Positions 1 through 64,000 of a stretch of DNA of 64,000 nt are shown here, one piece after another. The stretch covers positions 29,517 to 93,516 of the forward strand of contig DFRJ01000001.1 of assembly GCA_002378195.1 (NCBI GenBank), written 5' to 3'. The notes beneath the pieces were generated by a model. The model searched no databases. It was not told the DNA's origin and worked only from the letters and a program-made list of their open reading frames with translations. Position 1 is the first letter of the stretch; the number at the start of each line of letters is the position of its first letter. This DNA is from Patescibacteria group bacterium UBA3466. Its GTDB lineage: Bacteria; Patescibacteriota; Minisyncoccia; Phycocordibacterales; UBA918. The position numbers and the translations under genes are program-made.

Positions 1-79
1 GTTGCGAGCACTAAGTACCTGTCGTCTCGGCTCGCGGTTCGTTGCGGCGGGTCAAAGCCGCGCCTCACATTGCTCCGCC
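1..79 (-). repeat. Mosaic intergenic element, copy E, downstream of fusA
   Basis: The reverse complement of 1-79 reads ggcggagcaatgtgaggcgcggctttgacccgccgcaacgaacc...caggtacttagtgctcgc. About 49 of the first 56 positions match copy D at 43081, and the tail matches copy A at 51131 (gtacttagtgctcgc). The copy is cut by the window edge. Confidence 0.6.
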
Positions 80-110
80 CGGTGGCCGCTGTCAAAGCTA
101 ATCGCTTTAC

Positions 111-2273
111 CTATTCCGCGGCCACCCCTCTCGCCTTCTTAATTTCTTCAGCTACGTTTGGTGGTACTACTTCGTAGTGATCAAATTCCATCGTCATTGA
201 TGCTCGTCCTTGAGTCATTGATCGAAGGGTATTGGTGTAACCAAACATTTCTGATAGAGGAACTTTCGCATTAACGATAGTCTTTCCTCCTGCTTCTTCA
301 GTACCTTCGAGGATACCTCGTTTAGAGTTGATGTTTCCGTTTACGTCTCCCATGTATTCTTCTGGGGTTCGTACTTCAACCTTCATGATTGGCTCAAGGA
401 TAACTGGCTTCGCGCTGCCGGCGGCTTGCTTGAAAGCGTTGATTCCTGCTAGTTTGAAGGCGATTTCTGAAGAGTCGACATCGTGGTATGAACCATCGTA
501 TAGCTCAACCGAAACGTCTTCCATCTTGTATCCGGCAACAAAACCTCTCTCCATCGCTTCCCGACAACCCTTCATTACAGCTGGGATGTATTCCTGTGGA
601 ACCACACCTCCCTTAATGTTGTTGATGAATTCGAAGTGATCTTCTCGAGTAACATTCTTTGGCACTGTCTCATCTTCACCCAATGGTTCGAGTGGCTTGA
701 TGCGAATCTTAACGTGTCCGTACTGACCACGACCACCAGATTGCTTAACGTATTTCTCTTCACCTTCCGCTTCTTTCTGAATAGTTTCTCGGTAGGCTAC
801 TTGTGGCTGTCCGATGTTGGCCTCAACGCCAAACTCTCGCTTCATTCGGTCAACTAGAATGTCGAGGTGAAGTTCACCCATACCTGCGATGATAGTTTCA
901 AGAGTTTCTTCATCGGTAGATACTACGAAAGTTGGGTCTTCATCGGATAGTCGCTTCAAGGCAACACCCATCTTTTCTTGGTCGTTCTTGGTTTTTGGTT
1001 CTACTCGTACCGCTACCACTGGTGCTGGGAAGGTAATTGTTTCAAGAAGAATCGGGTTATCAAGATCACTCAAAGTGTGTGAAGTCTTCACTTCCTTGAT
1101 ACCTACCGCTGCAGCAATTTCTCCAGCGTACACTTCTTCTACTTCTTCTCGCTTGTCAGCCATCAGTCGTACGATTCGTCCGACACGTTCTTTTTGTCCG
1201 GTTGAAGCATTAAGAATGTATGAACCTGACTTCACTACTCCTGAGTACACACGGAAGAAAGCCAGCTGTCCAACGAACTTGTCGTCTTGCAGTTTGAAGA
1301 CAAGAGCTGAAAGTGGTTCTTCGTCAGAAGCCTTGCGGGCAATCTTGGTTTCTTCATCATTAGGATCTGTTCCTTCAGTGTCTGGTAGGTCGAGTGGTGA
1401 AGGAAGGTAATCTACCACTGCGTCTAGCACCAATTGCACACCGATGTTTTGTAGGGCAGTACCAGTCATAACTGGGAAAATTTCGTTTGCGAGTACAGCC
1501 TTTCGAAGTGTTGCCTTCAATTGTTCTGTAGTTGGCTCTTCGCCGCCCAGGTATGCTTCCATCAAAGCGTCATCGTGTTCTACTACTCGTTCGATAAGTT
1601 CTGCTCGACGAGTTTCAGCTTCGGCCTTGAATTCTTCTGGGATTTCGTCTTCCTTCACTTCCATTCCCATTTCGCCTTCAAAGTAGTACGCCTTCATAGT
1701 AATAAGGTCTACTACACCCTTCATGTCGTTTTCTGCTCCCATTGGGATTTGGATTCGACACGCTTTCTTTGATAGTCGTTCTTCGATTGACTTCACGGCA
1801 GCGTCAAAGTCAGCCCCCAGCTTGTCCATCTTGTTTACAAAACAAATTCGTGGCACGTTCGCTTCGTCAGCATAACCCCAGTTGGTTTCAGTTTGTGGCT
1901 CTACTCCAGCTGCACCGTCAAATACTACAACCGCACCGTCGAGTACACGCATCGATCGCTTTACTTCGGCCGTAAAGTCGATGTGTCCCGGAGTATCGAT
2001 GATGTTGAAAGTGAACATCTTGTCCTTGTTGGTTCGGTCAGTTTCTAGAGTCTTTGACCAGTTACAAGAAATAGCCGCCGCGGTAATAGTAATACCTCGT
2101 TCTCGCTCTTGTTCCATCCAGTCGGTAACAGTCTCACCATCGTGCACCTCACCGATCTTGTGACTCATTCCAGTGTAGAAAAGAATTCTTTCTGAGGTTG
2201 TAGTCTTACCTGCGTCTACGTGAGCAACGATTCCGAAGTTACGTAGTTTTTCGAGAGGAAATTCTCGTGCCAT
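111..2273 (-). CDS. fusA: Elongation factor G
   Basis: The 720-aa product starts MAREFPLEKLRNFGIVAHVDAGKTTT, a GTP-binding N-terminus, and EF-G family similarity runs the full length. Confidence 0.95.
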   Translation of the reverse strand: MAREFPLEKLRNFGIVAHVDAGKTTTSERILFYTGMSHKIGEVHDGETVTDWMEQERERGITITAAAISCNWSKTLETDRTNKDKMFTFNIIDTPGHIDFTAEVKRSMRVLDGAVVVFDGAAGVEPQTETNWGYADEANVPRICFVNKMDKLGADFDAAVKSIEERLSKKACRIQIPMGAENDMKGVVDLITMKAYYFEGEMGMEVKEDEIPEEFKAEAETRRAELIERVVEHDDALMEAYLGGEEPTTEQLKATLRKAVLANEIFPVMTGTALQNIGVQLVLDAVVDYLPSPLDLPDTEGTDPNDEETKIARKASDEEPLSALVFKLQDDKFVGQLAFFRVYSGVVKSGSYILNASTGQKERVGRIVRLMADKREEVEEVYAGEIAAAVGIKEVKTSHTLSDLDNPILLETITFPAPVVAVRVEPKTKNDQEKMGVALKRLSDEDPTFVVSTDEETLETIIAGMGELHLDILVDRMKREFGVEANIGQPQVAYRETIQKEAEGEEKYVKQSGGRGQYGHVKIRIKPLEPLGEDETVPKNVTREDHFEFINNIKGGVVPQEYIPAVMKGCREAMERGFVAGYKMEDVSVELYDGSYHDVDSSEIAFKLAGINAFKQAAGSAKPVILEPIMKVEVRTPEEYMGDVNGNINSKRGILEGTEEAGGKTIVNAKVPLSEMFGYTNTLRSMTQGRASMTMEFDHYEVVPPNVAEEIKKARGVAAE

Positions 2274-2431
2274 AAATATTAATTACTTATATATGTATAA
2301 ATTTACCTTCCTATAGATCCCAAATATGCTTTGCGTCGATAGAAAAAATTGCCCAAAGGCAAGTTGGCGATACTATACGTCAAAGACCCAGAAACTTCAA
2401 CCAAAATTTTATATAAAAACATTGACAAATT

Positions 2432-2466
2432 ACTATTCTTGTGATAATAAATATATAGTTTGTACA
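2432..2466 (+). promoter_or_regulatory. Sigma70-like promoter for the 2487 gene
   Basis: TTGACA is followed about 17 nt later by gataat, and a strong RBS (aaggagg) sits just before the ATG at 2487. Confidence 0.45.
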
Positions 2467-2486
2467 TCAAAATCTAAGGAGGAAGC

Positions 2487-2993
2487 ATGACAAACAACCT
2501 GCCCGCAGCAACGGTGTCCCGCAGCCTTGAGATAGCAGTCGCTCAAATTGATGTGTCCGGGCAACATCTGCTTAGACTGGTCAAAGACTTTAGTCTAACC
2601 GAGGCCAATGTCTATGACATGATTGAGATCGTTCTCGAACACGGAGCAAAACCACGGAGAATCCTGGAGCTTTCACGTGACCACGACTGCAATCTGCAGC
2701 TGGTTGACATGATCTACTCCGTTAGAAATGTACTGAGTAGTAAGGAAGACACACTGTCGCTCGAATTACTCGGTCGGCTGATCGCCCAGTACGGTGATTA
2801 CATCGACCTGAGTTCGGAGTCAGGTCTTCTGGATTTTGTTCGACAGATACTCGACGCCTCGGACGAGAAGTACATGGGTACAGCAATTACCAAATTCATG
2901 CTGATGGCTGAAGAATACGGTAACGATGATCCCCTCTTTCTACTTCAAATGCTTGAAGATGGGTTTATATATTCCCTAAATCAAGCAGTCTAA
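2487..2993 (+). CDS. Hypothetical acidic protein of 168 aa
   Basis: The ORF has a strong RBS and no recognisable motifs. A weak hairpin (gagcgtctc/gaggcgctc, 3001-3023) follows it. Confidence 0.5.
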   Translation: MTNNLPAATVSRSLEIAVAQIDVSGQHLLRLVKDFSLTEANVYDMIEIVLEHGAKPRRILELSRDHDCNLQLVDMIYSVRNVLSSKEDTLSLELLGRLIAQYGDYIDLSSESGLLDFVRQILDASDEKYMGTAITKFMLMAEEYGNDDPLFLLQMLEDGFIYSLNQAV

Positions 2994-3045
2994 GTTTTCG
3001 GAGCGTCTCTCAATGAGGCGCTCCCTTTGCCAAAGGGAGATACGT

Positions 3046-3954
3046 ATGGCAAGCAATAATCCTTTTGCGATAATTGGACTAAGCCCAGATGCAATGAGAG
3101 GTCTGTCTAACGCACAAATTAAGAAGGTTATTAAAAACCTTGTGAGAGGTTTGCAGTCTGTCCACCATGAAGATGTTGGTGGTAAGCCAGGCAAAATGTC
3201 AGAGATCAACGTTGCCGTTGACGCTCTGTCAGATCCAAAAGCTTTTGATAGGTACAAGAAGAAATACCTACACAAGTCTCCTCAGAAGAAAAAGATCTCT
3301 GAACTAGAGAACCAACTTAGGGAGACAGAAAAGGCTAGCCTGGAAGAAGCTAATCGACTTTGGGCATACATCACAACCCTCACGGGGCATAACATTTATG
3401 AAGGAGCGACTATTGTCTCTGCTCGAAATGTGTATGTAAGTGACGACGTGACCCAAATCAAGAGAAGATTCCTCCGGGGAACAGACTGGCATAAAATGGA
3501 TTCTCAGATTGAAGCATATACTTTTTACCGTATGTCCATAGAAACGGGCGTACTCACAAAAGAGTTTCTTCAGCAGTCTAGCCCTACATCGCCAGTTGAA
3601 ATTTTTCTTACTCGGAATGAATCAAGCGACGAAAGAGTTATTGTTGGATGTCTTAGCGAATCTGAAATCCGTAAACTCGGTGGTAGGGAATCAGTTCTCT
3701 TCTTACTACAGGGCGCGCGGGAAATTCCTAATGAGGGTATTGCCAAATTATCTGGTCTCGCCAGAGATAGGATCATTACCAATGAGTATCACGTCGACAA
3801 TTTTAAGGTAATTCTGCCTTTGTTGTCTCCAGAGATTACCATTGGCGGCATGCTTTTTTCTTTAGTGATTAATCCTAACGGTCTTAATCATATTGAATAC
3901 GATGGAAGAGTGGTCAATAGGCCAATAAACATCAGTAAGTATGGCTGGTTGTAG
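3046..3954 (+). CDS. Protein with a degenerate J-domain (HPD replaced by HED) and an unknown C-terminal domain
   Basis: The stretch NPFAIIGLSPDAMRGLSNAQIKKVIKNLVRGLQSVHHEDVGG...AVDALSDPKAFDRYKK follows the DnaJ J-domain helix pattern, with HED in place of HPD. The start was moved to the ATG at 3046, which has an RBS (aagggaga), because the track start at 3013 lies inside the upstream hairpin. Confidence 0.55.
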   Translation: MASNNPFAIIGLSPDAMRGLSNAQIKKVIKNLVRGLQSVHHEDVGGKPGKMSEINVAVDALSDPKAFDRYKKKYLHKSPQKKKISELENQLRETEKASLEEANRLWAYITTLTGHNIYEGATIVSARNVYVSDDVTQIKRRFLRGTDWHKMDSQIEAYTFYRMSIETGVLTKEFLQQSSPTSPVEIFLTRNESSDERVIVGCLSESEIRKLGGRESVLFLLQGAREIPNEGIAKLSGLARDRIITNEYHVDNFKVILPLLSPEITIGGMLFSLVINPNGLNHIEYDGRVVNRPINISKYGWL

Positions 3955-4000
3955 CACCACCTATTCAAATGGCGCTTTTGTTAAGCGCCTTTTTTCTTTT

Positions 4001-5332
4001 CTACCACCCCAACTTCTTCATTGCTTCGAAGACCCGGGCAAAGCCAGCGATATTCGCACCATTTACATAATCAATGTTTCCATCTTTGTCTTTTCCATAC
4101 TTCACACACTGATCGTGAATCTTGCCCATAATTTTTTTCAATTCTGCTTCCACCTCTTCACAACTCCATGCGTAGTGAGCAGCGTTTTGAGCCATCTCAA
4201 TTCCAGACACCGTTACCCCTCCCGCATTGGCTGCTTTACCAGGTGCAAACAGAGTTTTGTTTTCTCGCACTACTTCTACAGCTTCGTCATCAAGCGGCAT
4301 ATTTGCCCCCTCAACTATGAACTTGGCATGCTTAATCATTGCTCGAGCATCAACGCCGCTAACCTCGTTCTGTGTAGCGCAAGAAAAATATGCGTCGGCT
4401 GCTACTTGCTGCCAGGGCTTTCCTTCTTTGTATACAGCGCCATTAATCACAATTTCGCTCATATTTTTGCCGTTACCACGAGCCTCCACTATCGTATCTA
4501 CATCTTTATGAGTCAGGCCATCTTCCTTAAAGATAAAGCCACACCGATCAGACATAGTCATCACTTTCACGCCAAAGTCTGTTAGTTTCTTTGCAGTATG
4601 TGATGCCACATTACCGGCGCCCGACACTACAGCCGTAAGGCCTTTCATTTCAATATTATTTGCTTTGGCCAACGCTTCGGTGAAATACACCACCCCATTT
4701 CCCGTCGCTTCAGTCCGTCGACACGACCCTCCGAAAAGCTCATCCTTACCGGTTAGCACTCCCTCATTTCGATTAGTAATCTCTTTGTACATGCCGTACA
4801 TGTAACCTATCTCTCGCCCTCCTACTCCGATGTCTCCAGCGGGCACATCAGTTTCAATTCCAATATGGCGATACAATTCGAGGATAAACGCTCGGCAAAA
4901 AGATCGTATTTCGTTATCGCTCCTCCCTCGGGGATCAAAATCACTTCCACCCTTACCGCCCCCGAGACGAAGACCTGTAAGAGAATTTTTAAAGATTTGT
5001 TCAAAGCCCAAGAACTTCAAAACGTCTTCATTTACTGACGGGTCAAATCGCAATCCTCCTTTATACGGACCAAGAGCTGAGTTGAATTGCACCCGATAAC
5101 CAGTATTAATCTGTCGTTTCCCCTCATCATCTGTCCAAGTGACTTTGAAAGAAATGATTCGCTCTGGTTCGGTCATCCGTCGTATCAAATGGTAATCCTC
5201 ATCTGAAAAATCATGGTCGGTGACATAACCATCGATACTTTCATATACTTCTTTTACTGTCTGCAAGAAGGTTTTTTGGTGTGAGTGCTTTTCAAGCAAA
5301 TCACTATAGATGGCTTGTAGTTCGGTATTCAT
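4001..5332 (-). CDS. gdhA: NADP-specific glutamate dehydrogenase
   Basis: The product carries the GGGKGGSDFDP motif of the Glu/Leu/Phe/Val dehydrogenase family and is 443 aa long. Confidence 0.9.
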   Translation of the reverse strand: MNTELQAIYSDLLEKHSHQKTFLQTVKEVYESIDGYVTDHDFSDEDYHLIRRMTEPERIISFKVTWTDDEGKRQINTGYRVQFNSALGPYKGGLRFDPSVNEDVLKFLGFEQIFKNSLTGLRLGGGKGGSDFDPRGRSDNEIRSFCRAFILELYRHIGIETDVPAGDIGVGGREIGYMYGMYKEITNRNEGVLTGKDELFGGSCRRTEATGNGVVYFTEALAKANNIEMKGLTAVVSGAGNVASHTAKKLTDFGVKVMTMSDRCGFIFKEDGLTHKDVDTIVEARGNGKNMSEIVINGAVYKEGKPWQQVAADAYFSCATQNEVSGVDARAMIKHAKFIVEGANMPLDDEAVEVVRENKTLFAPGKAANAGGVTVSGIEMAQNAAHYAWSCEEVEAELKKIMGKIHDQCVKYGKDKDGNIDYVNGANIAGFARVFEAMKKLGW

Positions 5333-5484
5333 ATTTGGTAAGTATAACTGATTTTTAACTACTTGAATTACACACTGAAATAAACTTCCGTTATATCCGT
5401 ATGTAAAGTAGACTTAACATCAATGCAAGGACACTGCATATATATACTTACTCAAAATCAGTAATAATATTTCATCCCCAAACA

Positions 5485-5691
5485 ATGAAAGAGAACATCA
5501 GTAATCAAGTGCAAGAGCTTCGGAAGCAGGCAAAATTAACGCAAGTTGAGCTAGCTGAGACAGTCGGTGTTACCAGACAGACAATCATCTCGATTGAGAA
5601 AGGTAACTACGTACCGTCGATTGCCCTGGCCCTGAAGCTCGCTCAAGCTTTTAACACTTCAGTGGAAGAAATTTTTTATCTAAATAATTAA
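5485..5691 (+). CDS. XRE-family helix-turn-helix transcriptional regulator
   Basis: QVELAETVGVTRQTIISIEKG is a classic Cro/C1 helix-turn-helix, and the protein is 68 aa. Confidence 0.85.
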   Translation: MKENISNQVQELRKQAKLTQVELAETVGVTRQTIISIEKGNYVPSIALALKLAQAFNTSVEEIFYLNN

Positions 5692-5697
5692 ACGTCT

Positions 5698-6054
5698 ATG
5701 ACCAAACACGCCATCCTACCAATCGTTGTATCTTTGCTCGCCCTAGCCTTTGTTGATCCATTTATGTACTGGATGCCGAGCCATTCAACATGGTTTTTAC
5801 TTGGGGCACTATTTCTAACCACAGTGATTTACGGTTTTTTTATCATGACCGAACGAGTCAGCGATGAACGTGAAGTATCGATCCGAGCTTTTTCCGACCG
5901 AGTATCGAGCCTGGTCGGGATGGCTCTCCTGGTCATTGTCATTGCCTGCCAAGCCTTCAAAGGAGGCGTCGTCTCTACCGAAGTGGCCGTGATTTTGGTA
6001 ACGATGATTATTTCCAAGTCCGCTGCTCAGTGGTGGGCTAATCACAAGATGTAA
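5698..6054 (+). CDS. Small membrane protein partnered with the XRE regulator
   Basis: It has three predicted transmembrane helices and lies 7 nt downstream of the HTH gene on the same strand. Confidence 0.6.
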   Translation: MTKHAILPIVVSLLALAFVDPFMYWMPSHSTWFLLGALFLTTVIYGFFIMTERVSDEREVSIRAFSDRVSSLVGMALLVIVIACQAFKGGVVSTEVAVILVTMIISKSAAQWWANHKM

Positions 6055-6058
6055 CAAT

Positions 6059-8143
6059 ATGAACGAAACTAAAAAATACGACATCGTAGTAATCGGAGCT
6101 GGTTCGGGTGGACTAACTTCAGCAGTAGGTTTTTCAAAGATTGGCAAGAAGGTGCTCCTGATAGAAAAAGAACACATGGGTGGCGAATGCACCAACTCTG
6201 GCTGTATTCCTTCGAAAGCACTTTTGCATCACGCGAAAGCATACCACCAGGCTCTGAAGGTGGCAGGAGGTGGCGCGAAAAGCGAAGCTTTTCGCGCCGA
6301 CGCATTTACCTATGTGCGAAACACCATTAACAACATTCTAAAAGAAGAAACCCCCGAAACCTTCGAAAAGATGGGTATTGATGTGGTGATGGGGGAAGCT
6401 GAATTTATCTCAAAGTGTTCAGTCAAAGTCGGTGATATGGTGTACGGATACAAGCGCGCGATAATTGCTACTGGTTCCCATCCGCGAAACCTAGAGATTG
6501 ATGGACTTAGTAAAACTGATGTACTCACTAATCAAAACATCTTTGATCTCGATGAGGCTCCAAAAAGTCTACTCGTAATTGGAGCCGGTCCGATTGGACT
6601 AGAAATGGGACAGGCTATGGCCATGCTCGGCAGCCGAGTCACCATAGCCACCATCGATAATGAATTTGGTAGATTAGAAGACAAAGCTATTCGACCAAAA
6701 CTAAAAGCAGCCTTCACAGATCTAGGAATAAACATCAAGCTCTCTGCCTTTATCAAAAAAGTCGAAGGTAAAGAAGCTATCTTTGAAATTAAAGACGGTG
6801 ACCAAGTAGTGCGAGAAGAACGAGTGACGTTTGATAAGGTCCTCATCGCTGTCGGACGAGTACCCAACCTGCCACCCGGACTAGAGGCAGCTGGCATCAA
6901 GCATGACGATCGCTGCATCATGGTCGACAGCCAGCATCGCACATCAAACAAATACGTGTTTGCTCTTGGTGACGTTGCGCAGCGCCTGAAGTTTACTCAC
7001 ACCGCTGATGATACTGCGCGGCAAGTAGTGACTCATGTCGCTAGTAAGGGTCTAGTGCGAGTAAACAAAAAGAAGGCGGTGCCGAAGGTTACCTACACTT
7101 CGCCCGAAGTCGCTCAAGTCGGCATGTCAGAGGCAGCAGCTGACGCCAAGTTTGGTACCGACCGCATCATGCGCATTGAAGTCCCATTTTCAACCAATGA
7201 TCGCGCCAAGACCGACGAGGCCACTGACGGTATGTTGGTAGTAACCGCCCGACGTCTCAATGGAGCAGTGCTCGGTGCCCACATCATTGGGCCAGCGGCT
7301 GGTGAATTGATTACAATCTTTACTCTGGCCATTGATGAAAAAATCTCGCTCTGGAAATTGCAGAAATTAATTTACGCCTACCCGACTTATTCGTTGACAG
7401 TTAAAAAAGCTGGCGACTATTTTGTAGCTCAACAGTTAAAGGATATTAAGGTCGATATTAAAAAAGCTATTAAACGAGCGCTTCCAAAAATTATTGCAGG
7501 CGTGTTCTGGGCGGCTTTGATTTATCTATTTCAAAGTTATCGTATCGAAAATAATTTATCGTACAAAGATGTCCTGTTTGAACTAATTCACTTTTTCACT
7601 AGTACAGCCTGGGGTCCTTTGGTATACATTGTGTTATACGCCGTTCGTCCACTGATATTGTTTCCCGCCACCCTGCTCACTGCTCTGTCAGGGGCACTGT
7701 TTGGTTTGTGGTGGGGTATTATTTTCACTGTCATCGGAGAAAATGCTTCGGCCAACTTTGCTTACTGGATTGGGCGTTTCTTTGGTAAAGACTTGAAACT
7801 AGAAGACACCATTATTGGTAACTGGGTTGAAAAATTACGCAGTAACAGTTTTGAAGCTGTCCTCTTAATGCGCCTCTTCTATTTCCCATTCGATCTAACT
7901 AACTACGGTTCTGGTGTAGTTAAGGCAAAATGGAACGAGTACTTCTTCGCTACCCTCATTGGCATCATGCCGGGGCTGACCACTTTTGTTGCTCTTGGAG
8001 CAGCAGTTGATTTGGAGGAATTCCGTACCATGGGACTAACCTTCGACGCCTTAGATCCAAAATTCTTGGCTTTATCTGTCACAATTTTTATCACTTCTCT
8101 ATTTTTATCCAAATTCCTAAAACGCTGGAAAGCGGAGATGTAA
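6059..8143 (+). CDS. Fusion of an FAD-dependent pyridine nucleotide-disulfide oxidoreductase with a DedA/TVP38-family membrane domain
   Basis: The N-terminus has DIVVIGAGSGG and GGECTNSGCIPSK, a redox-active CxxxxC. The C-terminal roughly 230 aa has multiple transmembrane helices and the DedA-like stretch LFPATLLTALSGALFG...GENASANFAYWIGRFFGKD. Confidence 0.8.
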   Translation: MNETKKYDIVVIGAGSGGLTSAVGFSKIGKKVLLIEKEHMGGECTNSGCIPSKALLHHAKAYHQALKVAGGGAKSEAFRADAFTYVRNTINNILKEETPETFEKMGIDVVMGEAEFISKCSVKVGDMVYGYKRAIIATGSHPRNLEIDGLSKTDVLTNQNIFDLDEAPKSLLVIGAGPIGLEMGQAMAMLGSRVTIATIDNEFGRLEDKAIRPKLKAAFTDLGINIKLSAFIKKVEGKEAIFEIKDGDQVVREERVTFDKVLIAVGRVPNLPPGLEAAGIKHDDRCIMVDSQHRTSNKYVFALGDVAQRLKFTHTADDTARQVVTHVASKGLVRVNKKKAVPKVTYTSPEVAQVGMSEAAADAKFGTDRIMRIEVPFSTNDRAKTDEATDGMLVVTARRLNGAVLGAHIIGPAAGELITIFTLAIDEKISLWKLQKLIYAYPTYSLTVKKAGDYFVAQQLKDIKVDIKKAIKRALPKIIAGVFWAALIYLFQSYRIENNLSYKDVLFELIHFFTSTAWGPLVYIVLYAVRPLILFPATLLTALSGALFGLWWGIIFTVIGENASANFAYWIGRFFGKDLKLEDTIIGNWVEKLRSNSFEAVLLMRLFYFPFDLTNYGSGVVKAKWNEYFFATLIGIMPGLTTFVALGAAVDLEEFRTMGLTFDALDPKFLALSVTIFITSLFLSKFLKRWKAEM

Positions 8144-8146
8144 AAA

Positions 8147-8234
8147 CCAAAAGGCCGGCGCGCGACCAAATTTTTAAGGAGTTTACGACTATAAAAATGG
8201 AAGTACTCTTGTGGTGAAGGCGCCGGCCTTTTAG
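8147..8234. terminator. GC-stem terminator hairpin with a 50-nt insertion in its loop
   Basis: The stem is ggccggcgc/gcgccggcc, as in the other terminators here. The loop holds aaggag, 8 nt, then atg gaa gta ctc ttg tgg tga (MEVLLW*). A T-run follows. Confidence 0.5.
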
Positions 8235-8235
8235 T

Positions 8236-8535
8236 TTACAAAATTTTTATTGAAAAACTTACTTCTTCACCCGCACTGATATCTTCATCTCGCCTGACCT
8301 TAGCTTTCACTGGAAGAATAAATGACTCGGCTGGTTTGCTATAAAACATTGAGGTCTTCCAGACCATCTGGCCGATCTTCACCTCAACTTTAATCGAAGC
8401 AAAACCTTTTAGACTAGACCCAAAGTCATTCCGAATCTTTTGTCCGTCTTTTTTAGGTATAGATAAAAAATGCCAATTCGCAGACTCCCCTGGCCACAGC
8501 CAGAGCTTTTGCTTAAATTGATAATTTCGTTTCAT
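8236..8535 (-). CDS. DUF1905-like small protein
   Basis: The LWLWPGESANWHFLSIP start resembles the DUF1905 family, and the protein is 99 aa. Confidence 0.45.
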   Translation of the reverse strand: MKRNYQFKQKLWLWPGESANWHFLSIPKKDGQKIRNDFGSSLKGFASIKVEVKIGQMVWKTSMFYSKPAESFILPVKAKVRRDEDISAGEEVSFSIKIL

Positions 8536-8536
8536 C

Positions 8537-9472
8537 CTAATTTACCTCAAGCAGATCCCCCGACTCTAAAGCCGGTGGCAATGTTTCACCTCCGACCCCT
8601 GGCGCTTCACAGATCATTGAACATACGTCCATACACATCTCCGCCTCAGGACCACAAGCGCTACCGCACTCATTAAAAAGGCCGCCCTTCATCTCACAAT
8701 CTGATCTATACTCTTCCATCTGACTTACATCTTCACCATAGCGAATCGGGAAAGGAGACCAGGGATCATCAATCACTTCGACATATCTCTGACCGTTGTG
8801 AACACACTGACGTGGATAAGATTCCATGACAGGGTTACCGGCGGCAACACAATCAACGAACGAATCTACTTCCAAAGAATCCCCCGACGGACACTCAGCA
8901 AACTCACAGTTTGGACCGGTCCTCCCAACAAAAGAGCCGTCAGGGCACATCATGGCATCGGCCGTACAAGCCACCGGCTGTGAGCCGTAATGTGGCGGTA
9001 ACACAGCGGGCTCTTTTAATTTATCGATCAGATCATCAGCTGTTATATCCTTGGTGCGAATATCTAAGCGGGTAGTGACATTACTCATGATGGCGTTGTA
9101 GCCCGCTTGTGTAAGCGCACCGGCTGCAGAGTGCGGCATTGTCTCACCCTCTAAGTCGTGTACCACTTGCTCTCGTTCATGTACATATATACCAATTTCT
9201 GCTTCGGCTCGATCAAAATCTGCTGGAATCAAGCCAGGCAATACTTCCATCAGCATAGCTGGCTCAACCCCTTCAATTGGTTGTCCTAGCTCGGATATTA
9301 CCAACTCTTCTGCGGCCACCTTAAACTGCTCTGACTTTGATGGTTGTTTCACCGCTTCAGCTGGCGTCTTTTCAGGTTGGTCGAAATGATATTTCTCTAT
9401 AAGCTGCCAAAACACCAACGCCATAAAAGCCAAAATTATAAAACCGGAAATTATCTCAAGAGTTTTTTTCAT
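8537..9472 (-). CDS. Membrane-anchored, cysteine-rich extracytoplasmic protein
   Basis: There is an N-terminal transmembrane helix, and the C-terminal 150 aa contain roughly 20 cysteines. The gene abuts the 8236 gene. Confidence 0.5.
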   Translation of the reverse strand: MKKTLEIISGFIILAFMALVFWQLIEKYHFDQPEKTPAEAVKQPSKSEQFKVAAEELVISELGQPIEGVEPAMLMEVLPGLIPADFDRAEAEIGIYVHEREQVVHDLEGETMPHSAAGALTQAGYNAIMSNVTTRLDIRTKDITADDLIDKLKEPAVLPPHYGSQPVACTADAMMCPDGSFVGRTGPNCEFAECPSGDSLEVDSFVDCVAAGNPVMESYPRQCVHNGQRYVEVIDDPWSPFPIRYGEDVSQMEEYRSDCEMKGGLFNECGSACGPEAEMCMDVCSMICEAPGVGGETLPPALESGDLLEVN

Positions 9473-9626
9473 ACTACTAATGATGCCTCCAATTATTTTT
9501 TACGCAAGCTCAGTATGCACTTAATCATGACGAGAACTCTCTGCTTTACAAAGCTTTCACCTCCCCTCTACCGACACCTATTTTTTCTGGCTTCTATGTC
9601 AATCGATTGACATAGAAGAGTAGGTA

Positions 9627-9896
9627 TTACAAATCGGCGCCGACCAAATTTTCTTTTTGGTCTCGGGTGAGCTGTTTGAGTTCGTACTCTCGCTTCATAG
9701 CCGAGCTCTTATCGGCTACTTCTTCGCAGTAGTGTAGAGTTACTGGTCGACGACCACGCGTGTACTTGGCCCCGACTCCCTGCCCTGCTTCTCCATTGTG
9801 GACCTTTAGCCGATTCTCAATATCGTTTGTATAACCACAATAGAAAGTGCCGTCGCTACACTTGAGTAGGTAAACAAAAAATTTATTCTTCTTCAT
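9627..9896 (-). CDS. GIY-YIG nuclease family protein
   Basis: The FFVYLLKCSDGTFYCGYTNDIENRLKVH stretch is the GIY-YIG signature. Confidence 0.85.
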   Translation of the reverse strand: MKKNKFFVYLLKCSDGTFYCGYTNDIENRLKVHNGEAGQGVGAKYTRGRRPVTLHYCEEVADKSSAMKREYELKQLTRDQKENLVGADL

Positions 9897-10215
9897 TATC
9901 TTTCTTGCCCCATTGCCACTTAGGCTTTTGGCCAGTTCGCACCACGATTACTAAAAATAAAATAGTGACTATAGCGAAATCCACCAGGAACACCCTCGGG
10001 TCAGGTTCAGTAAAAGCAATGTAAATAATGGTAGCCATGTACAGCAAGGTAATGGCCCAACCCTGCCAGCGCGCTGGTGTCCAACCCCACCCGTAAAGCT
10101 TTCGCTTAAACCAATAACCCTCCGGATTATCTTTTAAATAGTCGATATGATCTTTAAAAATTCCCATTACTAAAATGGTAGCATGTTTTGACGATCTGCA
10201 AGTCATTACTTTCAA
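9883..10215 (-). CDS. Hypothetical membrane protein
   Basis: It has two predicted transmembrane helices, and the start is uncertain (an alternative Met lies at MGIFKDH). Confidence 0.4.
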   Translation of the reverse strand: MKVMTCRSSKHATILVMGIFKDHIDYLKDNPEGYWFKRKLYGWGWTPARWQGWAITLLYMATIIYIAFTEPDPRVFLVDFAIVTILFLVIVVRTGQKPKWQWGKKDNEEE

Positions 10216-10309
10216 CTCGAATCACACACTCCTTGCACGCCCAGTCAAACCCTCCCGTATATAGTCGTTATTCTCTGAGTTACAGTTAATAACTTTAATT
10301 CTAGTACTG

Positions 10310-11827
10310 TTACTTCTTAAACTTCTTCAGCTTTTGTAGGTCAAGTACTTGATCAATTCTTATTTGGTCAACAAACTCAGGAACGTGAGACACTAAGATC
10401 ATCGCGCCTTTATAGTCATGCAAGGCCTGCGCGATCACGGGTATGTGCCGGAAGTTGATGTGATTGGTCGGCTCGTCGAGAATTAAGAGACCCGGTTCTT
10501 CCATTTTTAACTTAGCAAATGCCACTAAACCCTTCTGTCCTTCTGACAAATCTCCCACTCTACTTCTCATCACATCTCCAAACAATAAGAAACCGGCCGC
10601 AACTGAACGCATGTCTTCTTCTAGCTTTTTCTTCATCGAATCCATTAGAGTTTCGAAAACTGTTTTATCAAAATCTAGATTTGAAAAATCTTGTCGGTAG
10701 TAGCCGATTTTTACCCCATCAGCTATCTCTTCGCCAGTAGCATGGCCGCCGGCTAGACTTTCTAGCAAGGTGGTCTTACCGATTCCGTTGGGCCCAACGA
10801 TTTGTAAATGCTCGCCGCGCTTTAACACCACATCACACTCAGCCTGTTTGGGTACATGATTTTTAATCACCTTCACAGAAGTCAGCTTAAGCACTTCTAA
10901 AGGAATGTCTTTATGGGGCTCAATAGTAAAAGGTCGGATGGTCTTATCTTCCTTTCTCACATCCACCTTATTGTCTTCACTTTCAGCAATATCGGCTCGC
11001 ATCTTTTTTGCTATCTTTCGCATCTTTCCACCCTTTTGCGCAAAGTAATTAATTTTATCTTTGTCAGCTTGAATCTGCTTGGCCATCTGAGCATTCTGTC
11101 GCTTTTCTCTTTCCACTCGAGCAGTGATTTCTTTTAATACAGCGTGATAGTTACCATTATATTGTTCTACCTGACGATTCTGCGTATTGAGGTAGAGGAC
11201 GCCTTCAGTGAATGAATTGAGGAAGTCGGCATCGTGGGAAATAACAATTACAGTCTTGCGGTACTCCTTCAAAAAATTAGTAAGGTGTTCAATCCCAGCT
11301 TGGTCTAGGTTGTTGGTTGGTTCATCTAACAGTAAGACATCTGGATTTTGAATCAGGGCTGAAGCTAACAAGAAGCGAGCTTGTTGACCACCAGAAAAAC
11401 TACCAACTTTTCTTTCTTTAAAAGATTCTTTTATTTCATCAGCTGGCACCATATTCACAATCTCTAACACCTCGTCAATTTTCGGATCAATGTCATAGAC
11501 TTTTTCTTTGAAGCATTTTTCAAAAAACTCTCGGAGGGTTAATTCGAGTTCGTCACGGGGAATAATCTGACGCGCAATAGCAATAGAAGTTCGTGGTTGA
11601 ATATTTATATCTCCATCATCTAAATGCAGTTGGCCGGTAATAAGAGAAAACAAGGTAGATTTACCAGCTCCGTTTTGACCCATTAGAGTCAGCTTGGCAC
11701 CGCGTCGCACGATAAAGTTAGCCTCTTTAAGAATCGGCTTGGTGGCATCGTGTTCATACGAAGCATCTTTAAAAACAATTAATCCGGCGCTTTTTGACAT
11801 GAGCGTATAACATACAACATCAACCAC
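10310..11827 (-). CDS. ABC-F family ATPase
   Basis: Two tandem ABC domains are present, with GQNGAGKST and LSGGQQ in the first and GPNGIGKTT and LSEGQK in the second, and no membrane domain. The true start may be the downstream Met at MSKSAG. Confidence 0.85.
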   Translation of the reverse strand: MVDVVCYTLMSKSAGLIVFKDASYEHDATKPILKEANFIVRRGAKLTLMGQNGAGKSTLFSLITGQLHLDDGDINIQPRTSIAIARQIIPRDELELTLREFFEKCFKEKVYDIDPKIDEVLEIVNMVPADEIKESFKERKVGSFSGGQQARFLLASALIQNPDVLLLDEPTNNLDQAGIEHLTNFLKEYRKTVIVISHDADFLNSFTEGVLYLNTQNRQVEQYNGNYHAVLKEITARVEREKRQNAQMAKQIQADKDKINYFAQKGGKMRKIAKKMRADIAESEDNKVDVRKEDKTIRPFTIEPHKDIPLEVLKLTSVKVIKNHVPKQAECDVVLKRGEHLQIVGPNGIGKTTLLESLAGGHATGEEIADGVKIGYYRQDFSNLDFDKTVFETLMDSMKKKLEEDMRSVAAGFLLFGDVMRSRVGDLSEGQKGLVAFAKLKMEEPGLLILDEPTNHINFRHIPVIAQALHDYKGAMILVSHVPEFVDQIRIDQVLDLQKLKKFKK

Positions 11828-11862
11828 TTAAATCAAATAGCTTTTCTGCTAAAATAAGCTTC

Positions 11863-12585
11863 ATGATAAAGATAATTAAATGGTCAGCAATTGGAATCTT
11901 TGGTTTGGCTATTTTCTTTCTTACCTTTTGGCCAACCATCTTGAGCACTTACGCATGGTATTCGGCCTATTTCTTTACCGAAAAAACAAATCCTAATGTT
12001 CATATAACCCTGGACCAAAACATGACCGTGGTAGCGGTCGACGGTTTGGAGTCATTTACCTTGGGCAATATAAAAATTCCCATCCTATTTGAAAATTACA
12101 GCATCGAAGAGCAGGAAGCATCAGTAATAATCAGTGACCAAGACTCTGATGCTGTTTACATTTTTTATGTCGGTACACCACTTTTGAAAAACTTTTTACT
12201 CCACCAACAATTTGCGGACCATGACCAAACTGAAGTGTGTCACAAACTGAGCAAGATAAATGGCGCCAACCCTTGCGACAGCGACAAGGCATTTTTACAA
12301 GTACAGGCTGATGTCTCTAAGCACAATATCGGATTATTTTCTGGCAACACAATAAAGTTATTTGGATCAATCATGCTAGTACTTAAGAGTGCATACATTG
12401 CCCCTGACACGCTCCGAATTATTCCTTATGACAACGAAGCGTCGAGTGGTTTTATATACGAAACACAAAACGGCGTATCTGTGAACGTCTTTGAAGATGA
12501 AAATACCTATTATGATATTGCTGCCTACCGGATGGACCGTGAGCAAATAGAGACAGTGATTGGAGCGGTGGAATTTGTGGAGTAA
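11863..12585 (+). CDS. Hypothetical protein with an N-terminal membrane anchor
   Basis: The ORF is 240 aa with one N-terminal transmembrane helix. Confidence 0.5.
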   Translation: MIKIIKWSAIGIFGLAIFFLTFWPTILSTYAWYSAYFFTEKTNPNVHITLDQNMTVVAVDGLESFTLGNIKIPILFENYSIEEQEASVIISDQDSDAVYIFYVGTPLLKNFLLHQQFADHDQTEVCHKLSKINGANPCDSDKAFLQVQADVSKHNIGLFSGNTIKLFGSIMLVLKSAYIAPDTLRIIPYDNEASSGFIYETQNGVSVNVFEDENTYYDIAAYRMDREQIETVIGAVEFVE

Positions 12586-12620
12586 AAAAGGCCGGCGCCG
12601 AAGGCGCCGGCCTTTTTTAT
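12584..12620. terminator. Bidirectional intrinsic terminator
   Basis: The sequence aaaaag-ggccggcgcc-gaag-gcgccggcc-tttttt sits between convergent genes. Confidence 0.8.
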
Positions 12621-12624
12621 TTTT

Positions 12625-13680
12625 CTACCCCTTTTCTTCCATCTCCTTCACTTTTTGCAGCGCTACCACGTACATACTTTCGGCCCAGCCGAGTGGTGTA
12701 TTTTCATTTGGCTTATCAGTGTTTGAGTAATACAACTCCGGCACCTTTCCATCTGGTGTCACTGCATTTTTGGTACGTCGAAGATAGTAATAAGCTTTTT
12801 CTTTGTCACCCCGCTCAGCATAAATAATAGCAAGCCACGCGAGACCAAAGCACCATTCGGCCTCCTCACTAAAACCATCGACATTATTATTGTAGTAGCG
12901 ATCAAGTTTGTAGCGGATTACTCCTCGGTCTTTTACCAAATGATATTCAATGTTCTTCAAAATTTCCAAAGTCTCTTCTTCGGTCGTCACAGCAAACGGG
13001 TAGATGAGAGTAAGAAGTGCAAGGTCAGTAAACTTAGTGACAGACTCTCGGGGCAGCAAAGCTCGCAGGGCATGCTCTCCTCGTTCAATCGCTACGTCTG
13101 GTACTTCTAGCCAGTCAATTTCATTAGCTTTCTTCAGTGCTGCTACGCATGAGCCGACCGATGAAGCATGAACTTCAAGGTTTTCTTCCCAGATGCCGTT
13201 GTCGTCATCATCCCAGTACTCGATACTTATTAGGTAGTCGATAATCTTCTGTACCATTTCGCGTTCATCATCTGTCTCGACAACACTCTCGCCCATTTGT
13301 TCTAGGGTACAGATGAGGTTGAGCACCTCTCCCACCGCGTCATTTTGACTATTACCCCATTCCTCCCAATACTCTTCAAAAGTTTCTGGGTGAAACCGAG
13401 CGTGGATGTATTGCCATGCTTCACGCGGCTTATTCTCAATCGCCCAATTAATTTTGTCTTTGTGTTTTACAAACACCGTCAAGAGCGCCTTAGCAGCGTC
13501 TTTGGTCGTTTCCAAGTCTCCTGTCTCAAAAAAGCCAAGGGTGATGAAATAAATATCTCGCAACCACGCTTTATTATAAAAGGTATCATCGAGAGACGCA
13601 GTAAATACCCCTGGCTTCCGCTCGAGACCTTTTACCACTTCAAGGTGGTGCTTAATTTCCGCATCAAAATCAAACTTCAT
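12625..13680 (-). CDS. Glycoside hydrolase family 15-like protein
   Basis: KAWLRDIYF resembles the GH15 W-x-RD motif, and the size (351 aa) fits the catalytic domain. Confidence 0.55.
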   Translation of the reverse strand: MKFDFDAEIKHHLEVVKGLERKPGVFTASLDDTFYNKAWLRDIYFITLGFFETGDLETTKDAAKALLTVFVKHKDKINWAIENKPREAWQYIHARFHPETFEEYWEEWGNSQNDAVGEVLNLICTLEQMGESVVETDDEREMVQKIIDYLISIEYWDDDDNGIWEENLEVHASSVGSCVAALKKANEIDWLEVPDVAIERGEHALRALLPRESVTKFTDLALLTLIYPFAVTTEEETLEILKNIEYHLVKDRGVIRYKLDRYYNNNVDGFSEEAEWCFGLAWLAIIYAERGDKEKAYYYLRRTKNAVTPDGKVPELYYSNTDKPNENTPLGWAESMYVVALQKVKEMEEKG

Positions 13681-13711
13681 AATCTAAAGAACTCAACTAA
13701 ATTAATTCGAA

Positions 13712-14056
13712 CTAACGGCCGAGACTGGCCAGCATTTTTTCATGCCGTTCAGTCTCTTCTAGAAAGGCAATTTCTCCAGCAAGACGTAATCGCACGTACC
13801 GATATCGATCTTCAACCTTGGTTAACCCATCTTCATCTTTACTACTCTTTGAAACATCAGGCATAAGCTCATGTGACAATTCCTCTAAGAACGATACTTT
13901 TTCAGATACACTCATGTCCTCGTAGCCTGGAATCCTTGAAATCATCTCTTTAGCGGTATCTTCAGCCCCCTCTTTAAGGGCTCGCCAATCATCTAATGAT
14001 TCAACATTTTCTTTATTTTCAGTTTTTACTTTTGGTGCTCCTTCTAGACTACCCAT
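13712..14056 (-). CDS. Hypothetical protein
   Basis: A 114-aa ORF with no recognisable motifs. Confidence 0.4.
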   Translation of the reverse strand: MGSLEGAPKVKTENKENVESLDDWRALKEGAEDTAKEMISRIPGYEDMSVSEKVSFLEELSHELMPDVSKSSKDEDGLTKVEDRYRYVRLRLAGEIAFLEETERHEKMLASLGR

Positions 14057-14140
14057 AAAACAAGAAAATCTATTAATAATATTTATTGTATCACGTAATG
14101 GTCAACCGACTTATGACATAGTTTGTTATACTAAGCCGCA

Positions 14141-14794
14141 ATGTTCTGCCACGAATCACCCGACTCAGAAAGTTACCAACCATCTCCCATTACTCGTAGT
14201 GCAATTAGTAAAAATTGGGAGAAATTTACAAAATGGAGAGACGTGACTGTAATTTCAAATCTGTGCCGACTCATTAATGCTGATGGTGACACGATAACTA
14301 TCAAAACTGATGTTTCATATAAAGACGTGGTTGGTCTTCGTTGGCCTCGTCCAAAGCAACCGAAGAAACTACAGTTTCAAGTAGTGACCGCAATGGGTAT
14401 CGTGTATACCAGCGACGGTTTCTTAGTCATGATCCCTCGCGACTCCGGAGACTGGCCACCTTCAATCGAGTGTCCGGGAGGATTTATCAGAGCTGAGTAT
14501 CTTGAAGACGGCAAAATTAATGTGCAAGATTTTATCCGCACTCGAGTAGCGGAAGATTTAGATATTGATCGATCTCTAATCACTGATTGTGATTATTTGC
14601 ATGTTTACGACGCTAAAGAAATCATGGAATACATGCTGCTATACAAAGTTAAGATTGCAATGAGCAAGGCCGAGATAAAAAGTCACAACCCTGACTTTGT
14701 CTTGCTGCCCCGCCACTACCGGCCAGAAGCTCATTGCACTAACTGCATCAGTTTGATACATGCTCCGACTCGCGGCGCCCTTTTAACTCTTTAA
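14141..14794 (+). CDS. Hypothetical protein, possibly a degenerate Nudix fold
   Basis: ECPGGFIRAEYLEDG...RTRVAEDLDI loosely matches the Nudix box, and the start is uncertain. Confidence 0.35.
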   Translation: MFCHESPDSESYQPSPITRSAISKNWEKFTKWRDVTVISNLCRLINADGDTITIKTDVSYKDVVGLRWPRPKQPKKLQFQVVTAMGIVYTSDGFLVMIPRDSGDWPPSIECPGGFIRAEYLEDGKINVQDFIRTRVAEDLDIDRSLITDCDYLHVYDAKEIMEYMLLYKVKIAMSKAEIKSHNPDFVLLPRHYRPEAHCTNCISLIHAPTRGALLTL

Positions 14795-14875
14795 TTTTTC
14801 ACGAGATGTAACATATCAGTCGCTAGCTAGGTTCTATTGGGTAGGCAGCACATTAACCAGCAAAAGGAATTCGCT

Positions 14876-15121
14876 ATGAACGACGTAGCAATTACCAACG
14901 AAGAGCTGGATGAACAAATCATTGAGTCAGCCCAGGCACTAAAAAAAATCGATCCGGAGCACGAACTACTACGTTTTGCTCACATCTTCCTACAAGAATC
15001 AGCCTTGTACCAACCCGAACTTGAACTAGAGTATCGACAACGATTCTCACCTAGAGCTGGTAGCCACTACAAAACGGCCGATTTCAATTTCTACCTCGCA
15101 CTTTGCAACGCACTCAATTAA
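14876..15121 (+). CDS. Small hypothetical protein
   Basis: The internal ATG at 14876 has an RBS (aaggaa) 8 nt upstream. The 81-aa product is acidic. Confidence 0.3.
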   Translation: MNDVAITNEELDEQIIESAQALKKIDPEHELLRFAHIFLQESALYQPELELEYRQRFSPRAGSHYKTADFNFYLALCNALN

Positions 15122-15256
15122 CTCTTCATCCTCCTCCCACCCCTCAACCGCATGGCTAGCCCAGCGGTTTTTTTAAATTAAAAACCATACGCGAAAATAC
15201 GCTACTTGGACTTCACCCACCTCTGAACTCGCCAAGATAAGGAGCTAGAAAAGATT

Positions 15257-15826
15257 TTATGAGAGTGAAGAACTAATTTCACTACAAACTTTTTCAAAAC
15301 TTACGCCTACCTTTACTCGCTTTAAGTCTAAACCGACTTGTTTATAAAGATCATTAACAAACTCGTCTCTTTTGATCATTTTTTCAGAATTATGAGATTT
15401 TCCATCAACTTCAATAGCTAATACGATTTTCCTTTCGACTAAGTCCCAGATTAAAAAATCTACATGCTTTGCTCTAATCATATTCCACCATTTCCTATTT
15501 CTATATTCCTCACTATCGACTTGGACAAAATCTCCGAGTCTCACTTTTGGAAAAACGGTATACCTATGTGCATCAAGATGTGCGTTTAGAATATTAAAAA
15601 ATTCTTGTTCTGACCTAGAAAAAAAGAATTGTTTAAGATGATAAGGAAAACGTTCCTTAACTTCCACCTGATCAGAAGAATACTCTTGAACCCGAAACAA
15701 CTTATATAACAGGAACAAAATAATTAAGAAAAAGAAGAAACTCAACATACCCTTAATTATAATACAAACCCATCGACGAACTCGCCAAAGGCAAGGTGAT
15801 GGGAAAGATTTTGCGTAGTTAAGCAT
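15257..15826 (-). CDS. DUF2726-like protein, a membrane-anchored restriction-endonuclease-fold domain
   Basis: There is one N-terminal transmembrane helix, and FFNILNAHL...YTVFPKVRLGDFV...HVDFLIWD...LAIEVDGKSH matches the DUF2726 pattern. Confidence 0.55.
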   Translation of the reverse strand: MLNYAKSFPSPCLWRVRRWVCIIIKGMLSFFFFLIILFLLYKLFRVQEYSSDQVEVKERFPYHLKQFFFSRSEQEFFNILNAHLDAHRYTVFPKVRLGDFVQVDSEEYRNRKWWNMIRAKHVDFLIWDLVERKIVLAIEVDGKSHNSEKMIKRDEFVNDLYKQVGLDLKRVKVGVSFEKVCSEISSSLS

Positions 15827-15902
15827 TCTGAGGTGGGTGTTTTAAACTAATTAGTACAATGATAAAATATTTATAATTTATTCATTTATCTATTTCAGAG
15901 TT

Positions 15903-16436
15903 ATGTCGTTAGAAAGTCTTTCAAATGAGCCAAGTTCAGTTGAAAAAGAAGTGTCAGACACCAGGAATCAGATTTTTGGTTTGATTGATAACATTAGAGC
16001 AGTGGAGTTCAGACAAATCATGGACAGGAAGCTTAAAAATGTTAAAAACAATCCAGCTGATGATGAGTTGCTAGAAAACATAATGGACCAAATAACTGAC
16101 TCTGCTAAATACATGGTCCACTTAGAATCTGGCAGACAAGTAGACGAAATTGCCGACGAAGAAGCTGACACAAAAAGAGTAGAGCTTTTTACTGAACATA
16201 AAATTTATGGTGCTCCAGATGACGACAGGGGTTTAATGAGTTTTATCGCTGACAACAAGCTAACTCTTACGGGTTCTGATGGTTATGTGTACCAAACAGA
16301 AGAGCTTTTACACTCTGTGAGTCACGCTTTATCTGGAATGGCAGACATAAGAACGGTGACTAGAACAGGAGGACTTAGAGACAAAGTGCAAAAAATCCTG
16401 GATTTAAAAGAGGTCTACAAAAAGCATTCTATATAA
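15903..16436 (+). CDS. Hypothetical protein
   Basis: A 177-aa ORF with no recognisable motifs. Confidence 0.45.
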   Translation: MSLESLSNEPSSVEKEVSDTRNQIFGLIDNIRAVEFRQIMDRKLKNVKNNPADDELLENIMDQITDSAKYMVHLESGRQVDEIADEEADTKRVELFTEHKIYGAPDDDRGLMSFIADNKLTLTGSDGYVYQTEELLHSVSHALSGMADIRTVTRTGGLRDKVQKILDLKEVYKKHSI

Positions 16437-16454
16437 ACACAAGAAAAGAAAAAC

Positions 16455-16485
16455 GACCCTCTCGGGTCGTTTTTCTTTAGGTGAC
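16455..16485. terminator. Bidirectional terminator
   Basis: aaaaacgaccctc-tcgg-gtcgttttt sits between convergent genes. Confidence 0.75.
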
Positions 16486-16596
16486 TTCAAAATTAGATGA
16501 ATGGCAAGGAGTCTAGGCAAAAATTTTATGAGTGGGACAACTGTCCAGCGAATTAAATTTTTGCCGTAACGACGAAGCCAGTCGCTAATTTTGGAA

Positions 16597-17067
16597 TTAC
16601 CAAGCAAAGTGTGCAAACGCTCGGTTGGCCTCCGCCATCTTGTGCGTATCCTCCTTCTTCTTCACTGCATCTCCTTCTTCCTTGGCTGCTAGCATTAGTT
16701 CTTTGGCTAGTGCCTGCATCATAGTTGTACCTTTTTGCTTTCTTGCTGCTGCAATAAGCCATCTAAGTGCCAAAGCTTCTCGTCGTTCTGGTCGTACTTC
16801 TCGTGGAACTTGGTAGTTTGCACCACCAACTCGTCGTGATCGTACTTCCATCAAAGGACCAGCGTTTCGAAGTGCTGTATTGAACACTTCTAGCGGGTCA
16901 CCTCCTTCTTTATCGTTTTTGATGATTTCAAACGCTCCGTATACGATCTTGCGCGCGGTCTCTTTTTGACCTCGTAGCATGATGTAGTTAATGAGTCGTT
17001 CGACATCCACCTGACCGTACACAATATCTGGTGATACTGTAGGTCGTTTCTTGATAGGTCGTCTCAT
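16597..17067 (-). CDS. rpsG: 30S ribosomal protein S7
   Basis: Full-length S7 similarity, including MRRPIKKR...[22 protein letters not shown]. Confidence 0.95.
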
Positions 17068-17365
17068 AATTGTGATTGATTAACTGAGAACGAGGAGTGT
17101 TTATGAAAACATTCTTCATTCTTCGCATAATGGTCGATGAGCTGTCGCTCACACCAATCGTTATCTGTAGCGAATATAAACTATTTGTAATGTGTGTAGA
17201 GATTCGCCTCTCTACGTGCTTCTTTGCTAATCTGCAAAGTTCGAATTTTTCTTAACTGAGATGAAGTGTGCGGAAGACCAGAAATTTAAGACGAGGTGTA
17301 CTTGGTAGTACAGTGAGTCTTAAATTATCGCAGTCTGACAAAACAATTCGCTCAGTTTAGGAAAA

Positions 17366-17779
17366 TTATTCTCCCTTTGGTTTCTTAGCTCCGTACTTAG
17401 AGCGCCCTCGACGTCGTTCGTCAACTCCAGTCGCGTCGTACTTACCACGCACTACTGTGTAGTTAACACCGATGTCCTTAACACGTCCTCCTCGTACAAG
17501 TACCACTGAGTGTTCTTGTAGCGTGTGCTTCATACCTGGGATGTACGCTGTGATTTCTTGACCATTTGAAAGTCGTACACGAGCAATCTTTCGAATCGCT
17601 GAGTTCGGCTTACGCGGGGTCTTAGTAGTCACACGAGTACATACTCCACGCTTGAATGGAGAAAAGTAAGTGTTTGGTTGATTCTTGATCTTGTTAAAAC
17701 CAGATTCAAGAGCCGCCCGCTTACTCTTACGTGCTTTATCTTGTCGCTTCTTACGGGTTAATTGTTGAATTGTTGCCAT
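17366..17779 (-). CDS. rpsL: 30S ribosomal protein S12
   Basis: MATIQQL...PKKPNSA(I/L)RK...RGGRVKD are S12 signatures. Confidence 0.95.
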
Positions 17780-18053
17780 AATTTAGCTCGAACACTTTAC
17801 TATATGTAACCAATAATGCAAGCGTTACAGACTAGTTTTTAGATATTAAAAAACCGGACACCCTACCCAATCAAGGGGATTAACTGGGAGGATGTCCGGG
17901 TGTCGCTCTAGCGACCATTCACTTACAGACCGGAGAAAGTCTGCGTACAGCGAGTGAATGCCACAAAAGAAAACCGGTACACCTCACACCTATTCTTTTG
18001 CAGTTGGTGTGAGACCGGCGAAACTTCTTAACCTGTGGAACTGTAGCAAATAA

Positions 18054-18695
18054 CTACGCCCCGATCAATAGCCGGGCCAGCATGATTGTAAGATCGTAAA
18101 GCGGGTCGGCCAAAACCAGCACAAACAGCAAGATAATAATAATGAAGCCGAGGCCAACATTTTGTTCTAGGCGCGACCGAAATTCATCATATTTATAGGC
18201 AAGTTGTCGTGGCAGTAAGCGAGGAAGAATTTTTGAACCGTCCAGCGGTGGGATTGGGACCAGATTAAAGAAGGCTAAGAAAATATTTAAAATCATCACC
18301 ATAAATGCTAACTGCACAAACGACTCGCTCAAACTTAAAACTTCAGCGCTCCGGATCAAGAGACCAAAAATAACAGCTATCACAATATTCGACGCCGGGC
18401 CAGCTGCGGCTACTATCGCTTCTCCCCACTTTTGATTACGGAGATTGTATGGGTTATAGGGCACTGGCTTAGCCGCTCCAAAGAGAATTGGTGAACCGGT
18501 AGCCAATAGCAAACCAGGTAAAATTACCGACATCATTGGATCAAGATGCACAATCGGATTAGGACTGAGACGTCCGGCCAAACGTGGCGTTGGATCACCG
18601 AGCCAGTCAGCCGCAAACCCATGGGCCATTTCGTGAATCACTACTGAAATAATAAGTGCAACGATCATTGCTATCTGTATTGGTTCCATAACCAT
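18054..18695 (-). CDS. Site-2 protease family (M50) membrane metalloprotease
   Basis: HEMAHG is an HExxH motif in a transmembrane helix, and NLVPIPPLDG is the LDG motif. The start was moved to MVMEPIQ. Confidence 0.75.
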   Translation of the reverse strand: MVMEPIQIAMIVALIISVVIHEMAHGFAADWLGDPTPRLAGRLSPNPIVHLDPMMSVILPGLLLATGSPILFGAAKPVPYNPYNLRNQKWGEAIVAAAGPASNIVIAVIFGLLIRSAEVLSLSESFVQLAFMVMILNIFLAFFNLVPIPPLDGSKILPRLLPRQLAYKYDEFRSRLEQNVGLGFIIIILLFVLVLADPLYDLTIMLARLLIGA

Positions 18696-18797
18696 CTTAT
18701 AGTAACTAGAGTTGAATTGAATTGCAAAATATAACGCTTGCTCGTAGTTGCAATATTTTAAACACATGGTAGTATGCCTGCACTAAATAACTTGTAT

Positions 18798-19040
18798 ATG
18801 GCAAAGCAATGCGACATTACCGGTAAGAAAACCCAGATCGGGGGACGATACAGCAACCGCACACGTGCGACGCAGTTCAACCCGTGCGGAAAGACTACCC
18901 GTCAACCAAATCTACAAAAGAAGCGAATCTTCGTTCCTGAGCTAGGTAAGACAGTAAACGTAAAAGTTTCTGCAGCCGCTCTTAGAACTATCGCTAAAAA
19001 TGGGGCTTACGCAACATTGAAGAAGGCTGGTTTGATCTAA
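18798..19040 (+). CDS. rpmB: 50S ribosomal protein L28
   Basis: MAKQCDITGKK...SNRTRATQFNP...QKKRIF is an L28 signature, and the start was set at the internal Met. Confidence 0.85.
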   Translation: MAKQCDITGKKTQIGGRYSNRTRATQFNPCGKTTRQPNLQKKRIFVPELGKTVNVKVSAAALRTIAKNGAYATLKKAGLI

Positions 19041-19044
19041 AGAA

Positions 19045-19084
19045 ATAAAAAGCGGCGGGCCCAAAGGGCCCGCCGCTTTTTATT
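19045..19084. terminator. Bidirectional terminator
   Basis: aaaaa-gcggcgggccc-aaa-gggcccgccgc-ttttt. Confidence 0.8.
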
Positions 19085-19973
19085 TAACCCACACCGCTTT
19101 TCCATCAGTCTTAAATATAATAGTTCCCTCTTCGGCAGTGTTCAAAATCTTTGCACCAGCATTTAGCGTGCGCTCTACCACTTCTGTATTTGGATGACCG
19201 TAGCGGTTATCTCTGCCGGCTGACACCACTGCATAATCTGGCTGCACTACACTTAAAAATAAGTCGGAAGTTGAAGTCTTTGAACCATGATGGCCAAGCT
19301 TCAACACTTCGCTTGCAAGAGAAGCCCCGTGAGTCTTTGAAAGATAGTCTTCAATACCCATTGGCGCGTCCCCGGTTAACATGAAATCAATATCTCCATA
19401 CGTGAGCTGCACAATAATAGAAGCGGCGTTACTTTCCCAATTGGACGTATCACCAAAGGGTGACAAAACTCTCATGGTAGTAGATGCTCCCAACTGAATT
19501 ACTTGTCCAGCTTGGGCGCTGATGAGTTTTGCTCCTTCAGCGGCAGCGGCGCGGGCGAAAGCCCGCGCCGCTGCCGCCTCATGATCAACTTCTGTCCACA
19601 AGATTGTTCCCACTTGATACCGCTCTAAAACGTCATTCAAGCCGCCAACATGATCTGTATCAGGGTGAGTAGCTATCACAACATCCAAACTTCTATCGAA
19701 CAATGACCGATCTTTTGCCAACTCTAACAGAACTGCGGTGGACGCCCCGCCATCAATCACCACTTCTACCCCATCTGGAGTACGAACATATATGGCATCA
19801 CCTTGTCCAACATCCATAAAACGAACTTCTAGGAGGTCGGTAGCTGACTCGGCTGAGTCAGCTACGGGTAGCCAAACCAAAATTGAAAACACCGTCAAGA
19901 TGCTGATGGTGAACGCTCTTAACCAGACAAAATTTACTTTCATTACATCATGATACAATGAGCAAAAATCCAA
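19080..19973 (-). CDS. Standalone metallo-beta-lactamase domain protein related to the ComEC/Rec2 C-terminal domain
   Basis: There is an N-terminal signal or transmembrane segment, and the MBL motifs ATHPDTDHVGG and LKLGHHGS are present. Confidence 0.75.
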   Translation of the reverse strand: MDFCSLYHDVMKVNFVWLRAFTISILTVFSILVWLPVADSAESATDLLEVRFMDVGQGDAIYVRTPDGVEVVIDGGASTAVLLELAKDRSLFDRSLDVVIATHPDTDHVGGLNDVLERYQVGTILWTEVDHEAAAARAFARAAAAEGAKLISAQAGQVIQLGASTTMRVLSPFGDTSNWESNAASIIVQLTYGDIDFMLTGDAPMGIEDYLSKTHGASLASEVLKLGHHGSKTSTSDLFLSVVQPDYAVVSAGRDNRYGHPNTEVVERTLNAGAKILNTAEEGTIIFKTDGKAVWVK

Positions 19974-19993
19974 TAACCAAGAAATAAACTAAT

Positions 19994-20572
19994 ATGAAGT
20001 ACGAAGCACTTACATTTGATATCCCCGAACTAGATGGCATCTCTAGTGAATCCGTTGAAGATCACATTGGTCTGTACCAAGGGTACGTAAAGAACCTCAA
20101 CCTAATCCGCGAAAAGATTGCAGCCTATGCCAACGATCCTGACAACAACGCCTACGCTATTTCTGAAATGCAGAGACGTTTGGGTTTTGAGTTTGGCGGC
20201 ATGCGCAATCACGAATACTATTTCTCGCAACTTGAAGGCGGTCACAAACCCCTACCCGACGGTGCTCTTAAAAGAAAAATGGAAGAGCAGTGGGGTTCGT
20301 TTGAAAATTGGTTAGCCCGCTTCCGTGAAATTGCTTTGACCCGTGGTATTGGTTGGGCCATGCTCTACCACGACCCGCACACAGACCAATTGGTACAAAC
20401 TTGGGTGGATGAACAACACCTCGGCCAACTACCAGATCTGGATTTAATCTTGGCACTCGACATGTGGGAACACTCATACATGCGAGACTACCGCGCACCA
20501 GACAAAGCCAAGTACGTCGACGCATTCTTTAGGAACATCAACTGGGAAGTAGTGGCTGGGCGCTTGATCTAG
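19994..20572 (+). CDS. Divergent Fe/Mn superoxide dismutase family protein
   Basis: The C-terminal DMWEHSYMRDY...NINWEVV matches the SOD D-x-W-E-H signature and RNHEYYF is conserved, but the N-terminal His pair is altered. Confidence 0.6.
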   Translation: MKYEALTFDIPELDGISSESVEDHIGLYQGYVKNLNLIREKIAAYANDPDNNAYAISEMQRRLGFEFGGMRNHEYYFSQLEGGHKPLPDGALKRKMEEQWGSFENWLARFREIALTRGIGWAMLYHDPHTDQLVQTWVDEQHLGQLPDLDLILALDMWEHSYMRDYRAPDKAKYVDAFFRNINWEVVAGRLI

Positions 20573-20630
20573 TTGCAATAATTCAAACGATAAGTATCAT
20601 ACCCTCAGACTTGAACTGAGGTTTTGTCTT

Positions 20631-20918
20631 ATGGACTTACCAACAAATCACCGATATACCTCATACTACCTACCCCGTTGGTGGAAACACCCAGCCATGA
20701 GGTGGTACCGGAGACTCAAGGTGTGGTGGTGGTCGAAACGAGGTTTTGCCTCCTATCAACGGGCCGTCTCTTGGCAGCATGCTCGCATCCCATATGGCAA
20801 AGAGCGCTTTTACCATGAAGGCATGGCCATCATGACTGTACGTCGAGTACGGCAACGCAGATATATTCTTTGCACTGCCAAACAGTCAGACTATGCTCTC
20901 GACCAATTTCTAAATTAA
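20631..20918 (+). CDS. Small Trp/Arg-rich hypothetical protein
   Basis: It follows the hairpin cctcagact-tgaa-ctgagg, and the choice of frame is uncertain. Confidence 0.25.
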   Translation: MDLPTNHRYTSYYLPRWWKHPAMRWYRRLKVWWWSKRGFASYQRAVSWQHARIPYGKERFYHEGMAIMTVRRVRQRRYILCTAKQSDYALDQFLN

Positions 20919-20919
20919 T

Positions 20920-20994
20920 CTAACGAAAAAATATCGGGATATCATCGGCCGGTTTGTCTGGCGCCACAGGCGCCTTAGGCAAACCGGCCATTTC
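20920..20994. repeat. 75-bp perfect direct repeat, copy 1
   Basis: ctaacgaaaaaatatcgggatatcatcggccggtttgtctggcgccacaggcgccttaggcaaaccggccatttc is identical to 22406-22480 and contains a nested 10-bp hairpin (ggccggtttg...caaaccggcc). Confidence 0.9.
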
Positions 20995-21019
20995 TGTCTC
21001 TACTTAATAGTGCGGCAAA

Positions 21020-21925
21020 ATGCTGCCATGCTACAATCACAACATGCATGAGCCAAAAAAGTTAGTTCTTGTAACTGGAGCTTCTGGTGCAATTGGGCGA
21101 GACTATTTGGAAGAATTTTCCGAGTTACCTGAATTTGATTGCGTTGCTATTGCTAGGAGAGAATTTGAAACCTCAGCTGATAATTTTACTTTTTTAGAGC
21201 TTGATTTACTTGATGAGGCAAAAGTAAACGAATCAATACAAACCATAGATTTTTCAGTATATTCTGAAGTTGTGTTCATACACTCTGTTGGGATGTTTAA
21301 ATACGAACCAAATGGTGAGCCCTCAATAGATAATGATGAAGATGGTATCGATGATGAAGTATACAAAACAAACATTGAGACCTTTGTAAATATCATTAAA
21401 CCACTTTATAAAAGAATGCTGCAATCTGAAGAAGGCTTTAAGTTGTCACTATATGGAATGGGGTCTGTGTCTGACAAACATCAAATCAAATACTGGCAGT
21501 CTTACACCAAATCAAAAAACATTCTCCGTTCAATCATATACAACCTAATTCAAGAGAATCCGGAACAAGTTAAAGGCATGATGTTCAATGTCAGTACAGT
21601 AGACACAGAAAAGGAAAACGAGCTAAGACCTAACGCTGAAAAAACTTATTGGCTTAGCGGTAAAGAAATTGCCGTAGCAACGTTACCTTTTATTATTAAA
21701 GGTAAGTTCGGAGAATGGAAAGAGTTGGACATTTTTAAGAACTCACCACTTTTTGAAGATGGATACTATGAAAACTTAAGTGAAATTAGAAAACGCTGGG
21801 AGCAACAAATGAAGCAGAATGAAAATCCGGGTGAAAATATTTTTGAAGAAATTGACGGCGAGGTAGCAACTCGCCTCTTTGAAGCTAAGCCGCCTCTAGA
21901 TGGACCTTTCTTTAAATTTAGGTAG
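21020..21925 (+). CDS. SDR-family NAD(P)-binding oxidoreductase
   Basis: VTGASGAIG is a Rossmann motif and YTKSK is a YxxxK active site. The ATG at 21044 lies 6 nt after tacaat, so the mRNA may be leaderless. Confidence 0.65.
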   Translation: MLPCYNHNMHEPKKLVLVTGASGAIGRDYLEEFSELPEFDCVAIARREFETSADNFTFLELDLLDEAKVNESIQTIDFSVYSEVVFIHSVGMFKYEPNGEPSIDNDEDGIDDEVYKTNIETFVNIIKPLYKRMLQSEEGFKLSLYGMGSVSDKHQIKYWQSYTKSKNILRSIIYNLIQENPEQVKGMMFNVSTVDTEKENELRPNAEKTYWLSGKEIAVATLPFIIKGKFGEWKELDIFKNSPLFEDGYYENLSEIRKRWEQQMKQNENPGENIFEEIDGEVATRLFEAKPPLDGPFFKFR

Positions 21926-22361
21926 AAAGCAATTTTTCTACATCAATAAACATAGGTGTACCTTCCCACAACATCTCAAACATCTGCTTCACTGTTTGAA
22001 ATATTGCATCATCATCAATTGTGATCACCTTTAAATCATCATAAGAAATAAGTACTACCCTGCCCTCAAATACAATTAAGTCAGTATCGATTTTAGTTTC
22101 TCTTGGAAGATATCGTATCTCCTGAGTTTCATTGTTGTAATAGTCAGCGTACGGAACTGGACGATTGTTACCAGCTATTAATTCTTTTACATACACGCCG
22201 GCTTTTGCAACACGTTCTCCTATCTCTCTTGAATAGTCGCCCCACTGGTCAACTACTGCATCAGTAGAGTAGAGAGAATAGTACCAATCGACAAGAGGTA
22301 ATTGCTCATAAATGTCGTGGATCGCTTCTTCACCTTTTGTTACTAGTACTCCTTCTATCAT
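21918..22361 (-). CDS. Hypothetical protein
   Basis: A 147-aa ORF whose 3' end overlaps the SDR gene convergently by 8 nt. Confidence 0.45.
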   Translation of the reverse strand: MIEGVLVTKGEEAIHDIYEQLPLVDWYYSLYSTDAVVDQWGDYSREIGERVAKAGVYVKELIAGNNRPVPYADYYNNETQEIRYLPRETKIDTDLIVFEGRVVLISYDDLKVITIDDDAIFQTVKQMFEMLWEGTPMFIDVEKLLST

Positions 22362-22405
22362 GTTTTGGATTATAGCACAGGGAAATAAAACATGAATGTT
22401 ATAGC

Positions 22406-22480
22406 CTAACGAAAAAATATCGGGATATCATCGGCCGGTTTGTCTGGCGCCACAGGCGCCTTAGGCAAACCGGCCATTTC
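22406..22480. repeat. 75-bp perfect direct repeat, copy 2, which also encodes the comEC C-terminus
   Basis: It is identical to 20920-20994. On the minus strand it encodes EMAGLPKAPVAPDKPADDIPIFFR plus the stop codon of comEC. Confidence 0.9.
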
Positions 22481-23965
22481 CTTTTCCTCTTCAACTACCC
22501 AACCGTTGCCGTTTTTTCGATAATTTGCATAAGCTATAAGCATCACCATCAATAAATACATGAACGGCACTAAATAGGCTGGAAAACTTGGTACACTCAC
22601 GGCAGCAAAAGGCAAAGATGCAAAGCGCTCAGCGACTACCAAAATGTAGTTGAGGCTCAAATCAGCCAGATAAGCGATCGGTTGCGCTAACGTAATAGAA
22701 ATTAACCCCACTACTCCTGTCAGAAACGTTAGTAGCATAGCAACCGGCACTACCGGCAACACTAAAACATTAACGACAATCGCTACTAGCGACACTTCCC
22801 CAATATGGTAAAGCAAAAGTGGTAAAACAGCGATCTGAGTAGTGAGAGTGGCCACCAAAAACTCCGAGATTTTAATTTTCTTAGCACTCAAGAGAGCTGT
22901 TTCAAAATATGGTGACAAAATAATCAAGCCTAATGTCGCCATAAATGATAGCTGAAAACCAATGTCATACAAAAGTAAATACGGATTGATAGCAATCATT
23001 ACTAAACCAGCAAAAATTAGCGCTCGCATCACATTGTATTCACGTCCAAACGACTGGGCAAACAACACCAACGAAGCCATGATGCTGGCGCGCACCACGG
23101 TAGCTGATAAACCAACAATCAAGGCAAAAGAAACAATTGCTACCAATCCAGCCACAAAGCGCCAGCGTAGTGGTAGAAAGAATGAGAAAATAAATAGAAT
23201 AAAAGCTACTACCAGCATTACGTTGTAGCCAGACAAAACCACAATGTGAATGATGCCAGTTTTTCGAAAATCTTCCTCAATATCATCTCCCAAAGAAGAC
23301 TGCACTCCCAACAAAAGTCCGTTGCCCAGTGCCACTTCCGGCTCCGGAATAGTCTGTTTTACCGAATTGATAAAAGCGTGCTTGGCGGCCAAAAGCATGC
23401 CCACAAACCAATTACCACCACCTGAATCAAGCACCGACACCTCCGCAAAAGATAGGCGATACTCCACACCGCGAGCTTTGAGATAATTTTCATAATCAAA
23501 AGTACGGCCTAGATCAGTGGTAAACGAAGTTGGTTTATCTAAGCGCCCGGTTATCTGCACCCGATCTCCATAAGACAAATCTGTTAAACGATCGGCACTC
23601 ACCAACACTCGATCATCAGAAGTTGTTACATAAAACTGCACCTGATTAGCTCGGTAATCCGGCTCTTCATCAATTACTCCGATCAATTCGATCGAGCTGC
23701 CGACAGACTCTTCCAGGTTAGACTTACCAAATTGCCAAGTCGCTAGCTCCGTTCGAAAAATCCCCAACGCGAGCGCTAGCATGATTACACTGAGTCCCAA
23801 AACCGGCTGACACAGAGTCTGACAAGAACGCTTTCGCCACCATAAAGCCAAAGCCAGACTAAGCACCATCAGCCAGACCACGTACTCAGACGAAATATTA
23901 AATATAGTACGAGCGGCAATTCCACCAGTAAAAGAAATCGCTATGACTTCAAATAAATAGCGCAT
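22406..23965 (-). CDS. comEC: ComEC/Rec2 competence channel protein without the MBL domain
   Basis: It has multiple transmembrane helices and the conserved competence-domain block IIHIVVLSGYNVMLV...RASIMASLVLFAQSFGREYN...FQLSFMATLG. Confidence 0.85.
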   Translation of the reverse strand: MRYLFEVIAISFTGGIAARTIFNISSEYVVWLMVLSLALALWWRKRSCQTLCQPVLGLSVIMLALALGIFRTELATWQFGKSNLEESVGSSIELIGVIDEEPDYRANQVQFYVTTSDDRVLVSADRLTDLSYGDRVQITGRLDKPTSFTTDLGRTFDYENYLKARGVEYRLSFAEVSVLDSGGGNWFVGMLLAAKHAFINSVKQTIPEPEVALGNGLLLGVQSSLGDDIEEDFRKTGIIHIVVLSGYNVMLVVAFILFIFSFFLPLRWRFVAGLVAIVSFALIVGLSATVVRASIMASLVLFAQSFGREYNVMRALIFAGLVMIAINPYLLLYDIGFQLSFMATLGLIILSPYFETALLSAKKIKISEFLVATLTTQIAVLPLLLYHIGEVSLVAIVVNVLVLPVVPVAMLLTFLTGVVGLISITLAQPIAYLADLSLNYILVVAERFASLPFAAVSVPSFPAYLVPFMYLLMVMLIAYANYRKNGNGWVVEEEKEMAGLPKAPVAPDKPADDIPIFFR

Positions 23966-24045
23966 AAGCTAGTGTAACAGGTCACTCCAATCTAAATAAT
24001 AAAAACCCAGCCAATTTCGGCTGGGTTTTCGGACAGAAGCGATGG

Positions 24046-24492
24046 CTAAGCAGCTACCTCGCACGATTCTTCAGGTCCGCGTAAAGCTTCCTGTTCAATA
24101 TCGAAATTTCCGTCTCCAGAATACTGCTTACCGACACTGAAGTCATCGCCTCGCTCACCACCGGCATCATCCGGTTCCGGCTGGTCTTCAGCGTCAGTTT
24201 CTTGTTCGGTCTGATTGTTGTCTGCAGTCGAGGCTGCTTCGAGCTCTGCGATCCGATCCTTGAAGGACGACTTCAGAACCATGAGCGCCTGTGCGTCGGC
24301 ATAACGAGTACGTCCGGCTTCCATTTTTTTGATGGTCGCTTTAAGGTACTCATACTGCCGCTTCAGACCAGGCAGCACGTCGTAATAGTCATTCAGGACC
24401 TGCTCCCAATCCGCAAAACTCTTGTTATCAATAGACATCAAAACGCTTTCCTTCTGTTGATGAACTAAAAATGGTGAAGTCTTTCGACCCAC
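24046..24492 (-). CDS. Hypothetical acidic protein
   Basis: 148-aa ORF. The start may be the Met at MSIDNK. Confidence 0.4.
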   Translation of the reverse strand: MGRKTSPFLVHQQKESVLMSIDNKSFADWEQVLNDYYDVLPGLKRQYEYLKATIKKMEAGRTRYADAQALMVLKSSFKDRIAELEAASTADNNQTEQETDAEDQPEPDDAGGERGDDFSVGKQYSGDGNFDIEQEALRGPEESCEVAA

Positions 24493-24523
24493 CGCGACTT
24501 ATGAGAGTACAGTATAAATAAGG

Positions 24524-24937
24524 TTAGTCAAGTAGTTTATCTAACAATTGTCTTGGCTCTCGATTGTCTTTCTCTTTCACCAATTTTGGTTCGAGTGCAG
24601 GAAAGCAAGCTACTCGTAAATTGTATATTTCAATAAAATGTCCGATGAGACTAACATCCTTTATTTCCGCCTTTGCTGATAGGTGCTGGATCAATGACTC
24701 ACATTCAGACTGTAAGGTGTGTGAAAATTTATTCAAACCATCGCCAAATTTCTCGCGCAGTAACTGCAAAGCTCGTACCGCCGCAAAATATTCCGCATAT
24801 TCGCTAGTTGCGTTGCCAATTTCCTCAGCCTGAGAAAATACTTCCTTGCCTTGCTTGTCAGTCACCACTATCCCAATCGCTGCCGGACCAAGTCCATCTT
24901 TCGCAGCTCCAGCAGTTTTAATAATTAGCTCTTTCAT
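24524..24937 (-). CDS. RNase H-like (RVT_3-type) domain protein
   Basis: AIGIVVTDKQGKEV...NATSEYAEYFAAVRALQ fits the RNase H fold pattern. Confidence 0.5.
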   Translation of the reverse strand: MKELIIKTAGAAKDGLGPAAIGIVVTDKQGKEVFSQAEEIGNATSEYAEYFAAVRALQLLREKFGDGLNKFSHTLQSECESLIQHLSAKAEIKDVSLIGHFIEIYNLRVACFPALEPKLVKEKDNREPRQLLDKLLD

Positions 24938-24970
24938 AATTGCACCCTAGCACACAACGAGCGCCTGGCG

Positions 24971-25666
24971 CTACCCTCCAAATTCAGCCCTAATTTCTGA
25001 TTCCTCTTCAGCCGTAAGCGCTTTTTTAAAACGAGCCTTCTTGCCTTTGACGCGTGCTTCGCACTCAAGCCAAGTAGCGTGCGTCTCAATCACTCCGTCT
25101 ACTTCGCTGACATAAGAAAAGGCTTTCATGTTGCTGCGCTTTCTAGCTTCGCTACGGGCGGCAGCTTTCTCTTTATCATATTCAACATTTTCTATCTTAT
25201 GTTGGTAGGCAGATCGAGGGCCAGCAAATAACTCGACAGGTTTTTTGTCACCAAAATCTGATGCGATAGTATCTGCTCGCTCATTTCCAATCAGCCCGAC
25301 GTGCCCAGGTACTTTGTGCCATTCAATTTCCACCTGCTTCTGCAAATCAAACAATTCTTGCCAAAGCTCTTTATGCAAAACATCGGTATCGTTCTTGGTC
25401 TTCCAGCCATTTTTAATCCAGCCAAACACCCAGCCTGTTGCTCCCTCTACGACATACTTCGAATCAGTATAAATATGAAGAGTTTCTTCTGCCTCTCGTC
25501 CTTCTTTAAGAGCTTCTACCACCGCCTTCAATTCCATTTCATTATTGGTGGTTTCTGACTTTCCTTCTCCAATCTCTGTCACTGTATCTCCTAATAACAA
25601 AACAGCACCGTAACCTCCCGGGCCGGGATTTCCCTTGGCTGCTCCGTCAGTAAAAATTAAATTCAT
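24971..25666 (-). CDS. rnhA: Ribonuclease HI with a roughly 100-aa C-terminal extension
   Basis: MNLIFTDGAAKGNPGPGGYGAVL...TNNEMELKAV...IYTDSKYV...WHKVPGHVGLIGNERAD match RNase HI. The start was moved from the 25819 track start to the Met at MNLIFTDG, which corresponds to 25666, because the track's N-terminal extension (MRSPIPDS...) overlaps the 25734 gene. Confidence 0.8.
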   Translation of the reverse strand: MNLIFTDGAAKGNPGPGGYGAVLLLGDTVTEIGEGKSETTNNEMELKAVVEALKEGREAEETLHIYTDSKYVVEGATGWVFGWIKNGWKTKNDTDVLHKELWQELFDLQKQVEIEWHKVPGHVGLIGNERADTIASDFGDKKPVELFAGPRSAYQHKIENVEYDKEKAAARSEARKRSNMKAFSYVSEVDGVIETHATWLECEARVKGKKARFKKALTAEEESEIRAEFGG

Positions 25667-25733
25667 GTGTATTAGACTATCATAAAAAATGAGCACCTTG
25701 CTGTTACAAGATGCTCCGGCCGAACACGAAGAA

Positions 25734-25976
25734 TCACAACTTGAGCAAATCGGCCTCGTGCTCTTTTCGCCTAACTTGGCCGTCGACAATTCGACCGAGT
25801 CGGGTATAGGTGATCGCAAATCCTTTTGCTAAAGGATTTGCGTGTGTAATCTCCCCGTAATGAATACGTAAATCGGCTAAAAGCACGATACGATTTCCTT
25901 CAATGCTCACTAGGCAGCCGTCGAGACTGTAGACTCCTTGAGGGACCCAGATTCTTTCTTTGCAATTCCTACTCAT
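25734..25976 (-). CDS. Small hypothetical protein
   Basis: An 80-aa ORF with no recognisable motifs. Confidence 0.3.
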   Translation of the reverse strand: MSRNCKERIWVPQGVYSLDGCLVSIEGNRIVLLADLRIHYGEITHANPLAKGFAITYTRLGRIVDGQVRRKEHEADLLKL

Positions 25977-26027
25977 ACTCCCTCCTCGAAGTTGAGTGAC
26001 TAATTCACAGCTATAGTGTCAGCTGAT

Positions 26028-27713
26028 CTAAATAATGTCAACAATCATCATGCGAATCTGTCGTCGTCCCATAAAAAATGATTGTTCAACATTAGCCAAA
26101 AGAGTAAACGGTGTGTTAGCTGTCGGCACCTTATTAAAATCTTCTGGTTTTTGGAAAAACGATATCGCTTCAAGCTGGCCATTCTCACTATCAAAAATAA
26201 TCTTGGTGTGCTCTTTAGTTTTACCAAATACATCTACTTGGCGAGGGGTAACATTCTTGAAGGCAAAGACGGGTTTGTGATTGCCGGTACCAAATGGCGC
26301 CAACCTCTCGAGTTCTTTAATGATGAGTTGGTTTACGTCATTGAGACTAAGCTCCGCATCAATTTGCACCTCTTCTTTAATTTCTGCTTCAGCCCCCAGT
26401 TCGTGCATTGCTTCATTAAGACTTTGCCCGAAGCTGTGAATATGCTCGTCTTTTACTGAGAATCCGCCGGAAAAATGATGCCCGCCATGTTCAATAAATA
26501 CGTCTTTGCAACCCTCCATCAAAGTGACAACGCTGACCGTACCTCCTGAACGACACGATCCTTTATAGACACCATTGCCATCAGTTCCCCACAAAAACAC
26601 CGGCTTGTTATATTCTTCTGCCAGCTTGCTGGCAGCTAACCCTACCAGTGACGGCCGCCAATCAGGGCTACCCATCACTAGCACCGCCGGCACTTCTTCC
26701 AGAGCCTTCAATCGCTTATGTATGTCTTTGGTCATTAAAGCGACTTGGGTCTTCCGGTCCTGATTTAATTTTTCTAAATGCTCCACTCGCTCACTAGCTT
26801 TTTCAAGATCTGTCTCAGCCAACATATAAAAAGCATCTTCGGGCGTGTCCATCCGTGAAGCAGCATTTACGCGTGGACCGATAGTAAAGCCGATGTCTTC
26901 CTCTGTGAGGTACAACTGATTGACTCGGGCTTTTTTGAGTAGTTGTTGCAAACCGGGACGACGAGATTTGCGAAGTACCTTAAGTCCGTAATGAGCGAGG
27001 GCGCGGTTTTCATCCACGAGCGGCACCATATCCGCGATGGTAGCTACCCCGACCATATCTAGCCACCATTTTTCTTTACCAGGTATTAAACCATAATCAT
27101 TTCGCTCAAGGAGAGCCTGGATCAATTTAAATACTACTCCCGCTCCACAAAGGCCATCAAAGGGATAATTGCCTAATTTTGGATTCACGATTGCCACCGC
27201 CTTTGGCAGCTCTGTCGGAGCTTCGTGATGGTCAGTAATAATTACACCTACCCCCTCCTTCGTGGCATGCGCCACCTCTTCAACATTTGAAGTTCCACAA
27301 TCGATGGTAATGATAAGCGACACTCCATCTTCTTTTAGTTTATCGACTGCCTTTGTACTCAAGCCAAATCCTTCAAAGTGACGATGTGGAATGTAATTTT
27401 GAAAATTGGTGTAGCCAATTGAAGTAAAGAAATCATGCAGAACTACTGCTCCTGGAATTCCATCGCAATCATAATCACTGAAGATTCCAATTCTTTCGTC
27501 ATTTTTCATCGCTTCCTCGATCCGAACACAAGCGGCTTCCATATCATTCATAGCCTTTGGATCGTGCAAATGAGTTTCGTAATTAGGAGCTAAAAACTCA
27601 TCAACTTCTGCTTTTTTAGTGATGCCTCGAGCGAGTAGTAGCTGATTAAGTAAAGGTGATAACGATTCATCAATCACTTTGTCATTCACTTCCGGAAATT
27701 TATAAATCGCCAT
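26028..27713 (-). CDS. recJ: Single-stranded-DNA-specific exonuclease RecJ
   Basis: It carries the DHH family motifs DYDCDG and ITDHH together with a DHHA1-like C-terminal region. Confidence 0.85.
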   Translation of the reverse strand: MAIYKFPEVNDKVIDESLSPLLNQLLLARGITKKAEVDEFLAPNYETHLHDPKAMNDMEAACVRIEEAMKNDERIGIFSDYDCDGIPGAVVLHDFFTSIGYTNFQNYIPHRHFEGFGLSTKAVDKLKEDGVSLIITIDCGTSNVEEVAHATKEGVGVIITDHHEAPTELPKAVAIVNPKLGNYPFDGLCGAGVVFKLIQALLERNDYGLIPGKEKWWLDMVGVATIADMVPLVDENRALAHYGLKVLRKSRRPGLQQLLKKARVNQLYLTEEDIGFTIGPRVNAASRMDTPEDAFYMLAETDLEKASERVEHLEKLNQDRKTQVALMTKDIHKRLKALEEVPAVLVMGSPDWRPSLVGLAASKLAEEYNKPVFLWGTDGNGVYKGSCRSGGTVSVVTLMEGCKDVFIEHGGHHFSGGFSVKDEHIHSFGQSLNEAMHELGAEAEIKEEVQIDAELSLNDVNQLIIKELERLAPFGTGNHKPVFAFKNVTPRQVDVFGKTKEHTKIIFDSENGQLEAISFFQKPEDFNKVPTANTPFTLLANVEQSFFMGRRQIRMMIVDII

Positions 27714-27744
27714 AATAGTGACTTATGTTAACATTTATCAATAA

Positions 27745-28164
27745 TTGACTAAAGTTATGGAAACTATTTTTTCGAAAATCATTGCTAAGGAAATCCCAGC
27801 CGATATTGTGTACGAAGATGATCAGATACTGGCTTTTTTAGACATCAAACCAGTCAACCCTGGCCACACTTTAGTAATTCCAAAAGAACCAGTAATTGAC
27901 GGGGTAGAAGCTTCAGAAGAAACAATGGCGGCAGTTATGCGTGTCGCTCAAAAAGTAGCTCGAGCCCAAAAGAAGACACTCGGCTGCACTGGAGTAAATT
28001 ACATCATGAACAATGGCGAAGATGCCGGACAAGAAGTATTTCATGCTCATATGCACGTCATCCCACGCTACAAAGACGACAATACTTTTTCTTCGCCAAA
28101 TCACAATGACTACAAAGAGGGTGAGGTAACTGAAATTGCCGACAAACTAAGGGACACAATTTAA
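27745..28164 (+). CDS. HIT-family (histidine triad) hydrolase
   Basis: HAHMHVIP is the histidine triad. Confidence 0.85.
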   Translation: MTKVMETIFSKIIAKEIPADIVYEDDQILAFLDIKPVNPGHTLVIPKEPVIDGVEASEETMAAVMRVAQKVARAQKKTLGCTGVNYIMNNGEDAGQEVFHAHMHVIPRYKDDNTFSSPNHNDYKEGEVTEIADKLRDTI

Positions 28165-28192
28165 AAAAGCCCCTGGCGGGGCTTTTTTTATT
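28163..28192. terminator. Bidirectional terminator
   Basis: aaaaaagcccc-tggc-ggggcttttttt. Confidence 0.8.
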
Positions 28193-29303
28193 TGAGTGAA
28201 TCCAGTACTGGAGTACTACCCTTTTCAAGCAGTGTCAGCATCGAGCCCCCGCCAATCGAGACAAAGCCAAATAGATTATTAATCTCAAGTTTTTCTACCG
28301 CTGCCACTGTGTCACCGCCCCCGATAACACTAAAGGCGTCTGCCCCTGCGACATGCCTTGCAGTGATTTCAGTGCTTTGGGTGTAACCCATCTCATAGGC
28401 ACCAAATGGACCGTTCCAAAGAATGGTTTTGGCTTTTTCGATGTAAGTCGCCAACATCTCAATTGTCAGCGGACCACAATCAAAAATCTTTTCTTCAGGA
28501 GTGACTTCATCGAGATTCTTCACTTTCCGTCCGTCAGGACCATCGACAATTACATCGATAGGGATGAGTAGTTTTTTACTATTCAGAAATTCTGCCCCTT
28601 CGAGCGACACATCAGACACCAGTGATTCACCCACTTCGTAACCCTTAGCTTTGAAGATATCATTCGCGATTGCTCCCCCGATAAATACATGATCGTACTC
28701 AGCAAGGTATTTCTCTACGAGTGGCATCTTGGTATCAAACTTGGCTCCACCAAGCAGGAACAGCGAGGGGCTTTCCGGTTTCATAGCCTTGCTAAGTTGC
28801 TCGACTTCTTCTGAGAGAGTGAGGCCGGCGTACGCAGGCATAACTTGAGCTACTCCATAGGTAGAGGCATGCTCTCGGTGGGCGGCTGCAAAAGCATCAT
28901 TTACATACACTTCTCCCAGTTCGGCTAATTGCTTTACAAACGCTGGATCATTATTTTTTTCACCCTCATTTTGTCTAGTATTTTCAACCAAAATAATATC
29001 ACCATCACCCATAAGTTCTTTTCTCTGTAGCAGACCATCAGTACCAATTGCCCCGCCCCAATGCACTGGAAGATATTTTTCTAGCTCATCAAACACCGGC
29101 TTGAGTGTTTCATTTGGTTCACGGCCGATGTGTGCAACCACAATAGTTTTAGCACCCTGCTCGTGCAGATATCGCAAAGTTGGCAGCGCTCGCTCGAGTC
29201 GAAATTTATTACGTATCTTTCCATCTTTCAATGGAATATTGAGAGATGCTCGCAGTAATACATACTTACCTTTCAGATCACCTGCTTCGGTAATTTTCTT
29301 CAT
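28188..29303 (-). CDS. pgk: Phosphoglycerate kinase
   Basis: PGK similarity runs the full length of the 371-aa product. Confidence 0.9.
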   Translation of the reverse strand: MKKITEAGDLKGKYVLLRASLNIPLKDGKIRNKFRLERALPTLRYLHEQGAKTIVVAHIGREPNETLKPVFDELEKYLPVHWGGAIGTDGLLQRKELMGDGDIILVENTRQNEGEKNNDPAFVKQLAELGEVYVNDAFAAAHREHASTYGVAQVMPAYAGLTLSEEVEQLSKAMKPESPSLFLLGGAKFDTKMPLVEKYLAEYDHVFIGGAIANDIFKAKGYEVGESLVSDVSLEGAEFLNSKKLLIPIDVIVDGPDGRKVKNLDEVTPEEKIFDCGPLTIEMLATYIEKAKTILWNGPFGAYEMGYTQSTEITARHVAGADAFSVIGGGDTVAAVEKLEINNLFGFVSIGGGSMLTLLEKGSTPVLDSLK

Positions 29304-29304
29304 A

Positions 29305-30063
29305 CTAAATTGTTGCGTTAATAATAGCCGTAAAGTCTTCAGCCTTGAGACTAGCTCCTCCTACCAAAAAACCATTCATGCCACCGTCTTGGTGTAATTC
29401 TGTGGCGTTGTGCGGCTTCACAGATCCACCGTAGAGCAACCTAACATTACGAGCTGTTGCTCGGTCATATATTTTAGTTAGCACACTTTCGATAAATAAT
29501 TGCATCTCCTTTACATCTTCTGCTGTAGCAGTTTTACCGGTACCGATTGCCCAAATTGGCTCATAGGCGAGAACTACTCTTTTCATTTGAGCAGGTTTAA
29601 GTGTTTTTGCTAAGCTGCGAATCTGTTTTTGTACAAAGTTGAAAAAATCTCCTTTATCATCACGCTTACTTTCCCCGATGCAAACAATGGGAGTAAGTTT
29701 GTGTTTCAGTACCATTGCCACCTTCTGAGCCACATCCTCATCATTCTCTCCCATGGCTCGGCGCTCAGAATGCCCGATGATCACAAATTCTACCCCTAGG
29801 TCTTTCAATTGCAGCACGGACACTTCTCCAGTGTGTGCTCCCATGTTTTTGTGATAAACATCTTGTGCTGCTAATGACGTCGGGGTCTTAGAGATTTTCT
29901 TACCCACTTCTGACAAATACGGAAATGGGGGAGCCACTGCAACATAGGCATCGGTTATTTTTTTGTTCTTACGAGCTACGCCAGCGGCTAAATCGCTAGC
30001 TTCTTTTAGAGTAATTGGATTTAATTTCCAATTTCCAACAACTAGGGCGTGTGTTTTTTTCAT
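29305..30063 (-). CDS. tpiA: Triosephosphate isomerase
   Basis: VVGNWKLN, GHSERR and AYEPIWAIGTG are TIM signatures. The start was moved to MKKTHALVVGNWKLN, and the gene is joined to pgk with a 1-nt gap. Confidence 0.9.
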   Translation of the reverse strand: MKKTHALVVGNWKLNPITLKEASDLAAGVARKNKKITDAYVAVAPPFPYLSEVGKKISKTPTSLAAQDVYHKNMGAHTGEVSVLQLKDLGVEFVIIGHSERRAMGENDEDVAQKVAMVLKHKLTPIVCIGESKRDDKGDFFNFVQKQIRSLAKTLKPAQMKRVVLAYEPIWAIGTGKTATAEDVKEMQLFIESVLTKIYDRATARNVRLLYGGSVKPHNATELHQDGGMNGFLVGGASLKAEDFTAIINATI

Positions 30064-30345
30064 ACTTGAGAATTGTAGCACGCAAAAAAATCTCCTTTCG
30101 GAGATTTAACTGCAATATAAACGTGCCCAAAGCTGCATACTGAGTCCCGCATATCGTCTCGTAAGCATCGACGATTCCTCGCTCGCGCTCGGAGGAGGTA
30201 AATCGTGACCAGGTAATTCTGTGATGGAAAGTACCTACTCTGCAAACGTGCCTAAAGATTAGTTTTTGTCCCACTTATTTCCTCATAAATATCGGAAATT
30301 TCTGACTCTCGTCAGAATCAGGTAGAAAGCTAAGCAGTTTGCTTT

Positions 30346-31761
30346 CTACCCATCCTGACGCCAGTCATCAAACATATAGACATCTGATGTTTCAGGCGTC
30401 ATCGGTGGTGGATTATCTACTTGGTCTTGATCAAACGAAGTAATTCGATTAGCAAATCCGGAACTATAGGATCCACAATAGGAACCGGTCCACTTTGTAC
30501 CAACTCGTCCGTTTGAAATCACACTACCAAATCTGGTAAGTGAATTGCGGCAGACGTATGCGTCCAACCACCATGGTAGACGACTGGTCCAATAGTGATT
30601 GCGACCAAAGCGACCATTTTGCGCTACAAACAAACCGTTAGCCGTCATGTTGTTTGGCACCTCCAGACCGACATCAATATCATCTTCTGCGATTGCTAAA
30701 AGACCAGCTGGAGCACCGGCTGCGTAGGTTATATCGTCATGCAACACAATATTAGTCTCTGATCCGGAGGAGAGATTAGCAGCGGCCAAAGTGACTTTTT
30801 GGGTTATCTCACCTTCGAGCCAAACCTTGTCTTCAATATAAATTAGTGGGCAATTAGGGTCTATCGCTTCAGTCGCCACAAATGATTCGCCAGTAATGAC
30901 ATTCCGCTCGCCCCAATGCCAACCTTGTGAAGTACTATAAGCGCGATAGTTATAAGTGCTGGTCACCTCTCTGATTGTGATCGTTCCGTCGCCATTAAAA
31001 ATTACTCGATAACCCCAACCACTTGATGGGCCATAGTAAATACCGCCGTCATTCTCAGCATGATCTTTTATCTCGCTCAAATCCAGGGTGATGCCAGCAA
31101 AATCAACTGGTGAAACTGGGAAAGAAAATAATCCTGGAGTGGCATTTCCACTTGTCGTAAATACACCATCGACGGTCGGATTCCCCGCACATCCAAACGA
31201 GCTGGTGCAAGTCCAATCTGACTGCCCGCTGCCCACAAAAGAATTATGTGATCCGTCCATTCTAATTCCCTGATTGGAATGTACCGGACCAGTAATTACA
31301 CGGTCTGACCCATACCACACGCCACCGTTAGTGATAAATGAATACTCGGCCACTGTCGGCAAACTATAACGTGCACTCACGGTACTAACCGCCGATGGAT
31401 CTTGGTAAGTAAAACCAGATGATGTCACTTCGATCGAAGCTGTACTGCCGCAATAAGTATTGCGACTAATCGTCAAAGTGTACTCGCCAATATCTCCGTC
31501 CTCGGGGTCTGTATATACGCTACTGGTACTTACAGTTGCATCATCAGGAAAATGAGCTAAATACCAACGGTAGAAATTTAGACCAGCTTCAGCAATCTCA
31601 GTGGCTTTTTGTTGCTCTTCACGGAAATTAACTACTTGGTTTTGCGTAATGATATAGCTAGTGAAAGAGGCCAAAATAACTAAGAAGACGCTACCGAACA
31701 CCAAAACCAAAACCAGCAGGTAGCCGGACGATTTTGTAGTTTGTTGGTGTGATTGGAACAT
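30346..31761 (-). CDS. Hypothetical protein with an N-terminal transmembrane helix, probably pilus-associated
   Basis: It has one N-terminal transmembrane helix, is Gly/Ser/Thr-rich, and is the last gene of the pilus cluster. Confidence 0.45.
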   Translation of the reverse strand: MFQSHQQTTKSSGYLLVLVLVFGSVFLVILASFTSYIITQNQVVNFREEQQKATEIAEAGLNFYRWYLAHFPDDATVSTSSVYTDPEDGDIGEYTLTISRNTYCGSTASIEVTSSGFTYQDPSAVSTVSARYSLPTVAEYSFITNGGVWYGSDRVITGPVHSNQGIRMDGSHNSFVGSGQSDWTCTSSFGCAGNPTVDGVFTTSGNATPGLFSFPVSPVDFAGITLDLSEIKDHAENDGGIYYGPSSGWGYRVIFNGDGTITIREVTSTYNYRAYSTSQGWHWGERNVITGESFVATEAIDPNCPLIYIEDKVWLEGEITQKVTLAAANLSSGSETNIVLHDDITYAAGAPAGLLAIAEDDIDVGLEVPNNMTANGLFVAQNGRFGRNHYWTSRLPWWLDAYVCRNSLTRFGSVISNGRVGTKWTGSYCGSYSSGFANRITSFDQDQVDNPPPMTPETSDVYMFDDWRQDG

Positions 31762-31765
31762 ATAC

Positions 31766-32380
31766 TTATAGATTATCCTTCAAATTGCGAGGAGCAAGAC
31801 TAGACCTGAGCATAAACTCCCCCGGCGCCCTAATCGGGTCAATATTTACAATCAACTGAGCGGCAATGTATCGCACATCGATAATTGGCGAAGTTGAACT
31901 CAGTTGATTACCAGCATTATCAAAATACAAGAATGTTGAAGTCCCTTGCAGAATATTTTGTACATACAGTGATAAAGTAGTGGTCGCATCAGGAGACGTC
32001 AAATCATAAACCGGCGGGTTGCCAGTTGGATCATAAGTGAATTTATTGAGCGTGGTCTCGTCTAAAATGTATTCAACATATTCGACAGAATCATCTTGGT
32101 CGGTGTCACTATAATAGCCAAAATGGTGCTCATCAATTACTGCCACGGGGTAGGTACCATCTTCCGCCACTGTCATTTCTTTAGCATCTCGGTTCCATTG
32201 TGTCATACCGCGCCTTGCGTTCTCTACCTCATTTGCCTGGGCGGTAGTATAGGCAGAGATGTTATACAACTCTCGCACGGCTGCTGTTACCGCCAGTAGC
32301 AATACGGTATAAATGCCGATCACCACCACCATCTCCACAAAACTGAAACCTATTTGCTTTGTATCCTTAAAATTAGCCAT
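31766..32380 (-). CDS. Prepilin-type N-terminal cleavage/methylation domain protein (pilin or pseudopilin)
   Basis: KQIGFSFVEMVVVIGI is a class III signal peptide. Confidence 0.7.
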   Translation of the reverse strand: MANFKDTKQIGFSFVEMVVVIGIYTVLLLAVTAAVRELYNISAYTTAQANEVENARRGMTQWNRDAKEMTVAEDGTYPVAVIDEHHFGYYSDTDQDDSVEYVEYILDETTLNKFTYDPTGNPPVYDLTSPDATTTLSLYVQNILQGTSTFLYFDNAGNQLSSTSPIIDVRYIAAQLIVNIDPIRAPGEFMLRSSLAPRNLKDNL

Positions 32381-32381
32381 A

Positions 32382-34145
32382 CTATTCAGTCATTATTACC
32401 TGCAAGAAAGTATCACCATCAATTTCATACGGGTCAATCGTCTGCCCTACATATCCAGCGGCTGTGATATTAACCTCATAATCCTCTTCCGCTATCAGAC
32501 CGCCGGTGAAAAATGTTTGACCGCAGTTATCAGTTTCTTGGGTGACGTCATAACCAGTGCGGTTTACATTTACTTCTACCCCGGGCAATACCCTGCCTGT
32601 CACGTCGACCACATTTACCCGTAAAGTATTAGCAGCTCCACCAACTAAACGCAGATCAAGATTACCGTTGATTCCAGCCAAGTGACTAAAGGGGTGAGCG
32701 GGGCAAGCACTAGCGATATCTCTACCTCCAGAAATATTAAGTGTGTATTCATCGAATTCTAAATCAGTAATCGTATGTTCGCCTGATAAATCAGTGGTCA
32801 AAGAATCGGTGAATTTATAAATTGGTGAAGCATCATCTTCTGTGCCTATTAACTTCGCACCCTGAATATCAAAACCTACGCTACCTAGTGAGGTCTCGCC
32901 ATCACGATAATAAACATCGATCTCATCAACCTGAGGTGACACCGTGGTGTCAGAAGTAGTAAGGTTGATCCCAACAAAAATTGACGAATAAACGCTGGTG
33001 CTCAGTTCAGAAATATCGATAATATTGTCTGTGAAGCCAGCTAGGTTACCGGGCAAATCAATTTCGGGAATTAAAGTAAAAGTGTAAGGACCAGTTCCTA
33101 CCCCAGTAAACAACTGTACTTCTTGTGTGGTGTTAGCGGGAATATCTCTAGCTACCCGTACCGTATCCCAACCTAGCAAACCAGCTGGATTAATCGGGCC
33201 GACATAAACCACTCCACTAGTATCATAGACACCTAGCGTATTAGCGAGCTCTAATTCACCAGCAAACGACCTCACTCCACTACTAGATGCAACCGATAGC
33301 AAATCAGCGAAGTCTTCTCGGAAATATTGATCACTCCAATCAGAAAAAGTATTTATATCTAAATCACTCAACTCATCAATCTGAAAAGTGAGAGTTGACA
33401 CATCTGCCTCTAAGACAGTAAAGGGTGAAACTGATGGATTCGGATTGGTGGTGGTAGCTTCGTATGTCTGGTCGGTTGAGTATTGGTCTCCACTTATGTT
33501 TGCTGTCACTTCTACCTGATACCCGCTATCTGCCCGCACATTAAACAGGGCCTCGCCATTATAATTGGTGAAATTTGTCACATCATATGGAAATGTAGAA
33601 CTAGAACCATACAAACGCACAGACGCTCCTGGCAGTAAACCGGCCTCTGAGTCAATCACAATAATCCTAGCAGTTCCACCACCGGTAGTCGTTTCGATTG
33701 AACGCGGTACGATATTACTCAACAGCACCACACTACTGGTAGCACCGCCCCGGTTCCAAGTGTATTCCAGTCTGACTTTTTTATAATCAAAAATAATTCC
33801 GTTACCATCGATACCCGCCACATCGTCACCCGGATCATTGATCCAGTCGATACGCACTCGCTCGATAAACTCGATACCGTTTAAGGTGGTGGTACTGGTC
33901 TGCGGAATATTGCCAGCAGGATCACCGGCTATTACCCCCACATCTGCATAAGGTAAGGAACGGATGTACTCCATTCGATCATTAGCAATCGACAAAGCGC
34001 TCAACTTAGCCTCTGTGTTATTGATGAGATTAACTGAGTAGCTAAATGATGAGATTAAAGCTCCAAATACTAGCGTAATCAAAGCTGACACAATCAAAAC
34101 CTCTACTAGTGAGATCCCCAATTGTGACAATTTGATTTTATGCAT
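32382..34145 (-). CDS. Large prepilin-domain protein (minor pilin or pilus-tip protein)
   Basis: QLGISLVEVLIVSALI is a prepilin N-terminus, and the protein is 587 aa. Confidence 0.65.
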   Translation of the reverse strand: MHKIKLSQLGISLVEVLIVSALITLVFGALISSFSYSVNLINNTEAKLSALSIANDRMEYIRSLPYADVGVIAGDPAGNIPQTSTTTLNGIEFIERVRIDWINDPGDDVAGIDGNGIIFDYKKVRLEYTWNRGGATSSVVLLSNIVPRSIETTTGGGTARIIVIDSEAGLLPGASVRLYGSSSTFPYDVTNFTNYNGEALFNVRADSGYQVEVTANISGDQYSTDQTYEATTTNPNPSVSPFTVLEADVSTLTFQIDELSDLDINTFSDWSDQYFREDFADLLSVASSSGVRSFAGELELANTLGVYDTSGVVYVGPINPAGLLGWDTVRVARDIPANTTQEVQLFTGVGTGPYTFTLIPEIDLPGNLAGFTDNIIDISELSTSVYSSIFVGINLTTSDTTVSPQVDEIDVYYRDGETSLGSVGFDIQGAKLIGTEDDASPIYKFTDSLTTDLSGEHTITDLEFDEYTLNISGGRDIASACPAHPFSHLAGINGNLDLRLVGGAANTLRVNVVDVTGRVLPGVEVNVNRTGYDVTQETDNCGQTFFTGGLIAEEDYEVNITAAGYVGQTIDPYEIDGDTFLQVIMTE

Positions 34146-34150
34146 AGATA

Positions 34151-35380
34151 CTAGCCAATACCGTCTGAAATAGAATAGATTGGCGCAATCAACGCCATAG
34201 CAAAGAAGCCCACCCCGCCACCAATCACCACCATCAAAAGTGGTTCAATGATGGTCGACAGGTCTTTGGTTTTTCTTTCTACCTCAGTTTCATAAAACTG
34301 TGCCAACTCTCCCAACATACCAGCAATCTGACCAGTTTCTTCACCCACCAAAATCATTTCTCCTACCAACACAGGATACAAATCTTTTCTTTCAATAAAT
34401 GTTTCCGATAGTGCCGTTCCCTTCTCTACCCGCACCGACGCTTCAGCTAAGATTTTTTTATAAAATACGTTTTGCAGCACTTCTTCGGTGATATCAATAG
34501 ACTGAATAACATCCACACCTGAATTCAGAAGAGACGACAGGGTTCGTGCGGTACGAGCGGCATTAACCTCTTTGGCAATAGTCCCAATAACTGGCAACCG
34601 CACCACCACCCAAGAACTGACAATCTTACCGATCTTAGTTTTTAGGAAATACATAAATCCGACAATGAGTCCGACCATGCCACCAATTACCACAATAGTG
34701 TAATTTTGCATAAAATTACTAGCTGTAATCAAAAACTGAGTAGTGGCCGGCAAGTCTTTATCCATACCTTCAAATACCCCCGTGATTTGTGGCATCACGT
34801 AGATCATCATCAAAATTCCAATCACTACCATTACCACCACCACAATACTTGGATAAATCATGGCGCCCTTCACTTTTTTCTTGAGGTTGTTTGAGCGCTC
34901 CATCTGAATCGCCAATGTTTGTAGAGCTTCAGCTAGGTTTCCACTTTCTTCACCCGCCTTCACCATAGCCACATACAGATCATCAAACACCTCGGGAAAG
35001 TCTTGTAAAGACTCATAAAAAGTTCCTCCCTGATTGATCTTCTCGACCATACTCTTAGTGACCCCCTGCATGCGTGGATTGGTACTCTGTCTTTCAATCA
35101 CCGACAAAGCTCGAGTGACAGTAAGTCCAGCATTAAGCATCGAACCTAGGTTTCGGGTCACCATCACCAGCTCGTCTCCGGTCACGCGGCTGAGGAAATA
35201 GTTCATCTTCTCAACATTGATCAGACGACTAAAACTAAACTTTGAAGTCTCTTCAATAGAGGATACTGTATGCCCTTGCCCACGTGCGACCGCATAGACT
35301 CCAAAACGATCCTCCGCCTCAACGGTTTCAGTTACCTTCTTGCCTTCACTATCTTCCCCAGTGTAGGTAAAAGTGGCCAT
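34151..35380 (-). CDS. pilC: Type IV pilus assembly platform protein PilC/GspF
   Basis: It has the GspF family architecture with three transmembrane helices and conserved cytoplasmic domains. Confidence 0.85.
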   Translation of the reverse strand: MATFTYTGEDSEGKKVTETVEAEDRFGVYAVARGQGHTVSSIEETSKFSFSRLINVEKMNYFLSRVTGDELVMVTRNLGSMLNAGLTVTRALSVIERQSTNPRMQGVTKSMVEKINQGGTFYESLQDFPEVFDDLYVAMVKAGEESGNLAEALQTLAIQMERSNNLKKKVKGAMIYPSIVVVVMVVIGILMMIYVMPQITGVFEGMDKDLPATTQFLITASNFMQNYTIVVIGGMVGLIVGFMYFLKTKIGKIVSSWVVVRLPVIGTIAKEVNAARTARTLSSLLNSGVDVIQSIDITEEVLQNVFYKKILAEASVRVEKGTALSETFIERKDLYPVLVGEMILVGEETGQIAGMLGELAQFYETEVERKTKDLSTIIEPLLMVVIGGGVGFFAMALIAPIYSISDGIG

Positions 35381-35388
35381 ACTAATGA

Positions 35389-37137
35389 TTATTCGTTAAT
35401 TACTCTTAATACTTCTTCGATACTAGTCAGGCCTTGTGCTGCCTTGAAAATACCGTCTTCAATCATAGTGAGCATTCCTTCCTTGCGCGCTTGTTCTTGC
35501 AATTCTTCACCGGTCTTCTCTGCCATTACCATTTCTCGAATGCCGGGTGACACTTCCAGTACTTCATGAATACCCATCCGACCGTTGTAGCCATCTTCGG
35601 TCTCACCTTTTTCTTTTGGATGATAAAACGGCACATCATTCCAGGTCGCGTCATCATTAACCACTTTCTCTTCTTTCAGGGCGGCAAGGACGAGGTCGAG
35701 ATTCACCTTCTCGCCCAACTCATCTTTCTCGGCTTTGGTGAGAATGTATGGCAATTTGTCATCAGCCAGCTTTCGCACCAATCGTTGACCAATTGCCACT
35801 CGCAAAGTTGAGGTAAGCAGGAATGATTCGGCACCCATGTCAGTCAAGCGTGCGATGGTTCCAGATGCTGAGTTGGTGTGAATAGTCGCTAGCACTAAGT
35901 GCCCGGTCAACGCTGCATTGATCGCCAACGATGCCGTTTCTTCATCACGAATCTCCCCCACCATAATCACATCAGGGTCCTGACGCATAAGAGACCGGAG
36001 ACCAGCAGCAAAGGTGAAGCCAATATCAGGCTTAACCTGAGACTGATTTACTCGTGGCATTTGGTACTCGATCGGATCTTCGATGGTAGAAATGTTTACT
36101 TCCGGTGTATTTAAAAGATCGAGAATAGTATAGAGAGTAGTCGACTTACCAGAACCAGTTGGCCCGGTGACCAAAATAATTCCGGTAGTGGCGCGGGTAG
36201 CCCGGTGAATCCGGTCGAGAGTGGTGCCATGGAAACCAATTCCTTCTAGTGAGAAACCGCTGCGGTTTTCCCGCAACAAACGCATTACCACCTTTTCACC
36301 ATAAAAAGTTGGTAGCATTGAAACTCGAAACGCCACTTTCTGTCCATCCATCTCCATCTTGAATCGTCCGTCTTGCGGAAGACGTTTTTGGTCAAGCTTG
36401 AGGTTTGAAAGCACCTTGAGACGGGCCACGATACTGCTATCAGCAATCTTTGGCAACTTCATCGCGTCGTTCAAAATACCGTCAATGCGATACCGCACCA
36501 ACACCTCCTCTTCCATTGGTTCAATATGAATATCAGATGCTCCTTGAATGATCGCGTGTCGAAGGAGTGTGTCGACAATACGTACCACCGGCAGGTCTTC
36601 CGCCATCTTCTTCAGCTCCTTCTCACTAACTTCCTCTCCTTCTTCATTCAAGACCTTCAATTCTGAAGCGTCTTTCATAATAAGATCACCAAACTCATCT
36701 TTGAGGTTTTTTTGGTACATTCTAAGCGCGCCTCGCATTGATTCAGTGTCGGTAAGGCGTGGCTGGATTTTGAGACCCACCTTTTTCTTTACAAAGTCGA
36801 TGGCTGGCAGGTCGGCGGTATCGAGCATGGCCACTTCGAGTGTATCTTCGCTCTTTTTGTAGGCAATAATATTGTGAGTTCGAGCTACTGGCTCGGGGAT
36901 GAGAGTAAGGGTTTCAAAGTCTATTTTCATTTCCTTGAGAGAAACAAACGGAATTCCAAGTACATATGACTCAACGCGACGCATATCGTCCTCGGTCATG
37001 TGGCCGTGTGAGATAAGAGCTTCACTTAAAGTACGCTTCTCTTCCTTGGCGATTTTCTCAGCCTCAGCAATATCAGCCTTGGTGATTAAACCAGCATCTA
37101 AGATAAACCGCTTGAGTTGATCATCTTGAATACGCAT
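35389..37137 (-). CDS. pilB: Type IV pilus assembly ATPase PilB/GspE
   Basis: The N-terminal GspE_N domain is followed by Walker A (GPTGSGKSTTLY) and a His box. Confidence 0.9.
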   Translation of the reverse strand: MRIQDDQLKRFILDAGLITKADIAEAEKIAKEEKRTLSEALISHGHMTEDDMRRVESYVLGIPFVSLKEMKIDFETLTLIPEPVARTHNIIAYKKSEDTLEVAMLDTADLPAIDFVKKKVGLKIQPRLTDTESMRGALRMYQKNLKDEFGDLIMKDASELKVLNEEGEEVSEKELKKMAEDLPVVRIVDTLLRHAIIQGASDIHIEPMEEEVLVRYRIDGILNDAMKLPKIADSSIVARLKVLSNLKLDQKRLPQDGRFKMEMDGQKVAFRVSMLPTFYGEKVVMRLLRENRSGFSLEGIGFHGTTLDRIHRATRATTGIILVTGPTGSGKSTTLYTILDLLNTPEVNISTIEDPIEYQMPRVNQSQVKPDIGFTFAAGLRSLMRQDPDVIMVGEIRDEETASLAINAALTGHLVLATIHTNSASGTIARLTDMGAESFLLTSTLRVAIGQRLVRKLADDKLPYILTKAEKDELGEKVNLDLVLAALKEEKVVNDDATWNDVPFYHPKEKGETEDGYNGRMGIHEVLEVSPGIREMVMAEKTGEELQEQARKEGMLTMIEDGIFKAAQGLTSIEEVLRVINE

Positions 37138-37238
37138 ACGAAAAAATACACAGAACCATTACCTCCGGAACTTGTTGCTTACATTATATCACCTCTCTCC
37201 CAATAGCTCGGTCGGATGTTCACGATTAATATTTCTCT

Positions 37239-37316
37239 TTGACTTTTGGAGGACCTGAGAGTATATTTAATTTATCTGATGAATGACTGCTCGGCCTGTG
37301 GCCGAGCCGTTTTCTA
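37239..37316 (+). promoter_or_regulatory. nusA promoter plus a leader terminator-like hairpin (candidate attenuator)
   Basis: TTGACT, a 17-nt spacer and TATATT at 37239-37267 are followed by the hairpin gctcggcc-tgtg-gccgagc and cgttttct at 37288-37316. The element ends 68 nt upstream of the nusA ATG. Confidence 0.45.
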
Positions 37317-37383
37317 ACCAGACAACTTAATAATCAGCGTTGTATCACATGACTCGATTCATGATGCAGCGCGCAATAAACAA

Positions 37384-38859
37384 TTGAATATGTTTGATCT
37401 AAAAGTAATTAATTCAGTATTAACTGAAATGGAAGAAGAGCGAGGGATCCCTCGTGAACGAATGATTGACGCGATTGAGCAATCACTTGCAACTGCATAC
37501 AAGAAGGAATTTGGTAAAAGAGGGCAAATTGTCACTTGCGCCTTTGATATGGAGACCGGTACAACCACCTTCAATCAAATCAAGATTGTGGTTGACGAAT
37601 CAATGCTCAAGCCAGAACCAGAGCTAGACGAAGAAGGTAACCCGATCGAAGAGGAGGTTGAGACCGAGGAAGAAGACGAGGAAAACCCGAAGGTGCGCTT
37701 TGATGAGGAAAAGCACATCATGATCGATACGGCGAAGATGATTAAGAAAGATGTGGAGCTTAACGAAGAACTAGTTTTTCCATTGGAAGCTAAGGATGAT
37801 TTTGGTCGGATTGCTGCCCAAACAGCTAAGCAAGTGATCATGCAAAAGATTCGTGAAGCTGAGAAAGAATCTGCCCTGGCAGAATTTGGTCAAAAAGCTG
37901 GCGACATCGTGATTGGTCACGTTCAACGATTTGAACGAGGTAATCTATACGTCGATCTCGGACGGGTAACCGCCATCATGCCTTACGAAGAGCAAATTCC
38001 CGGGGAACGATTCAAGCCAGGAGAAAGGCTCCGAGCTATCTTGCTGGCAGTAGAAGAAACTCCACGAGGGATCTTCCTGAAACTATCTCGATCACACCCT
38101 GACTTCTTGGTTTCACTATTTACTGTCGAAGCGCCAGAACTACAAACTGGAGCGGTTGAAGTAAAGGCGGTAGCTCGAGAAGCCGGCGCACGATCAAAGA
38201 TTGCCGTTCACGCGGTTGATGAGCACATTGACCCAGTAGGATCACTAGTTGGTCAACGAGGAGTGCGAGTATCAACTGTAATGAGTGAGTTAGGTGGTGA
38301 AAAAATCGACATCATTGAATGGTCACCTGAAGTAACGGAGTTCCTAGAAGACTCACTCTCTCCAGCTCAAGTAATGTCTATCAAAATTGAGGCTGAACCA
38401 AACGAAGAAGAGGGCGAGCGAGGTCATGCCATTGCTGAAGTGTCTGGCGACCAACAATCACTAGCTATTGGACGAGGTGGTCAAAACGTACGACTAGCAG
38501 CAAAGCTTACTGGCTGGAAGATCGACATCATCTCGGCTAATACTGGTGAAGACCTAGCCGAGGCAGACGCTGATGGATCAGTTGAGGTTGACGCCCCAGC
38601 TGATACAGCAGTTGGTCAGGATGACGCGGTACTAGAAAGCGAAGATGCTACTACTGATCAGCCAGACTTGGAAGAAGTGCTTGACGAAGAAGATGATACA
38701 AAAGATCGAGACATGACTGAAGGTGCTGTGGCTGAGGGCGAAGACGAGATCGACACTCCGGAGGAAGCTGAAGAAGAGTTGGCTCCAGCTGTAGACGAAG
38801 AAATCGCTGAAGAAATTGAAGCGACCGAAGAAAGTGAGGAAGAGGAAAAGAAAGATTAG
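37384..38859 (+). CDS. nusA: Transcription termination/antitermination factor NusA with an acidic C-terminal tail
   Basis: NusA N-terminal domain, S1 domain and two KH domains are followed by a roughly 120-aa Asp/Glu-rich tail. Confidence 0.9.
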   Translation: MNMFDLKVINSVLTEMEEERGIPRERMIDAIEQSLATAYKKEFGKRGQIVTCAFDMETGTTTFNQIKIVVDESMLKPEPELDEEGNPIEEEVETEEEDEENPKVRFDEEKHIMIDTAKMIKKDVELNEELVFPLEAKDDFGRIAAQTAKQVIMQKIREAEKESALAEFGQKAGDIVIGHVQRFERGNLYVDLGRVTAIMPYEEQIPGERFKPGERLRAILLAVEETPRGIFLKLSRSHPDFLVSLFTVEAPELQTGAVEVKAVAREAGARSKIAVHAVDEHIDPVGSLVGQRGVRVSTVMSELGGEKIDIIEWSPEVTEFLEDSLSPAQVMSIKIEAEPNEEEGERGHAIAEVSGDQQSLAIGRGGQNVRLAAKLTGWKIDIISANTGEDLAEADADGSVEVDAPADTAVGQDDAVLESEDATTDQPDLEEVLDEEDDTKDRDMTEGAVAEGEDEIDTPEEAEEELAPAVDEEIAEEIEATEESEEEEKKD

Positions 38860-38865
38860 TTGAAA

Positions 38866-38908
38866 AACAAAAGGCCGGCGAGCGAAGCTCGCCGGCCTTT
38901 TGTTTTTT
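38866..38908. terminator. Intrinsic terminator
   Basis: aaaa-ggccggcgagc-gaa-gctcgccggcc-ttttgttttt. Confidence 0.8.
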
Positions 38909-38949
38909 CCATTCTCGCGCTACTATAACGAACACAATATTATATAAAT

Positions 38950-39468
38950 ATGAACTTACTTCACGATATTCCAGCGGGTTCCGCTGACGAAATGAACGTT
39001 GTTATTGAAATCCCTAAGCTTTCAAAGAACAAATACGAAATTGATAAAGAAACTGGCCTAATTGCCCTCGACCGAGTGATGCACACCGCGCAGGACTATC
39101 CATTCGATTATGGTTTTGTACCGCAAACTCTTTTTGATGACGGTGATGCTCTTGATGTGGTACTCGTCACCACTTACCCGCTTGCCCCGGGCATCTTAGT
39201 AAAAGCTCGACCAGTAGCCATCATGGAAATGATTGATGGAGGTGAGCGCGACGACAAAGTAGTGGCGGTACCAGTTGACGACCCGCGCTTTGCTGACGTC
39301 AAAGATATCGACGACCTAAATCCGCACTTTAAGAAAGAAATGACTCATTTCTTTGAAACCTACAAGAAAGTACAAAACAAAGAAGTAGAGGTGGGCGAAT
39401 GGCATGGTGCTGAAAAAGCTAAAGAAGCCTTTACAAAAAGCTGCGAAATGTATAAAAACGACAAATAA
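38950..39468 (+). CDS. ppa: Inorganic pyrophosphatase
   Basis: DGDALDVVLV and the surrounding family I PPase motifs are present. Confidence 0.9.
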   Translation: MNLLHDIPAGSADEMNVVIEIPKLSKNKYEIDKETGLIALDRVMHTAQDYPFDYGFVPQTLFDDGDALDVVLVTTYPLAPGILVKARPVAIMEMIDGGERDDKVVAVPVDDPRFADVKDIDDLNPHFKKEMTHFFETYKKVQNKEVEVGEWHGAEKAKEAFTKSCEMYKNDK

Positions 39469-39564
39469 TTTCAGTTGTAAGCGGTTCTGTGTATAGCGCC
39501 GGTGGGACGAAAGTCCCACCGGCGCTATACTTTACCTACTATTAAAGAGGTATTAAGTAAAACT

Positions 39565-40302
39565 ATGAAAGCTATTAGTAATATTGTTATCAGTCAATTT
39601 GTTTTTTTATTAGCAGTAATGATGGTCACCAGCATTGCTTTTGCACAAGAGGAAACAACCGAAGAAGACACTCCGGTGACCGAAACTGAAGAAGCCGCTA
39701 ATGCTACTACAGAGGAAAATACAGACAAATCATCTGACAGAGAAACCCGCATACAAGAGCGCGAAGCGGCTCTCGAGGAGCGACAAGAAGCAATCGAGGA
39801 GCGCCGAGTAGAGGCGGCAGAAAATGCAGAAGCTAGACAAGCCGCAGCAACTGAAAAACGAGAGGAGATGGCAGCCAACCAAGCTGAACGAAAAGCTGCC
39901 CTGGAGGAACGAGGCAAAGAGCGTATCACTAATCTAGCAGCCAACATCAGTAATCGTATCGACGCTGCCATTGAACGCCTACAAAATATCATCGACAGAG
40001 TTGACTCGAGAATGCAAAAGCTGACAGACAGAGGCATCGACACTACTGCAGCCGAAGCTTCCCTGTCCGCCGCACAAGCTGCAGTCGATCAAGCCACAGC
40101 CAGCATTGCCAATATTGATGAAGAAGTAGCTGACGCTGTAAATTCATCCGACATCAGAACTGCTTGGGCTGATGTAAAGACTTTGTATGGTGAAGTCAGA
40201 GATCAACTAAAGGCAGCTCATACCGAACTGAGAAATACTGTCACCGAACTAAAAGCAGCCGTCGAAAGTGCCAAGACAGACGCCGCTGAGGATACGGAAT
40301 AA
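39565..40302 (+). CDS. Secreted coiled-coil protein
   Basis: A signal peptide (MKAISNIVISQFVFLLAVMMVTSIAFA) is followed by an Ala/Glu/Arg-rich heptad region. Confidence 0.5.
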   Translation: MKAISNIVISQFVFLLAVMMVTSIAFAQEETTEEDTPVTETEEAANATTEENTDKSSDRETRIQEREAALEERQEAIEERRVEAAENAEARQAAATEKREEMAANQAERKAALEERGKERITNLAANISNRIDAAIERLQNIIDRVDSRMQKLTDRGIDTTAAEASLSAAQAAVDQATASIANIDEEVADAVNSSDIRTAWADVKTLYGEVRDQLKAAHTELRNTVTELKAAVESAKTDAAEDTE

Positions 40303-40325
40303 TTTTATAAAGCTAAATTAAATCT

Positions 40326-40742
40326 ATGAACGAAGAAAATACTCAAGTAGAAGCTCCTCAATTTGAAGGCGAGGAAATGAAAATGCCAGAAAACAGTTCG
40401 ATCGATGTTCCTACCGAAGAAAAAAATAGCAGCATTATCAACGCACCCCTCTTGGTCACCTTGGCTGTACTTTTGCTACTTATCCTTGGCGGCATGTTTT
40501 ACTGGCACAGCACTTTAGAAGCTCCTGCTCCAGAAGTTGCACCAGCAATTGAGCGACCGACCCCAGAAGAAAACAACGAACCAGAAAGCACCACCGCTGA
40601 AGCTCAAACCGAAGCCACCGAAACTACCAGCACATCCGATGAAATCTCTGCGATTGAGGCCGATATTGAAGCGACCGACCTAGAGTCACTTGATGCCGAG
40701 CTTAATGCCATCGATGCTGAAATCGAAGCAGCTTTGCAGTAA
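40326..40742 (+). CDS. Acidic single-pass membrane protein
   Basis: 138-aa ORF with one transmembrane helix and a Glu-rich composition. Confidence 0.5.
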   Translation: MNEENTQVEAPQFEGEEMKMPENSSIDVPTEEKNSSIINAPLLVTLAVLLLLILGGMFYWHSTLEAPAPEVAPAIERPTPEENNEPESTTAEAQTEATETTSTSDEISAIEADIEATDLESLDAELNAIDAEIEAALQ

Positions 40743-40757
40743 CGAACTATTAAAAAA

Positions 40758-40865
40758 GGCCGGGGGTCAAGTTTCTAATTCGCTTACGCTCATAAGAACT
40801 TCCTCCCCGGACTCGCCTTTTTCTGCTCTAGGAATGAGCAGAAAATATGGCTCCGTCTCAAAAAG
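40758..40865 (-). repeat. Mosaic intergenic element, copy C
   Basis: The reverse complement reads ...gagacggagccatattttctgctcattcctagagcagaaaaaggcgagtccggggaggaagttctta tgagcgtaagcgaattagaaacttgaccc. It shares the ggagccata/hairpin/ggcgag module with A and B and the ccggggaggaagttctta...gaaacttgaccc module with D. Confidence 0.7.
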
Positions 40866-40990
40866 CTAGAAAACCTGCAGCAGTGCAGGTTTTCTTTTAC
40901 GCTTTTAGCGAAGGCGCCGGCTTTTTTAAATAACACAATTACTGTGTAACGGTTGCATTTTCTTCGATCTTCCGTACACTAGCGGGCACT

Positions 40991-42145
40991 ATGTCAAACA
41001 CACATTCTGTAGATTTTAAAGAAGCTTTTTCAGTTGAAAAATTGGATGGTTCTCAGGTAAAAATTTCTGGTGAACTACCATACGCTGAACTCGAAAGCGA
41101 AAAGAAGGCCGCATTAGTAGCACTTGGAAAAAACGTTGAATTAGACGGCTTTAGAAAAGGTAACGTCCCAACTCCCGTACTAGAAAAGCACCTCGGAGAA
41201 ATGGCTATTTTGGGAGAGATGGCTGAACGAGCAATCGCTCACTCATACCCACACGTTGTAGAGGCACATGAGCTTGAAGTAATTGGTCAGCCCCAAATTG
41301 AAGTGAAGAAATTGGCTCCAAACAACCCGCTCGAATTTTCTATCACTGTTGCAGTAGTCCCTAAGTTTGAACTACCGGACTACAACGCAGTTGCTAAAGA
41401 AGTAAACGCTAACCGCCCATCAGACGAAGTGACTGATGAAGAGCTGGAAGAAAAGATCAAAGAAATCCAAAAGCAAAAGCGCGCGTACGAACGTATGCAA
41501 GAGTTGGCACAAAAGAATGCTGACAAGCCAGAAGCAGCAGAGGGTGACCTGCCAACTCCCGAAACGGTAGAGAAGGCGGACGAAGGGCCAACTGCCGAAG
41601 AGCTTGAAAAGATGCCGCTTCCAGAATTGACTGATGAGTACGTAAAGACACTCGGTCAACCAGGCCAATTTGAAACAGTTGATGATTTCAAGAGCAAACT
41701 ACGTGAGCACCTCGAAACAGAAAAGCAGCAGCAGAATGTTGCTAAGCACCGAGCAGACATTACTGACGGTATCATCGACAAGACAGACATCAACCTCCCA
41801 CAAATCCTCATTGATTCAGAAATCAATCAAATGTTCGCTCAGATGGAAGAGGATATCAAACGGTCTGATCTCAAAATGGAAGACTACCTTGCTCACATCA
41901 AGAAGACTCGAGATGATCTGAAACAAGAATGGATGCCCGCAGCTGAAAAGCGAGCAAAGCTCCAACTTGTCCTGAACGAAATTGCTAAGAAGGAAGAGAT
42001 TACTCCTGACAAAGACGCGGTGGAAGCTCAAACACAAGAATTGTTGGAACGATTCAAAGACGCTGACAAGCACCGAGTACAACTCTACGTCGCTTCAGTC
42101 CTCTTGAATGAAGCCGTCATGAAATCACTGGAAGAAGCTAAATAA
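40991..42145 (+). CDS. tig: Trigger factor, apparently lacking the PPIase domain
   Basis: The N-terminal ribosome-binding domain carries the GFRKGNVP signature. The 384-aa length and the absence of an FKBP-like segment suggest an N-domain plus C-domain architecture only. Confidence 0.75.
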   Translation: MSNTHSVDFKEAFSVEKLDGSQVKISGELPYAELESEKKAALVALGKNVELDGFRKGNVPTPVLEKHLGEMAILGEMAERAIAHSYPHVVEAHELEVIGQPQIEVKKLAPNNPLEFSITVAVVPKFELPDYNAVAKEVNANRPSDEVTDEELEEKIKEIQKQKRAYERMQELAQKNADKPEAAEGDLPTPETVEKADEGPTAEELEKMPLPELTDEYVKTLGQPGQFETVDDFKSKLREHLETEKQQQNVAKHRADITDGIIDKTDINLPQILIDSEINQMFAQMEEDIKRSDLKMEDYLAHIKKTRDDLKQEWMPAAEKRAKLQLVLNEIAKKEEITPDKDAVEAQTQELLERFKDADKHRVQLYVASVLLNEAVMKSLEEAK

Positions 42146-42162
42146 ACTCGCCACAAAAGAAT

Positions 42163-42194
42163 AAAAAGGCCGGCGCGAAGCGCCGGCCTTTTTA
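42163..42194. terminator. Intrinsic terminator
   Basis: aaaaa-ggccggcgcg-aa-gcgccggcc-ttttt. Confidence 0.8.
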
Positions 42195-42211
42195 ATAATT
42201 TGACGTTATAT

Positions 42212-42380
42212 TTGACATTATTAAGGATAATAGATATCTTTCTCCAACACCAATTTGTTTGGTGACTTAATGGAGTTACCCTTTACTGCATTTCTCTAAG
42301 TCTGAGGTCCAAACAATTGCAACCTGAGAAGGTCCTAGGGTGTCCCGGCGGCGAAGCCTTGCTTCGCCGCCTTTTTCTTT
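42212..42380 (+). ncRNA. Candidate small RNA or leader between tig and clpP
   Basis: A TTGACA -35-like hexamer at 42212 is followed by an AT-rich -10 region. The unit ends at the hairpin ggcggcgaagc-cttg-cttcgccgcc plus ttttt (42347-42380). It is bounded upstream by the tig terminator, and no ORF of 30 aa or more is present. Confidence 0.3.
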
Positions 42381-42458
42381 GCCTCCTTAACAATAATTGT
42401 GTAGGATTTAGTTCTGCAGCGAATGAAATGACTGGCAGATTAATACGTATTTACTTTT

Positions 42459-43064
42459 ATGACATCTGAAAAAAATAAACCGGAAGAAAACTACTTGGTG
42501 CCGACCGTGATCGAAAAAGTCCAAGGTGGTGAACGGGCGTTTGATATTTACTCACGACTACTGAAGGAACGCATTATCTTTGTGACCGGGCCAATTGAAG
42601 ACCATATGGCCAACCTGATTGTGGCGCAGCTACTTTTCCTTGAATCAGAAGACCCAAAGAAAGATATTTTCTTGTATGTAAACTCACCGGGTGGGAGCGT
42701 GACCGCTGGTTTGTCGATTATTGACACCATGCATCACATCAAGCCAAACGTAGCGACCGTATGTGTCGGACTAGCAGCCTCAATGGGGTCACTTATCCTC
42801 TCACAAGGAGAAAAAGGTAAGCGGTTTATCCTGCCGAACGCCGAAGTAATGATCCACCAACCATCAGGCGGAGCTTATGGCCAAGCATCAGACATCGATA
42901 TCACCGCCAAACACATCTTGAAGACCCGGGAACGACTGAACAAAATGCTGGCAAAAGCAACGGGTCAAAAACTCGACCAAATCCAAAAGGATGTTGACCG
43001 CGACTTCTTTATGGATGCTGATGAAGCGAAGAAATATGGGATCGTAGATAAGATTTATAAATAA
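42459..43064 (+). CDS. clpP: ATP-dependent Clp protease proteolytic subunit
   Basis: ClpP family similarity, with the Ser in GLAASMGS and the His in MIHQPSGG. Confidence 0.9.
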
Positions 43065-43080
43065 ATCTTATCTACGATCA

Positions 43081-43204
43081 GGCGGAGCGATGTGAGGAGC
43101 GGCTTTAGCCCGCCGTGACGAACCAGCGAGCCCGGGGAGGAAGTTCTTACTAGAATTGGAGCGTAGCGAACAATTATAGTTAGAAACTTGACCCTCGTAG
43201 ATAA
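43081..43204 (+). repeat. Mosaic intergenic element, copy D
   Basis: ggcggagcgatgtgaggagcggctttagcccgccgtgacgaaccagcgagcccggggaggaagttctta...gaaacttgaccc. The first half matches E and the second half matches C. Confidence 0.7.
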
Positions 43205-43233
43205 AATCTACAAGTAAGGTAAATAAAAAGGCC

Positions 43234-43270
43234 GGCGCCTTCGGCGCCGGCCTTTTTATTTACAAACCTC
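43234..43270. terminator. Intrinsic terminator
   Basis: aaaaa-ggccggcgcc-ttcg-gcgccggcc-ttttt. Confidence 0.8.
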
Positions 43271-43324
43271 ACCCACTTTAGTACAGTTCATAGGAACTGA
43301 TTAAGAATTTTAAGGAATATAGTT

Positions 43325-44854
43325 ATGCCGCCATTAGTATTTACGGTTGCATTGGCCATAGCTTTGTTTCTCGGTATTGTTGGAGGGTATATCGTGCGCT
43401 ACCTGCACGCTCAATCAAAGAAAAACTCGCTGGAATTAACTCTGAAGGAAAAGGAAATAACGGCAGAAAAGAAAGCGCTGAAGATTGTTGAGGAAGCGGA
43501 AAAGAAAGCGGAACAAATCGAGAAAGAAGCTAAAGCTGAACGCAAGCATCTGGAAGAAAAGCTGGAACAAAAGGAAGAAAGACTGGGTAAGAAAGAAGAA
43601 ATTTTAGACGAAAGACAAATCGATATCGACTCAGAAAAAGAATCCCTTAAGGAAAAGGTGGAGCAAATTAAGAGTATTAAGTCTCAGCTCGATGCTAGAG
43701 GTGAAGAAGCCGATCAAAAACTAGCCGAGGTAGCTGGCTTGAACAAAGAAGAAGCCTTTGAGCGCATCATCCAGAAAGCCGAACACGAACGGGCTGAAGA
43801 TATTTACGAACGCATCCAGAAGATCGAACGAGCCGGTGAAGAACAGTTTGAAACCAAAGCCCAAAACCTGCTTTTAGCAGCTATTCATCGTGTCGGCAAC
43901 ACCATGTCCCCCAACCTCATGACTTCTCATGTCGAAATTCCTAGTGATGACCTTAAAGGTAAAGTGATTGGTAAGGAAGGACGTAACGTTCGAGCCTTCG
44001 AACGCGCGACCGGGGTCGATGTACTCATCGATGAATCGCCAGGTTATATCGTCTTGTCTTCATTTGACCCTATCCGCCGAGAAATTGCCCGCGTGGCACT
44101 TGAGGCTTTATTAAAAGATGGCCGTATCCAACCAGCCAAAATCGAAGAAGAAGTAGATAATGCTCGAAAGACCGTCGCGAAGACCGTGCGCGAAATGGGC
44201 GACAAAGCTGCTTATGAAGCTAATGTTCCTAATCTCCATCCCGACCTCCTTACCATTCTTGGACGACTCCACTTCCGCACCAGCTATGGCCAAAATGTTT
44301 TGTGGCACTCAGTTGAAATGGCACACATGGCCGGCATTATTGCTGAAGAGATTGGGGCTGATGTAGCAGTAGCTCGAGCCGGCGCCTTACTACACGACAT
44401 CGGCAAAACTGTCAGTCATGAAGTGGCCGGTACCCACGTTGAGATTGGTATTCGTATCCTTGAGAAATACGGCGTCAGTCAAGATGTTATTCTCGCGATG
44501 CGGGCTCACCATGAAGAGTACCCATACGAAACTCCAGAATCTATCATCGTACAAGTAGCCGACGCTATCTCCGGCGGCCGGCCAGGCGCTAGGCGTGATT
44601 CACTAGAGAACTACGTGAAGCGCCTATCTGACCTTGAAAACATCGCGACTAAACTCGCTGGAGTAGAAAAAGCCTTTGCGATTGCCGCCGGTCGCGAGAT
44701 TAGAGTACTGGTAAACCCAACTACCCTCAACGACCTCGAGAGTAACAACCTCGCTCGCGAGATTGCCACCAGCATTGAAGCCCAACTCCGCTATCCTGGT
44801 GAAATTAAAGTTCACGTTATCCGGGAGACTAGAGTAATCAGTTACGCTCGGTAA
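43325..44854 (+). CDS. rny: Ribonuclease Y
   Basis: An N-terminal transmembrane helix is followed by a coiled coil, a KH domain and an HD domain (LLHDIGK). Confidence 0.9.
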   Translation: MPPLVFTVALAIALFLGIVGGYIVRYLHAQSKKNSLELTLKEKEITAEKKALKIVEEAEKKAEQIEKEAKAERKHLEEKLEQKEERLGKKEEILDERQIDIDSEKESLKEKVEQIKSIKSQLDARGEEADQKLAEVAGLNKEEAFERIIQKAEHERAEDIYERIQKIERAGEEQFETKAQNLLLAAIHRVGNTMSPNLMTSHVEIPSDDLKGKVIGKEGRNVRAFERATGVDVLIDESPGYIVLSSFDPIRREIARVALEALLKDGRIQPAKIEEEVDNARKTVAKTVREMGDKAAYEANVPNLHPDLLTILGRLHFRTSYGQNVLWHSVEMAHMAGIIAEEIGADVAVARAGALLHDIGKTVSHEVAGTHVEIGIRILEKYGVSQDVILAMRAHHEEYPYETPESIIVQVADAISGGRPGARRDSLENYVKRLSDLENIATKLAGVEKAFAIAAGREIRVLVNPTTLNDLESNNLAREIATSIEAQLRYPGEIKVHVIRETRVISYAR

Positions 44855-44871
44855 CATTTCAGACTATTAAA

Positions 44872-44919
44872 AAAGGCCGGAGGAGCAAAGCTCCTCCGGC
44901 CTTTAGCCTAAACATGCTA
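44872..44919. repeat. 48-nt repeat (terminator hairpin plus tail), copy 1
   Basis: aaaggccggaggagcaaagctcctccggcctttagcctaaacatgcta is identical to 46545-46592. It lies between convergent genes, and its last 3 nt give the TAG stop of the minus-strand gene. Confidence 0.85.
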
Positions 44920-45588
44920 CCCCCGTAAACGTGCCCGCACCATCAAGTATGACGGATACGTGTCACCGTTAATCTCTTCGCAGCCATCTGACAATCCTTC
45001 TTCTAGAGAGATCAGATCAAAATTTTGAAGAAAAAAAGGATTAAAGAAATCTACAAATGTATGACTTGGCTCCGCCACCGTAACTTTTCCATCGAATAAA
45101 ACTGAGTGCACAACCTCCTGTTTAAAGTAATTCTTACCAACTCTTTTCTTCTCGACGAACTGCCGAATCGGATGAACCCAAAGAAAGACTATTTCTGCGG
45201 CAGGATTCAGATGCTGCACCAACCTGAGAAGGAATGAATGGTAGGAGTATACATTTTGGATTGCCCATTTACTTACGACCAAATCAAAACTTTCTTTGGC
45301 AGGAAGGCCGTTGAGCGTTTCCATATCTGAAACATACAAATTGTCGGCTACTGCTTTTGTCTTCGCAACACTAATCATATCAGGCGAAATATCAAGGCCA
45401 ACAATTCTAGATGCTCCCCTAGATTGATACTCGATAAATTCATCACCTGGACCGCATCCCAAATCAAGCAACTTCTTACCAACCAATGAATCGGGTATCG
45501 ATCTCAGGAATGAACGAGTGCAATGCTGCTTGTACCCATCAAATAAATTCCATCCGAAAGATAGCTCGCCATCATATTGGTTTTTCAT
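44917..45588 (-). CDS. Class I SAM-dependent methyltransferase
   Basis: LLDLGCGPGDEF is motif I. The start was moved to the Met with a GGAG RBS (MKNQYDG). Confidence 0.75.
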   Translation of the reverse strand: MKNQYDGELSFGWNLFDGYKQHCTRSFLRSIPDSLVGKKLLDLGCGPGDEFIEYQSRGASRIVGLDISPDMISVAKTKAVADNLYVSDMETLNGLPAKESFDLVVSKWAIQNVYSYHSFLLRLVQHLNPAAEIVFLWVHPIRQFVEKKRVGKNYFKQEVVHSVLFDGKVTVAEPSHTFVDFFNPFFLQNFDLISLEEGLSDGCEEINGDTYPSYLMVRARLRG

Positions 45589-45696
45589 AGAACTTCTCCT
45601 TTTAATAAAGACCAAGGTGAAAACATTAAAACGTAAATTTTTGACAATTTCAAAAATAAATGTATTAATGTATTAAATTTAAAGTTTTTCTTTAAA

Positions 45697-46521
45697 ATGT
45701 TTAACTCAAAACATCAATCAACTGAAGACAAGTTAATCTCCCTACTGCTCAATGGAGAGCATACCGTCGCAGAATTATTCAAACAGCTCAACCAAAATGG
45801 CCATAAGATATCGCTACAAGCAGTCTACGACGCTATCAGACAGCTTGTTTCTGCGGGAGTGGTGATAAAGCAATCAAAATTATGCAGCCTAGATGCAGAG
45901 TGGAGAATTAAAACTGCAAATATCTTAAGTAGCACTCCCTCCTTGCCGGAGCCGCTGGAAGGCGAAGCGCAAACATTTAACTTTAATTCGTTTAACAGTT
46001 TGGATACTTATTGGAAACACATTAATGCTCTACTGACCCGAGCTGTTCCTGATTACCCTGTTTTTTATTTCGTGTCGCATGAGTTTTGGGTGTATCAGGA
46101 GGAAAGAAAAGAGAGTCAGCTAGATTTCATCAAGCAACAAACGAGTAAGCGAAGTACGTACATTCTTATCGGTGGCACAACTCAATACGACAAAATATAC
46201 AAAGAAAGGTTCAGGCAATACCGTCAGATTGAACTAAGTGAATTTACTCCACTCAAACGACATGAACATCTTACAGTATGTGGTGACTTTGTAATTTTCA
46301 CTAAAATTACAAAAACGACATCGGAATTGATAGATAAAATATACCAGGAAAGTGTAAATGAAACTGAATTAACATCTTCATTACAAAAAATCTTTACCTC
46401 GAAGCAAAAAACGTCTCTGGTCATCAAGCGCGATGCAAGCCTTGCAATAAAATTAAGAAAGCAGATTAGTAAGAACATGTACCTCCCAAAAGAAGAAAGA
46501 GAGAAGTGGAAATTCTTCTAA
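45697..46521 (+). CDS. Hypothetical protein with an N-terminal winged-helix-like region
   Basis: LISLLLNGEHTVAELFKQL...AVYDAIRQLVSAGVV resembles a MarR/ArsR-like winged helix. The rest of the 274-aa product is unknown. Confidence 0.45.
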   Translation: MFNSKHQSTEDKLISLLLNGEHTVAELFKQLNQNGHKISLQAVYDAIRQLVSAGVVIKQSKLCSLDAEWRIKTANILSSTPSLPEPLEGEAQTFNFNSFNSLDTYWKHINALLTRAVPDYPVFYFVSHEFWVYQEERKESQLDFIKQQTSKRSTYILIGGTTQYDKIYKERFRQYRQIELSEFTPLKRHEHLTVCGDFVIFTKITKTTSELIDKIYQESVNETELTSSLQKIFTSKQKTSLVIKRDASLAIKLRKQISKNMYLPKEEREKWKFF

Positions 46522-46544
46522 ACCTTACTAATTTTCATAAAGAG

Positions 46545-46592
46545 AAAGGCCGGAGGAGCAAAGCTCCTCCGGCCTTTAGCCTAAACATGCTA
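46545..46592. repeat. 48-nt repeat, copy 2
   Basis: Identical to 44872-44919, and again it supplies the stop codon of the minus-strand gene at 46590. Confidence 0.85.
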
Positions 46593-47153
46593 GGCGTGTT
46601 TTTGTGCTCGCATCTCAGGTCGCAAAGCAGGATCGGTTTTACTATCCCAGCCTTGGATCTCAAAGAGCCAAGTCATGATCGGTTCATGATCATCGGCTTC
46701 ACTAAAAACACAAAAGTAGGCATTTATAAAGCCGGCATCTTCATAACGAAGCGTAACGTCAAGCTTAAAGCCTTCCCGGAAGGCAACAGCAACTGTGCTG
46801 GTCAACCAAAGATCAAGCTTAGCGGCATTGCCTTCAGCTATCATCTCAGCTAGTGTCGGCAAGGATATCAGCGTACATTCAGGAAGATGAGAAGAGTTCA
46901 GGAGAACATGCTCCAATCCATCATGACCACGCTCGGTTAGGATCATCTGATATTCCCGCTCGGTAGATTTCGAACCAGCAAACAAATTTGCTTCGATCTG
47001 AAACCACGGCTCGCCACGATCATGTGCTGACACGAAATGCAGCTCAATAAAAATTGAATCAGCCAGCATTTCTAGTCGGTCAAGGTTAATGGAGGAACCT
47101 TCGATCACGAAAGTATTCTCCAATTCCGGCTTCTTGAAAGGAACTACTACCAT
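46590..47153 (-). CDS. Hypothetical protein
   Basis: The start was set at MVVVPF, which has the RBS ggagagaaga. Confidence 0.45.
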   Translation of the reverse strand: MVVVPFKKPELENTFVIEGSSINLDRLEMLADSIFIELHFVSAHDRGEPWFQIEANLFAGSKSTEREYQMILTERGHDGLEHVLLNSSHLPECTLISLPTLAEMIAEGNAAKLDLWLTSTVAVAFREGFKLDVTLRYEDAGFINAYFCVFSEADDHEPIMTWLFEIQGWDSKTDPALRPEMRAQKHA

Positions 47154-47269
47154 TCTTCTCTCCTTATTAGAGTTGGTTTGGTGGCTGGCATAATACGGAT
47201 TTAGGATAGAAAAGTCAAACAAAAAACAGGCCTGCGTGAGCAAGCCTGTTGGGTTGAAGGTAGTCTGTA

Positions 47270-47779
47270 TCAGTGGCGGAGTGCACTCAACAGCTCCTTC
47301 GAAGGTGCGCTACGAGACTCAGTCTCGTAGACAGCGGTCGACCGAATGAACGCCACCGGCACATCGTAGGTTTTAAAGGGTCGAAAAGACACAACATACT
47401 GCCCCTCTTGCCAGTTCAAGCGAATTTCGCAGGTGTGCGCTAGAAATGCCACCGCTTCCTGAGCCAAAATCCGGCGTAGCTGATCGAGACTGCGATAACC
47501 TGCTGCCAGGCTCTGCAAGCGACCAAGACTCATTCGATGACTGGTGACCAATTCGCTCAGTCCCTCTTCTTCCAGCTCAACCACATAGCGCTTATGAGAC
47601 AAGTGATTGTCGTCACCAAACCACAGTGACCCTCTCCAAATCAAATCTGACTTAACCTCCAGTCCGATTGTGAATTCGGCAGACTGTTCCTGCTCGCTGC
47701 TAATCGGATGTTGTGTCAGGCCCTTGAACTGCAGCTCAGGCACGGCTTCCGTAACACTGTAATCAAACTCATATTCCAT
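47270..47779 (-). CDS. Hypothetical protein
   Basis: A 169-aa ORF on the same strand as, and directly upstream of, the 46590 gene. Confidence 0.45.
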   Translation of the reverse strand: MEYEFDYSVTEAVPELQFKGLTQHPISSEQEQSAEFTIGLEVKSDLIWRGSLWFGDDNHLSHKRYVVELEEEGLSELVTSHRMSLGRLQSLAAGYRSLDQLRRILAQEAVAFLAHTCEIRLNWQEGQYVVSFRPFKTYDVPVAFIRSTAVYETESRSAPSKELLSALRH

Positions 47780-48006
47780 GAGTAGTACTCCTTCTGTTTG
47801 TTTGAGGTACTAAAATTTAAAGCCAAAAAAAATAATACTGAATATAATATAAATTGTCAATTATTTTATTACACCATACATTATCTACCTGTGTAGTCGT
47901 TGCAGGTGATATACGTTGCTATATAATGTTTTGTAAGCCAATAAGGCAAACGTGCTTGGGCAACTCGCCCACCACACATTAATCACACAATTTTAATTCA
48001 GATTAT

Positions 48007-48279
48007 ATGAACAAAGCAGACATCATCAGCCAAGTACACGAAGTGCTAAACACTACCAAGGCAGACGCTGAACGAGCAGTAGACGCCGTATTCGCTAGCA
48101 TTGAATCAGCTATGAAGGACGGTACTCAAGTATCAGTAGCTGGATTTGGTATCTTTGAAGCCAAGATGCGAGCAGCTCGAGAAGCACGTAACCCTCGAAC
48201 TGGTGAAACAGTACAAGTACCCGCAATGCGAGTACCAAAGTTTAGAGCAGCTAAGGCTCTAAAGGACGCTGTAAAATAA
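48007..48279 (+). CDS. hup: DNA-binding protein HU
   Basis: MNKADIISQV...GFGIFEAKMRAAREARNPRTGETVQVPA is the HU/IHF signature. Confidence 0.9.
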   Translation: MNKADIISQVHEVLNTTKADAERAVDAVFASIESAMKDGTQVSVAGFGIFEAKMRAAREARNPRTGETVQVPAMRVPKFRAAKALKDAVK

Positions 48280-48291
48280 GCCTTTCTATTT

Positions 48292-48328
48292 AAAAAGGGC
48301 GCGGGCCTACGGCCCGCGCCCTTTTTCT
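48292..48328. terminator. Intrinsic terminator
   Basis: aaaaa-gggcgcgggcc-tac-ggcccgcgccc-ttttt. Confidence 0.8.
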
Positions 48329-48360
48329 TGCCTCTCACAAAGATATGTTATACTAGTCGA

Positions 48361-48437
48361 GTAACGGAGGTAATATCGTTACGGAGGAAATACAAGTTAT
48401 TTCCCACCACACTGTAAGAGCCCCGACGGGGGCTTTT
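48361..48437 (+). ncRNA. Candidate small RNA upstream of tRNA-Gly
   Basis: A promoter-like TTGCCT...TATACT at 48328-48354 precedes the unit, and the hairpin agcccc-gac-ggggct plus tttt at 48418-48437 ends it. The roughly 77-nt transcript carries two copies of g(t)taacggagg and no ORF. Confidence 0.3.
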
Positions 48438-48494
48438 ACTTTGAAGATTGAAATTCTTATCTGTTGTGATAGGATTGTGGAACTTCAATTTACC

Positions 48495-48565
48495 GCGGGT
48501 GTAGTTTAGTGGTAAAACGACTGCCTTCCAAGCAGTAGTCGGGAGTTCGATTCTTCTCACCCGCA
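48495..48565 (+). tRNA. tRNA-Gly (anticodon TCC)
   Basis: It folds as a cloverleaf by hand: acceptor gcgggtg/cacccgc, D-arm gttt/aaac, anticodon stem actgc/gcagt with loop cttccaa, and T-loop ttcgatt. A terminator follows at 48576-48605. Confidence 0.85.
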
Positions 48566-48615
48566 CAGCCAACATGAAAAGCCGTCCCGAAGGGGACGGC
48601 TTTTCTGTTGCTGCT

Positions 48616-48783
48616 GTGCGGAGTGGAGAAAGTGCCTTGAGGCACTTTCGTGAGGAATCGAACGCCGGAATGATGTGAGGAAGTATGACGAACGAATGAG
48701 GCGTGTCCCGCGGCACCTGCTAATTTATGAGGTACGAAATAAATTAGGTTGGTGACCGTCAGGACGATTCTTCCTCTCACCCT
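48616..48783 (+). repeat. Mosaic element copy F plus a degenerate tRNA-Gly 3'-end fragment
   Basis: gtgcggag...hairpin gaaagtgcc/ggcactttc...gatgtgaggaag...gacgaac...ggtgacc shares modules with D, E, A and B. It ends in ggtgacc-gtcaggac-gattcttcctctcaccc, which resembles the tRNA-Gly(TCC) 3' end gattcttctcacccgc. Confidence 0.5.
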
Positions 48784-48806
48784 ATTTAATCTGCTATACT
48801 CAGCAC

Positions 48807-49340
48807 ATGCAAAACAAACCACCAATGGAAACTGATTCACCAGAGGAACTGTTGGATTTGGTCGACGAAAATGACAACGTCATTGGCACAAAAAGCAGGA
48901 AGGAAATTTACGCTGAAGGTTTACGTAACTACAGAGTCGTTAACGCCTTTATAGTTAATTCTGAAGGGAAATTATGGATACCGAGAAGAGTTACTGCAAA
49001 GAAACTATTTCCAAACGGACTAGACTACAGTATAGCTGGTCATGTTGAGTCTGGAGAATCATACGAAGAAGGAATGAAGAAAGAAGCAATTGAAGAAGTG
49101 AATATTGATTTGAATGTTATCCCTTTTAAGGAAGTAGCTACTTTTACTCCTCACACTCACAACGTCCACTGTTTTCAGAAAGTGTATGTAATTGAATCTA
49201 ATGAAGCTCCAGATTACAACAGAGATGATTTTTCTGGTTACGAGTGGCTTTCTCCGGAAGAAATAATCAAAAGATATGAAGAGGGTGAGTATGGCAAGGA
49301 AGATATTCCTGAGGTGGTTAAGCTCTGCTTTCTCCAATAA
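48807..49340 (+). CDS. Nudix hydrolase
   Basis: GHVESGESYEEGMKKEAIEEVNI matches the Nudix box G-x5-E-x7-(K/R)E-x2-EE-x-(G/N)-U. TATACT lies 8 nt before the ATG, so the mRNA may be leaderless. Confidence 0.8.
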   Translation: MQNKPPMETDSPEELLDLVDENDNVIGTKSRKEIYAEGLRNYRVVNAFIVNSEGKLWIPRRVTAKKLFPNGLDYSIAGHVESGESYEEGMKKEAIEEVNIDLNVIPFKEVATFTPHTHNVHCFQKVYVIESNEAPDYNRDDFSGYEWLSPEEIIKRYEEGEYGKEDIPEVVKLCFLQ

Positions 49341-49370
49341 AAGTTCGAACATCGTTGAATAACCTGCACA
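49341..49370 (+). repeat. 30-nt direct repeat R1 (aagttcgaacatcgttgaataaccYgcaca)
   Basis: It begins immediately after the Nudix stop codon, and a unique hairpin terminator (aagcgccc-tgtt-gggcgctt) follows. Confidence 0.85.
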
Positions 49371-49398
49371 CATGATTTAAGCGCCCTGTTGGGCGCTT

Positions 49399-49878
49399 TC
49401 ATCGTTCGATTCTTTGATTAAATTTTGATTCTCTCTCCTCTTTAGAAAAGCTTAATGCCCACTCCCACGCCTCAAAATATATGTCTTTTGGAAGATTTTC
49501 TTTTTCCCACAAAACAGCACTATCAGCATATTCATCCCCATATAAATCATGTAAGACATCATACAGTCTAAGGAAAAGTGTCTTATGCACTTCTAAGCTA
49601 CTTGAGTTGCAGTCCCTGTCTCCAATAAGTATGTGACCCAGTTCATGAATCAAAATTGACCTTTTGACTTCATATGGATAACTCGCTCTCAATTTAAACG
49701 GACGCGACCTACTTACACCCTCAAAAACTTTTGCGTCAATCTCTTTTTGTTCAAATTCAATACCTGTCTTTTCTTGCCAAACCTCTACTATTTTCCTACC
49801 ATCCAAATTCCAAATTTCACCATATTCATTTGCAGCTGTTTCGAATTGTGGTTCGGCTGGATTAAAGTTTATTCTCAT
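49399..49878 (-). CDS. Small protein with an HExxH motif (putative zinc metallopeptidase-like)
   Basis: ILIHELGHIL contains HELGH. The protein is 159 aa with no other recognisable domain. Confidence 0.45.
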   Translation of the reverse strand: MRINFNPAEPQFETAANEYGEIWNLDGRKIVEVWQEKTGIEFEQKEIDAKVFEGVSRSRPFKLRASYPYEVKRSILIHELGHILIGDRDCNSSSLEVHKTLFLRLYDVLHDLYGDEYADSAVLWEKENLPKDIYFEAWEWALSFSKEERESKFNQRIER

Positions 49879-49901
49879 ACACCAACTATATCATTTCAAT
49901 A

Positions 49902-49931
49902 AAGTTCGAACATCGTTGAATAACCCGCACA
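49902..49931 (+). repeat. 30-nt direct repeat R2
   Basis: aagttcgaacatcgttgaataacccgcaca is followed by the hairpin agcccct-attt-aggggtttt. It lies about 150 nt upstream of the second Nudix gene. Confidence 0.85.
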
Positions 49932-50075
49932 GATACAATGAGCCCCTATTTAGGGGTTTTATTGTTGGAGGGATGGTTGAAATATTGGCAACTATCGAAC
50001 TTTGTAGTAATTTACTTAGATACAGAGCCGGAGACAAAGCGTACTTGGCACCTATTAAAAGCATAAAATATATTT

Positions 50076-50498
50076 ATGAAAGAAATACCTAATTGTTTTT
50101 ATCGTGTCAGTATTAAGGCACTAGTCTTGAATGAGACGAAAGACAAGTTTCTTCTATGCAAAGAAGAAGATGGGCGTTGGGAGCTACCTGGAGGAGGACT
50201 AGAATGGGGAATGTCACCACAAGAAGACTTGCCTAGAGAACTGATGGAAGAAATGGGTCTCAAGGCAACATCAATAGCTGAAAACCCCTGCTACTTCATA
50301 ACTGGTCAAAGTACCAATTATCCAGAAGTTAAAATTGCAAACGTATTGTATGAAACTAAGCTTGAACACCTAGACTTCACTCCATCTGATGAATGCATAG
50401 AAATACGATTTGTGAACAAAGATGATGTAGAAGGGATGGAACTTTTTGATGGACCTAAAAAACTATTGAGCATATTTAATCCTGATAATCACCAATAA
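50076..50498 (+). CDS. Nudix hydrolase
   Basis: GGGLEWGMSPQEDLPRELMEEMGL contains a Nudix box (RELMEEMGL). The protein is 140 aa. Confidence 0.8.
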   Translation: MKEIPNCFYRVSIKALVLNETKDKFLLCKEEDGRWELPGGGLEWGMSPQEDLPRELMEEMGLKATSIAENPCYFITGQSTNYPEVKIANVLYETKLEHLDFTPSDECIEIRFVNKDDVEGMELFDGPKKLLSIFNPDNHQ

Positions 50499-50528
50499 AA
50501 GTTCGAACATCGTTGAATAACCCGCACA
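50499..50528 (+). repeat. 30-nt direct repeat R3
   Basis: It starts right after the Nudix stop (..caataa|aagttcgaac..), the same junction as R1. The hairpin aatgagcc-tattctgca-aggctcatttttt follows. Confidence 0.85.
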
Positions 50529-50597
50529 AAGAAAATGAGCCTATTCTGCAAGGCTCATTTTTTGTATACGTAATTGAAAAAGTGACCACTCTCGAAC

Positions 50598-50894
50598 TTA
50601 CACCAGCTGGCAGTATTCCGTGCCAAAGCGCAGTTCCGTGCCAAGCTGTGCCTGCACCATTTCCCAGAACTGAGCAGCCTCTTCTTTTCCTGCTTCTCGA
50701 AGGGCAACGATGGCATCAAAAGTGCGTACGATTGACCCACCGTACTGCTCGTCGTTATTCCAATTGAGACTGTCTTGCAGGACATCTGCCTCTGCCTGGT
50801 CAATGAGTGGTATCTCTACACCTACCCACTGTTCACGGATATGCTGGGGCGCAAATCCAGCGGGTGTGGCAATAATGCGTACTTTCTTGGTCAT
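50598..50894 (-). CDS. Hypothetical protein
   Basis: The start was moved to MTKKVRIIATPAG, which has a GGAG RBS, giving 98 aa. The track's upstream start falls inside repeat R4. Confidence 0.4.
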   Translation of the reverse strand: MTKKVRIIATPAGFAPQHIREQWVGVEIPLIDQAEADVLQDSLNWNNDEQYGGSIVRTFDAIVALREAGKEEAAQFWEMVQAQLGTELRFGTEYCQLV

Positions 50895-50958
50895 CTGAAG
50901 AACTCCTGTAGGAACAAAAACGGACTTACACCTTACACTCTTATAAATTATTTTGCAA

Positions 50959-50988
50959 AACCGTTCGAACATCGTTGAATAACCCGCA
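50959..50988 (+). repeat. 30-nt direct repeat R4
   Basis: ccgttcgaacatcgttgaataacccgcaca is followed by the hairpin aaaagaccgttt-tttaa-gaaacggtctttt. Confidence 0.85.
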
Positions 50989-51065
50989 CAAAAGTGTAAA
51001 GAAAAGACCGTTTTTTAAGAAACGGTCTTTTCTTTAGTAAGCAAACTGCTTTGCTTGCGTGCGCT

Positions 51066-51246
51066 TTTGTGAAGCGGAGCCATAATTTTCTCCCCTCCCT
51101 AGGGAGAAAATGGGCGAGCTGGGGCAGCAGGTACTTAGTGCTCGCAGCTAGCATAGCTTGCGAGAATACTTAGTAACCTGCGCCAGACAATAGTTAGATA
51201 AATTGCAAATATTTATGTGAAGGTGACCGATTCTTCTCACTCGCAT
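51066..51246 (+). repeat. Mosaic element copy A ending in a tRNA-Gly(TCC) 3'-end-like fragment
   Basis: gaagcggagccataattttctcccctccctagggagaaaatgggcgagctggggcagcaggtacttagtgctcgc... is about 90% identical to copy B over 70 nt, with compensatory changes in the hairpin. It ends ggtgacc-gattcttctcactcgca, and cgattcttctcac(t/c)cgca matches the tRNA-Gly(TCC) 3' end at 18 of 19 positions. Confidence 0.7.
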
Positions 51247-51291
51247 TTAAAAAAGTGAAAGCCACTGAAGAAGTGACTTTGCTCCAGTGGC

Positions 51292-51588
51292 TTAATTGTC
51301 TGGCATGACGTCATGCAAATCAGGGTACTTTGGGTCCATAGGATCAATACCGTTCGCAATCGCTTCCTTGCGACGACGAACCAGTTCATTACCAGCTTCA
51401 CTCATTCGAAAACCTACGTCGAGATTACAGAGTTCTGCTTTGTAGTGCTTGATTACGGCTTTTTTGTATTCTTCATAGTACGCACCGTACCAAAACACGA
51501 ATCTGAGCCCCAAAAGAGCAAAGCGTTTAGGGTACGGCATCCAGTTGAAGAAAAAAGCCCAAGGAAATATTTTTGAGAACATTGTCAC
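51292..51588 (-). CDS. Hypothetical protein
   Basis: A 98-aa ORF, Trp/Tyr-rich at the N-terminus, with no recognisable motifs. Confidence 0.4.
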   Translation of the reverse strand: MTMFSKIFPWAFFFNWMPYPKRFALLGLRFVFWYGAYYEEYKKAVIKHYKAELCNLDVGFRMSEAGNELVRRRKEAIANGIDPMDPKYPDLHDVMPDN

Positions 51589-51642
51589 CTCCTTAATTTG
51601 GTTGACAGTCTATTTGTATCAAAACTACGTAGATATGCAATT

Positions 51643-51667
51643 GTTTCCTAAAAAGTTCGAACATCGT
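51643..51667 (+). repeat. 30-nt direct repeat R5 (truncated variant)
   Basis: aagttcgaacatcgttgaataaccc is followed by tccaaaa rather than gcaca. Confidence 0.8.
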
Positions 51668-51676
51668 TGAATAACC

Positions 51677-51716
51677 CTCCAAAAATTTTGTTACGTAGCA
51701 TGTTACGTAACATGCT
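51677..51716. promoter_or_regulatory. Perfect 38-40-bp palindrome upstream of the CYTH gene
   Basis: ttgttacgtagcatgttac|gtaacatgctacgtaacaa has 19-bp perfect arms with no spacer. A TATAAT at about 51745 follows, and the CYTH ATG is at 51826. Confidence 0.6.
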
Positions 51717-51825
51717 ACGTAACAAAGCACACCTGATTTGCCTGTCTGATAGATAGCAGTATAATCAGATTATCTCTGAGTCGGCGATAACGCATCGTGG
51801 CAAAGTTACCAAATAAATATTTTTT

Positions 51826-52338
51826 ATGATTGAACTAGAACGTACTTTCTTAGCCAAATCATTACCAAGTAATCTCATGGAATGTGAGAATAAGGAAATT
51901 GAAGATCTCTATATAGAGAACGGCCATGAGCACGCTGATTTACGTTTACGCAAAAATGGTGATACGTACGAAATTACTAAGAAAAAGCCGGTCGATGACG
52001 CTGATGTATCAAAGCAAATTGAAACCACCATCCATATCAATGAAGCTGAATACAACAGCCTCGCCAAGGCTGATGGTAAGCGTGTAGCAAAAACCCGCTA
52101 CTACTTCGAACACAATGGACGCACCGCTGAGTTTGATGTCTTTTCTGGCGAACTTGAAGGTCTAGTGCTGGTCGATTTTGAATTCGACACTGAAGAAGAG
52201 CGAGATGGGTTTGAAATGCCAGATTTTTGCCTCAAAGATATCACTCAAGAAGAGTTTATTGCTGGCGGACTACTAGCTGGTAAAAGCTATGGTGATATCA
52301 AAGATGATCTTAAACGCTTTAACTACAACCGCCTCTAA
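51826..52338 (+). CDS. CYTH-domain protein (class IV adenylate cyclase / triphosphatase fold)
   Basis: The N-terminal MIELERTFL is the ExExK motif, and acidic patches characteristic of CYTH are present. Confidence 0.7.
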   Translation: MIELERTFLAKSLPSNLMECENKEIEDLYIENGHEHADLRLRKNGDTYEITKKKPVDDADVSKQIETTIHINEAEYNSLAKADGKRVAKTRYYFEHNGRTAEFDVFSGELEGLVLVDFEFDTEEERDGFEMPDFCLKDITQEEFIAGGLLAGKSYGDIKDDLKRFNYNRL

Positions 52339-52454
52339 TAAGTGCACTACTCTATTTACAAATAATAATTTAGTAGTAGAGTAAGGATAGTAGAGCAATG
52401 ATCACAGCCAAGACGATTTGATTTTTATTGAACTGTCTTGGCTGTGATCATTTT

Positions 52455-52725
52455 GATTGCAGTGTAGACCAACCTTCGGGAGAAAGTACAAAATGAGTGA
52501 AGAAAAAAACGAGAAAAGCAGCAGCTTTTACCAGGATCGTTACGCTTTGCGGCAACAGCACTCGGCAAGGTCGACCACGGAAGCGGACCGACGAAGAGAT
52601 TCTCATATCACACCTGCGCGAGGTCATGCTCACGGAGGAGGATTGCTCGGCGATTCGAGTCCGGTCTAACAATCGGCAAGCAGTAATTACCGCGGTGAGC
52701 ACTTATGCTCACCGCTCTTTTTATT
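52455..52725 (+). other. Terminator-delimited unit carrying a short basic ORF of 65 aa or an ncRNA
   Basis: It is preceded by a 16-bp-arm inverted repeat (52407-52458) and ends at the strong terminator accgcggtgagc-actta-tgctcaccgc-tcttttt (52685-52725). It contains the RBS gggag, 9 nt, then ATG at 52472 (MSEEKNEKSSSFYQDRY...), and overlapping ORFs are present in other frames. Confidence 0.3.
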
Positions 52726-52759
52726 TATATAGTTTGGTCGGTGCTATACTTAAACCACT

Positions 52760-53842
52760 ATGCAATTTCTTACCGATATTTTAGTTGTTGTGCTATCTAG
52801 CTACTTGGCCTTTACCAATTCGCTAGCCCACAACATAGAAAGTCTTTTTATTGAACCTGAAACAGAGATCGTCACTGCAGTAGAGCCTCAGACAGAAAAC
52901 ATTTCTACCCTACCCAGTCAGATCACCTCAGCCATACCAGACGTTCTATTAACTAGTGTTGAATACCAATCAGCCGCACTCGCTAGTTCGCAAAATTTGA
53001 CGGGCGCTAACACCCTTGAGCCTTTGGATGCAATTGTGAACATCTTTTGTACCATGACTACCGATGACTACATTCGCACCACTACTGGTACTGGCTTTTT
53101 TATTGATCGCGATGGAGTAGTAATGACTAATGCTCATGTCGCGCAATTCCTACTCCTTGAAGAAGCTAATCAAATCGGCGATGTGGAGTGTATACTTCGC
53201 AACGGCAACCCAGCGGCGCCCCGCTACCAAGCCGAGCTACTATACATTTCACCAGCATGGATCCAAGAAAATTCTGGGGTAATTTCTGAAGACACTCCAA
53301 TGGGTACTGGTGAGCGCGACTATGCGCTTTTGTACGTTAGCGGCAGTGTTGATGGATCTCCACTGCCAGCGGAATTTCCCGCTCTGGGTTTTAGAACAGC
53401 GGACTTACCGACGTCGATCAAAAATGACGCCGTCGTGGCAGCCGGCTACCCAGCTACCCCACTTTTTGAAGACGGCCCTAGCGCAGATCTGATACCAAAA
53501 AAGGCTGACACCTCTGTATCTGAACTATATACCTTTGGATCTAACCTGGCTGACGTATTTTCCATTCGTGGCAGCGAAGTAGGTGAACAAGGATCGTCTG
53601 GCGGCCCAGTCTTAAATGAAGACGGCGAAGTAATTGGTATTATTGTCACTCGCGGTGACGATGAAGCCGACGGCGAAGGTAGTTTGAGAGCTATAACAAT
53701 ATCGCACGTAGAAAGAACCATCAAAGAAGAGACTAATTTCTCACTAGAAGAAAATCTCAATGGCAATCTTCCATTCAGAGCCGAGGTGTTCGCCGACACC
53801 ATGACTCCATTTTTGTTGACGATTTTGCAGCAGGCAAACTAG
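52760..53842 (+). CDS. Trypsin-like serine protease (S1 family), secreted or membrane-anchored
   Basis: The N-terminal hydrophobic segment is followed by TGTGFFIDRDGVVMTNAHV (His region) and GSSGGPV (catalytic Ser). Confidence 0.75.
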   Translation: MQFLTDILVVVLSSYLAFTNSLAHNIESLFIEPETEIVTAVEPQTENISTLPSQITSAIPDVLLTSVEYQSAALASSQNLTGANTLEPLDAIVNIFCTMTTDDYIRTTTGTGFFIDRDGVVMTNAHVAQFLLLEEANQIGDVECILRNGNPAAPRYQAELLYISPAWIQENSGVISEDTPMGTGERDYALLYVSGSVDGSPLPAEFPALGFRTADLPTSIKNDAVVAAGYPATPLFEDGPSADLIPKKADTSVSELYTFGSNLADVFSIRGSEVGEQGSSGGPVLNEDGEVIGIIVTRGDDEADGEGSLRAITISHVERTIKEETNFSLEENLNGNLPFRAEVFADTMTPFLLTILQQAN

Positions 53843-53846
53843 AAGT

Positions 53847-53886
53847 AAAAAGGCCGGCGGGAGCTTCGCTCCCGCCGGCCTTTTTG
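53847..53886. terminator. Bidirectional terminator
   Basis: aaaa-ggccggcgggagc-ttc-gctcccgccggcc-ttttt. Confidence 0.8.
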
Positions 53887-53894
53887 TTACCCTC

Positions 53895-55007
53895 CTAAGT
53901 AACCGACTTGGTGTAGATAGTCTGAGTTGGATAAGCAAACTCTATCCCCTCTTCAGCAAAGCGTTTCATTAGATCAAAGTTGAAGGCCTGTTGGATATTT
54001 AGATACTCAGTGTAATCTGACGATTCAACATGATACACCACCTCAAAGATCAGGGCTGAATCACCAAACGAAGTGAAATGAGCGCGATCAAAACGCCCTC
54101 CATCAAGGTCAGCAAAGATGTTTTCCACCATTTTAGGGATTACATGCACTTTTTCTTGCGCCGTTTCATAGGTGATACCAAACTGAGTGACAATTCTCCG
54201 TTCATCCATTTTCTTAAAATTCTGTACCCGGGCAGTTGTCAGCTCGTTGTTTGAAACAACCAATTCTTCCCCTTGCAGAGTTCTAATTCTGGTAGTTTTA
54301 ATGCCGATCCTCTCGACTGTACCTGAGTCACTACCGATAACAATAAAATCACCGATCCGAAATGGCTTGTCAAAATATAGTGAGAACGAGGCAAACAAAT
54401 CACTCAAAACGCCCTGTAAGGCAAAGGCAATCGCGACTCCCCCGATTCCCAAACCAGCGATCAGTGATGTAACCTCAATCCCTAAATTTGATAATACAAA
54501 TAGTGAACCGAGTGCCCATAAAACTATTTTGGACATTAGAGTTACCAAATGCGAGGCAGTGGCCGAATTTGGATCGATTTGTCCATCACCATCTTCATCT
54601 TTTTCTAGGAAATTTCTTGCTAAAAACCTAATGAGCGATGAAGCCATTTCAATCAATTGCCACACTACCGCAAACAAAAAGATGCCGGTAATGATCTTGG
54701 TGGTAAGTTCACCAAACTCAAACACTTGCAATGCGGCATAAAGCGAAACTAACGTATACACCCAGGCTCGCACTGAACTGACAATGCCAATCACGGCATC
54801 ATCCAGGTTGGTCTTGGTCTTGGCAGCCAACGCTTTTACCCGCAATAACACCACCATTCGAACAAACCAAAAGATGAGAGTGAGGGCAACAAAAATAATG
54901 CCCCCCGCGACCAGTTTGGTCACATCAACTTCACCCAACAAAGGCAAAGTCGCGCTTAGGGTAGGCATATGGGCAGTAATAAGATTCGCTGATAGGTTTT
55001 CGAACAT
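53895..55007 (-). CDS. Mechanosensitive ion channel, MscS family
   Basis: The transmembrane N-terminus is followed by the conserved MscS beta-domain (PFRIGDFIVIGSDSGTVERIGIKTTRIRT). Confidence 0.85.
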   Translation of the reverse strand: MFENLSANLITAHMPTLSATLPLLGEVDVTKLVAGGIIFVALTLIFWFVRMVVLLRVKALAAKTKTNLDDAVIGIVSSVRAWVYTLVSLYAALQVFEFGELTTKIITGIFLFAVVWQLIEMASSLIRFLARNFLEKDEDGDGQIDPNSATASHLVTLMSKIVLWALGSLFVLSNLGIEVTSLIAGLGIGGVAIAFALQGVLSDLFASFSLYFDKPFRIGDFIVIGSDSGTVERIGIKTTRIRTLQGEELVVSNNELTTARVQNFKKMDERRIVTQFGITYETAQEKVHVIPKMVENIFADLDGGRFDRAHFTSFGDSALIFEVVYHVESSDYTEYLNIQQAFNFDLMKRFAEEGIEFAYPTQTIYTKSVT

Positions 55008-55142
55008 GTAAATTGCTTAGGACTATAATGTCTCTACCCTACCAAATTAGCCACCATCACTCAAACGTTCCACTTCTTAGCCAAGGAGACAACTCCCACC
55101 CTAAGAAGCGAAGGGCAACTAAAGTTGCCCAGACATCAATGA

Positions 55143-55745
55143 TTATGCAACCTGTGATACAGAATGCAGACTGTCTTGATGACCAAATTCAAAGCCCACG
55201 AGCCAGCTCTGACCACTATCTTCGTCAACCCGCAGCGTGATGGTTGAAAATCCAACCATCCCCAAATCGAGCAACCGATTAATCAGCGGCCTGGCTTTCA
55301 ATTCAAGCTCAGATGACTTGTCCGTGCATGACAACGAACAATTCATTGTCATCAAGGCAGACTGCTGATCAAACAGATAGTAGACAAACGCTACATCATG
55401 GGTCCCAGCCGACTCTTGCACCAAGCAATCGTAGAAACCATTACTGGCTTCTTGGGCAACCCAATCAACTAAAGTTGCTTTATCGGTCATCCACACAGAC
55501 CGATATTCCCCAGGCTGGTTGCAGTAGCGCACCACAAACTGTCCTTCCTTCAGAAACTGTACAGCTTCCTCGACCTGCAAGTTACAGCAACCCCGGTAAT
55601 ACAGTAGTCGAGTGGCAGGTAGATACCTCTCCCAATCCAGATAAAAACTCACCGGATCCACCAGTCTCTGGTACTGATAGTGGCCGAGTAACAGCCGTGG
55701 ATCTGGTGGCTCTACTTCGGATTTATTTGATTGTTTCATAATCAC
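55143..55745 (-). CDS. Hypothetical protein
   Basis: A 200-aa Cys/Trp-containing ORF with no recognisable motifs. Its GC content looks locally higher. Confidence 0.4.
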   Translation of the reverse strand: MIMKQSNKSEVEPPDPRLLLGHYQYQRLVDPVSFYLDWERYLPATRLLYYRGCCNLQVEEAVQFLKEGQFVVRYCNQPGEYRSVWMTDKATLVDWVAQEASNGFYDCLVQESAGTHDVAFVYYLFDQQSALMTMNCSLSCTDKSSELELKARPLINRLLDLGMVGFSTITLRVDEDSGQSWLVGFEFGHQDSLHSVSQVA

Positions 55746-56015
55746 TCCTTTTAACAGAACATTTGACCATCCTAACTAGGCGTCAATTTTGGAAACTTTA
55801 TTGCTCCCAGAACGTAAAACAATCAATGTTCTTTTACGTCCTGGGAACTATAAAATAAGACCGGCTCGCCTGTGGCGAGCCGGTCTTTGGGGTATCTAGT
55901 TTTAGCACTCCAACTACCACTCGCCTAGAGCGAAAAACCAAAGAAGCTAAACCAGTAACGGTTTAACTGATTGGTAATTGTAGTGGGCAGACTGCTCATA
56001 AAACTAATATACTCC

Positions 56016-57455
56016 CTATTCGATCTCTGTGTCAACGGCCGCTTCTAGTTCTGCCTCTGACTCGAGCGGCACCTCCTCTACCAACTCTTCTACTTCAACT
56101 CCCTCTACCGCTTCTTCCTCATCGATCACAATTTCTTCAGTAGTGGTCGCAGTTGTACTGGCCACTTCTTCGATTAATTCTTCTGGTGGTAATGGGTCAC
56201 GCACGCGGTTGATCTCCAGCACCTTAATTGCGTTGTCAGCAATAGCAATAGTTTCTTCGGCTAAATCTACGTAGGCCACAAAGTCAGTAGTTGAAGCCAA
56301 ATTTTCTAGACGCTCCGCAATATCAGCCTGAAGTGCATTGGTCTTTTCAATAATTCCTTCGTCTTCCACCAACTCTAATCGTGTTTGCATCTCGGCAGAC
56401 TTATCTTCAATAGTAGTTTTAAGCTCCAACCTTGCCTCCTCCTTCTCTTCTTCAGTCAACACTACCGGGATCACGGTTTCGATATCGACAGTATTCACTA
56501 CTTGTAAATCTGTAATAAACACTACCAGCCGCTGGGTGCGCTGTAGTACTGCTACTAACTGTTCGCGAGCGGTCAGTTGATCATTGGCAGCGGTTTCTAC
56601 CGCCTCCACAATAGCTCGGTCGAGGTCTTGTGCGCGTCTAGTTACTTCTAGATGACTATCTTCTTCAATCACACCTTCGAGGCTCGCGATTAATTCATAG
56701 ATACGAGTGGTGTTTTGCTCTACTCGAGCCATTAGCTTGTCATAAGCAGGCAAGGTGGTAGAAGCATTTTCAGGACTTGCTTCAACTCGAGATTTATCTA
56801 TGGCATCTGCAATCAAATTAACTGAACCAGTCGTCACCTCCCCTTCCTCGACGGTTTCTTCATTTTTTAGTGAAGTAGATTGAACTTCCAAAGTAGAATC
56901 TAGTGCAATAGAAGCAATCGCGGCAGCGTCAGCATCTTCGGTGCGCAATTCTTCAATTTCTCGCTTGGCGTTTTCGGAGTGAGTGCGTACAGCTTCAGCC
57001 ACCTCGGCCTCCGCTTCTTCAGTCAGACGACCTTCACTAGCCAGTAGTCGCGCTTCTGCGATACGTCGATTGAGACGCTCGGTCTCCCATTCAACTTTTT
57101 GCACACTATCAAAGGTGAGTGAACCACGCAGCTCTTCATTAAATTGTACTTTTACCGCATACAGTACGTCTCCTGGCACCGCCCGCTCGGCTACAAATGG
57201 CACCACCACCATGATAAGTACGGCCAGTGAAGCTGTGACTTTAAATATATTATGGAAAGGAATTTTTACAGTCGCAAATGGTTCAGTCAAAACTGGTGCT
57301 GCGGACACCTTCTTGGCCTTCTTCACTTTCATTTCGGCCGGCAGTGGATGATACTCCATATAAGCAACAACCCGCTCTCGCAGTTCATTTCTCTCAGCCG
57401 CACGCAATTTTACGCTTTTGGCTTTGGTATGCAGTTGTTCGCTAAATCTTTTCAT
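56016..57455 (-). CDS. Putative anti-sigma factor (single transmembrane helix, coiled-coil extracytoplasmic domain)
   Basis: It lies directly downstream of the ECF sigma gene (4-nt gap), with an N-terminal cytoplasmic segment, one transmembrane helix, and a long Glu/Ala-rich helical domain. Confidence 0.6.
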   Translation of the reverse strand: MKRFSEQLHTKAKSVKLRAAERNELRERVVAYMEYHPLPAEMKVKKAKKVSAAPVLTEPFATVKIPFHNIFKVTASLAVLIMVVVPFVAERAVPGDVLYAVKVQFNEELRGSLTFDSVQKVEWETERLNRRIAEARLLASEGRLTEEAEAEVAEAVRTHSENAKREIEELRTEDADAAAIASIALDSTLEVQSTSLKNEETVEEGEVTTGSVNLIADAIDKSRVEASPENASTTLPAYDKLMARVEQNTTRIYELIASLEGVIEEDSHLEVTRRAQDLDRAIVEAVETAANDQLTAREQLVAVLQRTQRLVVFITDLQVVNTVDIETVIPVVLTEEEKEEARLELKTTIEDKSAEMQTRLELVEDEGIIEKTNALQADIAERLENLASTTDFVAYVDLAEETIAIADNAIKVLEINRVRDPLPPEELIEEVASTTATTTEEIVIDEEEAVEGVEVEELVEEVPLESEAELEAAVDTEIE

Positions 57456-57458
57456 TGG

Positions 57459-58049
57459 TTATTTGGTTTTCTTGTTGGCGGTGCGTTTTTCTTCGGCGAA
57501 TTTGTCCCGAGCTTCTATTCGCTGCCGCAGAATCTTCAGTCCTCGGTGCAATCGTACTGACACCACGTTTTCGCTTTCTTCGATAAGTTCACTGATTTCT
57601 TTGGGGCCGAGCTGATCGACAAACCGATAGATAATCACCTCACGGTACTGATCGGGCACCTCTTCCAAAAGTTCGAAGGCTTTTCTGCCATCGATGGTGG
57701 CGGCCAAGACCTCAACTGTACTTTCGGTCAGCTCATCGAAGGACCCTTCGTCTACTCCGTCATACTCCATGAGAGCATCTAGCGAGGCTTCTTTCTTCTT
57801 TCGGTATTCGTCAATAATTAGATTATTGAGAACTTTGTATAAAAACGGCCGAAAGGAATCGATCTCGTAGCCTTCCCTGGTATATGACCAGACTTTAGTA
57901 AACGCATCGTGCACCAAATCAATGGCTTTCTCACGGTTGCTAATACGAAGCATAGCGTGCCGAAATAAAGCATCGTTGTATTCCTCGAAAGCTTTCAAAA
58001 AACGCTCTTCGTGGTCACTTACGTTGTCAGTCGATTTCTTTCCCGCCAT
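57459..58049 (-). CDS. ECF-type RNA polymerase sigma-70 family factor
   Basis: Region 2 (FEEYNDALFRHAMLRISN...DLVHDAFTKVW) and region 4 (PDQYREVIIYRFVDQLGPKEISELIEESENVVSVRLHRGLKIL) are both present. Confidence 0.85.
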   Translation of the reverse strand: MAGKKSTDNVSDHEERFLKAFEEYNDALFRHAMLRISNREKAIDLVHDAFTKVWSYTREGYEIDSFRPFLYKVLNNLIIDEYRKKKEASLDALMEYDGVDEGSFDELTESTVEVLAATIDGRKAFELLEEVPDQYREVIIYRFVDQLGPKEISELIEESENVVSVRLHRGLKILRQRIEARDKFAEEKRTANKKTK

Positions 58050-58171
58050 GTAAGAACCATTATATACGTAGACGGCCGAAAAGCCGATATCTTACCGTCA
58101 AACGAGCGAGCAAAACAAATAGTGTCAACTTTTATTTTCGAGCGAGTGAAGACGGCAAGCTTGCTTACCGA

Positions 58172-58214
58172 ATTAAGCGGCAAATTTTGCTAAACGCAAA
58201 ATTTGCCGCTTAAT
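58172..58214. promoter_or_regulatory. 19-bp-arm perfect inverted repeat in the divergent sigma / 58317 intergenic region
   Basis: attaagcggcaaattttgc-taaac-gcaaaatttgccgcttaat. Confidence 0.55.
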
Positions 58215-58316
58215 ACTCACTAAATTGACAAGACGCTATTTTTATGATATTTTATGGGCTGAGATAAGTTTTTTTACTTCAACTGTTGCGCTTCAAACGA
58301 GGCAAGGAGAGAACTA

Positions 58317-58775
58317 ATGTCGAGGACTTTCAACTTAGAAATCGGTACGATTTCAATCCCCAAGCGTCCAGTCTGGTCGCTGATGAGCCTGGTAGTTTGG
58401 ATTTTCTTCAGTTTCGACCTTTTTTCCAGCTACATTTTGCCGGGGATGAGAGAAATTATAGACTTAGGGCTTGAGACTGTTAGTTGGTCTGATCTCCTCT
58501 TGGTCTGGCGTCCCATCATGGCTTACATCGTGGTTAGTGTTGGAATTTGTTTGCTAGTGAACAGCTTCAAACCACTAAAAAGCTGGGGTGAAGAGGGTCT
58601 CATGAGGGGTCTTATGAGTGGTCTCATTGTGGGTGTCATTTGGGGTGTCATTTGGGGTGTCATAGGGGGTGTCATTTGGGGTCACATGGGGGGTCTCTCT
58701 GGAGGTTTCATGGGGGGTCTCTTTGGAGGTCTCATGTGGAGTCTCTCTGGAGGTCTCAACACTGAGCTCAAATAG
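58317..58775 (+). CDS. Membrane protein with glycine-zipper tandem repeats
   Basis: The RBS is aaggaga. The N-terminal transmembrane region is followed by GLMSGLIVGVIWGVIWGVIGGVIWGHMGGLSGGFMGGLFGGLMWSLSGGL. Confidence 0.5.
   Translation: MSRTFNLEIGTISIPKRPVWSLMSLVVWIFFSFDLFSSYILPGMREIIDLGLETVSWSDLLLVWRPIMAYIVVSVGICLLVNSFKPLKSWGEEGLMRGLMSGLIVGVIWGVIWGVIGGVIWGHMGGLSGGFMGGLFGGLMWSLSGGLNTELK
58596..58757 (+). repeat. Tandem 12-nt and 21-24-nt DNA repeats inside the coding sequence
   Basis: Four or more copies of ggggtgtcattt are followed by three copies of ggaggt(c/t)tcatg(g)ggggtctct(c/t)t. Confidence 0.8.
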
Positions 58776-58820
58776 ACCGCGAGGTTAGGGGCGGGTTGCG
58801 ATAGCAACCCGCTTTTTTGT

Positions 58821-59453
58821 CTATTTTTCAGCAATCTCCCTAATTTTCTCAATCAGCTCTGGAAACTCCTCGATCAAGAAGTGGTTTTTGTCTGCGAAAG
58901 TAATGAATTCTGCTTCGGGCAATGCGTCCGCTAGAGCGACACCGTGCTCAAACGGCACCACAAAGTCATCCTTAGAATGCAAAACAAATAAATTATCTGT
59001 TTTCCCCAACAAAGGCCGAACCTCTGCAGGTTTAACCATAAAATCGTAACAATCGGAATCATCAAAGTCAGGCACTGCGTAAGCGCCTGAGAGCAAGAAA
59101 ATGGCTCCGGGACGAAACGGTAGGTCATTTTGACTAAGATACTTCGCCAAAAACATCGCACCAAGCGAAAAACCAATTACAACAGCCCCGTCCTCTAAGT
59201 ACCCAAAGTGCCGCTCGAACCAAATACTCCACTCCGAGAAAACCGCATTCTGACGATTGGGCATCGGTGGCATTATCACCTCATACTCATCTCCCATAAC
59301 CTCAGGTAATGTACTGGTCCATTTCTTTTGTGGCACCACACCATCATCTTTAGGAAGATGCCACAAGTCCGCTGTCTTTAGGCGCTCCAGAAAATCACCA
59401 TGATTTTTAAATGACTCCCCGCCGTGAATATAAAATACTTGTTGTTTATTCAT
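58821..59453 (-). CDS. Alpha/beta hydrolase (Ser hydrolase, YdeN-like)
   Basis: GFSLGAMF is a GxSxG motif. The start was set at MNKQQVFYIHGG, directly after the stop of the M3 peptidase gene. Confidence 0.7.
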   Translation of the reverse strand: MNKQQVFYIHGGESFKNHGDFLERLKTADLWHLPKDDGVVPQKKWTSTLPEVMGDEYEVIMPPMPNRQNAVFSEWSIWFERHFGYLEDGAVVIGFSLGAMFLAKYLSQNDLPFRPGAIFLLSGAYAVPDFDDSDCYDFMVKPAEVRPLLGKTDNLFVLHSKDDFVVPFEHGVALADALPEAEFITFADKNHFLIEEFPELIEKIREIAEK

Positions 59454-59454
59454 A

Positions 59455-61269
59455 CTAATTACTTTCATTTGCCATCTGTCGCACCCACTTGCCGTACTTA
59501 TCAGACATTTTATCAAAACCATTTTTATTGGTCGTGATGGTTTTCTTACCGTGAACCATTTTGATAGCAGCCTTGAGATTTACTTTTTTGCTTGGTTTCA
59601 CACCCTCCATTACCTTTTGTATTTTCTTAGTATTTCGCAAAGTGGCATCAGCTGACTGGGTTAGTTCTTTGATAATTGCTTTAGTTGAAAGCTTCTTACC
59701 GGTCGCCAGCTTCACACAGGTCATAAAATCTTCTTTTGCACCAAGTGCCCACACCCTCTTCATCTCCTTCCCTACGTTTGAATTATCGACGATGTGGCCA
59801 TACTTTTTGTAGAAGTACTCGCGCCACTGCGAGAGCGCAATCTCAGCCAGTCCATAGCCGTGGTAGCTACATGAACTTTCCCAAGAGTATATATGAGGCA
59901 CATTCAAGAGCATCAATGATGATTCGCTAAGATCGGTGAATTTTTGGTGATTTTTACGGGCCACCTTCTTGATATTCTCTTCAGTGACGTTTCTTAATTC
60001 ATAAATATCCCGCTCAAAGGCCGACACCATCGCTATAGACAGGATCCTACTAGGCTTCAGAAGCTCAGTAGCGCGTACTGCACGCTCGTGCAGTACAAAA
60101 GGATACGATTCCCCGTCCGCATTCTTGGCATAGCGGGCTTTCCATTCATAGCTAGCCATAATGGTATCGATAAACATGCTCTGGGTCTCAGACCAAGCAG
60201 CGGTTTGCGGAGCGTATTCATGGTTGAGGCACACATCTTGCTGTTCAATATTTAAGAAATGAGCCGCGTGCCCTCCTTCATGAAACAACGTGCGATATCC
60301 AACCGATCCAGAACCCACTTGCCCCGCCACTACATTACACGTGAAATTAGCTGACCCTGGTGATCGCTTTCCGGCATTAAAATGAACCAGCTTCGGCCAA
60401 TGACAAAAACCATTACTGTACTTCCCTTCTCGGTCCAGGAGATCGAGGGTGAGTTCTCCGCCCTTAAAGTCAATTCCAAGTCCAGCAAAAGACCGCCCCC
60501 AACGATCAAGCGCTTCCTCAAACTGAAAGTAGGGATCCTCTTCTTCAATAAAATTCCCCAACATCATATACCCAAAATTCCATGGCTTGCGTAAGCGTGG
60601 ACGTTTCTTTTCCAACTTCCGCAACTCAAGAAACGTTCCTTTGGTTTTATCCGCGATCTCGTCAAATAAACCAAACAGCTGTTCTTTGGACATCTTATCT
60701 TCCCGGTGCAGATTATAATCAAAGAAATCTGCAAAACCGACGGCTTGGGCAAACTGATTTCTTAGTTTTATCAGTTGGACATACTCGGTGAGACAGCTTT
60801 CGGCCAGCTTTTCTCTGGCTGCAAAACAAGCTTTTCTCAACTTTTCGTCGGGGCTAGTCTGCATCAGTGTGCGCATTTTTAAGATCGATGCTTTGACAAA
60901 TTTACTGGTCTTCGGATCAATATACCCCTCCTTTCTCTTGGCCAGTTTGTTTTGAATCTTTGATTCCAGTACATCAATCTTGTACTTGAGTTTTTTAGCC
61001 TCATCACTCATTTGGTATAGCCCGAAAAAATGTATCCAATCCTGAAGCCGTTCTTTATCTTTCTTGTTCGCTGATAGTGCTAGCGCTTCGGCCTGTTCTT
61101 TTAGTTTTTTGTCACTACGGAAGTGGTCGACGGCCTGCAAAGCTCTGTCCTTTTGCTCGGCGAGCGCACGGTCGCCCATGTAATACTTCCAAAATAAATC
61201 TTCGTATTTTTTATGTAAACTGACGTACCTTTTATTCAAAGTATGTAAAAATTTCTGAGTTTCTGTCAT
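59455..61269 (-). CDS. M3-family oligoendopeptidase (PepF-like)
   Basis: LFHEGGHAAHF is an HExxH motif within the M3 thermolysin-like fold, and the protein is 604 aa. Confidence 0.8.
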   Translation of the reverse strand: MTETQKFLHTLNKRYVSLHKKYEDLFWKYYMGDRALAEQKDRALQAVDHFRSDKKLKEQAEALALSANKKDKERLQDWIHFFGLYQMSDEAKKLKYKIDVLESKIQNKLAKRKEGYIDPKTSKFVKASILKMRTLMQTSPDEKLRKACFAAREKLAESCLTEYVQLIKLRNQFAQAVGFADFFDYNLHREDKMSKEQLFGLFDEIADKTKGTFLELRKLEKKRPRLRKPWNFGYMMLGNFIEEEDPYFQFEEALDRWGRSFAGLGIDFKGGELTLDLLDREGKYSNGFCHWPKLVHFNAGKRSPGSANFTCNVVAGQVGSGSVGYRTLFHEGGHAAHFLNIEQQDVCLNHEYAPQTAAWSETQSMFIDTIMASYEWKARYAKNADGESYPFVLHERAVRATELLKPSRILSIAMVSAFERDIYELRNVTEENIKKVARKNHQKFTDLSESSLMLLNVPHIYSWESSCSYHGYGLAEIALSQWREYFYKKYGHIVDNSNVGKEMKRVWALGAKEDFMTCVKLATGKKLSTKAIIKELTQSADATLRNTKKIQKVMEGVKPSKKVNLKAAIKMVHGKKTITTNKNGFDKMSDKYGKWVRQMANESN

Positions 61270-61327
61270 GTTTAAAATCTACCACAGATTGTTTCTGAAG
61301 TGGGTGCGTAACTTCTGGGACAATTGG

Positions 61328-62269
61328 CTAGAGCCAATCATTCCGACGAAAGTACCAAACCATCACACCTACCGCCACTACTACTACACCAACCACTATC
61401 ATAAATGCATTCGGATTAGCCGCAAAAGGCAGTGCCACGTTCATGCCATACAATGAGGCGATCACCATTGGTATGGTGAGGAGAATAGTCAAAACGGTCA
61501 GTGTCTTGATGCGTGAGTTCAAATTGATGGCCAGAATCGCTTCTGAAGCACTGCGCAAATTTTGAATTGTTTTCAAGAGTGTTCGAGCAGATTCAACCAC
61601 CTGCTCATTAGCAATTCGCACATCGTCAATCAGCTCTTTGTCCTCGGGGAAAATCTGCACATATGACCCGGTAGCCACCTTTTGCAATGACACGTTGGTC
61701 GGCACTACCGCCGAAACCATTTCGTTAAGTTTGTGCTCGAAGTTTACAAAGTGCTCCACTTCACGATTACTAATCCGACGAATCTTAGAGCGATCTTTAT
61801 TTACTGCGCGCCGTAATTGAATGAGCTCTCTCTCAAACGAGCTAGTGACCGATTCCATAACTTGAATGAATAGCTTGGTCTTTTGGGTGGTAAAAAACTC
61901 AATTTTGCCTTCAAGTAAAGTTTCTAGTCGCGGCACTTTTGTCAAAGCTACCGTTAAAACAAAAGCCTCACCGGTCACAATAAGTAGCGGCGCGGTATCC
62001 GACTCTTTATTTTTATCTTGGTGCGGGTAGCGAGTAAAGAAGTAACTCACCTCCCCCACCTTCTCGAGACGCGGAACCTCAAAGAAGTCTAGTGAGTCTT
62101 CAACAATGTTCATATCGAGGTCGAGTTGCTCACTCAAATCCTCCAACTCCGCTCGTGTCGGATTTTCCGCATGAATCCACACACCATTACGCAATTCGCT
62201 AATCTGCTTTAAGGAGGCATCTTGCACAGTGCGGAAGTAGTACTTAATCATGAGAGTATCGTACCACAC
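61328..62269 (-). CDS. corA: Magnesium/cobalt transporter CorA
   Basis: The C-terminal YGMN motif is followed by two transmembrane helices, and the N-terminal CorA cytoplasmic domain is present. Confidence 0.85.
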   Translation of the reverse strand: MWYDTLMIKYYFRTVQDASLKQISELRNGVWIHAENPTRAELEDLSEQLDLDMNIVEDSLDFFEVPRLEKVGEVSYFFTRYPHQDKNKESDTAPLLIVTGEAFVLTVALTKVPRLETLLEGKIEFFTTQKTKLFIQVMESVTSSFERELIQLRRAVNKDRSKIRRISNREVEHFVNFEHKLNEMVSAVVPTNVSLQKVATGSYVQIFPEDKELIDDVRIANEQVVESARTLLKTIQNLRSASEAILAINLNSRIKTLTVLTILLTIPMVIASLYGMNVALPFAANPNAFMIVVGVVVVAVGVMVWYFRRNDWL

Positions 62270-62428
62270 ACAAAACTACTCGCATTTTTTGAACTAAGAT
62301 GGTATATTTTGCGAACTTAAATGCGCATAACTACGCATGAAAGTCGAGTGATGATCGGGCTGTAAGCAAAGCTTGCACCCCTTCGTTCGGAAACTAAGTG
62401 TAAGCCAGCTTCCACTTCTTTCCTCTCT

Positions 62429-62499
62429 CGGGGTGTAGCATAATGGTAGTGTACACGGTTTGGGACCGTGCGGCCCGGGTTCGATTCCCGGCTCCCCGA
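62429..62499 (+). tRNA. tRNA-Pro (anticodon TGG)
   Basis: The hand fold gives acceptor cggggtg/ctccccg with one mismatch at 6:67, D-arm gcat/gtgt with two G-U pairs, anticodon stem cacgg/ccgtg with loop tttggga, and T-arm ccggg-ttcgatt-cccgg. A terminator hairpin follows at 62508-62540. Confidence 0.75.
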
Positions 62500-62624
62500 C
62501 AGCGAGTAAAATGGTCAGACTGTAGTCTGGCCATTTTACTTCTGTGGCCGGGATCGAAAAGGTTAGTCAGGTACTTTTGCGAATGCTTGGAGCAAAATAT
62601 CGACAACCTGCACTGAACCTGTAA

Positions 62625-62648
62625 GGTTCGATTCCCGGCTCCCCGACA
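62625..62648 (+). repeat. 24-nt duplicate of the tRNA-Pro 3' end (att-like scar)
   Basis: ggttcgattcccggctccccgaca is identical to 62478-62501, and the preceding T-stem strand is absent, so this copy is not a tRNA. Confidence 0.85.
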
Positions 62649-62749
62649 AAGAATTGAATAATCGGACCGTAGGTCTGATTATTTTTATTTTATGACCGCG
62701 ATCGAAGTGGCTAGTCGGACATCGTACATAAGAGGTTTACTGACTGAAT

Positions 62750-62765
62750 TGTTTCACGTGAAACG
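62750..62765. promoter_or_regulatory. parS-like site 1
   Basis: tgtttcacgtgaaacg matches the ParB-binding consensus tGTTtCACGTGAAACa at 15 of 16 positions. Confidence 0.7.
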
Positions 62766-62818
62766 TGAATCACGCGGCGTAAACCCCTGGCAAAATGCCT
62801 GATTTGCTACACATGAAA

Positions 62819-63268
62819 CTAACCTAGCACAATATTCCTCATATACTTAGCAGTAGCATACTTTTCACGTGGAACTATTCTAACTGCAATAACATCCACT
62901 TCCCACTCCCCATCATAGTCATTCTCCATAATCCAACTTTCAATTGCCCTATTCAGCCGCCTGATCTTAGAATAATGTACATTTTCCTCTGGCCGCCAGG
63001 TTCCACGTGAAATAGCCTCATCAAGTTCCCTCTTTGTTTCATATGAAACAGTTTTTACCTCAACAAACCTAATAATAGCGCTATTTTTAGTAGTTTCACG
63101 TGCAACAATGTCTATTTCTCCCCATTTTTTAAGGTAATTTACCTGCAATACTGCAAAACCCTTCCTTTTTAGGTAATTTGTGGCAATTTCCTCCCCAAGA
63201 GCGCCAATTTTATTCTTTTCTCCTTGTTTATCGCTTTGTTTCATGTGTAACAGATCAAAATGTTTCAC
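62819..63268 (-). CDS. yraN: YraN-family (UPF0102) endonuclease
   Basis: GEEIATNYLKRKGFAVLQVNY...GEIDIVARE...IRFVEVKT matches the YraN/UPF0102 pattern. Confidence 0.75.
   Translation of the reverse strand: MKHFDLLHMKQSDKQGEKNKIGALGEEIATNYLKRKGFAVLQVNYLKKWGEIDIVARETTKNSAIIRFVEVKTVSYETKRELDEAISRGTWRPEENVHYSKIRRLNRAIESWIMENDYDGEWEVDVIAVRIVPREKYATAKYMRNIVLG
62861..62876. promoter_or_regulatory. parS-like site 2 (weak)
   Basis: cttttcacgtggaact matches at 12 of 16 positions and lies inside the yraN coding sequence, where it encodes PREK. Confidence 0.4.
62999..63014. promoter_or_regulatory. parS-like site 3
   Basis: ggttccacgtgaaata matches at 13-14 of 16 positions, the TGTTCCAC variant known from Bacillus. 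It lies inside yraN, where it encodes ISRGT. Confidence 0.55.
63092..63107. promoter_or_regulatory. parS-like site 4
   Basis: agtttcacgtgcaaca matches at 14 of 16 positions and lies inside yraN, where it encodes VARET. Confidence 0.55.
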
Positions 63269-63275
63269 GTGAAAC
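63260..63275. promoter_or_regulatory. parS-like site 5
   Basis: tgtttcacgtgaaacg matches at 15 of 16 positions, is identical to site 1, and lies at the yraN start. Confidence 0.7.
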
Positions 63276-63346
63276 GTTTAGATCTTAGCGTTTATTAAAT
63301 GTTTTATAAAAAACCCTTGTATTATAACACTTTTTTATAAAGGACA

Positions 63347-63414
63347 TTTGGATAATAGATCTGTGGATTGTCCCTTATCCACCTATCCACACAGTTTTCC
63401 CCAGTTATCCACAG
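63347..63414. promoter_or_regulatory. DnaA-box cluster (candidate oriC or DnaA-regulated region)
   Basis: The boxes are tgtggattg (63363, reverse complement of caatccaca), ttatccacc (63376), ctatccaca (63384) and the perfect ttatccaca (63406), plus tttggataa (63347). An AT-rich stretch lies just upstream (63281-63345). Confidence 0.6.
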
Positions 63415-63496
63415 CTAAATTGATCAAACCACACAGCCATGATTACAAATGTCTGCGGCCTAACCCCCGTGGGCTATGAGATGATCCCCAGGGAGG

Positions 63497-63609
63497 GTGG
63501 CTGCAGGGAATCGGTCACCTATTCAGCCTAGTCTTAAGTACTTGGTGCCCCAGCTCGCCTATTTTCTCCCTTATGAGGGGGAGAAAATTATGGCTCCGCT
63601 TCACAAATA
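63497..63609 (-). repeat. Mosaic element copy B, flanked by a tRNA-Gly(GCC) 3'-end duplicate
   Basis: The reverse complement gaagcggagccataattttctccccctcataagggagaaaataggcgagctggggcaccaagtactta...ggtgacc|gattccctgcagcc matches A. Its terminal gctgcagggaatcg matches the tRNA-Gly(GCC) 3' end gctacagggaatcg at 13 of 14 positions. Confidence 0.7.
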
Positions 63610-63687
63610 GTGTACGCAAGCCAAGCAGTTGGCTTGCTATAAACAAAATCACCTGATTACTCAGGTGATTTTGCTTATACACTTTTG

Positions 63688-63758
63688 TGCGGCTACAGGG
63701 AATCGAACCCTGATCTTATCGTTGGCAACGATACGTTCTACCACTAAACTATAGCCGC
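63688..63758 (-). tRNA. tRNA-Gly (anticodon GCC)
   Basis: The minus-strand hand fold gives acceptor gcggcta/tagccgc, D-arm gttt/gaac, anticodon stem tatcg/cgata with loop ttgccaa, and T-arm caggg-ttcgatt-ccctg. A palindromic terminator lies at 63646-63675. Confidence 0.85.
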
Positions 63759-63770
63759 TTATTTATTGTC

Positions 63771-64000
63771 TTACCAAGACTTTTTAACTAATTGCACCCA
63801 AGCTTTTAGTTTTTGTTTGTGGTAAGTGCTGGCGATTATAGTATTTCCCACGCTTTTCTGCAACACTTTATCTGAACTCTTATTTACAAACTGATTCTTG
63901 TAAAAGGCGGTGTAGGGAAGAGAAGTGCATTTAGACCACTGTTTCATGGCTTTTTCTTCGCTTGCTTGGCCGTAAAGCTGCAACCAAAGGTGGATTTTGG
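63771..64000 (-). CDS. C-terminal fragment of an unidentified protein, running off the window edge
   Basis: The reading frame stays open to position 64000. The M in the track corresponds to a TTG, not an ATG, so this is the 3' part of a longer gene. Confidence 0.3.
   Translation of the reverse strand, partial: KIHLWLQLYGQASEEKAMKQWSKCTSLPYTAFYKNQFVNKSSDKVLQKSVGNTIIASTYHKQKLKAWVQLVKKSW

Follow-up and report, generated by a model that had tools for sequence, protein, structure and literature searches.

In Neisseria, minimal mobile elements are cassettes located between conserved flanking genes, which are exchanged by transformation and homologous recombination. Another group of integrative elements, such as the prophages found in tRNA genes or in icd, rebuilds the 3' end of the target gene. 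A further route of gene gain, which is poorly understood and so far tied to restriction-modification genes, is insertion with long target duplication, where direct repeats of more than 30 bp (from ~46 bp upward in the published tables) enclose a gene unit a few kb in length (Nobusato et al., Gene 2000, 259:99; Furuta et al., NAR 2010, PMC2853133). In this class the repeat is single-copy at the empty site and often spans a start or stop codon, so that the target gene survives; transposases, integrases and terminal inverted repeats are missing, and the hosts are mostly naturally competent bacteria (PMC2853133). The cases published so far came from searches of the surroundings of restriction-modification genes, and their authors tie the mechanism to the DNA breakage caused by these enzymes (PMC2853133).

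The window examined here, i.e., the whole stretch of DNA that was analyzed, is 64 kb long and comes from a marine ultra-small (CPR) bacterium. As criteria for insertion with long target duplication we used repeats of more than 30 bp, an insert of less than 20 kb, no mobility gene, and a repeat that is not multi-copy. The insertion adjacent to comEC matches this rare but described class. The likeness lies in the 75-bp repeats, the 1411-bp insert and the lack of mobility genes, and extends to the 48-bp repeats of a second cassette in the same window. The differences concern the cargo, which is an oxidoreductase and a TrmB-effector-like protein rather than restriction-modification genes (in the second cassette, a small-molecule-type methyltransferase and a wHTH protein), the CPR host, the occurrence of one cassette clade at three loci, and an empty site that is known from distant relatives only. 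With the Neisseria elements the locus shares small cargo cassettes without mobility genes, a transformable host and a putative spread by host recombination, but a long target duplication is no defining feature of those elements. As in the elements that rebuild a gene 3' end, a displaced gene-end fragment and the intact gene bracket the insert as direct repeats; however, such elements need an integrase and an element-borne attachment site, and neither was seen in the window cassette. The features of the locus are listed in the table.

Table. Features of the comEC locus and of the second cassette, with positions counted from the first nucleotide of the window.
Feature	Position	Strand	Basis or remark
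Standalone ComEC-type MBL (nuclease) domain protein	19080-19943/19973	-	Pfam Lactamase_B; N-terminal hydrophobic segment
Fe/Mn superoxide dismutase (SOD)	19994-20572	+	Lineage-conserved neighbor between comEC and the MBL gene
ORF of 95 aa, rich in W and R, not enclosed by the repeats	20631-20918	+	No counterpart in relatives L010-L012
Repeat copy 1	20920-20994	-	Displaced second copy of the final 24 comEC codons plus stop
Nested GC hairpin	20947-20989 (copy 1), 22433-22475 (copy 2)
Inserted cassette, 1411 bp	20995-22405		Low GC; not in relatives L010-L012
SDR-type oxidoreductase, 293 aa, cassette cargo	21044-21925	+	Pfam adh_short, E = 2.6e-9
147-aa protein, cassette cargo	21918-22361	-	TrmB/TrmBL2 C-terminal effector-domain-type fold (predicted)
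Repeat copy 2	22406-22480	-	Genuine comEC 3' end: hairpin, T-rich PIFFR codons, TAG stop
comEC, channel part only (DUF4131 + Competence), intact, 519 aa	22406-23965	-	Pfam domains
Second, unrelated low-GC cassette	44872-46592		Between RNase Y and a 217-aa gene
SAM-methyltransferase gene, low GC, second cassette	44917-45615	-
274-aa wHTH gene, second cassette	45697-46521	+

The two repeat copies are identical at 75/75 nt, and the identity ends abruptly at both borders, with only 6/11 of the adjoining nucleotides matching. Within the 64-kb window the 75-mer is present in these two copies and nowhere else, even when 3 mismatches are allowed, with 0 copies expected (100 shuffles). Scans of metagenome and viral sequences with the 43-nt hairpin gave no match at all, the source contig included, and thus carry no weight for copy number or empty sites. 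Both copies contain the nested hairpin (-37.2 kcal/mol, z = -6.9), the stem motif of which, GGCCGG...GGCGCC, is similar to the common terminator family D1 of this genome; 27 of the 75 nt lie outside the hairpin and are unique comEC coding sequence. Copy 2 codes for EMAGLPKAPVAPDKPADDIPIFFR*, including the stop codon of the 519-aa ComEC ORF. Nearly all homologues of the family have a conserved tail, ...DD(I/L)P(I/V)FFR* (...DDIPIFFR* in the window), which identifies copy 2 as the true comEC 3' end. Copy 1 lies between the W-rich ORF, the TAA of which is 1 nt away, and the promoter of the SDR gene, and here the comEC frame is shut by a TAA four codons upstream. The sequence-only reading had described a perfect 75-bp repeat with a nested GC hairpin, with copy 2 as the last 24 codons and stop of comEC and copy 1 as a displaced duplicate, and the results confirm this description in each of its parts. 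Judged from its sequence, copy 2 resembles an intrinsic terminator lying within the comEC coding region, and copy 1 probably serves as a terminator or insulator. A strong hairpin of different sequence is also present in the last ~75 nt of comEC in the relatives L011 and L012.

The DNA between the copies has a GC content of 0.33-0.39 compared to 0.44-0.50 in the flanks and neighboring genes, and thus has the appearance of a foreign two-gene cassette, as had been supposed. Cassette GC values of 0.36-0.38 contrast with a background of ~0.45. The calls of both genes hold. The SDR gene (GC3 = 0.31) has an extended -10 box, TGCTACAAT, at 21029-21037, six nt ahead of its ATG, and the convergent 147-aa gene has one, TGCTATAAT, at 22369-22377 on the minus strand, seven nt ahead of its ATG; with promoters so placed, both genes are probably leaderless, which had been proposed for the SDR gene. 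The cassette ends lack terminal inverted repeats, no recombinase gene lies within the cassette, and the gene-content survey revealed no integrase, transposase or other mobility gene within ±10 kb of it. The cassette proteins have no matches to restriction-modification, defense-system or recombinase families and no relatives in the viral contig collection. Both families are small, with 41 clusters overall for the SDR protein (9 of them above 48% identity) and only 7 known protein clusters for the 147-aa protein. The latter gave zero matches in Pfam, NCBIfam, PADLOC and PHROG. Its AlphaFold2 model (pLDDT 83) had TrmBL2 and TrmB as the top Foldseek matches (E = 6e-8), and the protein is thus predicted to be a standalone PLD-like fold of the TrmB/TrmBL2 effector-domain type. 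It has no conserved histidine and therefore no HKD motif. A function as a nuclease or recombinase was considered for this protein and rejected, given the TrmB effector domains as top structural matches and the lack of a conserved histidine. The nucleases Nuc, Zucchini and BfiI also have a PLD fold.

The empty site was assessed in relatives. A search of contigs with ComEC returned only one relative at 45% identity plus two unrelated phyla. In the relatives L010, L011 and L012, with ComEC identities of 57-60%, comEC is followed by a convergent SOD gene and then by the MBL gene, L28 and an M50 peptidase, without a cassette. These loci carry one comEC 3' end, and the W-rich ORF is missing from them as well. 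Their SOD is 78-82% identical and holds the same position, and the MBL gene is at the same place in L010 and L012. The SOD gene also follows comEC in a 45% relative, and at L001 it comes directly after comEC. At the nucleotide level, the 75-bp segment is completely different in the 57-60% relatives; since no closer ones were found, the single-copy target is seen by gene order and not by nucleotide sequence. The sequence-only reading had suggested an ancestral comEC-MBL arrangement broken up by inserted DNA. This is not supported: the cassette-free relatives L010-L012, which have no repeat, are equally split, with the SOD gene in between, and the split therefore predates the cassette and was not caused by the insertion. 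By this comparison, the comEC/MBL split is a separate and older trait of the lineage. The gene calls of the W-rich ORF and the SOD gene between the cassette and the MBL gene proved correct. The W-rich ORF has a host-like GC content of 0.49 and only 2 homologues, both small, of 43-47% identity among 1.84 billion representative proteins, and its tail-to-tail position relative to comEC probably predates the cassette.

The convergent SDR/147-aa cassettes of the window and of loci L013 and L017 form one clade in the trees of both proteins. This clade is thus found at three different loci, two of them in other metagenomes, each time with an end of the neighboring host gene present in duplicate, one copy on either side of the cassette. 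In the window the bracket is the comEC 3' end (75 nt, 100% identical). At L017 it is the 3' end of an RNase HII gene (at least 73 nt, 92% identical, spacing of 1530 bp), with the contig starting inside copy 1 so that the outer flank lies beyond it. At L013 the bracket is the 5' end of a cupin gene (121 nt, 84% identical), and its two copies show 9 synonymous and only 2 non-synonymous codon differences. The two genes are also adjacent, in divergent orientation, at L014-L016, L019-L021 and L023, while L018 and L034 have the SDR gene and no 147-aa gene. Locus L018 was considered as a fourth convergent case and rejected, its SDR gene having a breakpoint at nt 1632 relative to L019. When the ends of the three cassettes (window, L013 and L017) were aligned, no conserved termini emerged beyond the promoters.

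The second cassette of the window is unrelated to the first. It is flanked by a perfect direct repeat of 48 nt (48/48; 44872-44919 and 46545-46592), which consists of a terminator hairpin and a CTA stop codon. The repeats of the window comEC locus, L017, L013 and the second cassette have no words of 7 nt or longer in common. At L025 a comparable design is present, with one methyltransferase gene enclosed by a pair of 64-nt repeats. Elsewhere in the window, at 62478-62672, the 3' end of tRNA-Pro is duplicated.

We consider it probable that a horizontally acquired cassette of 1.41 kb was inserted with a 75-bp target duplication, without an element-encoded recombinase or a fixed attachment site. 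The cassette would have landed at the tail-to-tail junction of comEC and the W-rich ORF, and the insertion would have duplicated 75 bp of the target, namely the last 24 codons and the stop of comEC. The duplicated segment would correspond to the embedded terminator of comEC, with copy 2 preserving the comEC 3' end and copy 1 the terminator of the convergent ORF. Since both neighbors would keep their 3' end or terminator, such events would be tolerated by selection. The cassette DNA probably entered by natural transformation; ComEC-mediated transformation has been shown in Patescibacteria (PMC10633639). Its joining was probably the work of a host process in which the target is copied on either side, for which two candidate routes are fill-in at a widely staggered break and a replicative switch of template to the incoming DNA and back to a point behind that of departure, perhaps favored by the hairpin. 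Once formed, the repeat-flanked unit could spread to sister genomes via ordinary homologous recombination.

A related scenario is insertion-duplication of the Campbell type, in which circular or tandem DNA carrying the cassette and a comEC 3' end recombined once with the chromosome. The convergent gene order is a circular permutation of the divergent order, which suggests that an intermediate was at some point circular or in tandem, and recombination between the repeats would release exactly a circle with one repeat copy. Moreover, the L013 copies differ mainly at synonymous sites, as two separately functional alleles would; these differences fit two functional alleles joined by homologous recombination better than the in-place decay of a target duplication (P ~0.006 under the decay model, by our own binomial estimate). 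Against this scenario, the incoming DNA needs the target sequence, which is possible only if the cassette of the donor already adjoined the same gene. Single recombination would therefore explain the spread among sister strains, but not the arrival at comEC, RNase HII and cupin genes, and, the segment being wholly different in sequence in the 57-60% relatives, the donor would have had to be of the same species. As the origin of the comEC duplication we regard it as unlikely. Site-specific integration, by a tyrosine or serine recombinase acting in trans on the 75-mer as attL/attR block, with the element bringing a replacement comEC 3' end, is still harder to uphold. Direct repeats of a gene 3' end classically mark such integration, and the duplicated tRNA-Pro end indicates that integrase-type events may occur here. 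Yet the ±10 kb survey found no integrase, the element is only 1.4 kb long with two cargo-like genes, the repeats range from 48 to 121 nt in length, and those at three loci of one clade are unrelated and share no word of 7 nt or longer. The proposal that site-specific recombination generated the duplication is thus not sustained. We give even less credit to a self-mobilizing SDR/147-aa element, in which the PLD-fold protein, possibly with the SDR-like protein, would make widely staggered cuts and create target duplications of 70-120 bp; if true, it would explain the signature of one clade at three unrelated loci. A DNA transposon or insertion sequence was rejected, with no inverted repeats at the ends, no transposase, and a duplication of 75 bp compared to under 15 bp. 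An integron attC cassette was rejected likewise, as CTAAC at one repeat end has no complementary GTTRRRY partner (read by eye), the hairpin forms an almost perfect palindrome within a coding region, and no IntI-type gene is nearby.

It is barely conceivable that the 75-mer is a dispersed terminator flanking two genes by chance, or that the arrangement is an assembly artefact of an empty chromosome and a free circle sharing the 75-mer. The resemblance of the hairpin stem to family D1 would favor a terminator; for an artefact, the de Bruijn graph of an integrated cassette and that of an empty site plus circle are the same when k <75, and contigs L007 and L009 break inside copy 1. However, the 75-mer has only two copies in 64 kb even at 3 mismatches, the unique comEC codons are duplicated along with the hairpin, and the design recurs at L013 and L017. 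The same linear arrangement is present in the contig of the window (L004) and in three contigs from other samples and assemblies (L005, L006 and L008), including both k119 and k127 MEGAHIT contigs, and therefore is no one-off misassembly. An identical ComEC is encoded by 16 contigs with the same neighbors in 16/16; the six retrieved ones match the window at 99.98% identity or more, and the population is therefore clonal. Among these 16 contigs we observed no near-identical genome with an empty site and no circle or deletion variant. Deletion of the cassette by recombination between the repeats, as anticipated from sequence, is physically plausible. The ends of L007 and L009 inside copy 1 were also considered as a sign of polymorphism, which was rejected because assemblers break at repeats anyway.

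The preferred explanation, insertion with long target duplication, has implications for the process that makes the duplications. The cargo other than restriction-modification genes, the transformable CPR host with very few classical mobile elements, and the recurrence at three loci and in the second cassette argue that this process is a host property rather than the action of restriction enzymes. If so, it may be one of the main ways of gene acquisition for streamlined genomes. With Saccharibacteria now transformable in the laboratory, the mechanism can be tested.

ComEC proteins without a C-terminal MBL domain are common, the DUF4131+Competence (DC) profile being the second most frequent one and almost half of the proteins lacking this domain (Pimentel & Zhang 2018, PMC6299819; Silale et al. 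2021, PMC8579336). The window ComEC resembles the DC type in having no C-terminal MBL nuclease domain, and the best 120 homologues are all ~520 aa long and all without it. Unlike in the described DC proteins, the MBL domain here is a separate protein with a hydrophobic N-terminus, encoded two genes away in a conserved comEC-SOD-MBL synteny, of which we found no mention in PMC6299819 or PMC8579336. This synteny suggests that the nuclease domain "lacking" in ComECs can come as a separate protein, which is relevant to the degradation of the non-transforming strand in these organisms (PMC8579336). The pairing of a ComEC without MBL domain with a nearby standalone MBL protein of ComEC type, noted at first sight of the locus, was substantiated with the TIGR00361 ComEC model: the channel protein covers positions 82-410 and the standalone MBL protein the complementary positions 436-663 (E = 8.5e-36). 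Each half scores below the full-length cut-off of this model, as expected for a split gene. Across the two proteins the Competence transmembrane, OB-fold DUF4131 and MBL nuclease domains are all present, and the standalone protein is annotated here as the second half of an ancestrally split ComEC.

The two 75-bp copies of the direct repeat at the 3' end of comEC are the only occurrences of the 75-mer with up to three mismatches in the window (none would be expected by chance), and similarity ends abruptly at both of its edges. Each copy contains a nested hairpin (-37.2 kcal/mol, z = -6.9). Copy 2 encodes the last 24 codons and the TAG stop codon of the 519-aa ComEC, and in copy 1 the comEC frame has a stop codon four codons upstream. 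Besides the contig of the window itself (L004), three contigs from different samples and assemblies (L005, L006 and L008) have the same structure, and two more contigs end inside copy 1, in keeping with the way assemblers break at repeats. A C-terminus of the form D(D/x)(I/L/V)P(I/V)FFR is present in nearly all ComEC homologues of about 520 aa, and several of them carry DKPADD(I/L)PVFFR. Since this tail is kept across the homologues, copy 2 is the ancestral coding sequence and copy 1 the displaced duplicate, as the sequence-only reading had proposed. Recombination between the two repeats is possible.

The DNA between the copies is a foreign two-gene cassette, in line with the earlier suspicion of an insert: its GC content is 0.33-0.39 vs. 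0.44-0.50 in the flanks, and the GC3 of its two genes is 0.31-0.32 vs. 0.38-0.53 for neighbouring genes. The 293-aa product was identified by family-profile matches as an SDR-type Rossmann enzyme. No family match was found for the 147-aa protein; its predicted model (pLDDT 83) has a PLD-like fold, the best structural matches being the effector domains at the C-termini of TrmBL2 and TrmB, and its alignment to full-length TrmB-type regulators covers their C-terminal part at 24-28% identity. No histidine is conserved in this protein, which thus lacks an HKD nuclease site. An extended -10 box stands 6-7 nt ahead of the ATG of each gene. The cassette ends carry no terminal inverted repeats, the cassette has no match to defence systems, and its proteins have no relatives in the viral contig collection.

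The SDR gene and the 147-aa gene form a rare, linked module, the 147-aa protein having only seven protein clusters and the SDR nine close ones. The gene order is divergent in L014, L015, L016, L019-L021 and L023, and no flanking repeats were detected at the divergent loci that have both flanks on the contig and were searched (L014, L016, L019, L020 and L023). The window and contigs L017 and L013 share a convergent order with a 4-8 nt overlap and form one clade in the trees of both cassette proteins. This convergent clade occupies three different loci, each bracketed by the duplicated end of the host gene that adjoins the 147-aa gene (see table). Any word common to the repeats of the three loci is shorter than 7 nt, and no integrase or transposase gene lies within ±10 kb of the cassette, so that there is no evidence for the site-specific recombination suggested earlier. 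Among the other contigs with SDR-family genes, one gene adjoins an IS256-type transposase gene (L034), one has a breakpoint nine codons in, relative to L019 (L018), and one lies beside two tRNA genes enclosing a GIY-YIG-like ORF, together with a gene for a full-length TrmB regulator (L023).

Positions and properties of the features discussed, in the window and in related contigs
Contig	Feature	Positions (nt)	Strand	Remarks
Window	Channel protein/SOD/MBL synteny	19080-23965
Window	MBL gene	19080-19943	-
Window	SOD gene	19994-20572	+
Window	W-rich ORF	20631-20918	+	95 aa
Window	Repeat pair, comEC 3' end	20920-20994 (copy 1); 22406-22480 (copy 2)		75 nt; 100% identity; spacing 1486 bp
Window	SDR gene	21044-21925	+
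Window	147-aa gene	21918-22361	-
L017	Repeat pair, RNase HII 3' end			at least 73 nt (contig begins inside copy 1); 92%; spacing 1530 bp
L013	Repeat pair, cupin gene 5' end			121 nt; 84%; spacing 2132 bp, one extra ORF inside
Window	Second cassette	44872-46592		two genes, low GC
Window	Repeat pair of second cassette	44872-44919; 46545-46592		48 nt
Window	Class I SAM-methyltransferase gene	44917-45615	-	lower GC; inside 48-nt pair
Window	wHTH protein gene	45697-46521	+	274 aa; inside 48-nt pair
L025	Repeat pair	3981-4910		64 nt; 91%
L010	Repeat pair	14502-14808		73 nt; 90%; 234 nt apart
Window	tRNA-Gly	48495-48566
Window	Five copies of 22-nt core	49332-51685		spacing 462-692 nt
Window	tRNA-Pro	62429-62500		with repeat and hairpins, 62429-62672
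Window	Repeat of tRNA-Pro 3' end	62625-62648		24 nt
Window	comEC end containing hairpin	22406-22480
L011	comEC end containing hairpin	~9490-9557
L012	comEC end containing hairpin	~9480-9560
Window	Terminator family, 8 sites	8201-48606		e.g. 12585-12617, 43225-43257
L034	SDR-family gene and transposase gene	97-2066
L018	SDR-family gene	1545-2507
L023	Setting of SDR-family gene	1459-1995

The repeat-flanked cassette matches the class of insertions with long target duplication, which was first recognized by genome comparison in Helicobacter pylori and then in several mostly naturally competent bacteria (PMC2853133). Hallmarks of the class are repeats longer than 30 bp, the lack of mobility genes and an unknown mechanism, and the repeats often extend across a start or stop codon, with the result that the target gene survives (PMC2853133). 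Restriction-modification genes were the starting point of the searches that gave the published cases, which the authors linked to DNA breaks made by these enzymes (PMC2853133). In contrast to the cases from those screens, the cargo here has no relation to restriction-modification, and this favours a host process. Given also that Patescibacteria take up DNA via ComEC and recombine it (PMC10633639), we favour uptake followed by recombinase-independent joining. Foreign DNA would be taken up and then joined with the target copied on both sides, either through the filling-in of a break with widely staggered ends or by a template switch to the incoming DNA and back, a process that the hairpin might promote. 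The cassette is probably a further case of this known but obscure class, to which it adds a non-restriction cargo, a CPR host, and one cassette clade at three loci.

The L013 locus complicates this scheme. Over 37 codons, its repeat copies show nine synonymous codon changes but only two that are non-synonymous, both of them conservative. Simple in-place decay of the truncated copy would be expected to make approximately 60% of the changed codons non-synonymous, and the probability of the observed bias under this model is ~0.006 by our own binomial estimate. The bias indicates that, at least at this locus, two functional alleles were joined by homologous recombination, which could reflect a later replacement of the intact gene by another allele, or a circle or tandem copy that carried the repeat and integrated anew into a diverged sister genome; the circularly permuted gene order of the convergent clade is a further hint of a circular or tandem stage. 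Homologous routes of this kind can spread an existing repeat-flanked cassette, but they cannot put the cassette beside three unrelated genes, and for this reason we retain them as a mechanism secondary to uptake and joining. No near-identical genome with an empty site was found; the sampled population is clonal, with at least 99.98% identity across six contigs.

A second, unrelated repeat pair with perfect identity is present in the window, each copy comprising a terminator hairpin and the stop codon (CTA) of a gene on the minus strand. The pair encloses the second cassette, which has RNase Y on one side and a 217-aa gene on the other; the CTA ends the methyltransferase gene in copy 1 and the 217-aa gene in copy 2. 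In L025, a repeat pair surrounds a single methyltransferase gene. Another pair lies just after the S7 gene in L010, which like L025 is a CPR-type contig with long direct repeats. Elsewhere in the window, five direct copies of an invariant 22-nt core (GTTCGAACATCGTTGAATAACC) are each followed by a different hairpin, with single small genes in either orientation between them; this region, which adjoins tRNA-Gly, resembles an array of cassettes that share a boundary site. The 3'-terminal 24 nt of tRNA-Pro recur 147 nt downstream, each copy being followed by its own terminator hairpin, possibly as the scar of an integrase-type event.

The domains of all 120 best ComEC homologues are DUF4131 and Competence only. 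On the full-length ComEC model TIGR00361, the channel protein covers positions 82-410 and the standalone MBL covers positions 436-663 (E = 8.5e-36), confirming that the latter is of ComEC type; the ComEC of the window is genuinely split. In the relatives L010, L011 and L012 (57-60% ComEC identity), comEC is followed by a convergent SOD gene and then, in L010 and L012, by a 287-aa MBL gene, L28 and an M50 peptidase; the L011 contig stops within the start of the MBL gene. The SOD gene also follows comEC in a Saccharibacteria relative with 45% ComEC identity. Neither the SDR gene, the 147-aa gene nor the W-rich ORF is present in L010, L011 or L012. Because these cassette-free relatives have the comEC-SOD-MBL order, the cassette did not separate comEC from MBL, contrary to the idea that inserted DNA interrupted an ancestral comEC-MBL arrangement; the split with SOD in between is older than the cassette, and this is the finding that the sequence-only reading had itself named as refuting that idea. 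The synteny of channel protein, convergent Fe/Mn SOD and standalone MBL is conserved between the window and these three relatives. The MBL protein has an N-terminal hydrophobic segment, and HPDTDH in place of the canonical MBL motif HxHxDH. Among ComEC domain profiles, the one that lacks MBL is common (PMC6299819), and the degradation of the other DNA strand in organisms with such a ComEC has been described as an open question (PMC8579336); a candidate answer is the conserved standalone MBL of ComEC type encoded nearby.

The last ~75 nt of comEC in L011 and L012 are quite different in nucleotide sequence from those of the window. In all three, this segment holds a strong hairpin, unlike in sequence, followed by T-rich codons for P-x-F-F-R (P(I/V)FFR). 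In L011 and L012 the convergent SOD gene either borders directly on the stop codon of comEC or overlaps with it, leaving no intergenic space, and since the hairpin and T-tract sit at this position, they look like a terminator of the intrinsic type that lies within the coding sequence. The W-rich ORF of the window has its TAA 1 nt away from the stop codon of comEC in copy 1; therefore, before the insertion, comEC and this ORF would have stood tail-to-tail, sharing the 75-bp segment. The ORF itself is W/R-rich with host-like GC, and its only homologues among 1.84 billion representative proteins are two small proteins of 43-47% identity. A family of bidirectional terminators that are near-identical to one another, AAAAAGGCCGGCGCC-loop-GGCGCCGGCCTTTTT, occupies eight sites in the window and has GGCCGG/GGCGCC stem blocks in common with the 75-mer hairpin.

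Follow-up and report, generated by a model that had tools for sequence, protein, structure and literature searches.

A repeat-punctuated array of small genes at a tRNA-Gly(TCC) insertion hot spot in a marine Patescibacterium

The window, a 64 kb stretch of DNA from an ultra-small marine Patescibacterium (Paceibacteria), carries a row of small genes separated by copies of a short direct repeat, which we call R, on the 3' side of tRNA-Gly(TCC) (Table 1). This raises the question of how such a row was assembled and what part R may play in it. In 80 related Paceibacteria loci the gene order is kept as ClpP, RNase Y, HU, then tRNA-Gly(TCC) with variable DNA, then the protease. In every one of these loci the variable DNA lies on the 3' side of the tRNA, independent of tRNA orientation, and measures 60 nt to 7.3 kb; the gap on the 5' side is mostly 80-450 nt. 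The original prediction of an accessory island linked to this tRNA holds, and relatives have other genes at the same position. Its outer edge had been placed before the CYTH gene; we find that the variable region spans the tRNA 3' end to the protease gene (52760), and therefore R5, gene E and the CYTH gene lie within it. This region is a lineage-wide insertion hot spot. The G+C content of the island is 41.5%, compared with ~44-45% across most of the remaining window.

Table 1. Features of the hot spot and its borders (window coordinates)
Feature	Position	Strand	Evidence or remark
HU gene	48007-48279	+	Pfam Bac_DNA_binding 2.7e-31; syntenic in 80 loci; conserved left border
tRNA-Gly(TCC)	48495-48566	+	ARAGORN; Rfam 72.6 bits; anchor, attB-like
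Mosaic element 1	48567-48783	+	inverted repeat, fold, covariation; homologues in at least 14 species
Nudix hydrolase A, 177 aa, YfcD/IDI-like	48807-49340	+	Pfam NUDIX 8.8e-14; putative cassette 1 cargo
R1 (AAGTTCGAACATCGTTGAATAACCTGCACA)	49341-49370	+	first base past Nudix A stop codon
Hairpin 1	49381-49396		two-way terminator, Nudix A/HExxH gene; fold prediction
HExxH protein, 159 aa	49399-49878	-	rare family; zincin-like fold (weak match)
R2	49902-49931	+	repeat search
Hairpin 2	49942-49957	+	fold prediction
Conserved motif ACAGAGCCGGAG..GCGTACTTGGCACC	50022-50052	+	upstream of Nudix C
Nudix hydrolase C, 140 aa	50076-50498	+	Pfam; most often recurring putative cassette cargo
R3	50499-50528	+	first base past Nudix C stop codon
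Hairpin 3	50533-50560		fold prediction
Gene D, 98 aa	50598-50894	-	no family matched
R4	50961-50990	+	5' CC replaces AA
Hairpin 4	50997-51036		20+20 nt, 95% complementary
Mosaic element 2	51037-51246	+	follows R4 as mosaic element 1 follows the tRNA
Gene E, 96-98 aa	51292-51588	-	no family matched
R5	51653-51682	+	most distant from tRNA; degenerate 3' end, CCCTCCAA replacing CCCGCACA
Perfect palindrome	51687-51726		40 bp, 20+20, 100% complementary
CYTH/TTM-family protein, 170 aa	51826-52338	+	PDB 2FBL, 3TYP, E about 4e-12
Trypsin-like protease gene	52760-53842	+	Pfam Trypsin_2; synteny; conserved right border

Five copies of R match the consensus GTTCGAACATCGTTGAATAACCCGCACA with 0-3 mismatches, starting at 49343, 49904, 50501, 50963 and 51655. 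All are on the plus strand, which is that of the tRNA, and all fall within 2.3 kb (49341-51682), with no copy in the remainder of the 64 kb and none expected by chance. The repeat is 28-30 nt long, the longer form adding an AA or CC prefix, and successive copies are 561, 597, 462 and 692 nt apart. The five direct repeats noted previously are thus real, although the fifth starts at 51653 and not at 51643. R1 and R3 do begin directly after the Nudix stop codons, both TAA, and a hairpin does follow every copy (z -2.0 to -6.9); the palindrome after R5, reported as 38 bp, measures 40 bp. R itself has no predicted stable fold, which fits a DNA site recognised by a protein. We saw in it no obvious dyad symmetry of the kind that tyrosine-recombinase core sites usually have.

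R belongs to a family with the pattern GTTC[G/T]AAC[A/G]TCGT-N10-GCACA, preceded by an A-rich stretch to give a total of about 30 nt, which occurs in about 15 further genomes or contig families. A metagenome scan returned 16 loci, two of them resembling chance matches. One related locus, L020, was reached independently through its RNase Y (77% identical) and contains three copies, two intact and the other degenerate. L023, L032 (4 copies), L042 and L048 (3 copies) carry a second subtype (N10 = CCCACAAGGY). In all cases with visible context, R is found on the 3' side of tRNA-Gly(TCC) and in its orientation, in the HU-to-protease interval and between differing genes. Across the window and about 1.3-1.4 Mb of related loci it was confined to the island and not scattered at random, and viral contigs, including IMG/VR, gave no match. 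The four nucleotides preceding GCACA are constant inside a genome and vary across genomes. Degeneracy is greatest in the copies distal to the tRNA, both in the window and in L020; L102 shows the opposite, its copy nearer the tRNA being the more degenerate.

Fragments of the tRNA 3' end had been proposed to bound the island. Both are present, although the one at 48765-48783 has a 2-nt insertion and the one at 51228-51245 matches at 17 of 18 positions, not 18 of 19. With GGTGACCGATTC masked the matches in the window are weak when taken alone; what validates them is that 14 related species have duplicates of 14-24 nt at the homologous position, each copied from the tRNA of the species concerned. 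The fragments and the mosaic around them are not simple boundaries but copies of a conserved, structured element of ~200 nt, which at least 14 species have directly behind tRNA-Gly(TCC) and which in this window also follows tRNA-Gly(GCC). In mosaic element 1 a trailer and its terminator hairpin (48576-48604) come first. The tRNA 3' end then recurs in inverted form, interrupted by a hairpin (about 48614-48683), and a further ~80 nt lead to the degenerate direct copy. Mosaic element 2 ends in the second copy, which is identical to the L020 tRNA and its duplicate, and the stretch 50984-51137 shares 80% identity with the 3' flank of tRNA-Gly(GCC) (63535-63692, minus strand). R followed by a mosaic element occurs at R4 and in L102, L032 (twice), L042 and L099. 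This arrangement would be an attP-like junction, as expected between tandem elements.

The tRNA gene ends in ...AGTTCGATTCTTCTCACCCGCACA and has AGTTCGA and ACCCGCACA in common with R. The trailers found behind these sites have been exchanged. The trailer of the window tRNA is also found after R in L099 and after a degenerate R in L055, and that of hairpin 2, GATACAATGAGCCCCTATTTAGGGG, is 94% identical to the sequence immediately 3' of the tRNA in L055. The trailer of hairpin 1, after R1, recurs after the tRNA-end duplicate in L020, with similar sequence, and after R in L106, and that of R4 together with mosaic element 2 is similar to the one behind tRNA-Gly(GCC) in this genome. In every case the homology begins at GCACA, with the tRNA, a tRNA-end duplicate or R as the left arm. 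Over 100 nt, R3 with hairpin 3 and an R module of L020 share 83% identity, and the flanking genes differ on both sides. Because different right-hand genes follow the same module, here and for hairpin 2 in the window and L055, at least one additional exchange point or another process is needed.

The originally proposed architecture of tandem site-specific insertion without an integrase is supported, and the absence of an integrase from the window was upheld by Pfam and further searches. In related islands tblastn with XerD and a generic C-terminus probe found no recombinase, although divergent enzymes could escape such a search, and neither did inspection by eye of the larger ORFs of 12 islands. 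No mobility gene was seen in any of the roughly 50 islands examined. Against insertion of this kind, we saw no excised circle, empty site or strain polymorphism, and at least 20 near-identical contigs share the array.

We think it reasonably probable, though well short of certain, that the array grew by tandem accretion of small integrase-less cassettes at the tRNA 3' end through site-specific recombination, in which R serves as the site at the cassette end and a recombinase is supplied in trans. The role of R as a recombination site, the position of strand exchange and the enzyme are what we infer here. Each unit would consist of a trailer with its terminator hairpin, sometimes the whole ~200-nt mosaic, followed by one or more genes in either orientation and then R. 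R would represent the P-arm plus core of an attP/attR-type site, with a putative GCACA core (here the longer ACCCGCACA) common to R and the last bases of the tRNA gene. A circular R-bearing cassette might recombine with the tRNA 3' end, a resident R or a tRNA-end duplicate, with crossover at or beside GCACA. The tRNA would be kept intact and gain the trailer of the incoming cassette, and R would come to lie on the distal side of the cassette, fused to the preceding trailer. Repeated rounds would move older cassettes outward and the reverse reaction would excise them. Since the island lacks a recombinase, the enzyme would have to act in trans; candidates are a chromosomal tyrosine recombinase, for example of the Xer type, or a transient helper element. 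The difference between genomes in the four bases before GCACA would further require lineage-restricted cassette pools or gene conversion. That no recombinase was found, that R shows no obvious dyad symmetry and that L102 has its more degenerate copy nearer the tRNA also weigh against this reading. If this accretion reading is true, the locus is a row of five small cassettes, each ended by R, into which new genes are spliced.

It is also possible that R and its hairpin form a cis-acting expression module, either a 3'-end/terminator signal or a site bound by a locus-specific regulator, sometimes with a promoter-like block, and that genes turn over by homologous recombination or DNA uptake across conserved spacers. 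Every R has a hairpin within about 10 nt on its 3' side, usually with a T-run, and six modules have a ~125-nt unit of R, hairpin and conserved block in common. About three quarters of the copies lie downstream of a co-oriented ORF, at least 12 abutting or overlapping its stop codon. Genes for ComEC and type IV pili in the window make DNA uptake plausible, and that no recombinase was found also favours this reading. However, six copies (R2, R4 and R5 in the window, and one each in L020, L102 and L105) follow the start of an opposite-strand gene, where no transcript arrives from upstream to be terminated, and the distance of R to the start codons of minus-strand genes is inconsistent (24-67 nt). 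R is moreover unstructured, matches no Rfam family, and is limited to one locus in the orientation of the tRNA regardless of the neighbouring gene. The fixed breakpoint in trailer exchange among tRNA, tRNA-end duplicates and R also speaks against such a module, and 30 nt is short for RecA-dependent exchange. We therefore regard this explanation as unlikely, if still a serious candidate.

The array might instead be debris of phage-like or tycheposon-like elements that carried integrases and lost their mobility genes, leaving R as a decaying attachment-site scar of no present function. The tRNA 3'-end site, partial tRNA repeats, variable content and missing integrase would suit this, as would the degenerate copies of R (R5 in the window; L055, L032, L102) and the finding that most Prochlorococcus tRNA islands are element-free at any given time (bioRxiv 10.1101/2020.12.28.424599). 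A neutral scar would nevertheless not keep 19-20 of 20 bases identical across species beside coding DNA that is just 69-77% identical, and would not recur three to five times per array at single-gene spacing. With neither a recombinase detected by the XerD probe or by eye in the related islands nor an IMG/VR match, we consider debris improbable. Still harder to sustain is single-strand transposition of the HUH type (IS200/IS605-, IS91- or Helitron-like) 3' of GCACA, by a transposase encoded elsewhere, with the trailer hairpins as left ends and R as the right end, made up of a small hairpin (TTCgAAC/GTTGAA) and a further 11 nt that close with GCACA. All copies do share one orientation, junctions fall exactly past GCACA at both sides of the units, hairpins are set 8-12 nt in from the left junction, and a short imperfect inverted repeat can be read in R. 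Its hairpin is, however, not predicted to be stable, the left-end hairpins are wholly unlike one another in sequence and resemble ordinary terminators, and the window has no Y1 or Y2 HUH transposase. A signature of att-type recombination is instead seen in the duplicated tRNA 3' ends (14-24 nt) and in the T-loop sequence (AGTTCGA) that R partly matches. We would give this transposition very little credence.

Accretion of cassettes invites comparison with integrons. CALINs are clusters of attC sites without an integrase, and the array resembles them and integron arrays in its short, mostly one-gene units (here 0.46-0.69 kb), each ended by a repeated putative recombination site, often with the ORF stop at or inside it. 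A single fixed insertion anchor and variable cargo of mainly accessory or unknown function are also shared, as is, with CALINs, the absence of a recombinase from the array. In contrast, the anchor here is a tRNA 3' end and not attI beside intI, and no IntI was found; R is unstructured and conserved in sequence (about 20 invariant bases), whereas attC is conserved in its folded structure; and the genes lie on both strands with their own terminators. The CIMEs of streptococcal ICEs, known from accretion-mobilisation, are att-bounded, integrase-less units in tandem at the 3' end of a conserved gene, movable by a recombinase in trans, as proposed here. Known CIMEs rely on the integrase of an adjacent resident ICE or IME and, unlike this locus, do not form rows of at least five one-gene units; we know of no description of them in Patescibacteria. 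In Xer-dependent modules (IMEXs; pdif of Acinetobacter plasmids), sites of ~28 bp flank small modules without a recombinase, on which a host enzyme acts in trans. R likewise spans 28 nt beside small gene modules without a recombinase, and its reverse complement is loosely dif-like by eye (TGTGCGGGTTA-TTCAAC-GATGTTCGAAC), a weak likeness. The R copies are all direct repeats, however, whereas pdif orientation alternates, and the mapped exchange point, GCACA, is not central to the putative site but sits at its outer margin. As a chromosomal dif R was rejected, because the locus shows no GC-skew switch.

Additive islands at tRNA or tmRNA genes are known as tycheposons in Prochlorococcus (bioRxiv 10.1101/2020.12.28.424599) and as ssrA islands in Dehalococcoides (PMC3146451). 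They too grow at the 3' end of a tRNA gene in a streamlined genome, have partial tRNA repeats between units, move older material outward by tandem insertion and vary in content among relatives at a conserved site. They differ in encoding a tyrosine recombinase, often together with replication genes, and in being several kb long, whereas the units here are single genes with no mobility gene in the islands examined. The main repeat R is also not a copy of the tRNA end, with which it has only AGTTCGA and (ACC)CGCACA in common.

The cargo was initially read as a possible functional unit. Both Nudix assignments hold, although Nudix A stays below the NCBIfam cut-offs. The CYTH assignment stands on its structural matches, with the ExExK motif present as ELERT and no Pfam match. 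The HExxH protein has an invariant HELxH motif and further weak matches to an ImmA-like phrog and RmrA. These genes do not form a single system, as homologues of the HExxH protein occur in unrelated contexts without R and the cargo varies by genome. A defence role found no backing either: the PADLOC hits, a weak one to a candidate Nudix family and two marginal ones to unrelated proteins, define no defence system. Nor was there any sign of a unit for tRNA or NAD-derivative metabolism. Among other genomes Nudix genes recur, with CYTH, deaminase and GNAT genes also present, and in L100 as well a CYTH gene lies 3' of the array. In L100, L102 and L104 the Nudix C homologue terminates at R, and in L032 at an R of the second subtype (type b). 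The position of Nudix C in the array is variable: it lies immediately at the tRNA in L097, and follows a 408-aa gene in L025, an order that is reversed in L104.

The repeat R is present in the window as five copies (R1 to R5). Its 28-nt core, GTTCGAACATCGTTGAATAACCCGCACA, occurs with at most three mismatches at 49343, 49904, 50501, 50963 and 51655, and with an A-rich prefix the repeat is approximately 30 nt long. All five copies are direct repeats on the plus strand, with start-to-start intervals of 561, 597, 462 and 692 nt, and none is found elsewhere in the 64 kb. Shuffled-sequence controls gave 0 matches to the core in 100 shuffles, and a chance repeat, for which 0 copies are expected, was rejected. 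The coordinates originally assigned to the repeat hold for every copy except R5, which is decayed at its 3' end and starts at 51653 and not 51643. R1 and R3 begin with the first base after the TAA stop codon of the two Nudix genes. A hairpin follows within approximately 10 nt 3' of every copy (z -2.0 to -6.9 against shuffled controls), and for R5 this is a perfect 40-bp palindrome. R itself showed no stable fold against shuffled controls and no dyad symmetry. Rfam matched only the tRNA, and with R unfolded we rejected a known or structured RNA. A promoter of the minus-strand genes was also rejected, the distances being inconsistent and promoter-like sites numbering 8 against 8.9 expected. Modules of ~120 nt that pair their ends, AAAGTTCGA with TCGAACTTT (z -2 to -3.5), form one homologous family only, which argues against an attC-like site or a MITE with terminal inverted repeats. 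R and the 3' end of tRNA-Gly(TCC) have in common AGTTCGA, ACCCGCACA and part of the trailer that follows (repeat family D4).

Three metagenome contigs (among L118, L119, L120 and L121; L-numbers denote related loci or contigs) break within the palindrome at 51687-51726. L119 departs from the near-identical contigs exactly at this point and joins the palindrome to the neighbourhood of rplU (ribosomal protein L21), which points either to another copy in the genome or to a chimeric assembly. At L036 3987-4021 there is a similar palindrome, 91% identical over 35 nt.

Genes of the tRNA-Gly(TCC) island in the window
Feature	Position	Strand	Assignment
tRNA-Gly(TCC)	48495-48566	+	ARAGORN, Rfam
Nudix A	48807-49340	+	Pfam NUDIX
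HExxH protein	49399-49878	-	no Pfam family
Nudix C	50076-50498	+	Pfam NUDIX
Gene D	50598-50894	-	no family
Gene E	51292-51588	-	no family
CYTH	51826-52338	+	missed by Pfam; PDB 2FBL, 3TYP, E about 4e-12

Three of the five genes in the array lie on the strand opposite to R, and each unit carries its own hairpin terminator. The HExxH protein is a member of a rare family in which the HELxH motif is invariant, and its model (pLDDT 94) weakly resembles the catalytic domains of M1 zinc peptidases only (E ~0.09, TM ~0.5). Homologues that are 39-46% identical occur without R and with no tRNA nearby, next to an IS element and toxin-antitoxin genes or among housekeeping genes, and movement of R with this gene was rejected. 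Related islands differ in cargo from one species to another; among the products are several unrelated Nudix hydrolases, a cytidine/dCMP deaminase and a CYTH protein, in addition to a GNAT acetyltransferase, a peptidase of family S51, a DUF5672 protein and a TPR protein. The original prediction had raised a single Nudix/CYTH/HExxH system; the unrelated contexts of the HExxH homologues and the other combinations held by the islands of relatives speak against this, and the cargo is not one functional system. The suggestion of defence cargo fared no better, as PADLOC returned nothing specific and we found no sign of a defence role. The recurrent Nudix, CYTH and deaminase genes suggest a set of flexible genes that tune nucleotide housekeeping or salvage, which is a key dependency of CPR/Patescibacteria. 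In the CYTH/TTM protein the ExExK motif reads ELERT, with threonine in place of lysine, and its activity may consequently differ from that of the characterised triphosphatases.

Proteins identical to those of the window are encoded on marine (TARA) metagenome contigs, where the arrangement is always the same, and no presence/absence polymorphism of cassettes was observed among 22 to 23 near-identical contigs. A search with RNase Y, encoded 3.6 kb upstream, recovered 80 loci with 55-84% identity from genomes of Patescibacteria/Paceibacteria. These loci share the gene order ClpP-RNaseY-HU ... trypsin-like protease-(MscS)-DUF5667-sigma factor, with tRNA-Gly(TCC) located between HU and the protease gene. 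The tRNA gene is intact, and the inserted DNA lies at its 3' end and varies in content among related genomes. The gap on the 3' side ranges from 60 nt to 7.3 kb and that on the 5' side is mostly 80-450 nt, an asymmetry that is independent of whether the tRNA sits beside HU, as in the window, or inverted beside the protease gene. With a variable 3' side and a short 5' side, the 3' end of tRNA-Gly(TCC) is therefore a class-wide insertion hot spot. The tRNA and island block is inverted between lineages (L018-L097), always with the variable DNA 3' of the tRNA; the tRNA adjoins HU in the lineages closest to the window, most of the remainder having it beside the protease gene. Between HU and the tRNA, the non-coding stretch at 48346-48443, which has a hairpin and a repeated ACGGAGG, is alignable in L018, L020, L023, L028 and L102. 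A second variable spot is the interval between RNaseY and HU (44917-47779), with four genes encoding a methyltransferase, a 274-aa winged-helix-like protein and proteins of 217 and 169 aa. Among the 80 related loci none of these has a convincing homologue; the sole match is a methyltransferase in L077 at 24% identity.

Outside the window, R is also restricted to the island. The island of L020, a groundwater MAG, contains two intact copies (…GAATAGGGTGCACA) and a degenerate one between entirely different genes; this locus was located via RNase Y and is therefore independent of R. A metagenome scan with the pattern AGTTCGAACRTCGTTGAATA gave 16 loci, two of which are evident chance matches inside a gene and without GCACA. 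In all cases with visible flanks (L098, L102/L109, L105, L107, L113, L103/L112 and L100), R is located 3' of tRNA-Gly(TCC) and co-oriented with it, between HU and the protease gene or CYTH. A second subtype is found in L023, L032 (four copies), L042 and L048 (three copies), and the consensus of the family, at fixed spacing, is GTTC[G/T]AAC[A/G]TCGT-N10-GCACA. No member with the GCACA block was detected outside the island in ~1.3 Mb of related loci; together with the single location in the window this leaves a genome-wide dispersed repeat without support and bears out the link between repeat and island that had been proposed from the sequence alone. A phage or satellite origin was rejected, there being no true match in IMG/VR (two matches are chance hits in unrelated DNA), and PHROGs gave only generic Nudix and CYTH-like matches. 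Between genomes R is 19-20/20 identical, compared to 69-77% for the adjacent coding DNA of Nudix C, a figure for R that partly reflects ascertainment in loci found by the R pattern but not in L020. The four bases 5' of GCACA are constant within a genome and differ between genomes, being ACCC/ACCT in the window, GGGT in L020 and L106, and GCCC in L111.

Two fragments of the tRNA 3' end had been noted within the island. Both are real (51228-51245 matches at 17/18 positions, 48765-48783 with an indel), and we now interpret them as the ends of two copies of a mosaic element of ~200 nt (about 170-215). The element starts with a trailer, the sequence to the right of GCACA, carrying a terminator hairpin; next come the tRNA 3' end in inverted orientation, split by a hairpin, a stretch of ~100 nt and, last, the tRNA 3' end as a direct repeat. 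It is present 3' of tRNA-Gly(TCC) in at least 14 species, with both copies tracking the tRNA of each species, and exact duplicates of the tRNA 3' end, 14-24 nt long, occur in 14 related species. In a consensus fold, pairs of its internal hairpin carry as many as six compensatory changes each, and no Rfam family matched the element. It may represent the accessory (P') arm of an attachment site, a miniature integrated element or a structured RNA. Elements of this type lie at 48567-48783, 51037-51246 and, on the minus strand, 63499-63692 in the window, where the element is also found 3' of tRNA-Gly(GCC), and in L019-L061, L098 and L102.

The trailers themselves are exchanged between sites. Clustering the 60 nt 3' of every tRNA end, tRNA-end duplicate and R gave three trailer clusters in which left arms of different kinds are mixed. 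In five species, among them that of the window, the tRNA is followed by the trailer GCCAACATGAAAAG and its hairpin, which also occur 3' of R in L099 and 3' of a degenerate copy in L055. L106 has the trailer GATGAAATTAGCGCC... behind R and L020 has it behind a tRNA-end duplicate; the R1 trailer of the window is similar to it. In L055 the tRNA is directly followed by a counterpart of the R2 trailer (94%). Within the window, a 160-nt match at 80% identity links the R4 trailer plus mosaic element 2 to the DNA 3' of the second glycine tRNA gene, tRNA-Gly(GCC) (63687-63758). In every trailer case the homology starts at GCACA, and the sequences to the left, tRNA body or R, are unrelated. Such a shared start with unrelated left arms is the pattern that recombination between sites with a common short core would leave. 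R is followed by a complete mosaic element at R4 in the window and in L102, L032 (twice), L042 and L099, an arrangement that corresponds to the attP-like junction that would be expected between tandemly integrated units. The cassettes also change places: the position of Nudix C in the array is variable and it directly follows the tRNA in L097, while a 408-aa gene precedes Nudix C in L025 and the order is reversed in L104, with R between the two.

The absence of an integrase from the island, part of the original prediction, was borne out. No tyrosine recombinase was found in the window using Pfam on all larger ORFs, precomputed Pfam annotations or tblastn with a probe of XerD and a generic tyrosine-recombinase C-terminus, a probe of limited sensitivity that would miss very divergent enzymes, and none was found in the related islands examined. 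Xer-like genes occur in six distant loci only, 4-6 kb beyond the tRNA cluster and never between HU and the protease gene, and an integrase just beyond the window was rejected, as none is present in the ~5 kb past its end. In that region, just past tRNA-Gly(GCC), are two paralogues of ~220 aa (L125 1804-2481 and 3853-4512, ~0.8-3.5 kb past the 3' end of the window) that have an HTH_23-like domain at the N-terminus and a possibly LAGLIDADG-like motif; they adjoin the gene for a CCA-adding enzyme. The window also contains genes for ComEC and for type IV pilus/T2SS-like ATPases (22406-23965 and 32382-37137). With these genes the organism probably takes up DNA, which bears on how cassettes could arrive.

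We did not find this arrangement described for Patescibacteria in the searchable literature. Integrons have intI with an adjacent attI, both of which are missing in CALINs; their attC sites are imperfect palindromes of 57-141 nt (R''-L''...L'-R') in which the folded structure is conserved rather than the sequence, and their cassettes are co-oriented and mostly promoterless. The island resembles an integron or CALIN in its short cassettes of similar size, the repeated site between them at which ORFs end, the fixed anchor and the cargo that differs among genomes. Unlike an integron it lacks IntI and any attC-type structure, its genes lie on both strands, three of five opposite to the site, and every unit has a terminator of its own; R is conserved in sequence and unfolded, in contrast to attC. 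The dif site, at 28 bp, has arms of 11 nt each for XerC and XerD around a 6-nt centre; IMEX insert at the chromosomal dif site or replication terminus, and pdif sites alternate in orientation. By eye the 28-nt R shows a likeness to E. coli dif of ~7/11 and 6/11 positions. Unlike at an IMEX locus, GC skew does not switch here, being negative on both sides, and R as the chromosomal dif site was rejected for this reason; unlike pdif modules, all five sites are direct repeats. Closest in position are the tRNA- or tmRNA-anchored additive islands, tycheposons (bioRxiv 10.1101/2020.12.28.424599) and the ssrA islands of Dehalococcoides (PMC3146451). As in both, insertion is at the 3' end, the tRNA is intact, tRNA-end repeats are present and the content is variable; unlike both, the integrase is missing here and the main repeat is not a tRNA copy.

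That the island is a real, non-random feature is comparatively well supported. To explain it we favour, with modest confidence, a model in which cassettes lacking an integrase accreted in tandem at the tRNA-Gly 3' end. From the repeat and its trailers we infer that R would be a conserved cassette-end recombination site, that crossover would occur at or next to GCACA and that a recombinase would be supplied in trans, for which CIME accretion and Xer-dependent modules offer possible analogies. Against accretion, at least 20 near-identical contigs showed neither circles nor empty sites nor polymorphism, and no recombinase enzyme was identified in the window or the related islands searched. Its weak points include an R without dyad symmetry and the uniformity within a genome of the four bases before GCACA, and since some hairpin modules recur with different genes at their right, a further exchange point would be needed. 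R might alternatively be a conserved terminator or regulatory spacer that turns over by homologous recombination, as most copies abut a co-oriented stop codon and a unit of ~125 nt is common to six modules; but six copies follow the start of a divergent gene, the breakpoints are fixed and only one locus is involved, and we consider this unlikely. Neutral debris of classical integrase-bearing elements would agree with known tRNA islands and would make the island an ordinary one, but the conservation of R is too high for decaying att sites, which renders this explanation improbable. We attach still less weight to HUH-type single-strand transposition 3' of GCACA. The single orientation of R and the junctions exactly after GCACA would suit such a mechanism; IS200/IS605- and IS91-type transposons, however, are characterised by a HUH transposase and, at either end, by conserved subterminal hairpins, whereas Pfam finds no such transposase in the window, the left-end hairpins differ between units and the tRNA-end duplicates are of the att type.

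CPR/Patescibacteria have genomes of ~1 Mb with few recognisable mobile elements, so that the gain and exchange of accessory genes in these organisms are poorly understood. Here a single tRNA gene is a conserved insertion hot spot across a whole class, and the cassettes, of integron-cassette size, each terminate at a short, strongly conserved site, no recombinase having been found. Should R be a functional recombination site served in trans, as the accretion model would have it, it would provide a compact gene-capture mechanism for streamlined, host-dependent bacteria and a defined, testable substrate in the 30-nt site and the tRNA end. It is conceivable, although we hold the idea only tentatively, that the ultra-small Paceibacteria possess a new type of integron-like capture platform, in which the tRNA-Gly 3' end is the fixed insertion site, R (GTTCKAACRTCGT-N10-GCACA) is an attC-like site on single-gene cassettes, the ~200-nt mosaic is an accessory arm and a chromosomal recombinase, possibly the housekeeping Xer-type enzyme, acts in trans. 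Organisms of ~1 Mb without plasmids or prophages would then have a dedicated means of swapping nucleotide-housekeeping and other accessory genes.

Upstream of Nudix C, at 50022-50052, we also observed a strongly conserved motif, ACAGAGCCGGAG-N8-GCGT(A)CTTGGCAC, which is present in L102, L032, L025 and L097 too. The Nudix C proteins that share it are a mere 58-86% identical, and the motif may be that of an operator or of a small RNA. The ATG of Nudix C lies 1-3 nt past the end of a TTGGCA-N17/18-TAnnnT pair, and the mRNA may be leaderless.

What the first reader, a model, noticed from the sequence alone, without database searches (positions are those of the whole stretch)
51066..51246. Mosaic family of miniature elements (at least seven copies) with a compensatory-mutation hairpin, some bracketed by tRNA 3'-end duplications
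Copies lie at 1-79 (E), 40758-40865 (C), 43081-43204 (D), 48616-48757 (F), 51066-51246 (A) and 63497-63609 (B), and possibly in the 120-bp tRNA-Pro insert. They share interchangeable modules: gcggagcc(a/g)at; a hairpin TTTTCT-(ccc/gctc)-loop-(ggg/gagc)-AGAAAA whose stem is kept by compensatory changes in A, B and C; ggcgag(c/t)(t/c)(g/c)ggg; gtacttagtgctcgc in A and E; ccggggaggaagttctta...gaaacttgaccc in C and D; and a terminal GGTGACC. In A, B and F the GGTGACC end abuts a partial copy of the adjacent tRNA-Gly 3' end. For B this is gctgcagggaatcg against the tRNA-Gly(GCC) sequence gctacagggaatcg, about 170 nt from the intact tRNA. For A it matches the tRNA-Gly(TCC) 3' end at 18 of 19 positions. 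That pattern fits an attL/attR duplication made by integration into the tRNA 3' end, with the element, or the arm of a larger integrative element, reduced to 110-180 bp. All copies are intergenic and lie at gene 3' ends beside terminators. Conservation of the stem-loop through compensatory changes argues for a functional RNA or protein-binding structure, not neutral decay. No integrase or recombinase gene is present in the window, so the elements are either non-autonomous (MITE-like, mobilised in trans) or fossil ends.
Basis: seen in the sequence. Interest (0 to 1): 0.8.

Follow-up and report, generated by a model that had tools for sequence, protein, structure and literature searches.

The report
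Structured repeat cassettes behind tRNA genes
The repeats are real members of a family found across Patescibacteria (tiny candidate-phyla-radiation bacteria): 100-250-base folded cassettes that sit just behind tRNA and tmRNA genes, carry a direct and an inverted copy of that gene's last ~20 bases, and match no catalogued RNA or mobile-element family.

Summary
All six listed copies (A-F) and the tRNA-Pro insert belong to one modular family. The window comes from a marine Patescibacteria chromosome.

A pattern scan of 185,579 species genomes found the full architecture only in Patescibacteria. About 70% of independent copies lie 50-290 nt downstream of a tRNA or tmRNA gene, always on the same strand.

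A complete cassette has these parts in order:
- X', an inverted copy of the gene's 3' end;
- the M1 hairpin;
- M2 paired with M4, capped by the TTTTCT hairpin (M3);
- the long hairpin M5;
- X, a direct copy of the 3' end that starts in the T-loop;
- a terminator.

GGTGACC is not an att motif. It is the strand that pairs with GAAGCGGAGCC.

Covariation is strong: 94.9% of cells are paired, with 86 double changes against 25±4 in shuffles. Rfam, phage and plasmid searches found nothing. The window has no recombinase.

Copies are missing at orthologous sites in relatives, stack in tandem, and are homogenised within genomes. Their X tails mark synteny breaks and serve as secondary attachment sites for a serine-recombinase island.

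Best reading (0.45): non-autonomous integrative cassettes that recombine with tRNA 3' ends and act in a folded single-stranded form. Main rival (0.3): resident non-coding RNA genes.

The parts
1..79 (-). Copy E, cut by the window start. It has a D/E-type 5' module (GGCGGAGCAATGTGAGG...) and the start of an A-type M5 hairpin. It lies in the 3' region of fusA, co-oriented with that gene.
   Evidence: The full copy was read in L074 12190-12320.
30325..30346 (-). An isolated M1-type hairpin (GAAAGCAAACTGCTTAGCTTTC) at the 3' end of a gene, without the rest of the cassette.
40762..40894 (-). Copy C: an M1-like hairpin (40869-40894), the M2-M3-M4 domain (40805-40859) and a C/D-type M5 hairpin (40762-40808). 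It is inserted into or next to the terminator between the 138-aa gene and tig.
   Evidence: The orthologous spacers in L053 and L054 hold only a simple terminator.
43070..43202 (+). Copy D: a D/E-type 5' module (43081-43137) and a C/D-type M5, closed by the 8-bp inverted repeat ATCTACGA/TCGTAGAT. It lies between the clpP stop codon and its terminator.
   Evidence: It is absent from the clpP-rny spacer of L053, L054 and L055. Independent assemblies break at or inside it.
48495..48566 (+). tRNA-Gly(TCC). Its 3' end is the sequence copied in F and A.
48567..48614 (+). The trailer and terminator hairpin that precede F. They are conserved together with F in L053.
48615..48782 (+). Copy F: X' in two parts (48615-48629 and 48648-48663) split by the M1 hairpin (48630-48647); a D/E-type core; GGTGACC plus a degenerate tRNA-Gly(TCC) 3'-end tail (48751-48782).
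   Evidence: The unit is 94.6% identical to L053, where coding genes are 70-78% identical. It is also present in L054 with a covarying M1 and a perfect tail.
50952..51035 (+). D2 repeat number 4 (a pseudo tRNA 3' end, GTTCGAACATCGTTGAATAACCCGCACA) plus a terminator. It occupies the place that a tRNA 3' end holds upstream of other copies.
51036..51245 (+). Copy A, the finding itself: M1 51036-51059; M2 51069-51083; M3 hairpin 51086-51110; M4 51112-51125; M5 51126-51184; a variable stretch; GGTGACC plus the tRNA-Gly(TCC) tail 51222-51245.
   Evidence: The orthologous copy in L053 is 80% identical.
62429..62500 (+). tRNA-Pro(TGG).
62543..62651 (+). A minimal cassette: X' (62543-62562), an M5-like hairpin (62563-62613) and a perfect copy of the tRNA-Pro 3' end (62625-62651). 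It is followed by a second terminator and a degenerate second unit starting at 62692.
   Evidence: (repeat D12).
63499..63638 (-). Copy B: M1 63615-63638; M2-M4 63547-63604; a shortened M5; GGTGACC plus the tRNA-Gly(GCC) tail 63499-63519.
63687..63758 (-). tRNA-Gly(GCC). It lies 48 nt upstream of B on the same strand, with a terminator hairpin in between.

Best explanation
Each copy is a small, gene-less cassette. It consists of X' (an inverted copy of the last ~20 nt of a tRNA or tmRNA gene, usually split by the M1 hairpin), a modular core, X (a direct copy of the same ~20 nt that begins in the T-loop at position 55/56), and a terminator. The core is M2 paired with M4 and capped by the TTTTCT hairpin M3, followed by the long hairpin M5. 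X' pairs with X, so the cassette folds into a closed multi-helix structure. I propose that these are non-autonomous integrative cassettes. The cassette's X recombines with the identical 3' end of the tRNA gene, using a recombinase supplied in trans. This restores the tRNA and leaves a partial-tRNA copy distally. Repeated entries stack cassettes and larger islands in tandem, and the X tails become further entry points. Selection acts on the folded single-stranded form. That form is most likely a transcript read through from the upstream tRNA or highly expressed gene; alternatively it is single-stranded DNA serving as the recombination substrate. Shown here: the architecture, the covariation, the tRNA/tmRNA linkage, stacking, gain and loss at orthologous sites, homogenisation within genomes, and use of the tails as att sites. 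Inferred: the recombination step, the identity of the enzyme, and that the element is transcribed.
For: (1) The full architecture was found only in Patescibacteria, in 21 genome-scan loci and 14 metagenome loci. (2) About 22 of 31 independent copies lie 48-290 nt downstream of a tRNA or tmRNA, always co-oriented with it. About 0.4 would be expected by chance; that expectation is my own estimate from roughly 45 tRNA genes per ~1-Mb genome, not a tool result. (3) Tails are exact copies of the neighbouring gene's end: 19 nt in L043 and L048, 18 nt in L035, 20 nt in L063. The junction is always at T-loop position 55/56. (4) Among tRNAs not chosen through the pattern, 7 of 28 have a direct copy (at least 12/14) and 4 of 28 an inverted copy of their own 3' end downstream. 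None have one upstream. (5) Tandem stacks occur in L049, L063, L065 and L045. In L063 the proximal tail is perfect and the distal one degenerate, the same pattern as serial integration in tycheposons (10.1101/2020.12.28.424599). (6) C and D are absent at orthologous sites in relatives. F is absent in L055 and present in L053 and L054. (7) The F unit is 94.6% identical between genomes whose genes are 70-78% identical. A and B (paralogues) are 87.6% identical, but B and its orthologue in L019 are only 72%. (8) Synteny breaks directly after the F and A tails. The serine-recombinase island sits at the tRNA end in L053 and at the F tail in L054. (9) Covariation: 94.9% of cells paired, and 86 double-change cells against 25±4 in shuffles (0 of 500 shuffles reach this).
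Against: No recombinase lies in or beside any small cassette. No circular or excised form, and no population polymorphism, was seen: all TARA contigs are identical. One core family sits next to more than 12 different tRNA identities, which a sequence-specific integrase does not easily explain. X' has no role in classical att recombination. About 30% of copies (C, D, E, L009, L020, L030, L058, L062) have no tRNA nearby. The F and A units are conserved at least as well as coding genes, which equally suggests a resident function. The strand test by folding energy was uninformative once base composition was controlled. No matches were found in phage, plasmid or viral collections.
Confidence: 0.45

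Rival explanations
1. These are resident non-coding RNA genes, not mobile elements. Each would be a structured RNA transcribed with, or just after, a tRNA or other highly expressed gene. Its closing helix, derived from a duplicated tRNA 3' end, would act as a processing or stability stalk, cut by RNase III or by tRNA-processing enzymes. Copies would multiply by local duplication and gene conversion.
For: Multi-helix covariation is strong and the minimum-free-energy folds are clean. Every tRNA-linked copy is co-oriented with the upstream gene. D and E lie inside the 3' untranslated regions of clpP and fusA. F and A are kept at syntenic positions at 80-95% identity between genera. In L024, X' (GGGCGGT) matches the tail (ACCGCCC) rather than the adjacent tRNA, a compensatory change in the closing helix. 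Wobble cells number about 30 G-U against about 9 A-C on the tRNA strand.
Against: No promoter is evident between the terminator and X', and a terminator separates most copies from the tRNA. The closing helix covers the discriminator base and the T-loop, so it is not a normal RNase P or RNase Z substrate. Gain and loss at orthologous sites, tandem stacks and genome-specific homogenisation look like mobility. A pure RNA gene gives no reason for synteny to break at the tails.
Confidence: 0.3
2. The copies are attL/attR scars plus the decayed arm sequences of ordinary integrase-encoded islands. The modules are leftover binding sites for an integrase and its accessory proteins.
For: There are direct repeats of tRNA 3' ends that start in the T-loop, which is typical of tRNA-targeting integrases (from my own knowledge of Williams 2002). 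tmRNA genes are also targeted (65 of the L012/L065/L066 data). A frameshifted large serine recombinase lies next to tRNA-Gly in L053.
Against: The same unit, of the same size, recurs across distant genomes and next to many different tRNAs. Helices covary, which protein-binding arms do not need. X' is unexplained. The only recombinase island seen uses a different right end (D2-like) and crosses over at GCA|CA, not at the T-loop junction.
Confidence: 0.1
3. These are generic 3'-end structural repeats, similar to REP/BIME elements or terminators, that stabilise or terminate transcripts. The tRNA link would be a by-product of strong transcription.
For: All copies are intergenic, at gene 3' ends, beside A-tract/hairpin/T-tract terminators. 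M4-M5 in C doubles as the terminator stem of the upstream gene. M1 doubles as the tRNA terminator in L046 and L051. An isolated M1 hairpin lies at 30325-30346.
Against: The modules are not common to intergenic regions: the window has 3 pattern matches and 0 in shuffles. The many plain terminators in the window lack them. Precise direct and inverted copies of the neighbouring tRNA end are not a property of terminators.
Confidence: 0.1

Closest known systems
Partial-tRNA att repeats and stacked integrative elements (tycheposons; cis-mobilisable elements, CIMEs, of streptococcal ICEs)
   Same: They sit at the 3' end of tRNA genes and are bracketed by a partial tRNA copy. Newer entries push older ones outward. 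Integrase-less units lie between att copies (10.1101/2020.12.28.424599; CIMEs from my own knowledge).
   Different: These cassettes are 100-250 bp with no genes. They carry an inverted copy of the att sequence and a conserved, covarying folded core. They occur at many different tRNAs within one genome.
Bacterial mosaic intergenic repeats (BIME/REP in E. coli, BOX in pneumococcus, Correia/NEMIS in Neisseria)
   Same: They are multi-copy, modular, hairpin-forming, intergenic, located at gene 3' ends, and can act as terminators or stabilisers (own knowledge).
   Different: Those families have fixed ends and no tRNA linkage. Here the ends change with the locus and copy the neighbouring tRNA. REP units are 20-40 nt.
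Integron attC sites (for example Vibrio VCR repeats)
   Same: They are imperfect palindromes recognised by fold rather than by sequence. They act as single strands and delimit arrays of small cassettes (own knowledge).
   Different: There are no R''/R' GTTRRRY boxes and no IntI. The partner site would be a tRNA end rather than attI.
E. coli tyrT-rtT repeats
   Same: Tandem units downstream of a tRNA gene, each containing a copy of the tRNA's 3' end (own knowledge, not checked here).
   Different: That is a single locus in one lineage, with no conserved folded core and no inverted copy.
Retron msr-msd RNA
   Same: Terminal inverted repeats close a 150-250-nt RNA made of short hairpins plus one long hairpin (own knowledge).
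   Different: No reverse transcriptase gene is adjacent. There are many copies per genome. The closing repeats are tRNA-derived.

Membership tests
MITE | Terminal inverted repeats that are conserved among copies | tested here: not met
   The ends (X'/X) differ from locus to locus and copy the local tRNA or tmRNA.
MITE | A short target-site duplication of fixed length | tested here: not met
   No short duplication flanks C or D. Instead, 18-65 nt of the tRNA end, sometimes with its terminator, is duplicated.
MITE | Small, without an ORF, and multi-copy | tested here: met
   There are 7-8 copies of 100-210 nt in 64 kb. The reverse-strand mini-ORF MAPLHK is not conserved.
tRNA-targeting integrative element (att sites / CIME) | A direct repeat of the tRNA 3' end brackets the element | tested here: met
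tRNA-targeting integrative element (att sites / CIME) | An integrase encoded inside the element or nearby | tested here: not met
   The window has no recombinase Pfam hit. Only L053 has one, a frameshifted serine recombinase tied to a different end sequence.
tRNA-targeting integrative element (att sites / CIME) | Excision, a circular form, or presence/absence between strains | tested here: inconclusive
   Presence and absence differ between genera. All conspecific contigs are identical.
Integron attC | R''/R' core sites (RYYYAAC ... GTTRRRY) and an IntI integrase | tested here: not met
   No such boxes are at the element ends. No integrase is in the window.
REP/BIME | A 20-40-nt palindromic unit with a conserved head, in mosaic combinations | tested here: not met
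   The units are 100-250 nt with five modules. Only the mosaic character is shared.
Any Rfam 15 family | A covariance-model match | tested here: not met
   There was no hit on any copy at the gathering threshold or at E<=1.
Retron ncRNA | An adjacent reverse transcriptase gene | tested here: not met
   No reverse transcriptase lies near any copy.
TIGR guide arrays (known in candidate-phyla-radiation bacteria) | Alternating 8-12-nt repeats with 9-nt spacers next to a Nop-domain Tas protein | tested here: not met
   The architecture is unrelated (PMC12045711).
Large-serine-recombinase att sites (applies to the D2 repeats only) | The P half-site resembles the B half-site, but with the outer motif about 5 bp further from the crossover | tested here: met
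   The tRNA has GTTCGA-N15-CA and D2 has GTTCGA-N20-CA. The recombinase island in L053 ends in a D2-like site. The 5-bp rule itself is from my own knowledge.

The most novel reading that the evidence does not exclude
The cassette is a self-targeting mobile RNA or single-stranded DNA. Its two ends, X' and X, are complementary to the two strands of a tRNA gene's 3' end. They would act as built-in guides that home the cassette to that gene through a structure-recognising recombinase supplied in trans. This would be a programmable, guide-bearing mini-element, comparable in logic to IS110 bridge RNAs or integron attC sites.
Probability: 0.1. Interest if true: 0.9.

Novelty: new variant of a known kind. 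Interest (0 to 1): 0.7.

Why it matters
Patescibacteria have tiny genomes with little spare DNA. Even so, many of their tRNA and tmRNA genes are followed by a conserved folded cassette that no database describes.

If the cassettes are mobile, they show how islands are captured and stacked at tRNA genes in these episymbionts. In that case att sites multiply by riding on a structured carrier.

If they are RNAs, they form a new and abundant non-coding RNA class tied to tRNA expression.

Either way, the covariance-supported fold and the clear sequence pattern make the question testable with existing metatranscriptomes and complete genomes.

Tried and rejected
- **Rfam.** Searches at the gathering threshold and at E<=1 gave nothing on the copies; the only hits were terminator look-alikes.
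- **Viral, phage and plasmid collections.** One chance hit and otherwise no matches.
- **Group I tRNA introns of Patescibacteria** (PMC13011429). These insert in the anticodon loop, so they are not relevant.
- **TIGR arrays.** The architecture is unrelated.
- **Small ORF on the reverse strand** (ATGGCTCCG..., MAPLHK). It stops after 6 aa in B and L009, and the Shine-Dalgarno-like sequence is lost in GCTC-type hairpins. Rejected.
- **Strand assignment by folding energy.** The tRNA strand is more stable in 27 of 32 copies. Composition-matched shuffles give an equal or larger bias, so this is not evidence.
- **Palindromic fold-back origin of X' around the terminator.** The apparent extension of symmetry beyond the tRNA end is only the A- and T-tracts of bidirectional terminators.
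- **Does X' follow the tail or the tRNA where the two differ?** Mixed result: the tail in L024, the tRNA in L056 and L015.
- **Population polymorphism at F.** None was found.
- **Homology of genes to the right of the tails in L054 and the window.** None was found.
- **HMM of M2-M4.** It finds only TTTTCT-type copies and misses the D/E/F types.
- **Literature searches.** No description of the family was found.

Full report
**Source and setting**

The window is part of a 108.7-kb marine (TARA) contig of a Patescibacteria bacterium. Independent assemblies are 100% identical to it. Its genes are ordinary chromosomal ones: fusA, tig, clpP, rny, hup, a DUF5667 protein and type IV pilus ATPases. No integrase, resolvase or transposase domain is present.

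**The observation**

- A-B 87.6% over 105 nt;
- A-C 75% over 77 nt;
- D-E 86.5% over 52 nt;
- C-D 73% over 73 nt;
- A-E 85% over 33 nt.

The hairpin-anchored pattern CGGAGCCAT-N1-2-TTTTCT-N6-24-AGAAAA matches A, B and C, and never matches in shuffles. The tRNA-end copies next to A, B, F and in the tRNA-Pro insert are real.

**Distribution**

The same pattern was scanned over one genome from each of 185,579 species and gave 43 loci. Every locus that also carries the following modules (GGCGAG..., the long hairpin, GTGAC) is a Patescibacteria genome. These include Paceibacteria, Nomura-, Kaiser- and Yonathbacteria, Parcubacteria and one Saccharibacteria bin. The non-Patescibacteria hits are chance matches inside coding sequence. 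A stricter pattern found 14 more real copies in metagenomes. This is therefore a widely distributed family within Patescibacteria, not a strain-specific one.

**Position**

- ARAGORN places about 22 of 31 independent copies 48-290 nt downstream of a tRNA or tmRNA gene, always on the same strand, usually after a bidirectional terminator.
- The genes include Gly-TCC, Gly-GCC, Val-TAC, Val-GAC, Arg-GCG, Arg-CCT, Tyr, Lys-TTT, Lys-CTT, Glu-TTC, Glu-CTC, Ile, Leu and tmRNA.
- With roughly 45 tRNA genes per ~1-Mb genome, about 0.4 such placements would be expected by chance. This figure is my own estimate, not a tool result.
- Among 28 tRNA/tmRNA genes that were not selected through the pattern, 7 have a direct copy (at least 12/14) of their own 3' end within 450 nt downstream, and 4 have an inverted copy within 200 nt. 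None has either upstream.
- All three tRNA genes in the window are followed by a member.

**Anatomy**

A complete cassette reads, 5' to 3':
- X', the reverse complement of the tRNA's last ~20 nt. It is usually split into an acceptor part and a T-arm part by the M1 hairpin. M1 has the form NNNNGCAAA-tetraloop-TTTGCNNNN.
- M2, (G)AAGCGGAGCCAT.
- M3, the TTTTCT...AGAAAA hairpin.
- M4, GGCGAGCYGGGG.
- M5, a long hairpin of either the GTACTTAGT...ACTTAGTAAC type or the GGAAGTTCTTA...AGAAACTTGACCC type, often with a GAGCGTAGCGAA apex.
- ...GTGAC(C).
- X, a direct copy of the tRNA end starting at T-loop position 55/56 (GTGAC|CGATTC, GGGA|CGAGCC, GGGC|CAAGTCC).
- A terminator.

Folding compact copies (L043, L024) gives a closed structure. 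X' pairs with X, M1 branches off, M2 pairs with M4 beneath M3, and M5 forms the last arm. The energies are -78 and -84 kcal/mol for about 168 nt.

In A-type copies GAAGCGGAGCC pairs with GGTGACCGATTC.

Minimal members have only X'-hairpin-X: the tRNA-Pro insert, L011 (Ser) and L027 (Leu). In L027 the duplicated segment also includes the trailer and terminator. D, E and F replace M2-M3 with a GGCGGAGCRATGTGAGG... module. C, D and E lack a tRNA tail, and D is closed by an unrelated 8-bp inverted repeat.

**Covariation**

The test used an alignment of 30 distinct copies covering M1 and the M2-M3-M4 domain.
- 13 of 21 predicted pairs show compensatory double changes.
- 94.9% of cells are paired, against 81% in shuffles.
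- There are 86 double-change cells against 25±4 in shuffles; 0 of 500 shuffles reach that number.
- Structures slid by 1-3 columns pair in at most 51% of cells.
- The 3-bp helix under M3 occurs as AGC/GCT, GGC/GCC, GAC/GTC and GCC/GGC.

The element is therefore selected to fold as a single strand. Which strand, and whether as RNA or DNA, is not settled. The folding-energy asymmetry is explained by base composition. Wobble counts (about 30 G-U against about 9 A-C) mildly favour the tRNA strand.

**Dynamics**

Relatives were fetched through RNase Y homologues with 81-86% amino-acid identity.
- C is absent from the orthologous spacer in L053 and L054, which hold a plain terminator. In the window the two halves of that terminator flank the insert.
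- D is absent in all three relatives.
- F is absent in L055 and present in L053 and L054.
- The F unit, with its trailer and terminator, is 94.6% identical between the window and L053, although coding genes are only 70-78% identical. A is 80% identical.
- Paralogues A and B (87.6%) are closer to each other than B is to its orthologue in L019 (72%). M3 variants are genome-specific.
- Tandem stacks occur in L049, L063, L065 and L045. In L063 the proximal tail is perfect and the distal one decayed.
- Independent assemblies break at or inside D.
- Conspecific contigs show no polymorphism.

**The tails as junctions**

Synteny between the window, L053 and L054 ends exactly after the F and A tails.

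In L053 a 5.4-kb island lies between tRNA-Gly and F. It carries a frameshifted large serine recombinase and ends in GTTCGAGCAAAGGTCAGTATTTCTGCA|CA. In L054 a roughly 190-bp remnant with the same ends lies after the F tail instead. The X copies therefore serve as secondary attachment sites.

The window's five D2 repeats (GTTCGAACATCGTTGAATAACCCGCA|CA) are the same kind of island end. D2 number 2, together with its flank, equals the tRNA-Gly flank of L055.

**Interpretation**

The data best fit small non-autonomous integrative cassettes that recombine with tRNA/tmRNA 3' ends and are selected in a folded single-stranded form (0.45). A resident structured RNA family is the main rival (0.3). Decayed arms of ordinary islands (0.1) and generic terminator-like repeats (0.1) fit poorly.

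Three things remain unexplained: the role of X', how one core family serves so many different tRNAs, and the missing enzyme.

**Novelty**

There was no match in Rfam 15, in the phage, plasmid or viral collections, or in the searchable literature. The components have precedents (partial-tRNA att repeats, mosaic intergenic repeats, folded recombination sites). I found no description of the combination.

Noticed in passing
window 49332-49373, 49893-49934, 50490-50531, 50952-50993, 51644-51685: There are five same-orientation copies of GTTCGAACATCGTTGAATAACCCGCACA (D2), each followed by a hairpin. They separate single small genes (two NUDIX genes and unknowns) of alternating orientation. D2 resembles the tRNA-Gly(TCC) 3' end, but with 5 extra bases between GTTCGA and GCA|CA. 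This looks like the island-side half of a serine-recombinase att site and a cassette array.
   Followed up: partly
L053 13970-19392 (= L018 94-5516): An island next to tRNA-Gly(TCC) carries a large serine recombinase split into three ORFs (Resolvase, Recombinase, Zn_ribbon_recom), HTH genes and fragments of a type I restriction-modification system. It contains internal inverted repeats of 131 bp (97.7%) flanking the recombinase and of 570 bp (99.8%) flanking a 2.6-kb segment, so it may be invertible.
   Followed up: partly
L054 13690-13860: A roughly 190-bp miniature of the L053 island, with its left and right ends only, sits after the F tail rather than after the tRNA.
   Followed up: partly
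window 51690-51723; L074 12322-12358: The perfect palindrome GTTACGTAGCATGTTACGTAACATGCTACGTAAC occurs after D2 number 5 and again just after copy E. It is another small repeat family.
   Followed up: no
window 62751-62764, 63262-63275, 63370-63420: The UPF0102 gene (62819-63268) is flanked by two copies of the palindrome GTTTCACGTGAAAC. Next to it lies a cluster of DnaA-box-like sequences (one exact TTATCCACA plus variants) between it and copy B. This may be an origin or a regulatory region.
   Followed up: no
window 20920-21005 and 22406-22491; 44872-44939 and 46545-46612: There are two pairs of long direct repeats (86 nt at 94%; 68 nt at 87%) that include terminator hairpins and flank 1.4-1.6-kb gene blocks. 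One metagenome contig (L005) joins 44919 directly to 46545, which suggests a deletion variant or an assembly collapse.
   Followed up: no
window 43082 and 43175 (ends of contigs L008 and L003): Independent assemblies end at the start of copy D or inside it. This is expected if near-identical copies exist elsewhere in the genome.
   Followed up: no
L074 12163-13105, 14825-15532, 19761-20343: The spacers inside the fusA-tuf-rpsJ-rplC ribosomal gene region of this small genome are unusually long (580-940 nt). Only the first was inspected; it holds E, the palindrome and a terminator.
   Followed up: no
M5 apex, e.g. window 40779-40791 and 43162-43175: The apical motif GAGCGTA(A/G)GCGAA is conserved across distant genomes. 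It contains TAGCG, which recalls the CS-6 loop of plasmid single-strand origins. That resemblance is from memory only and was not tested.
   Followed up: no
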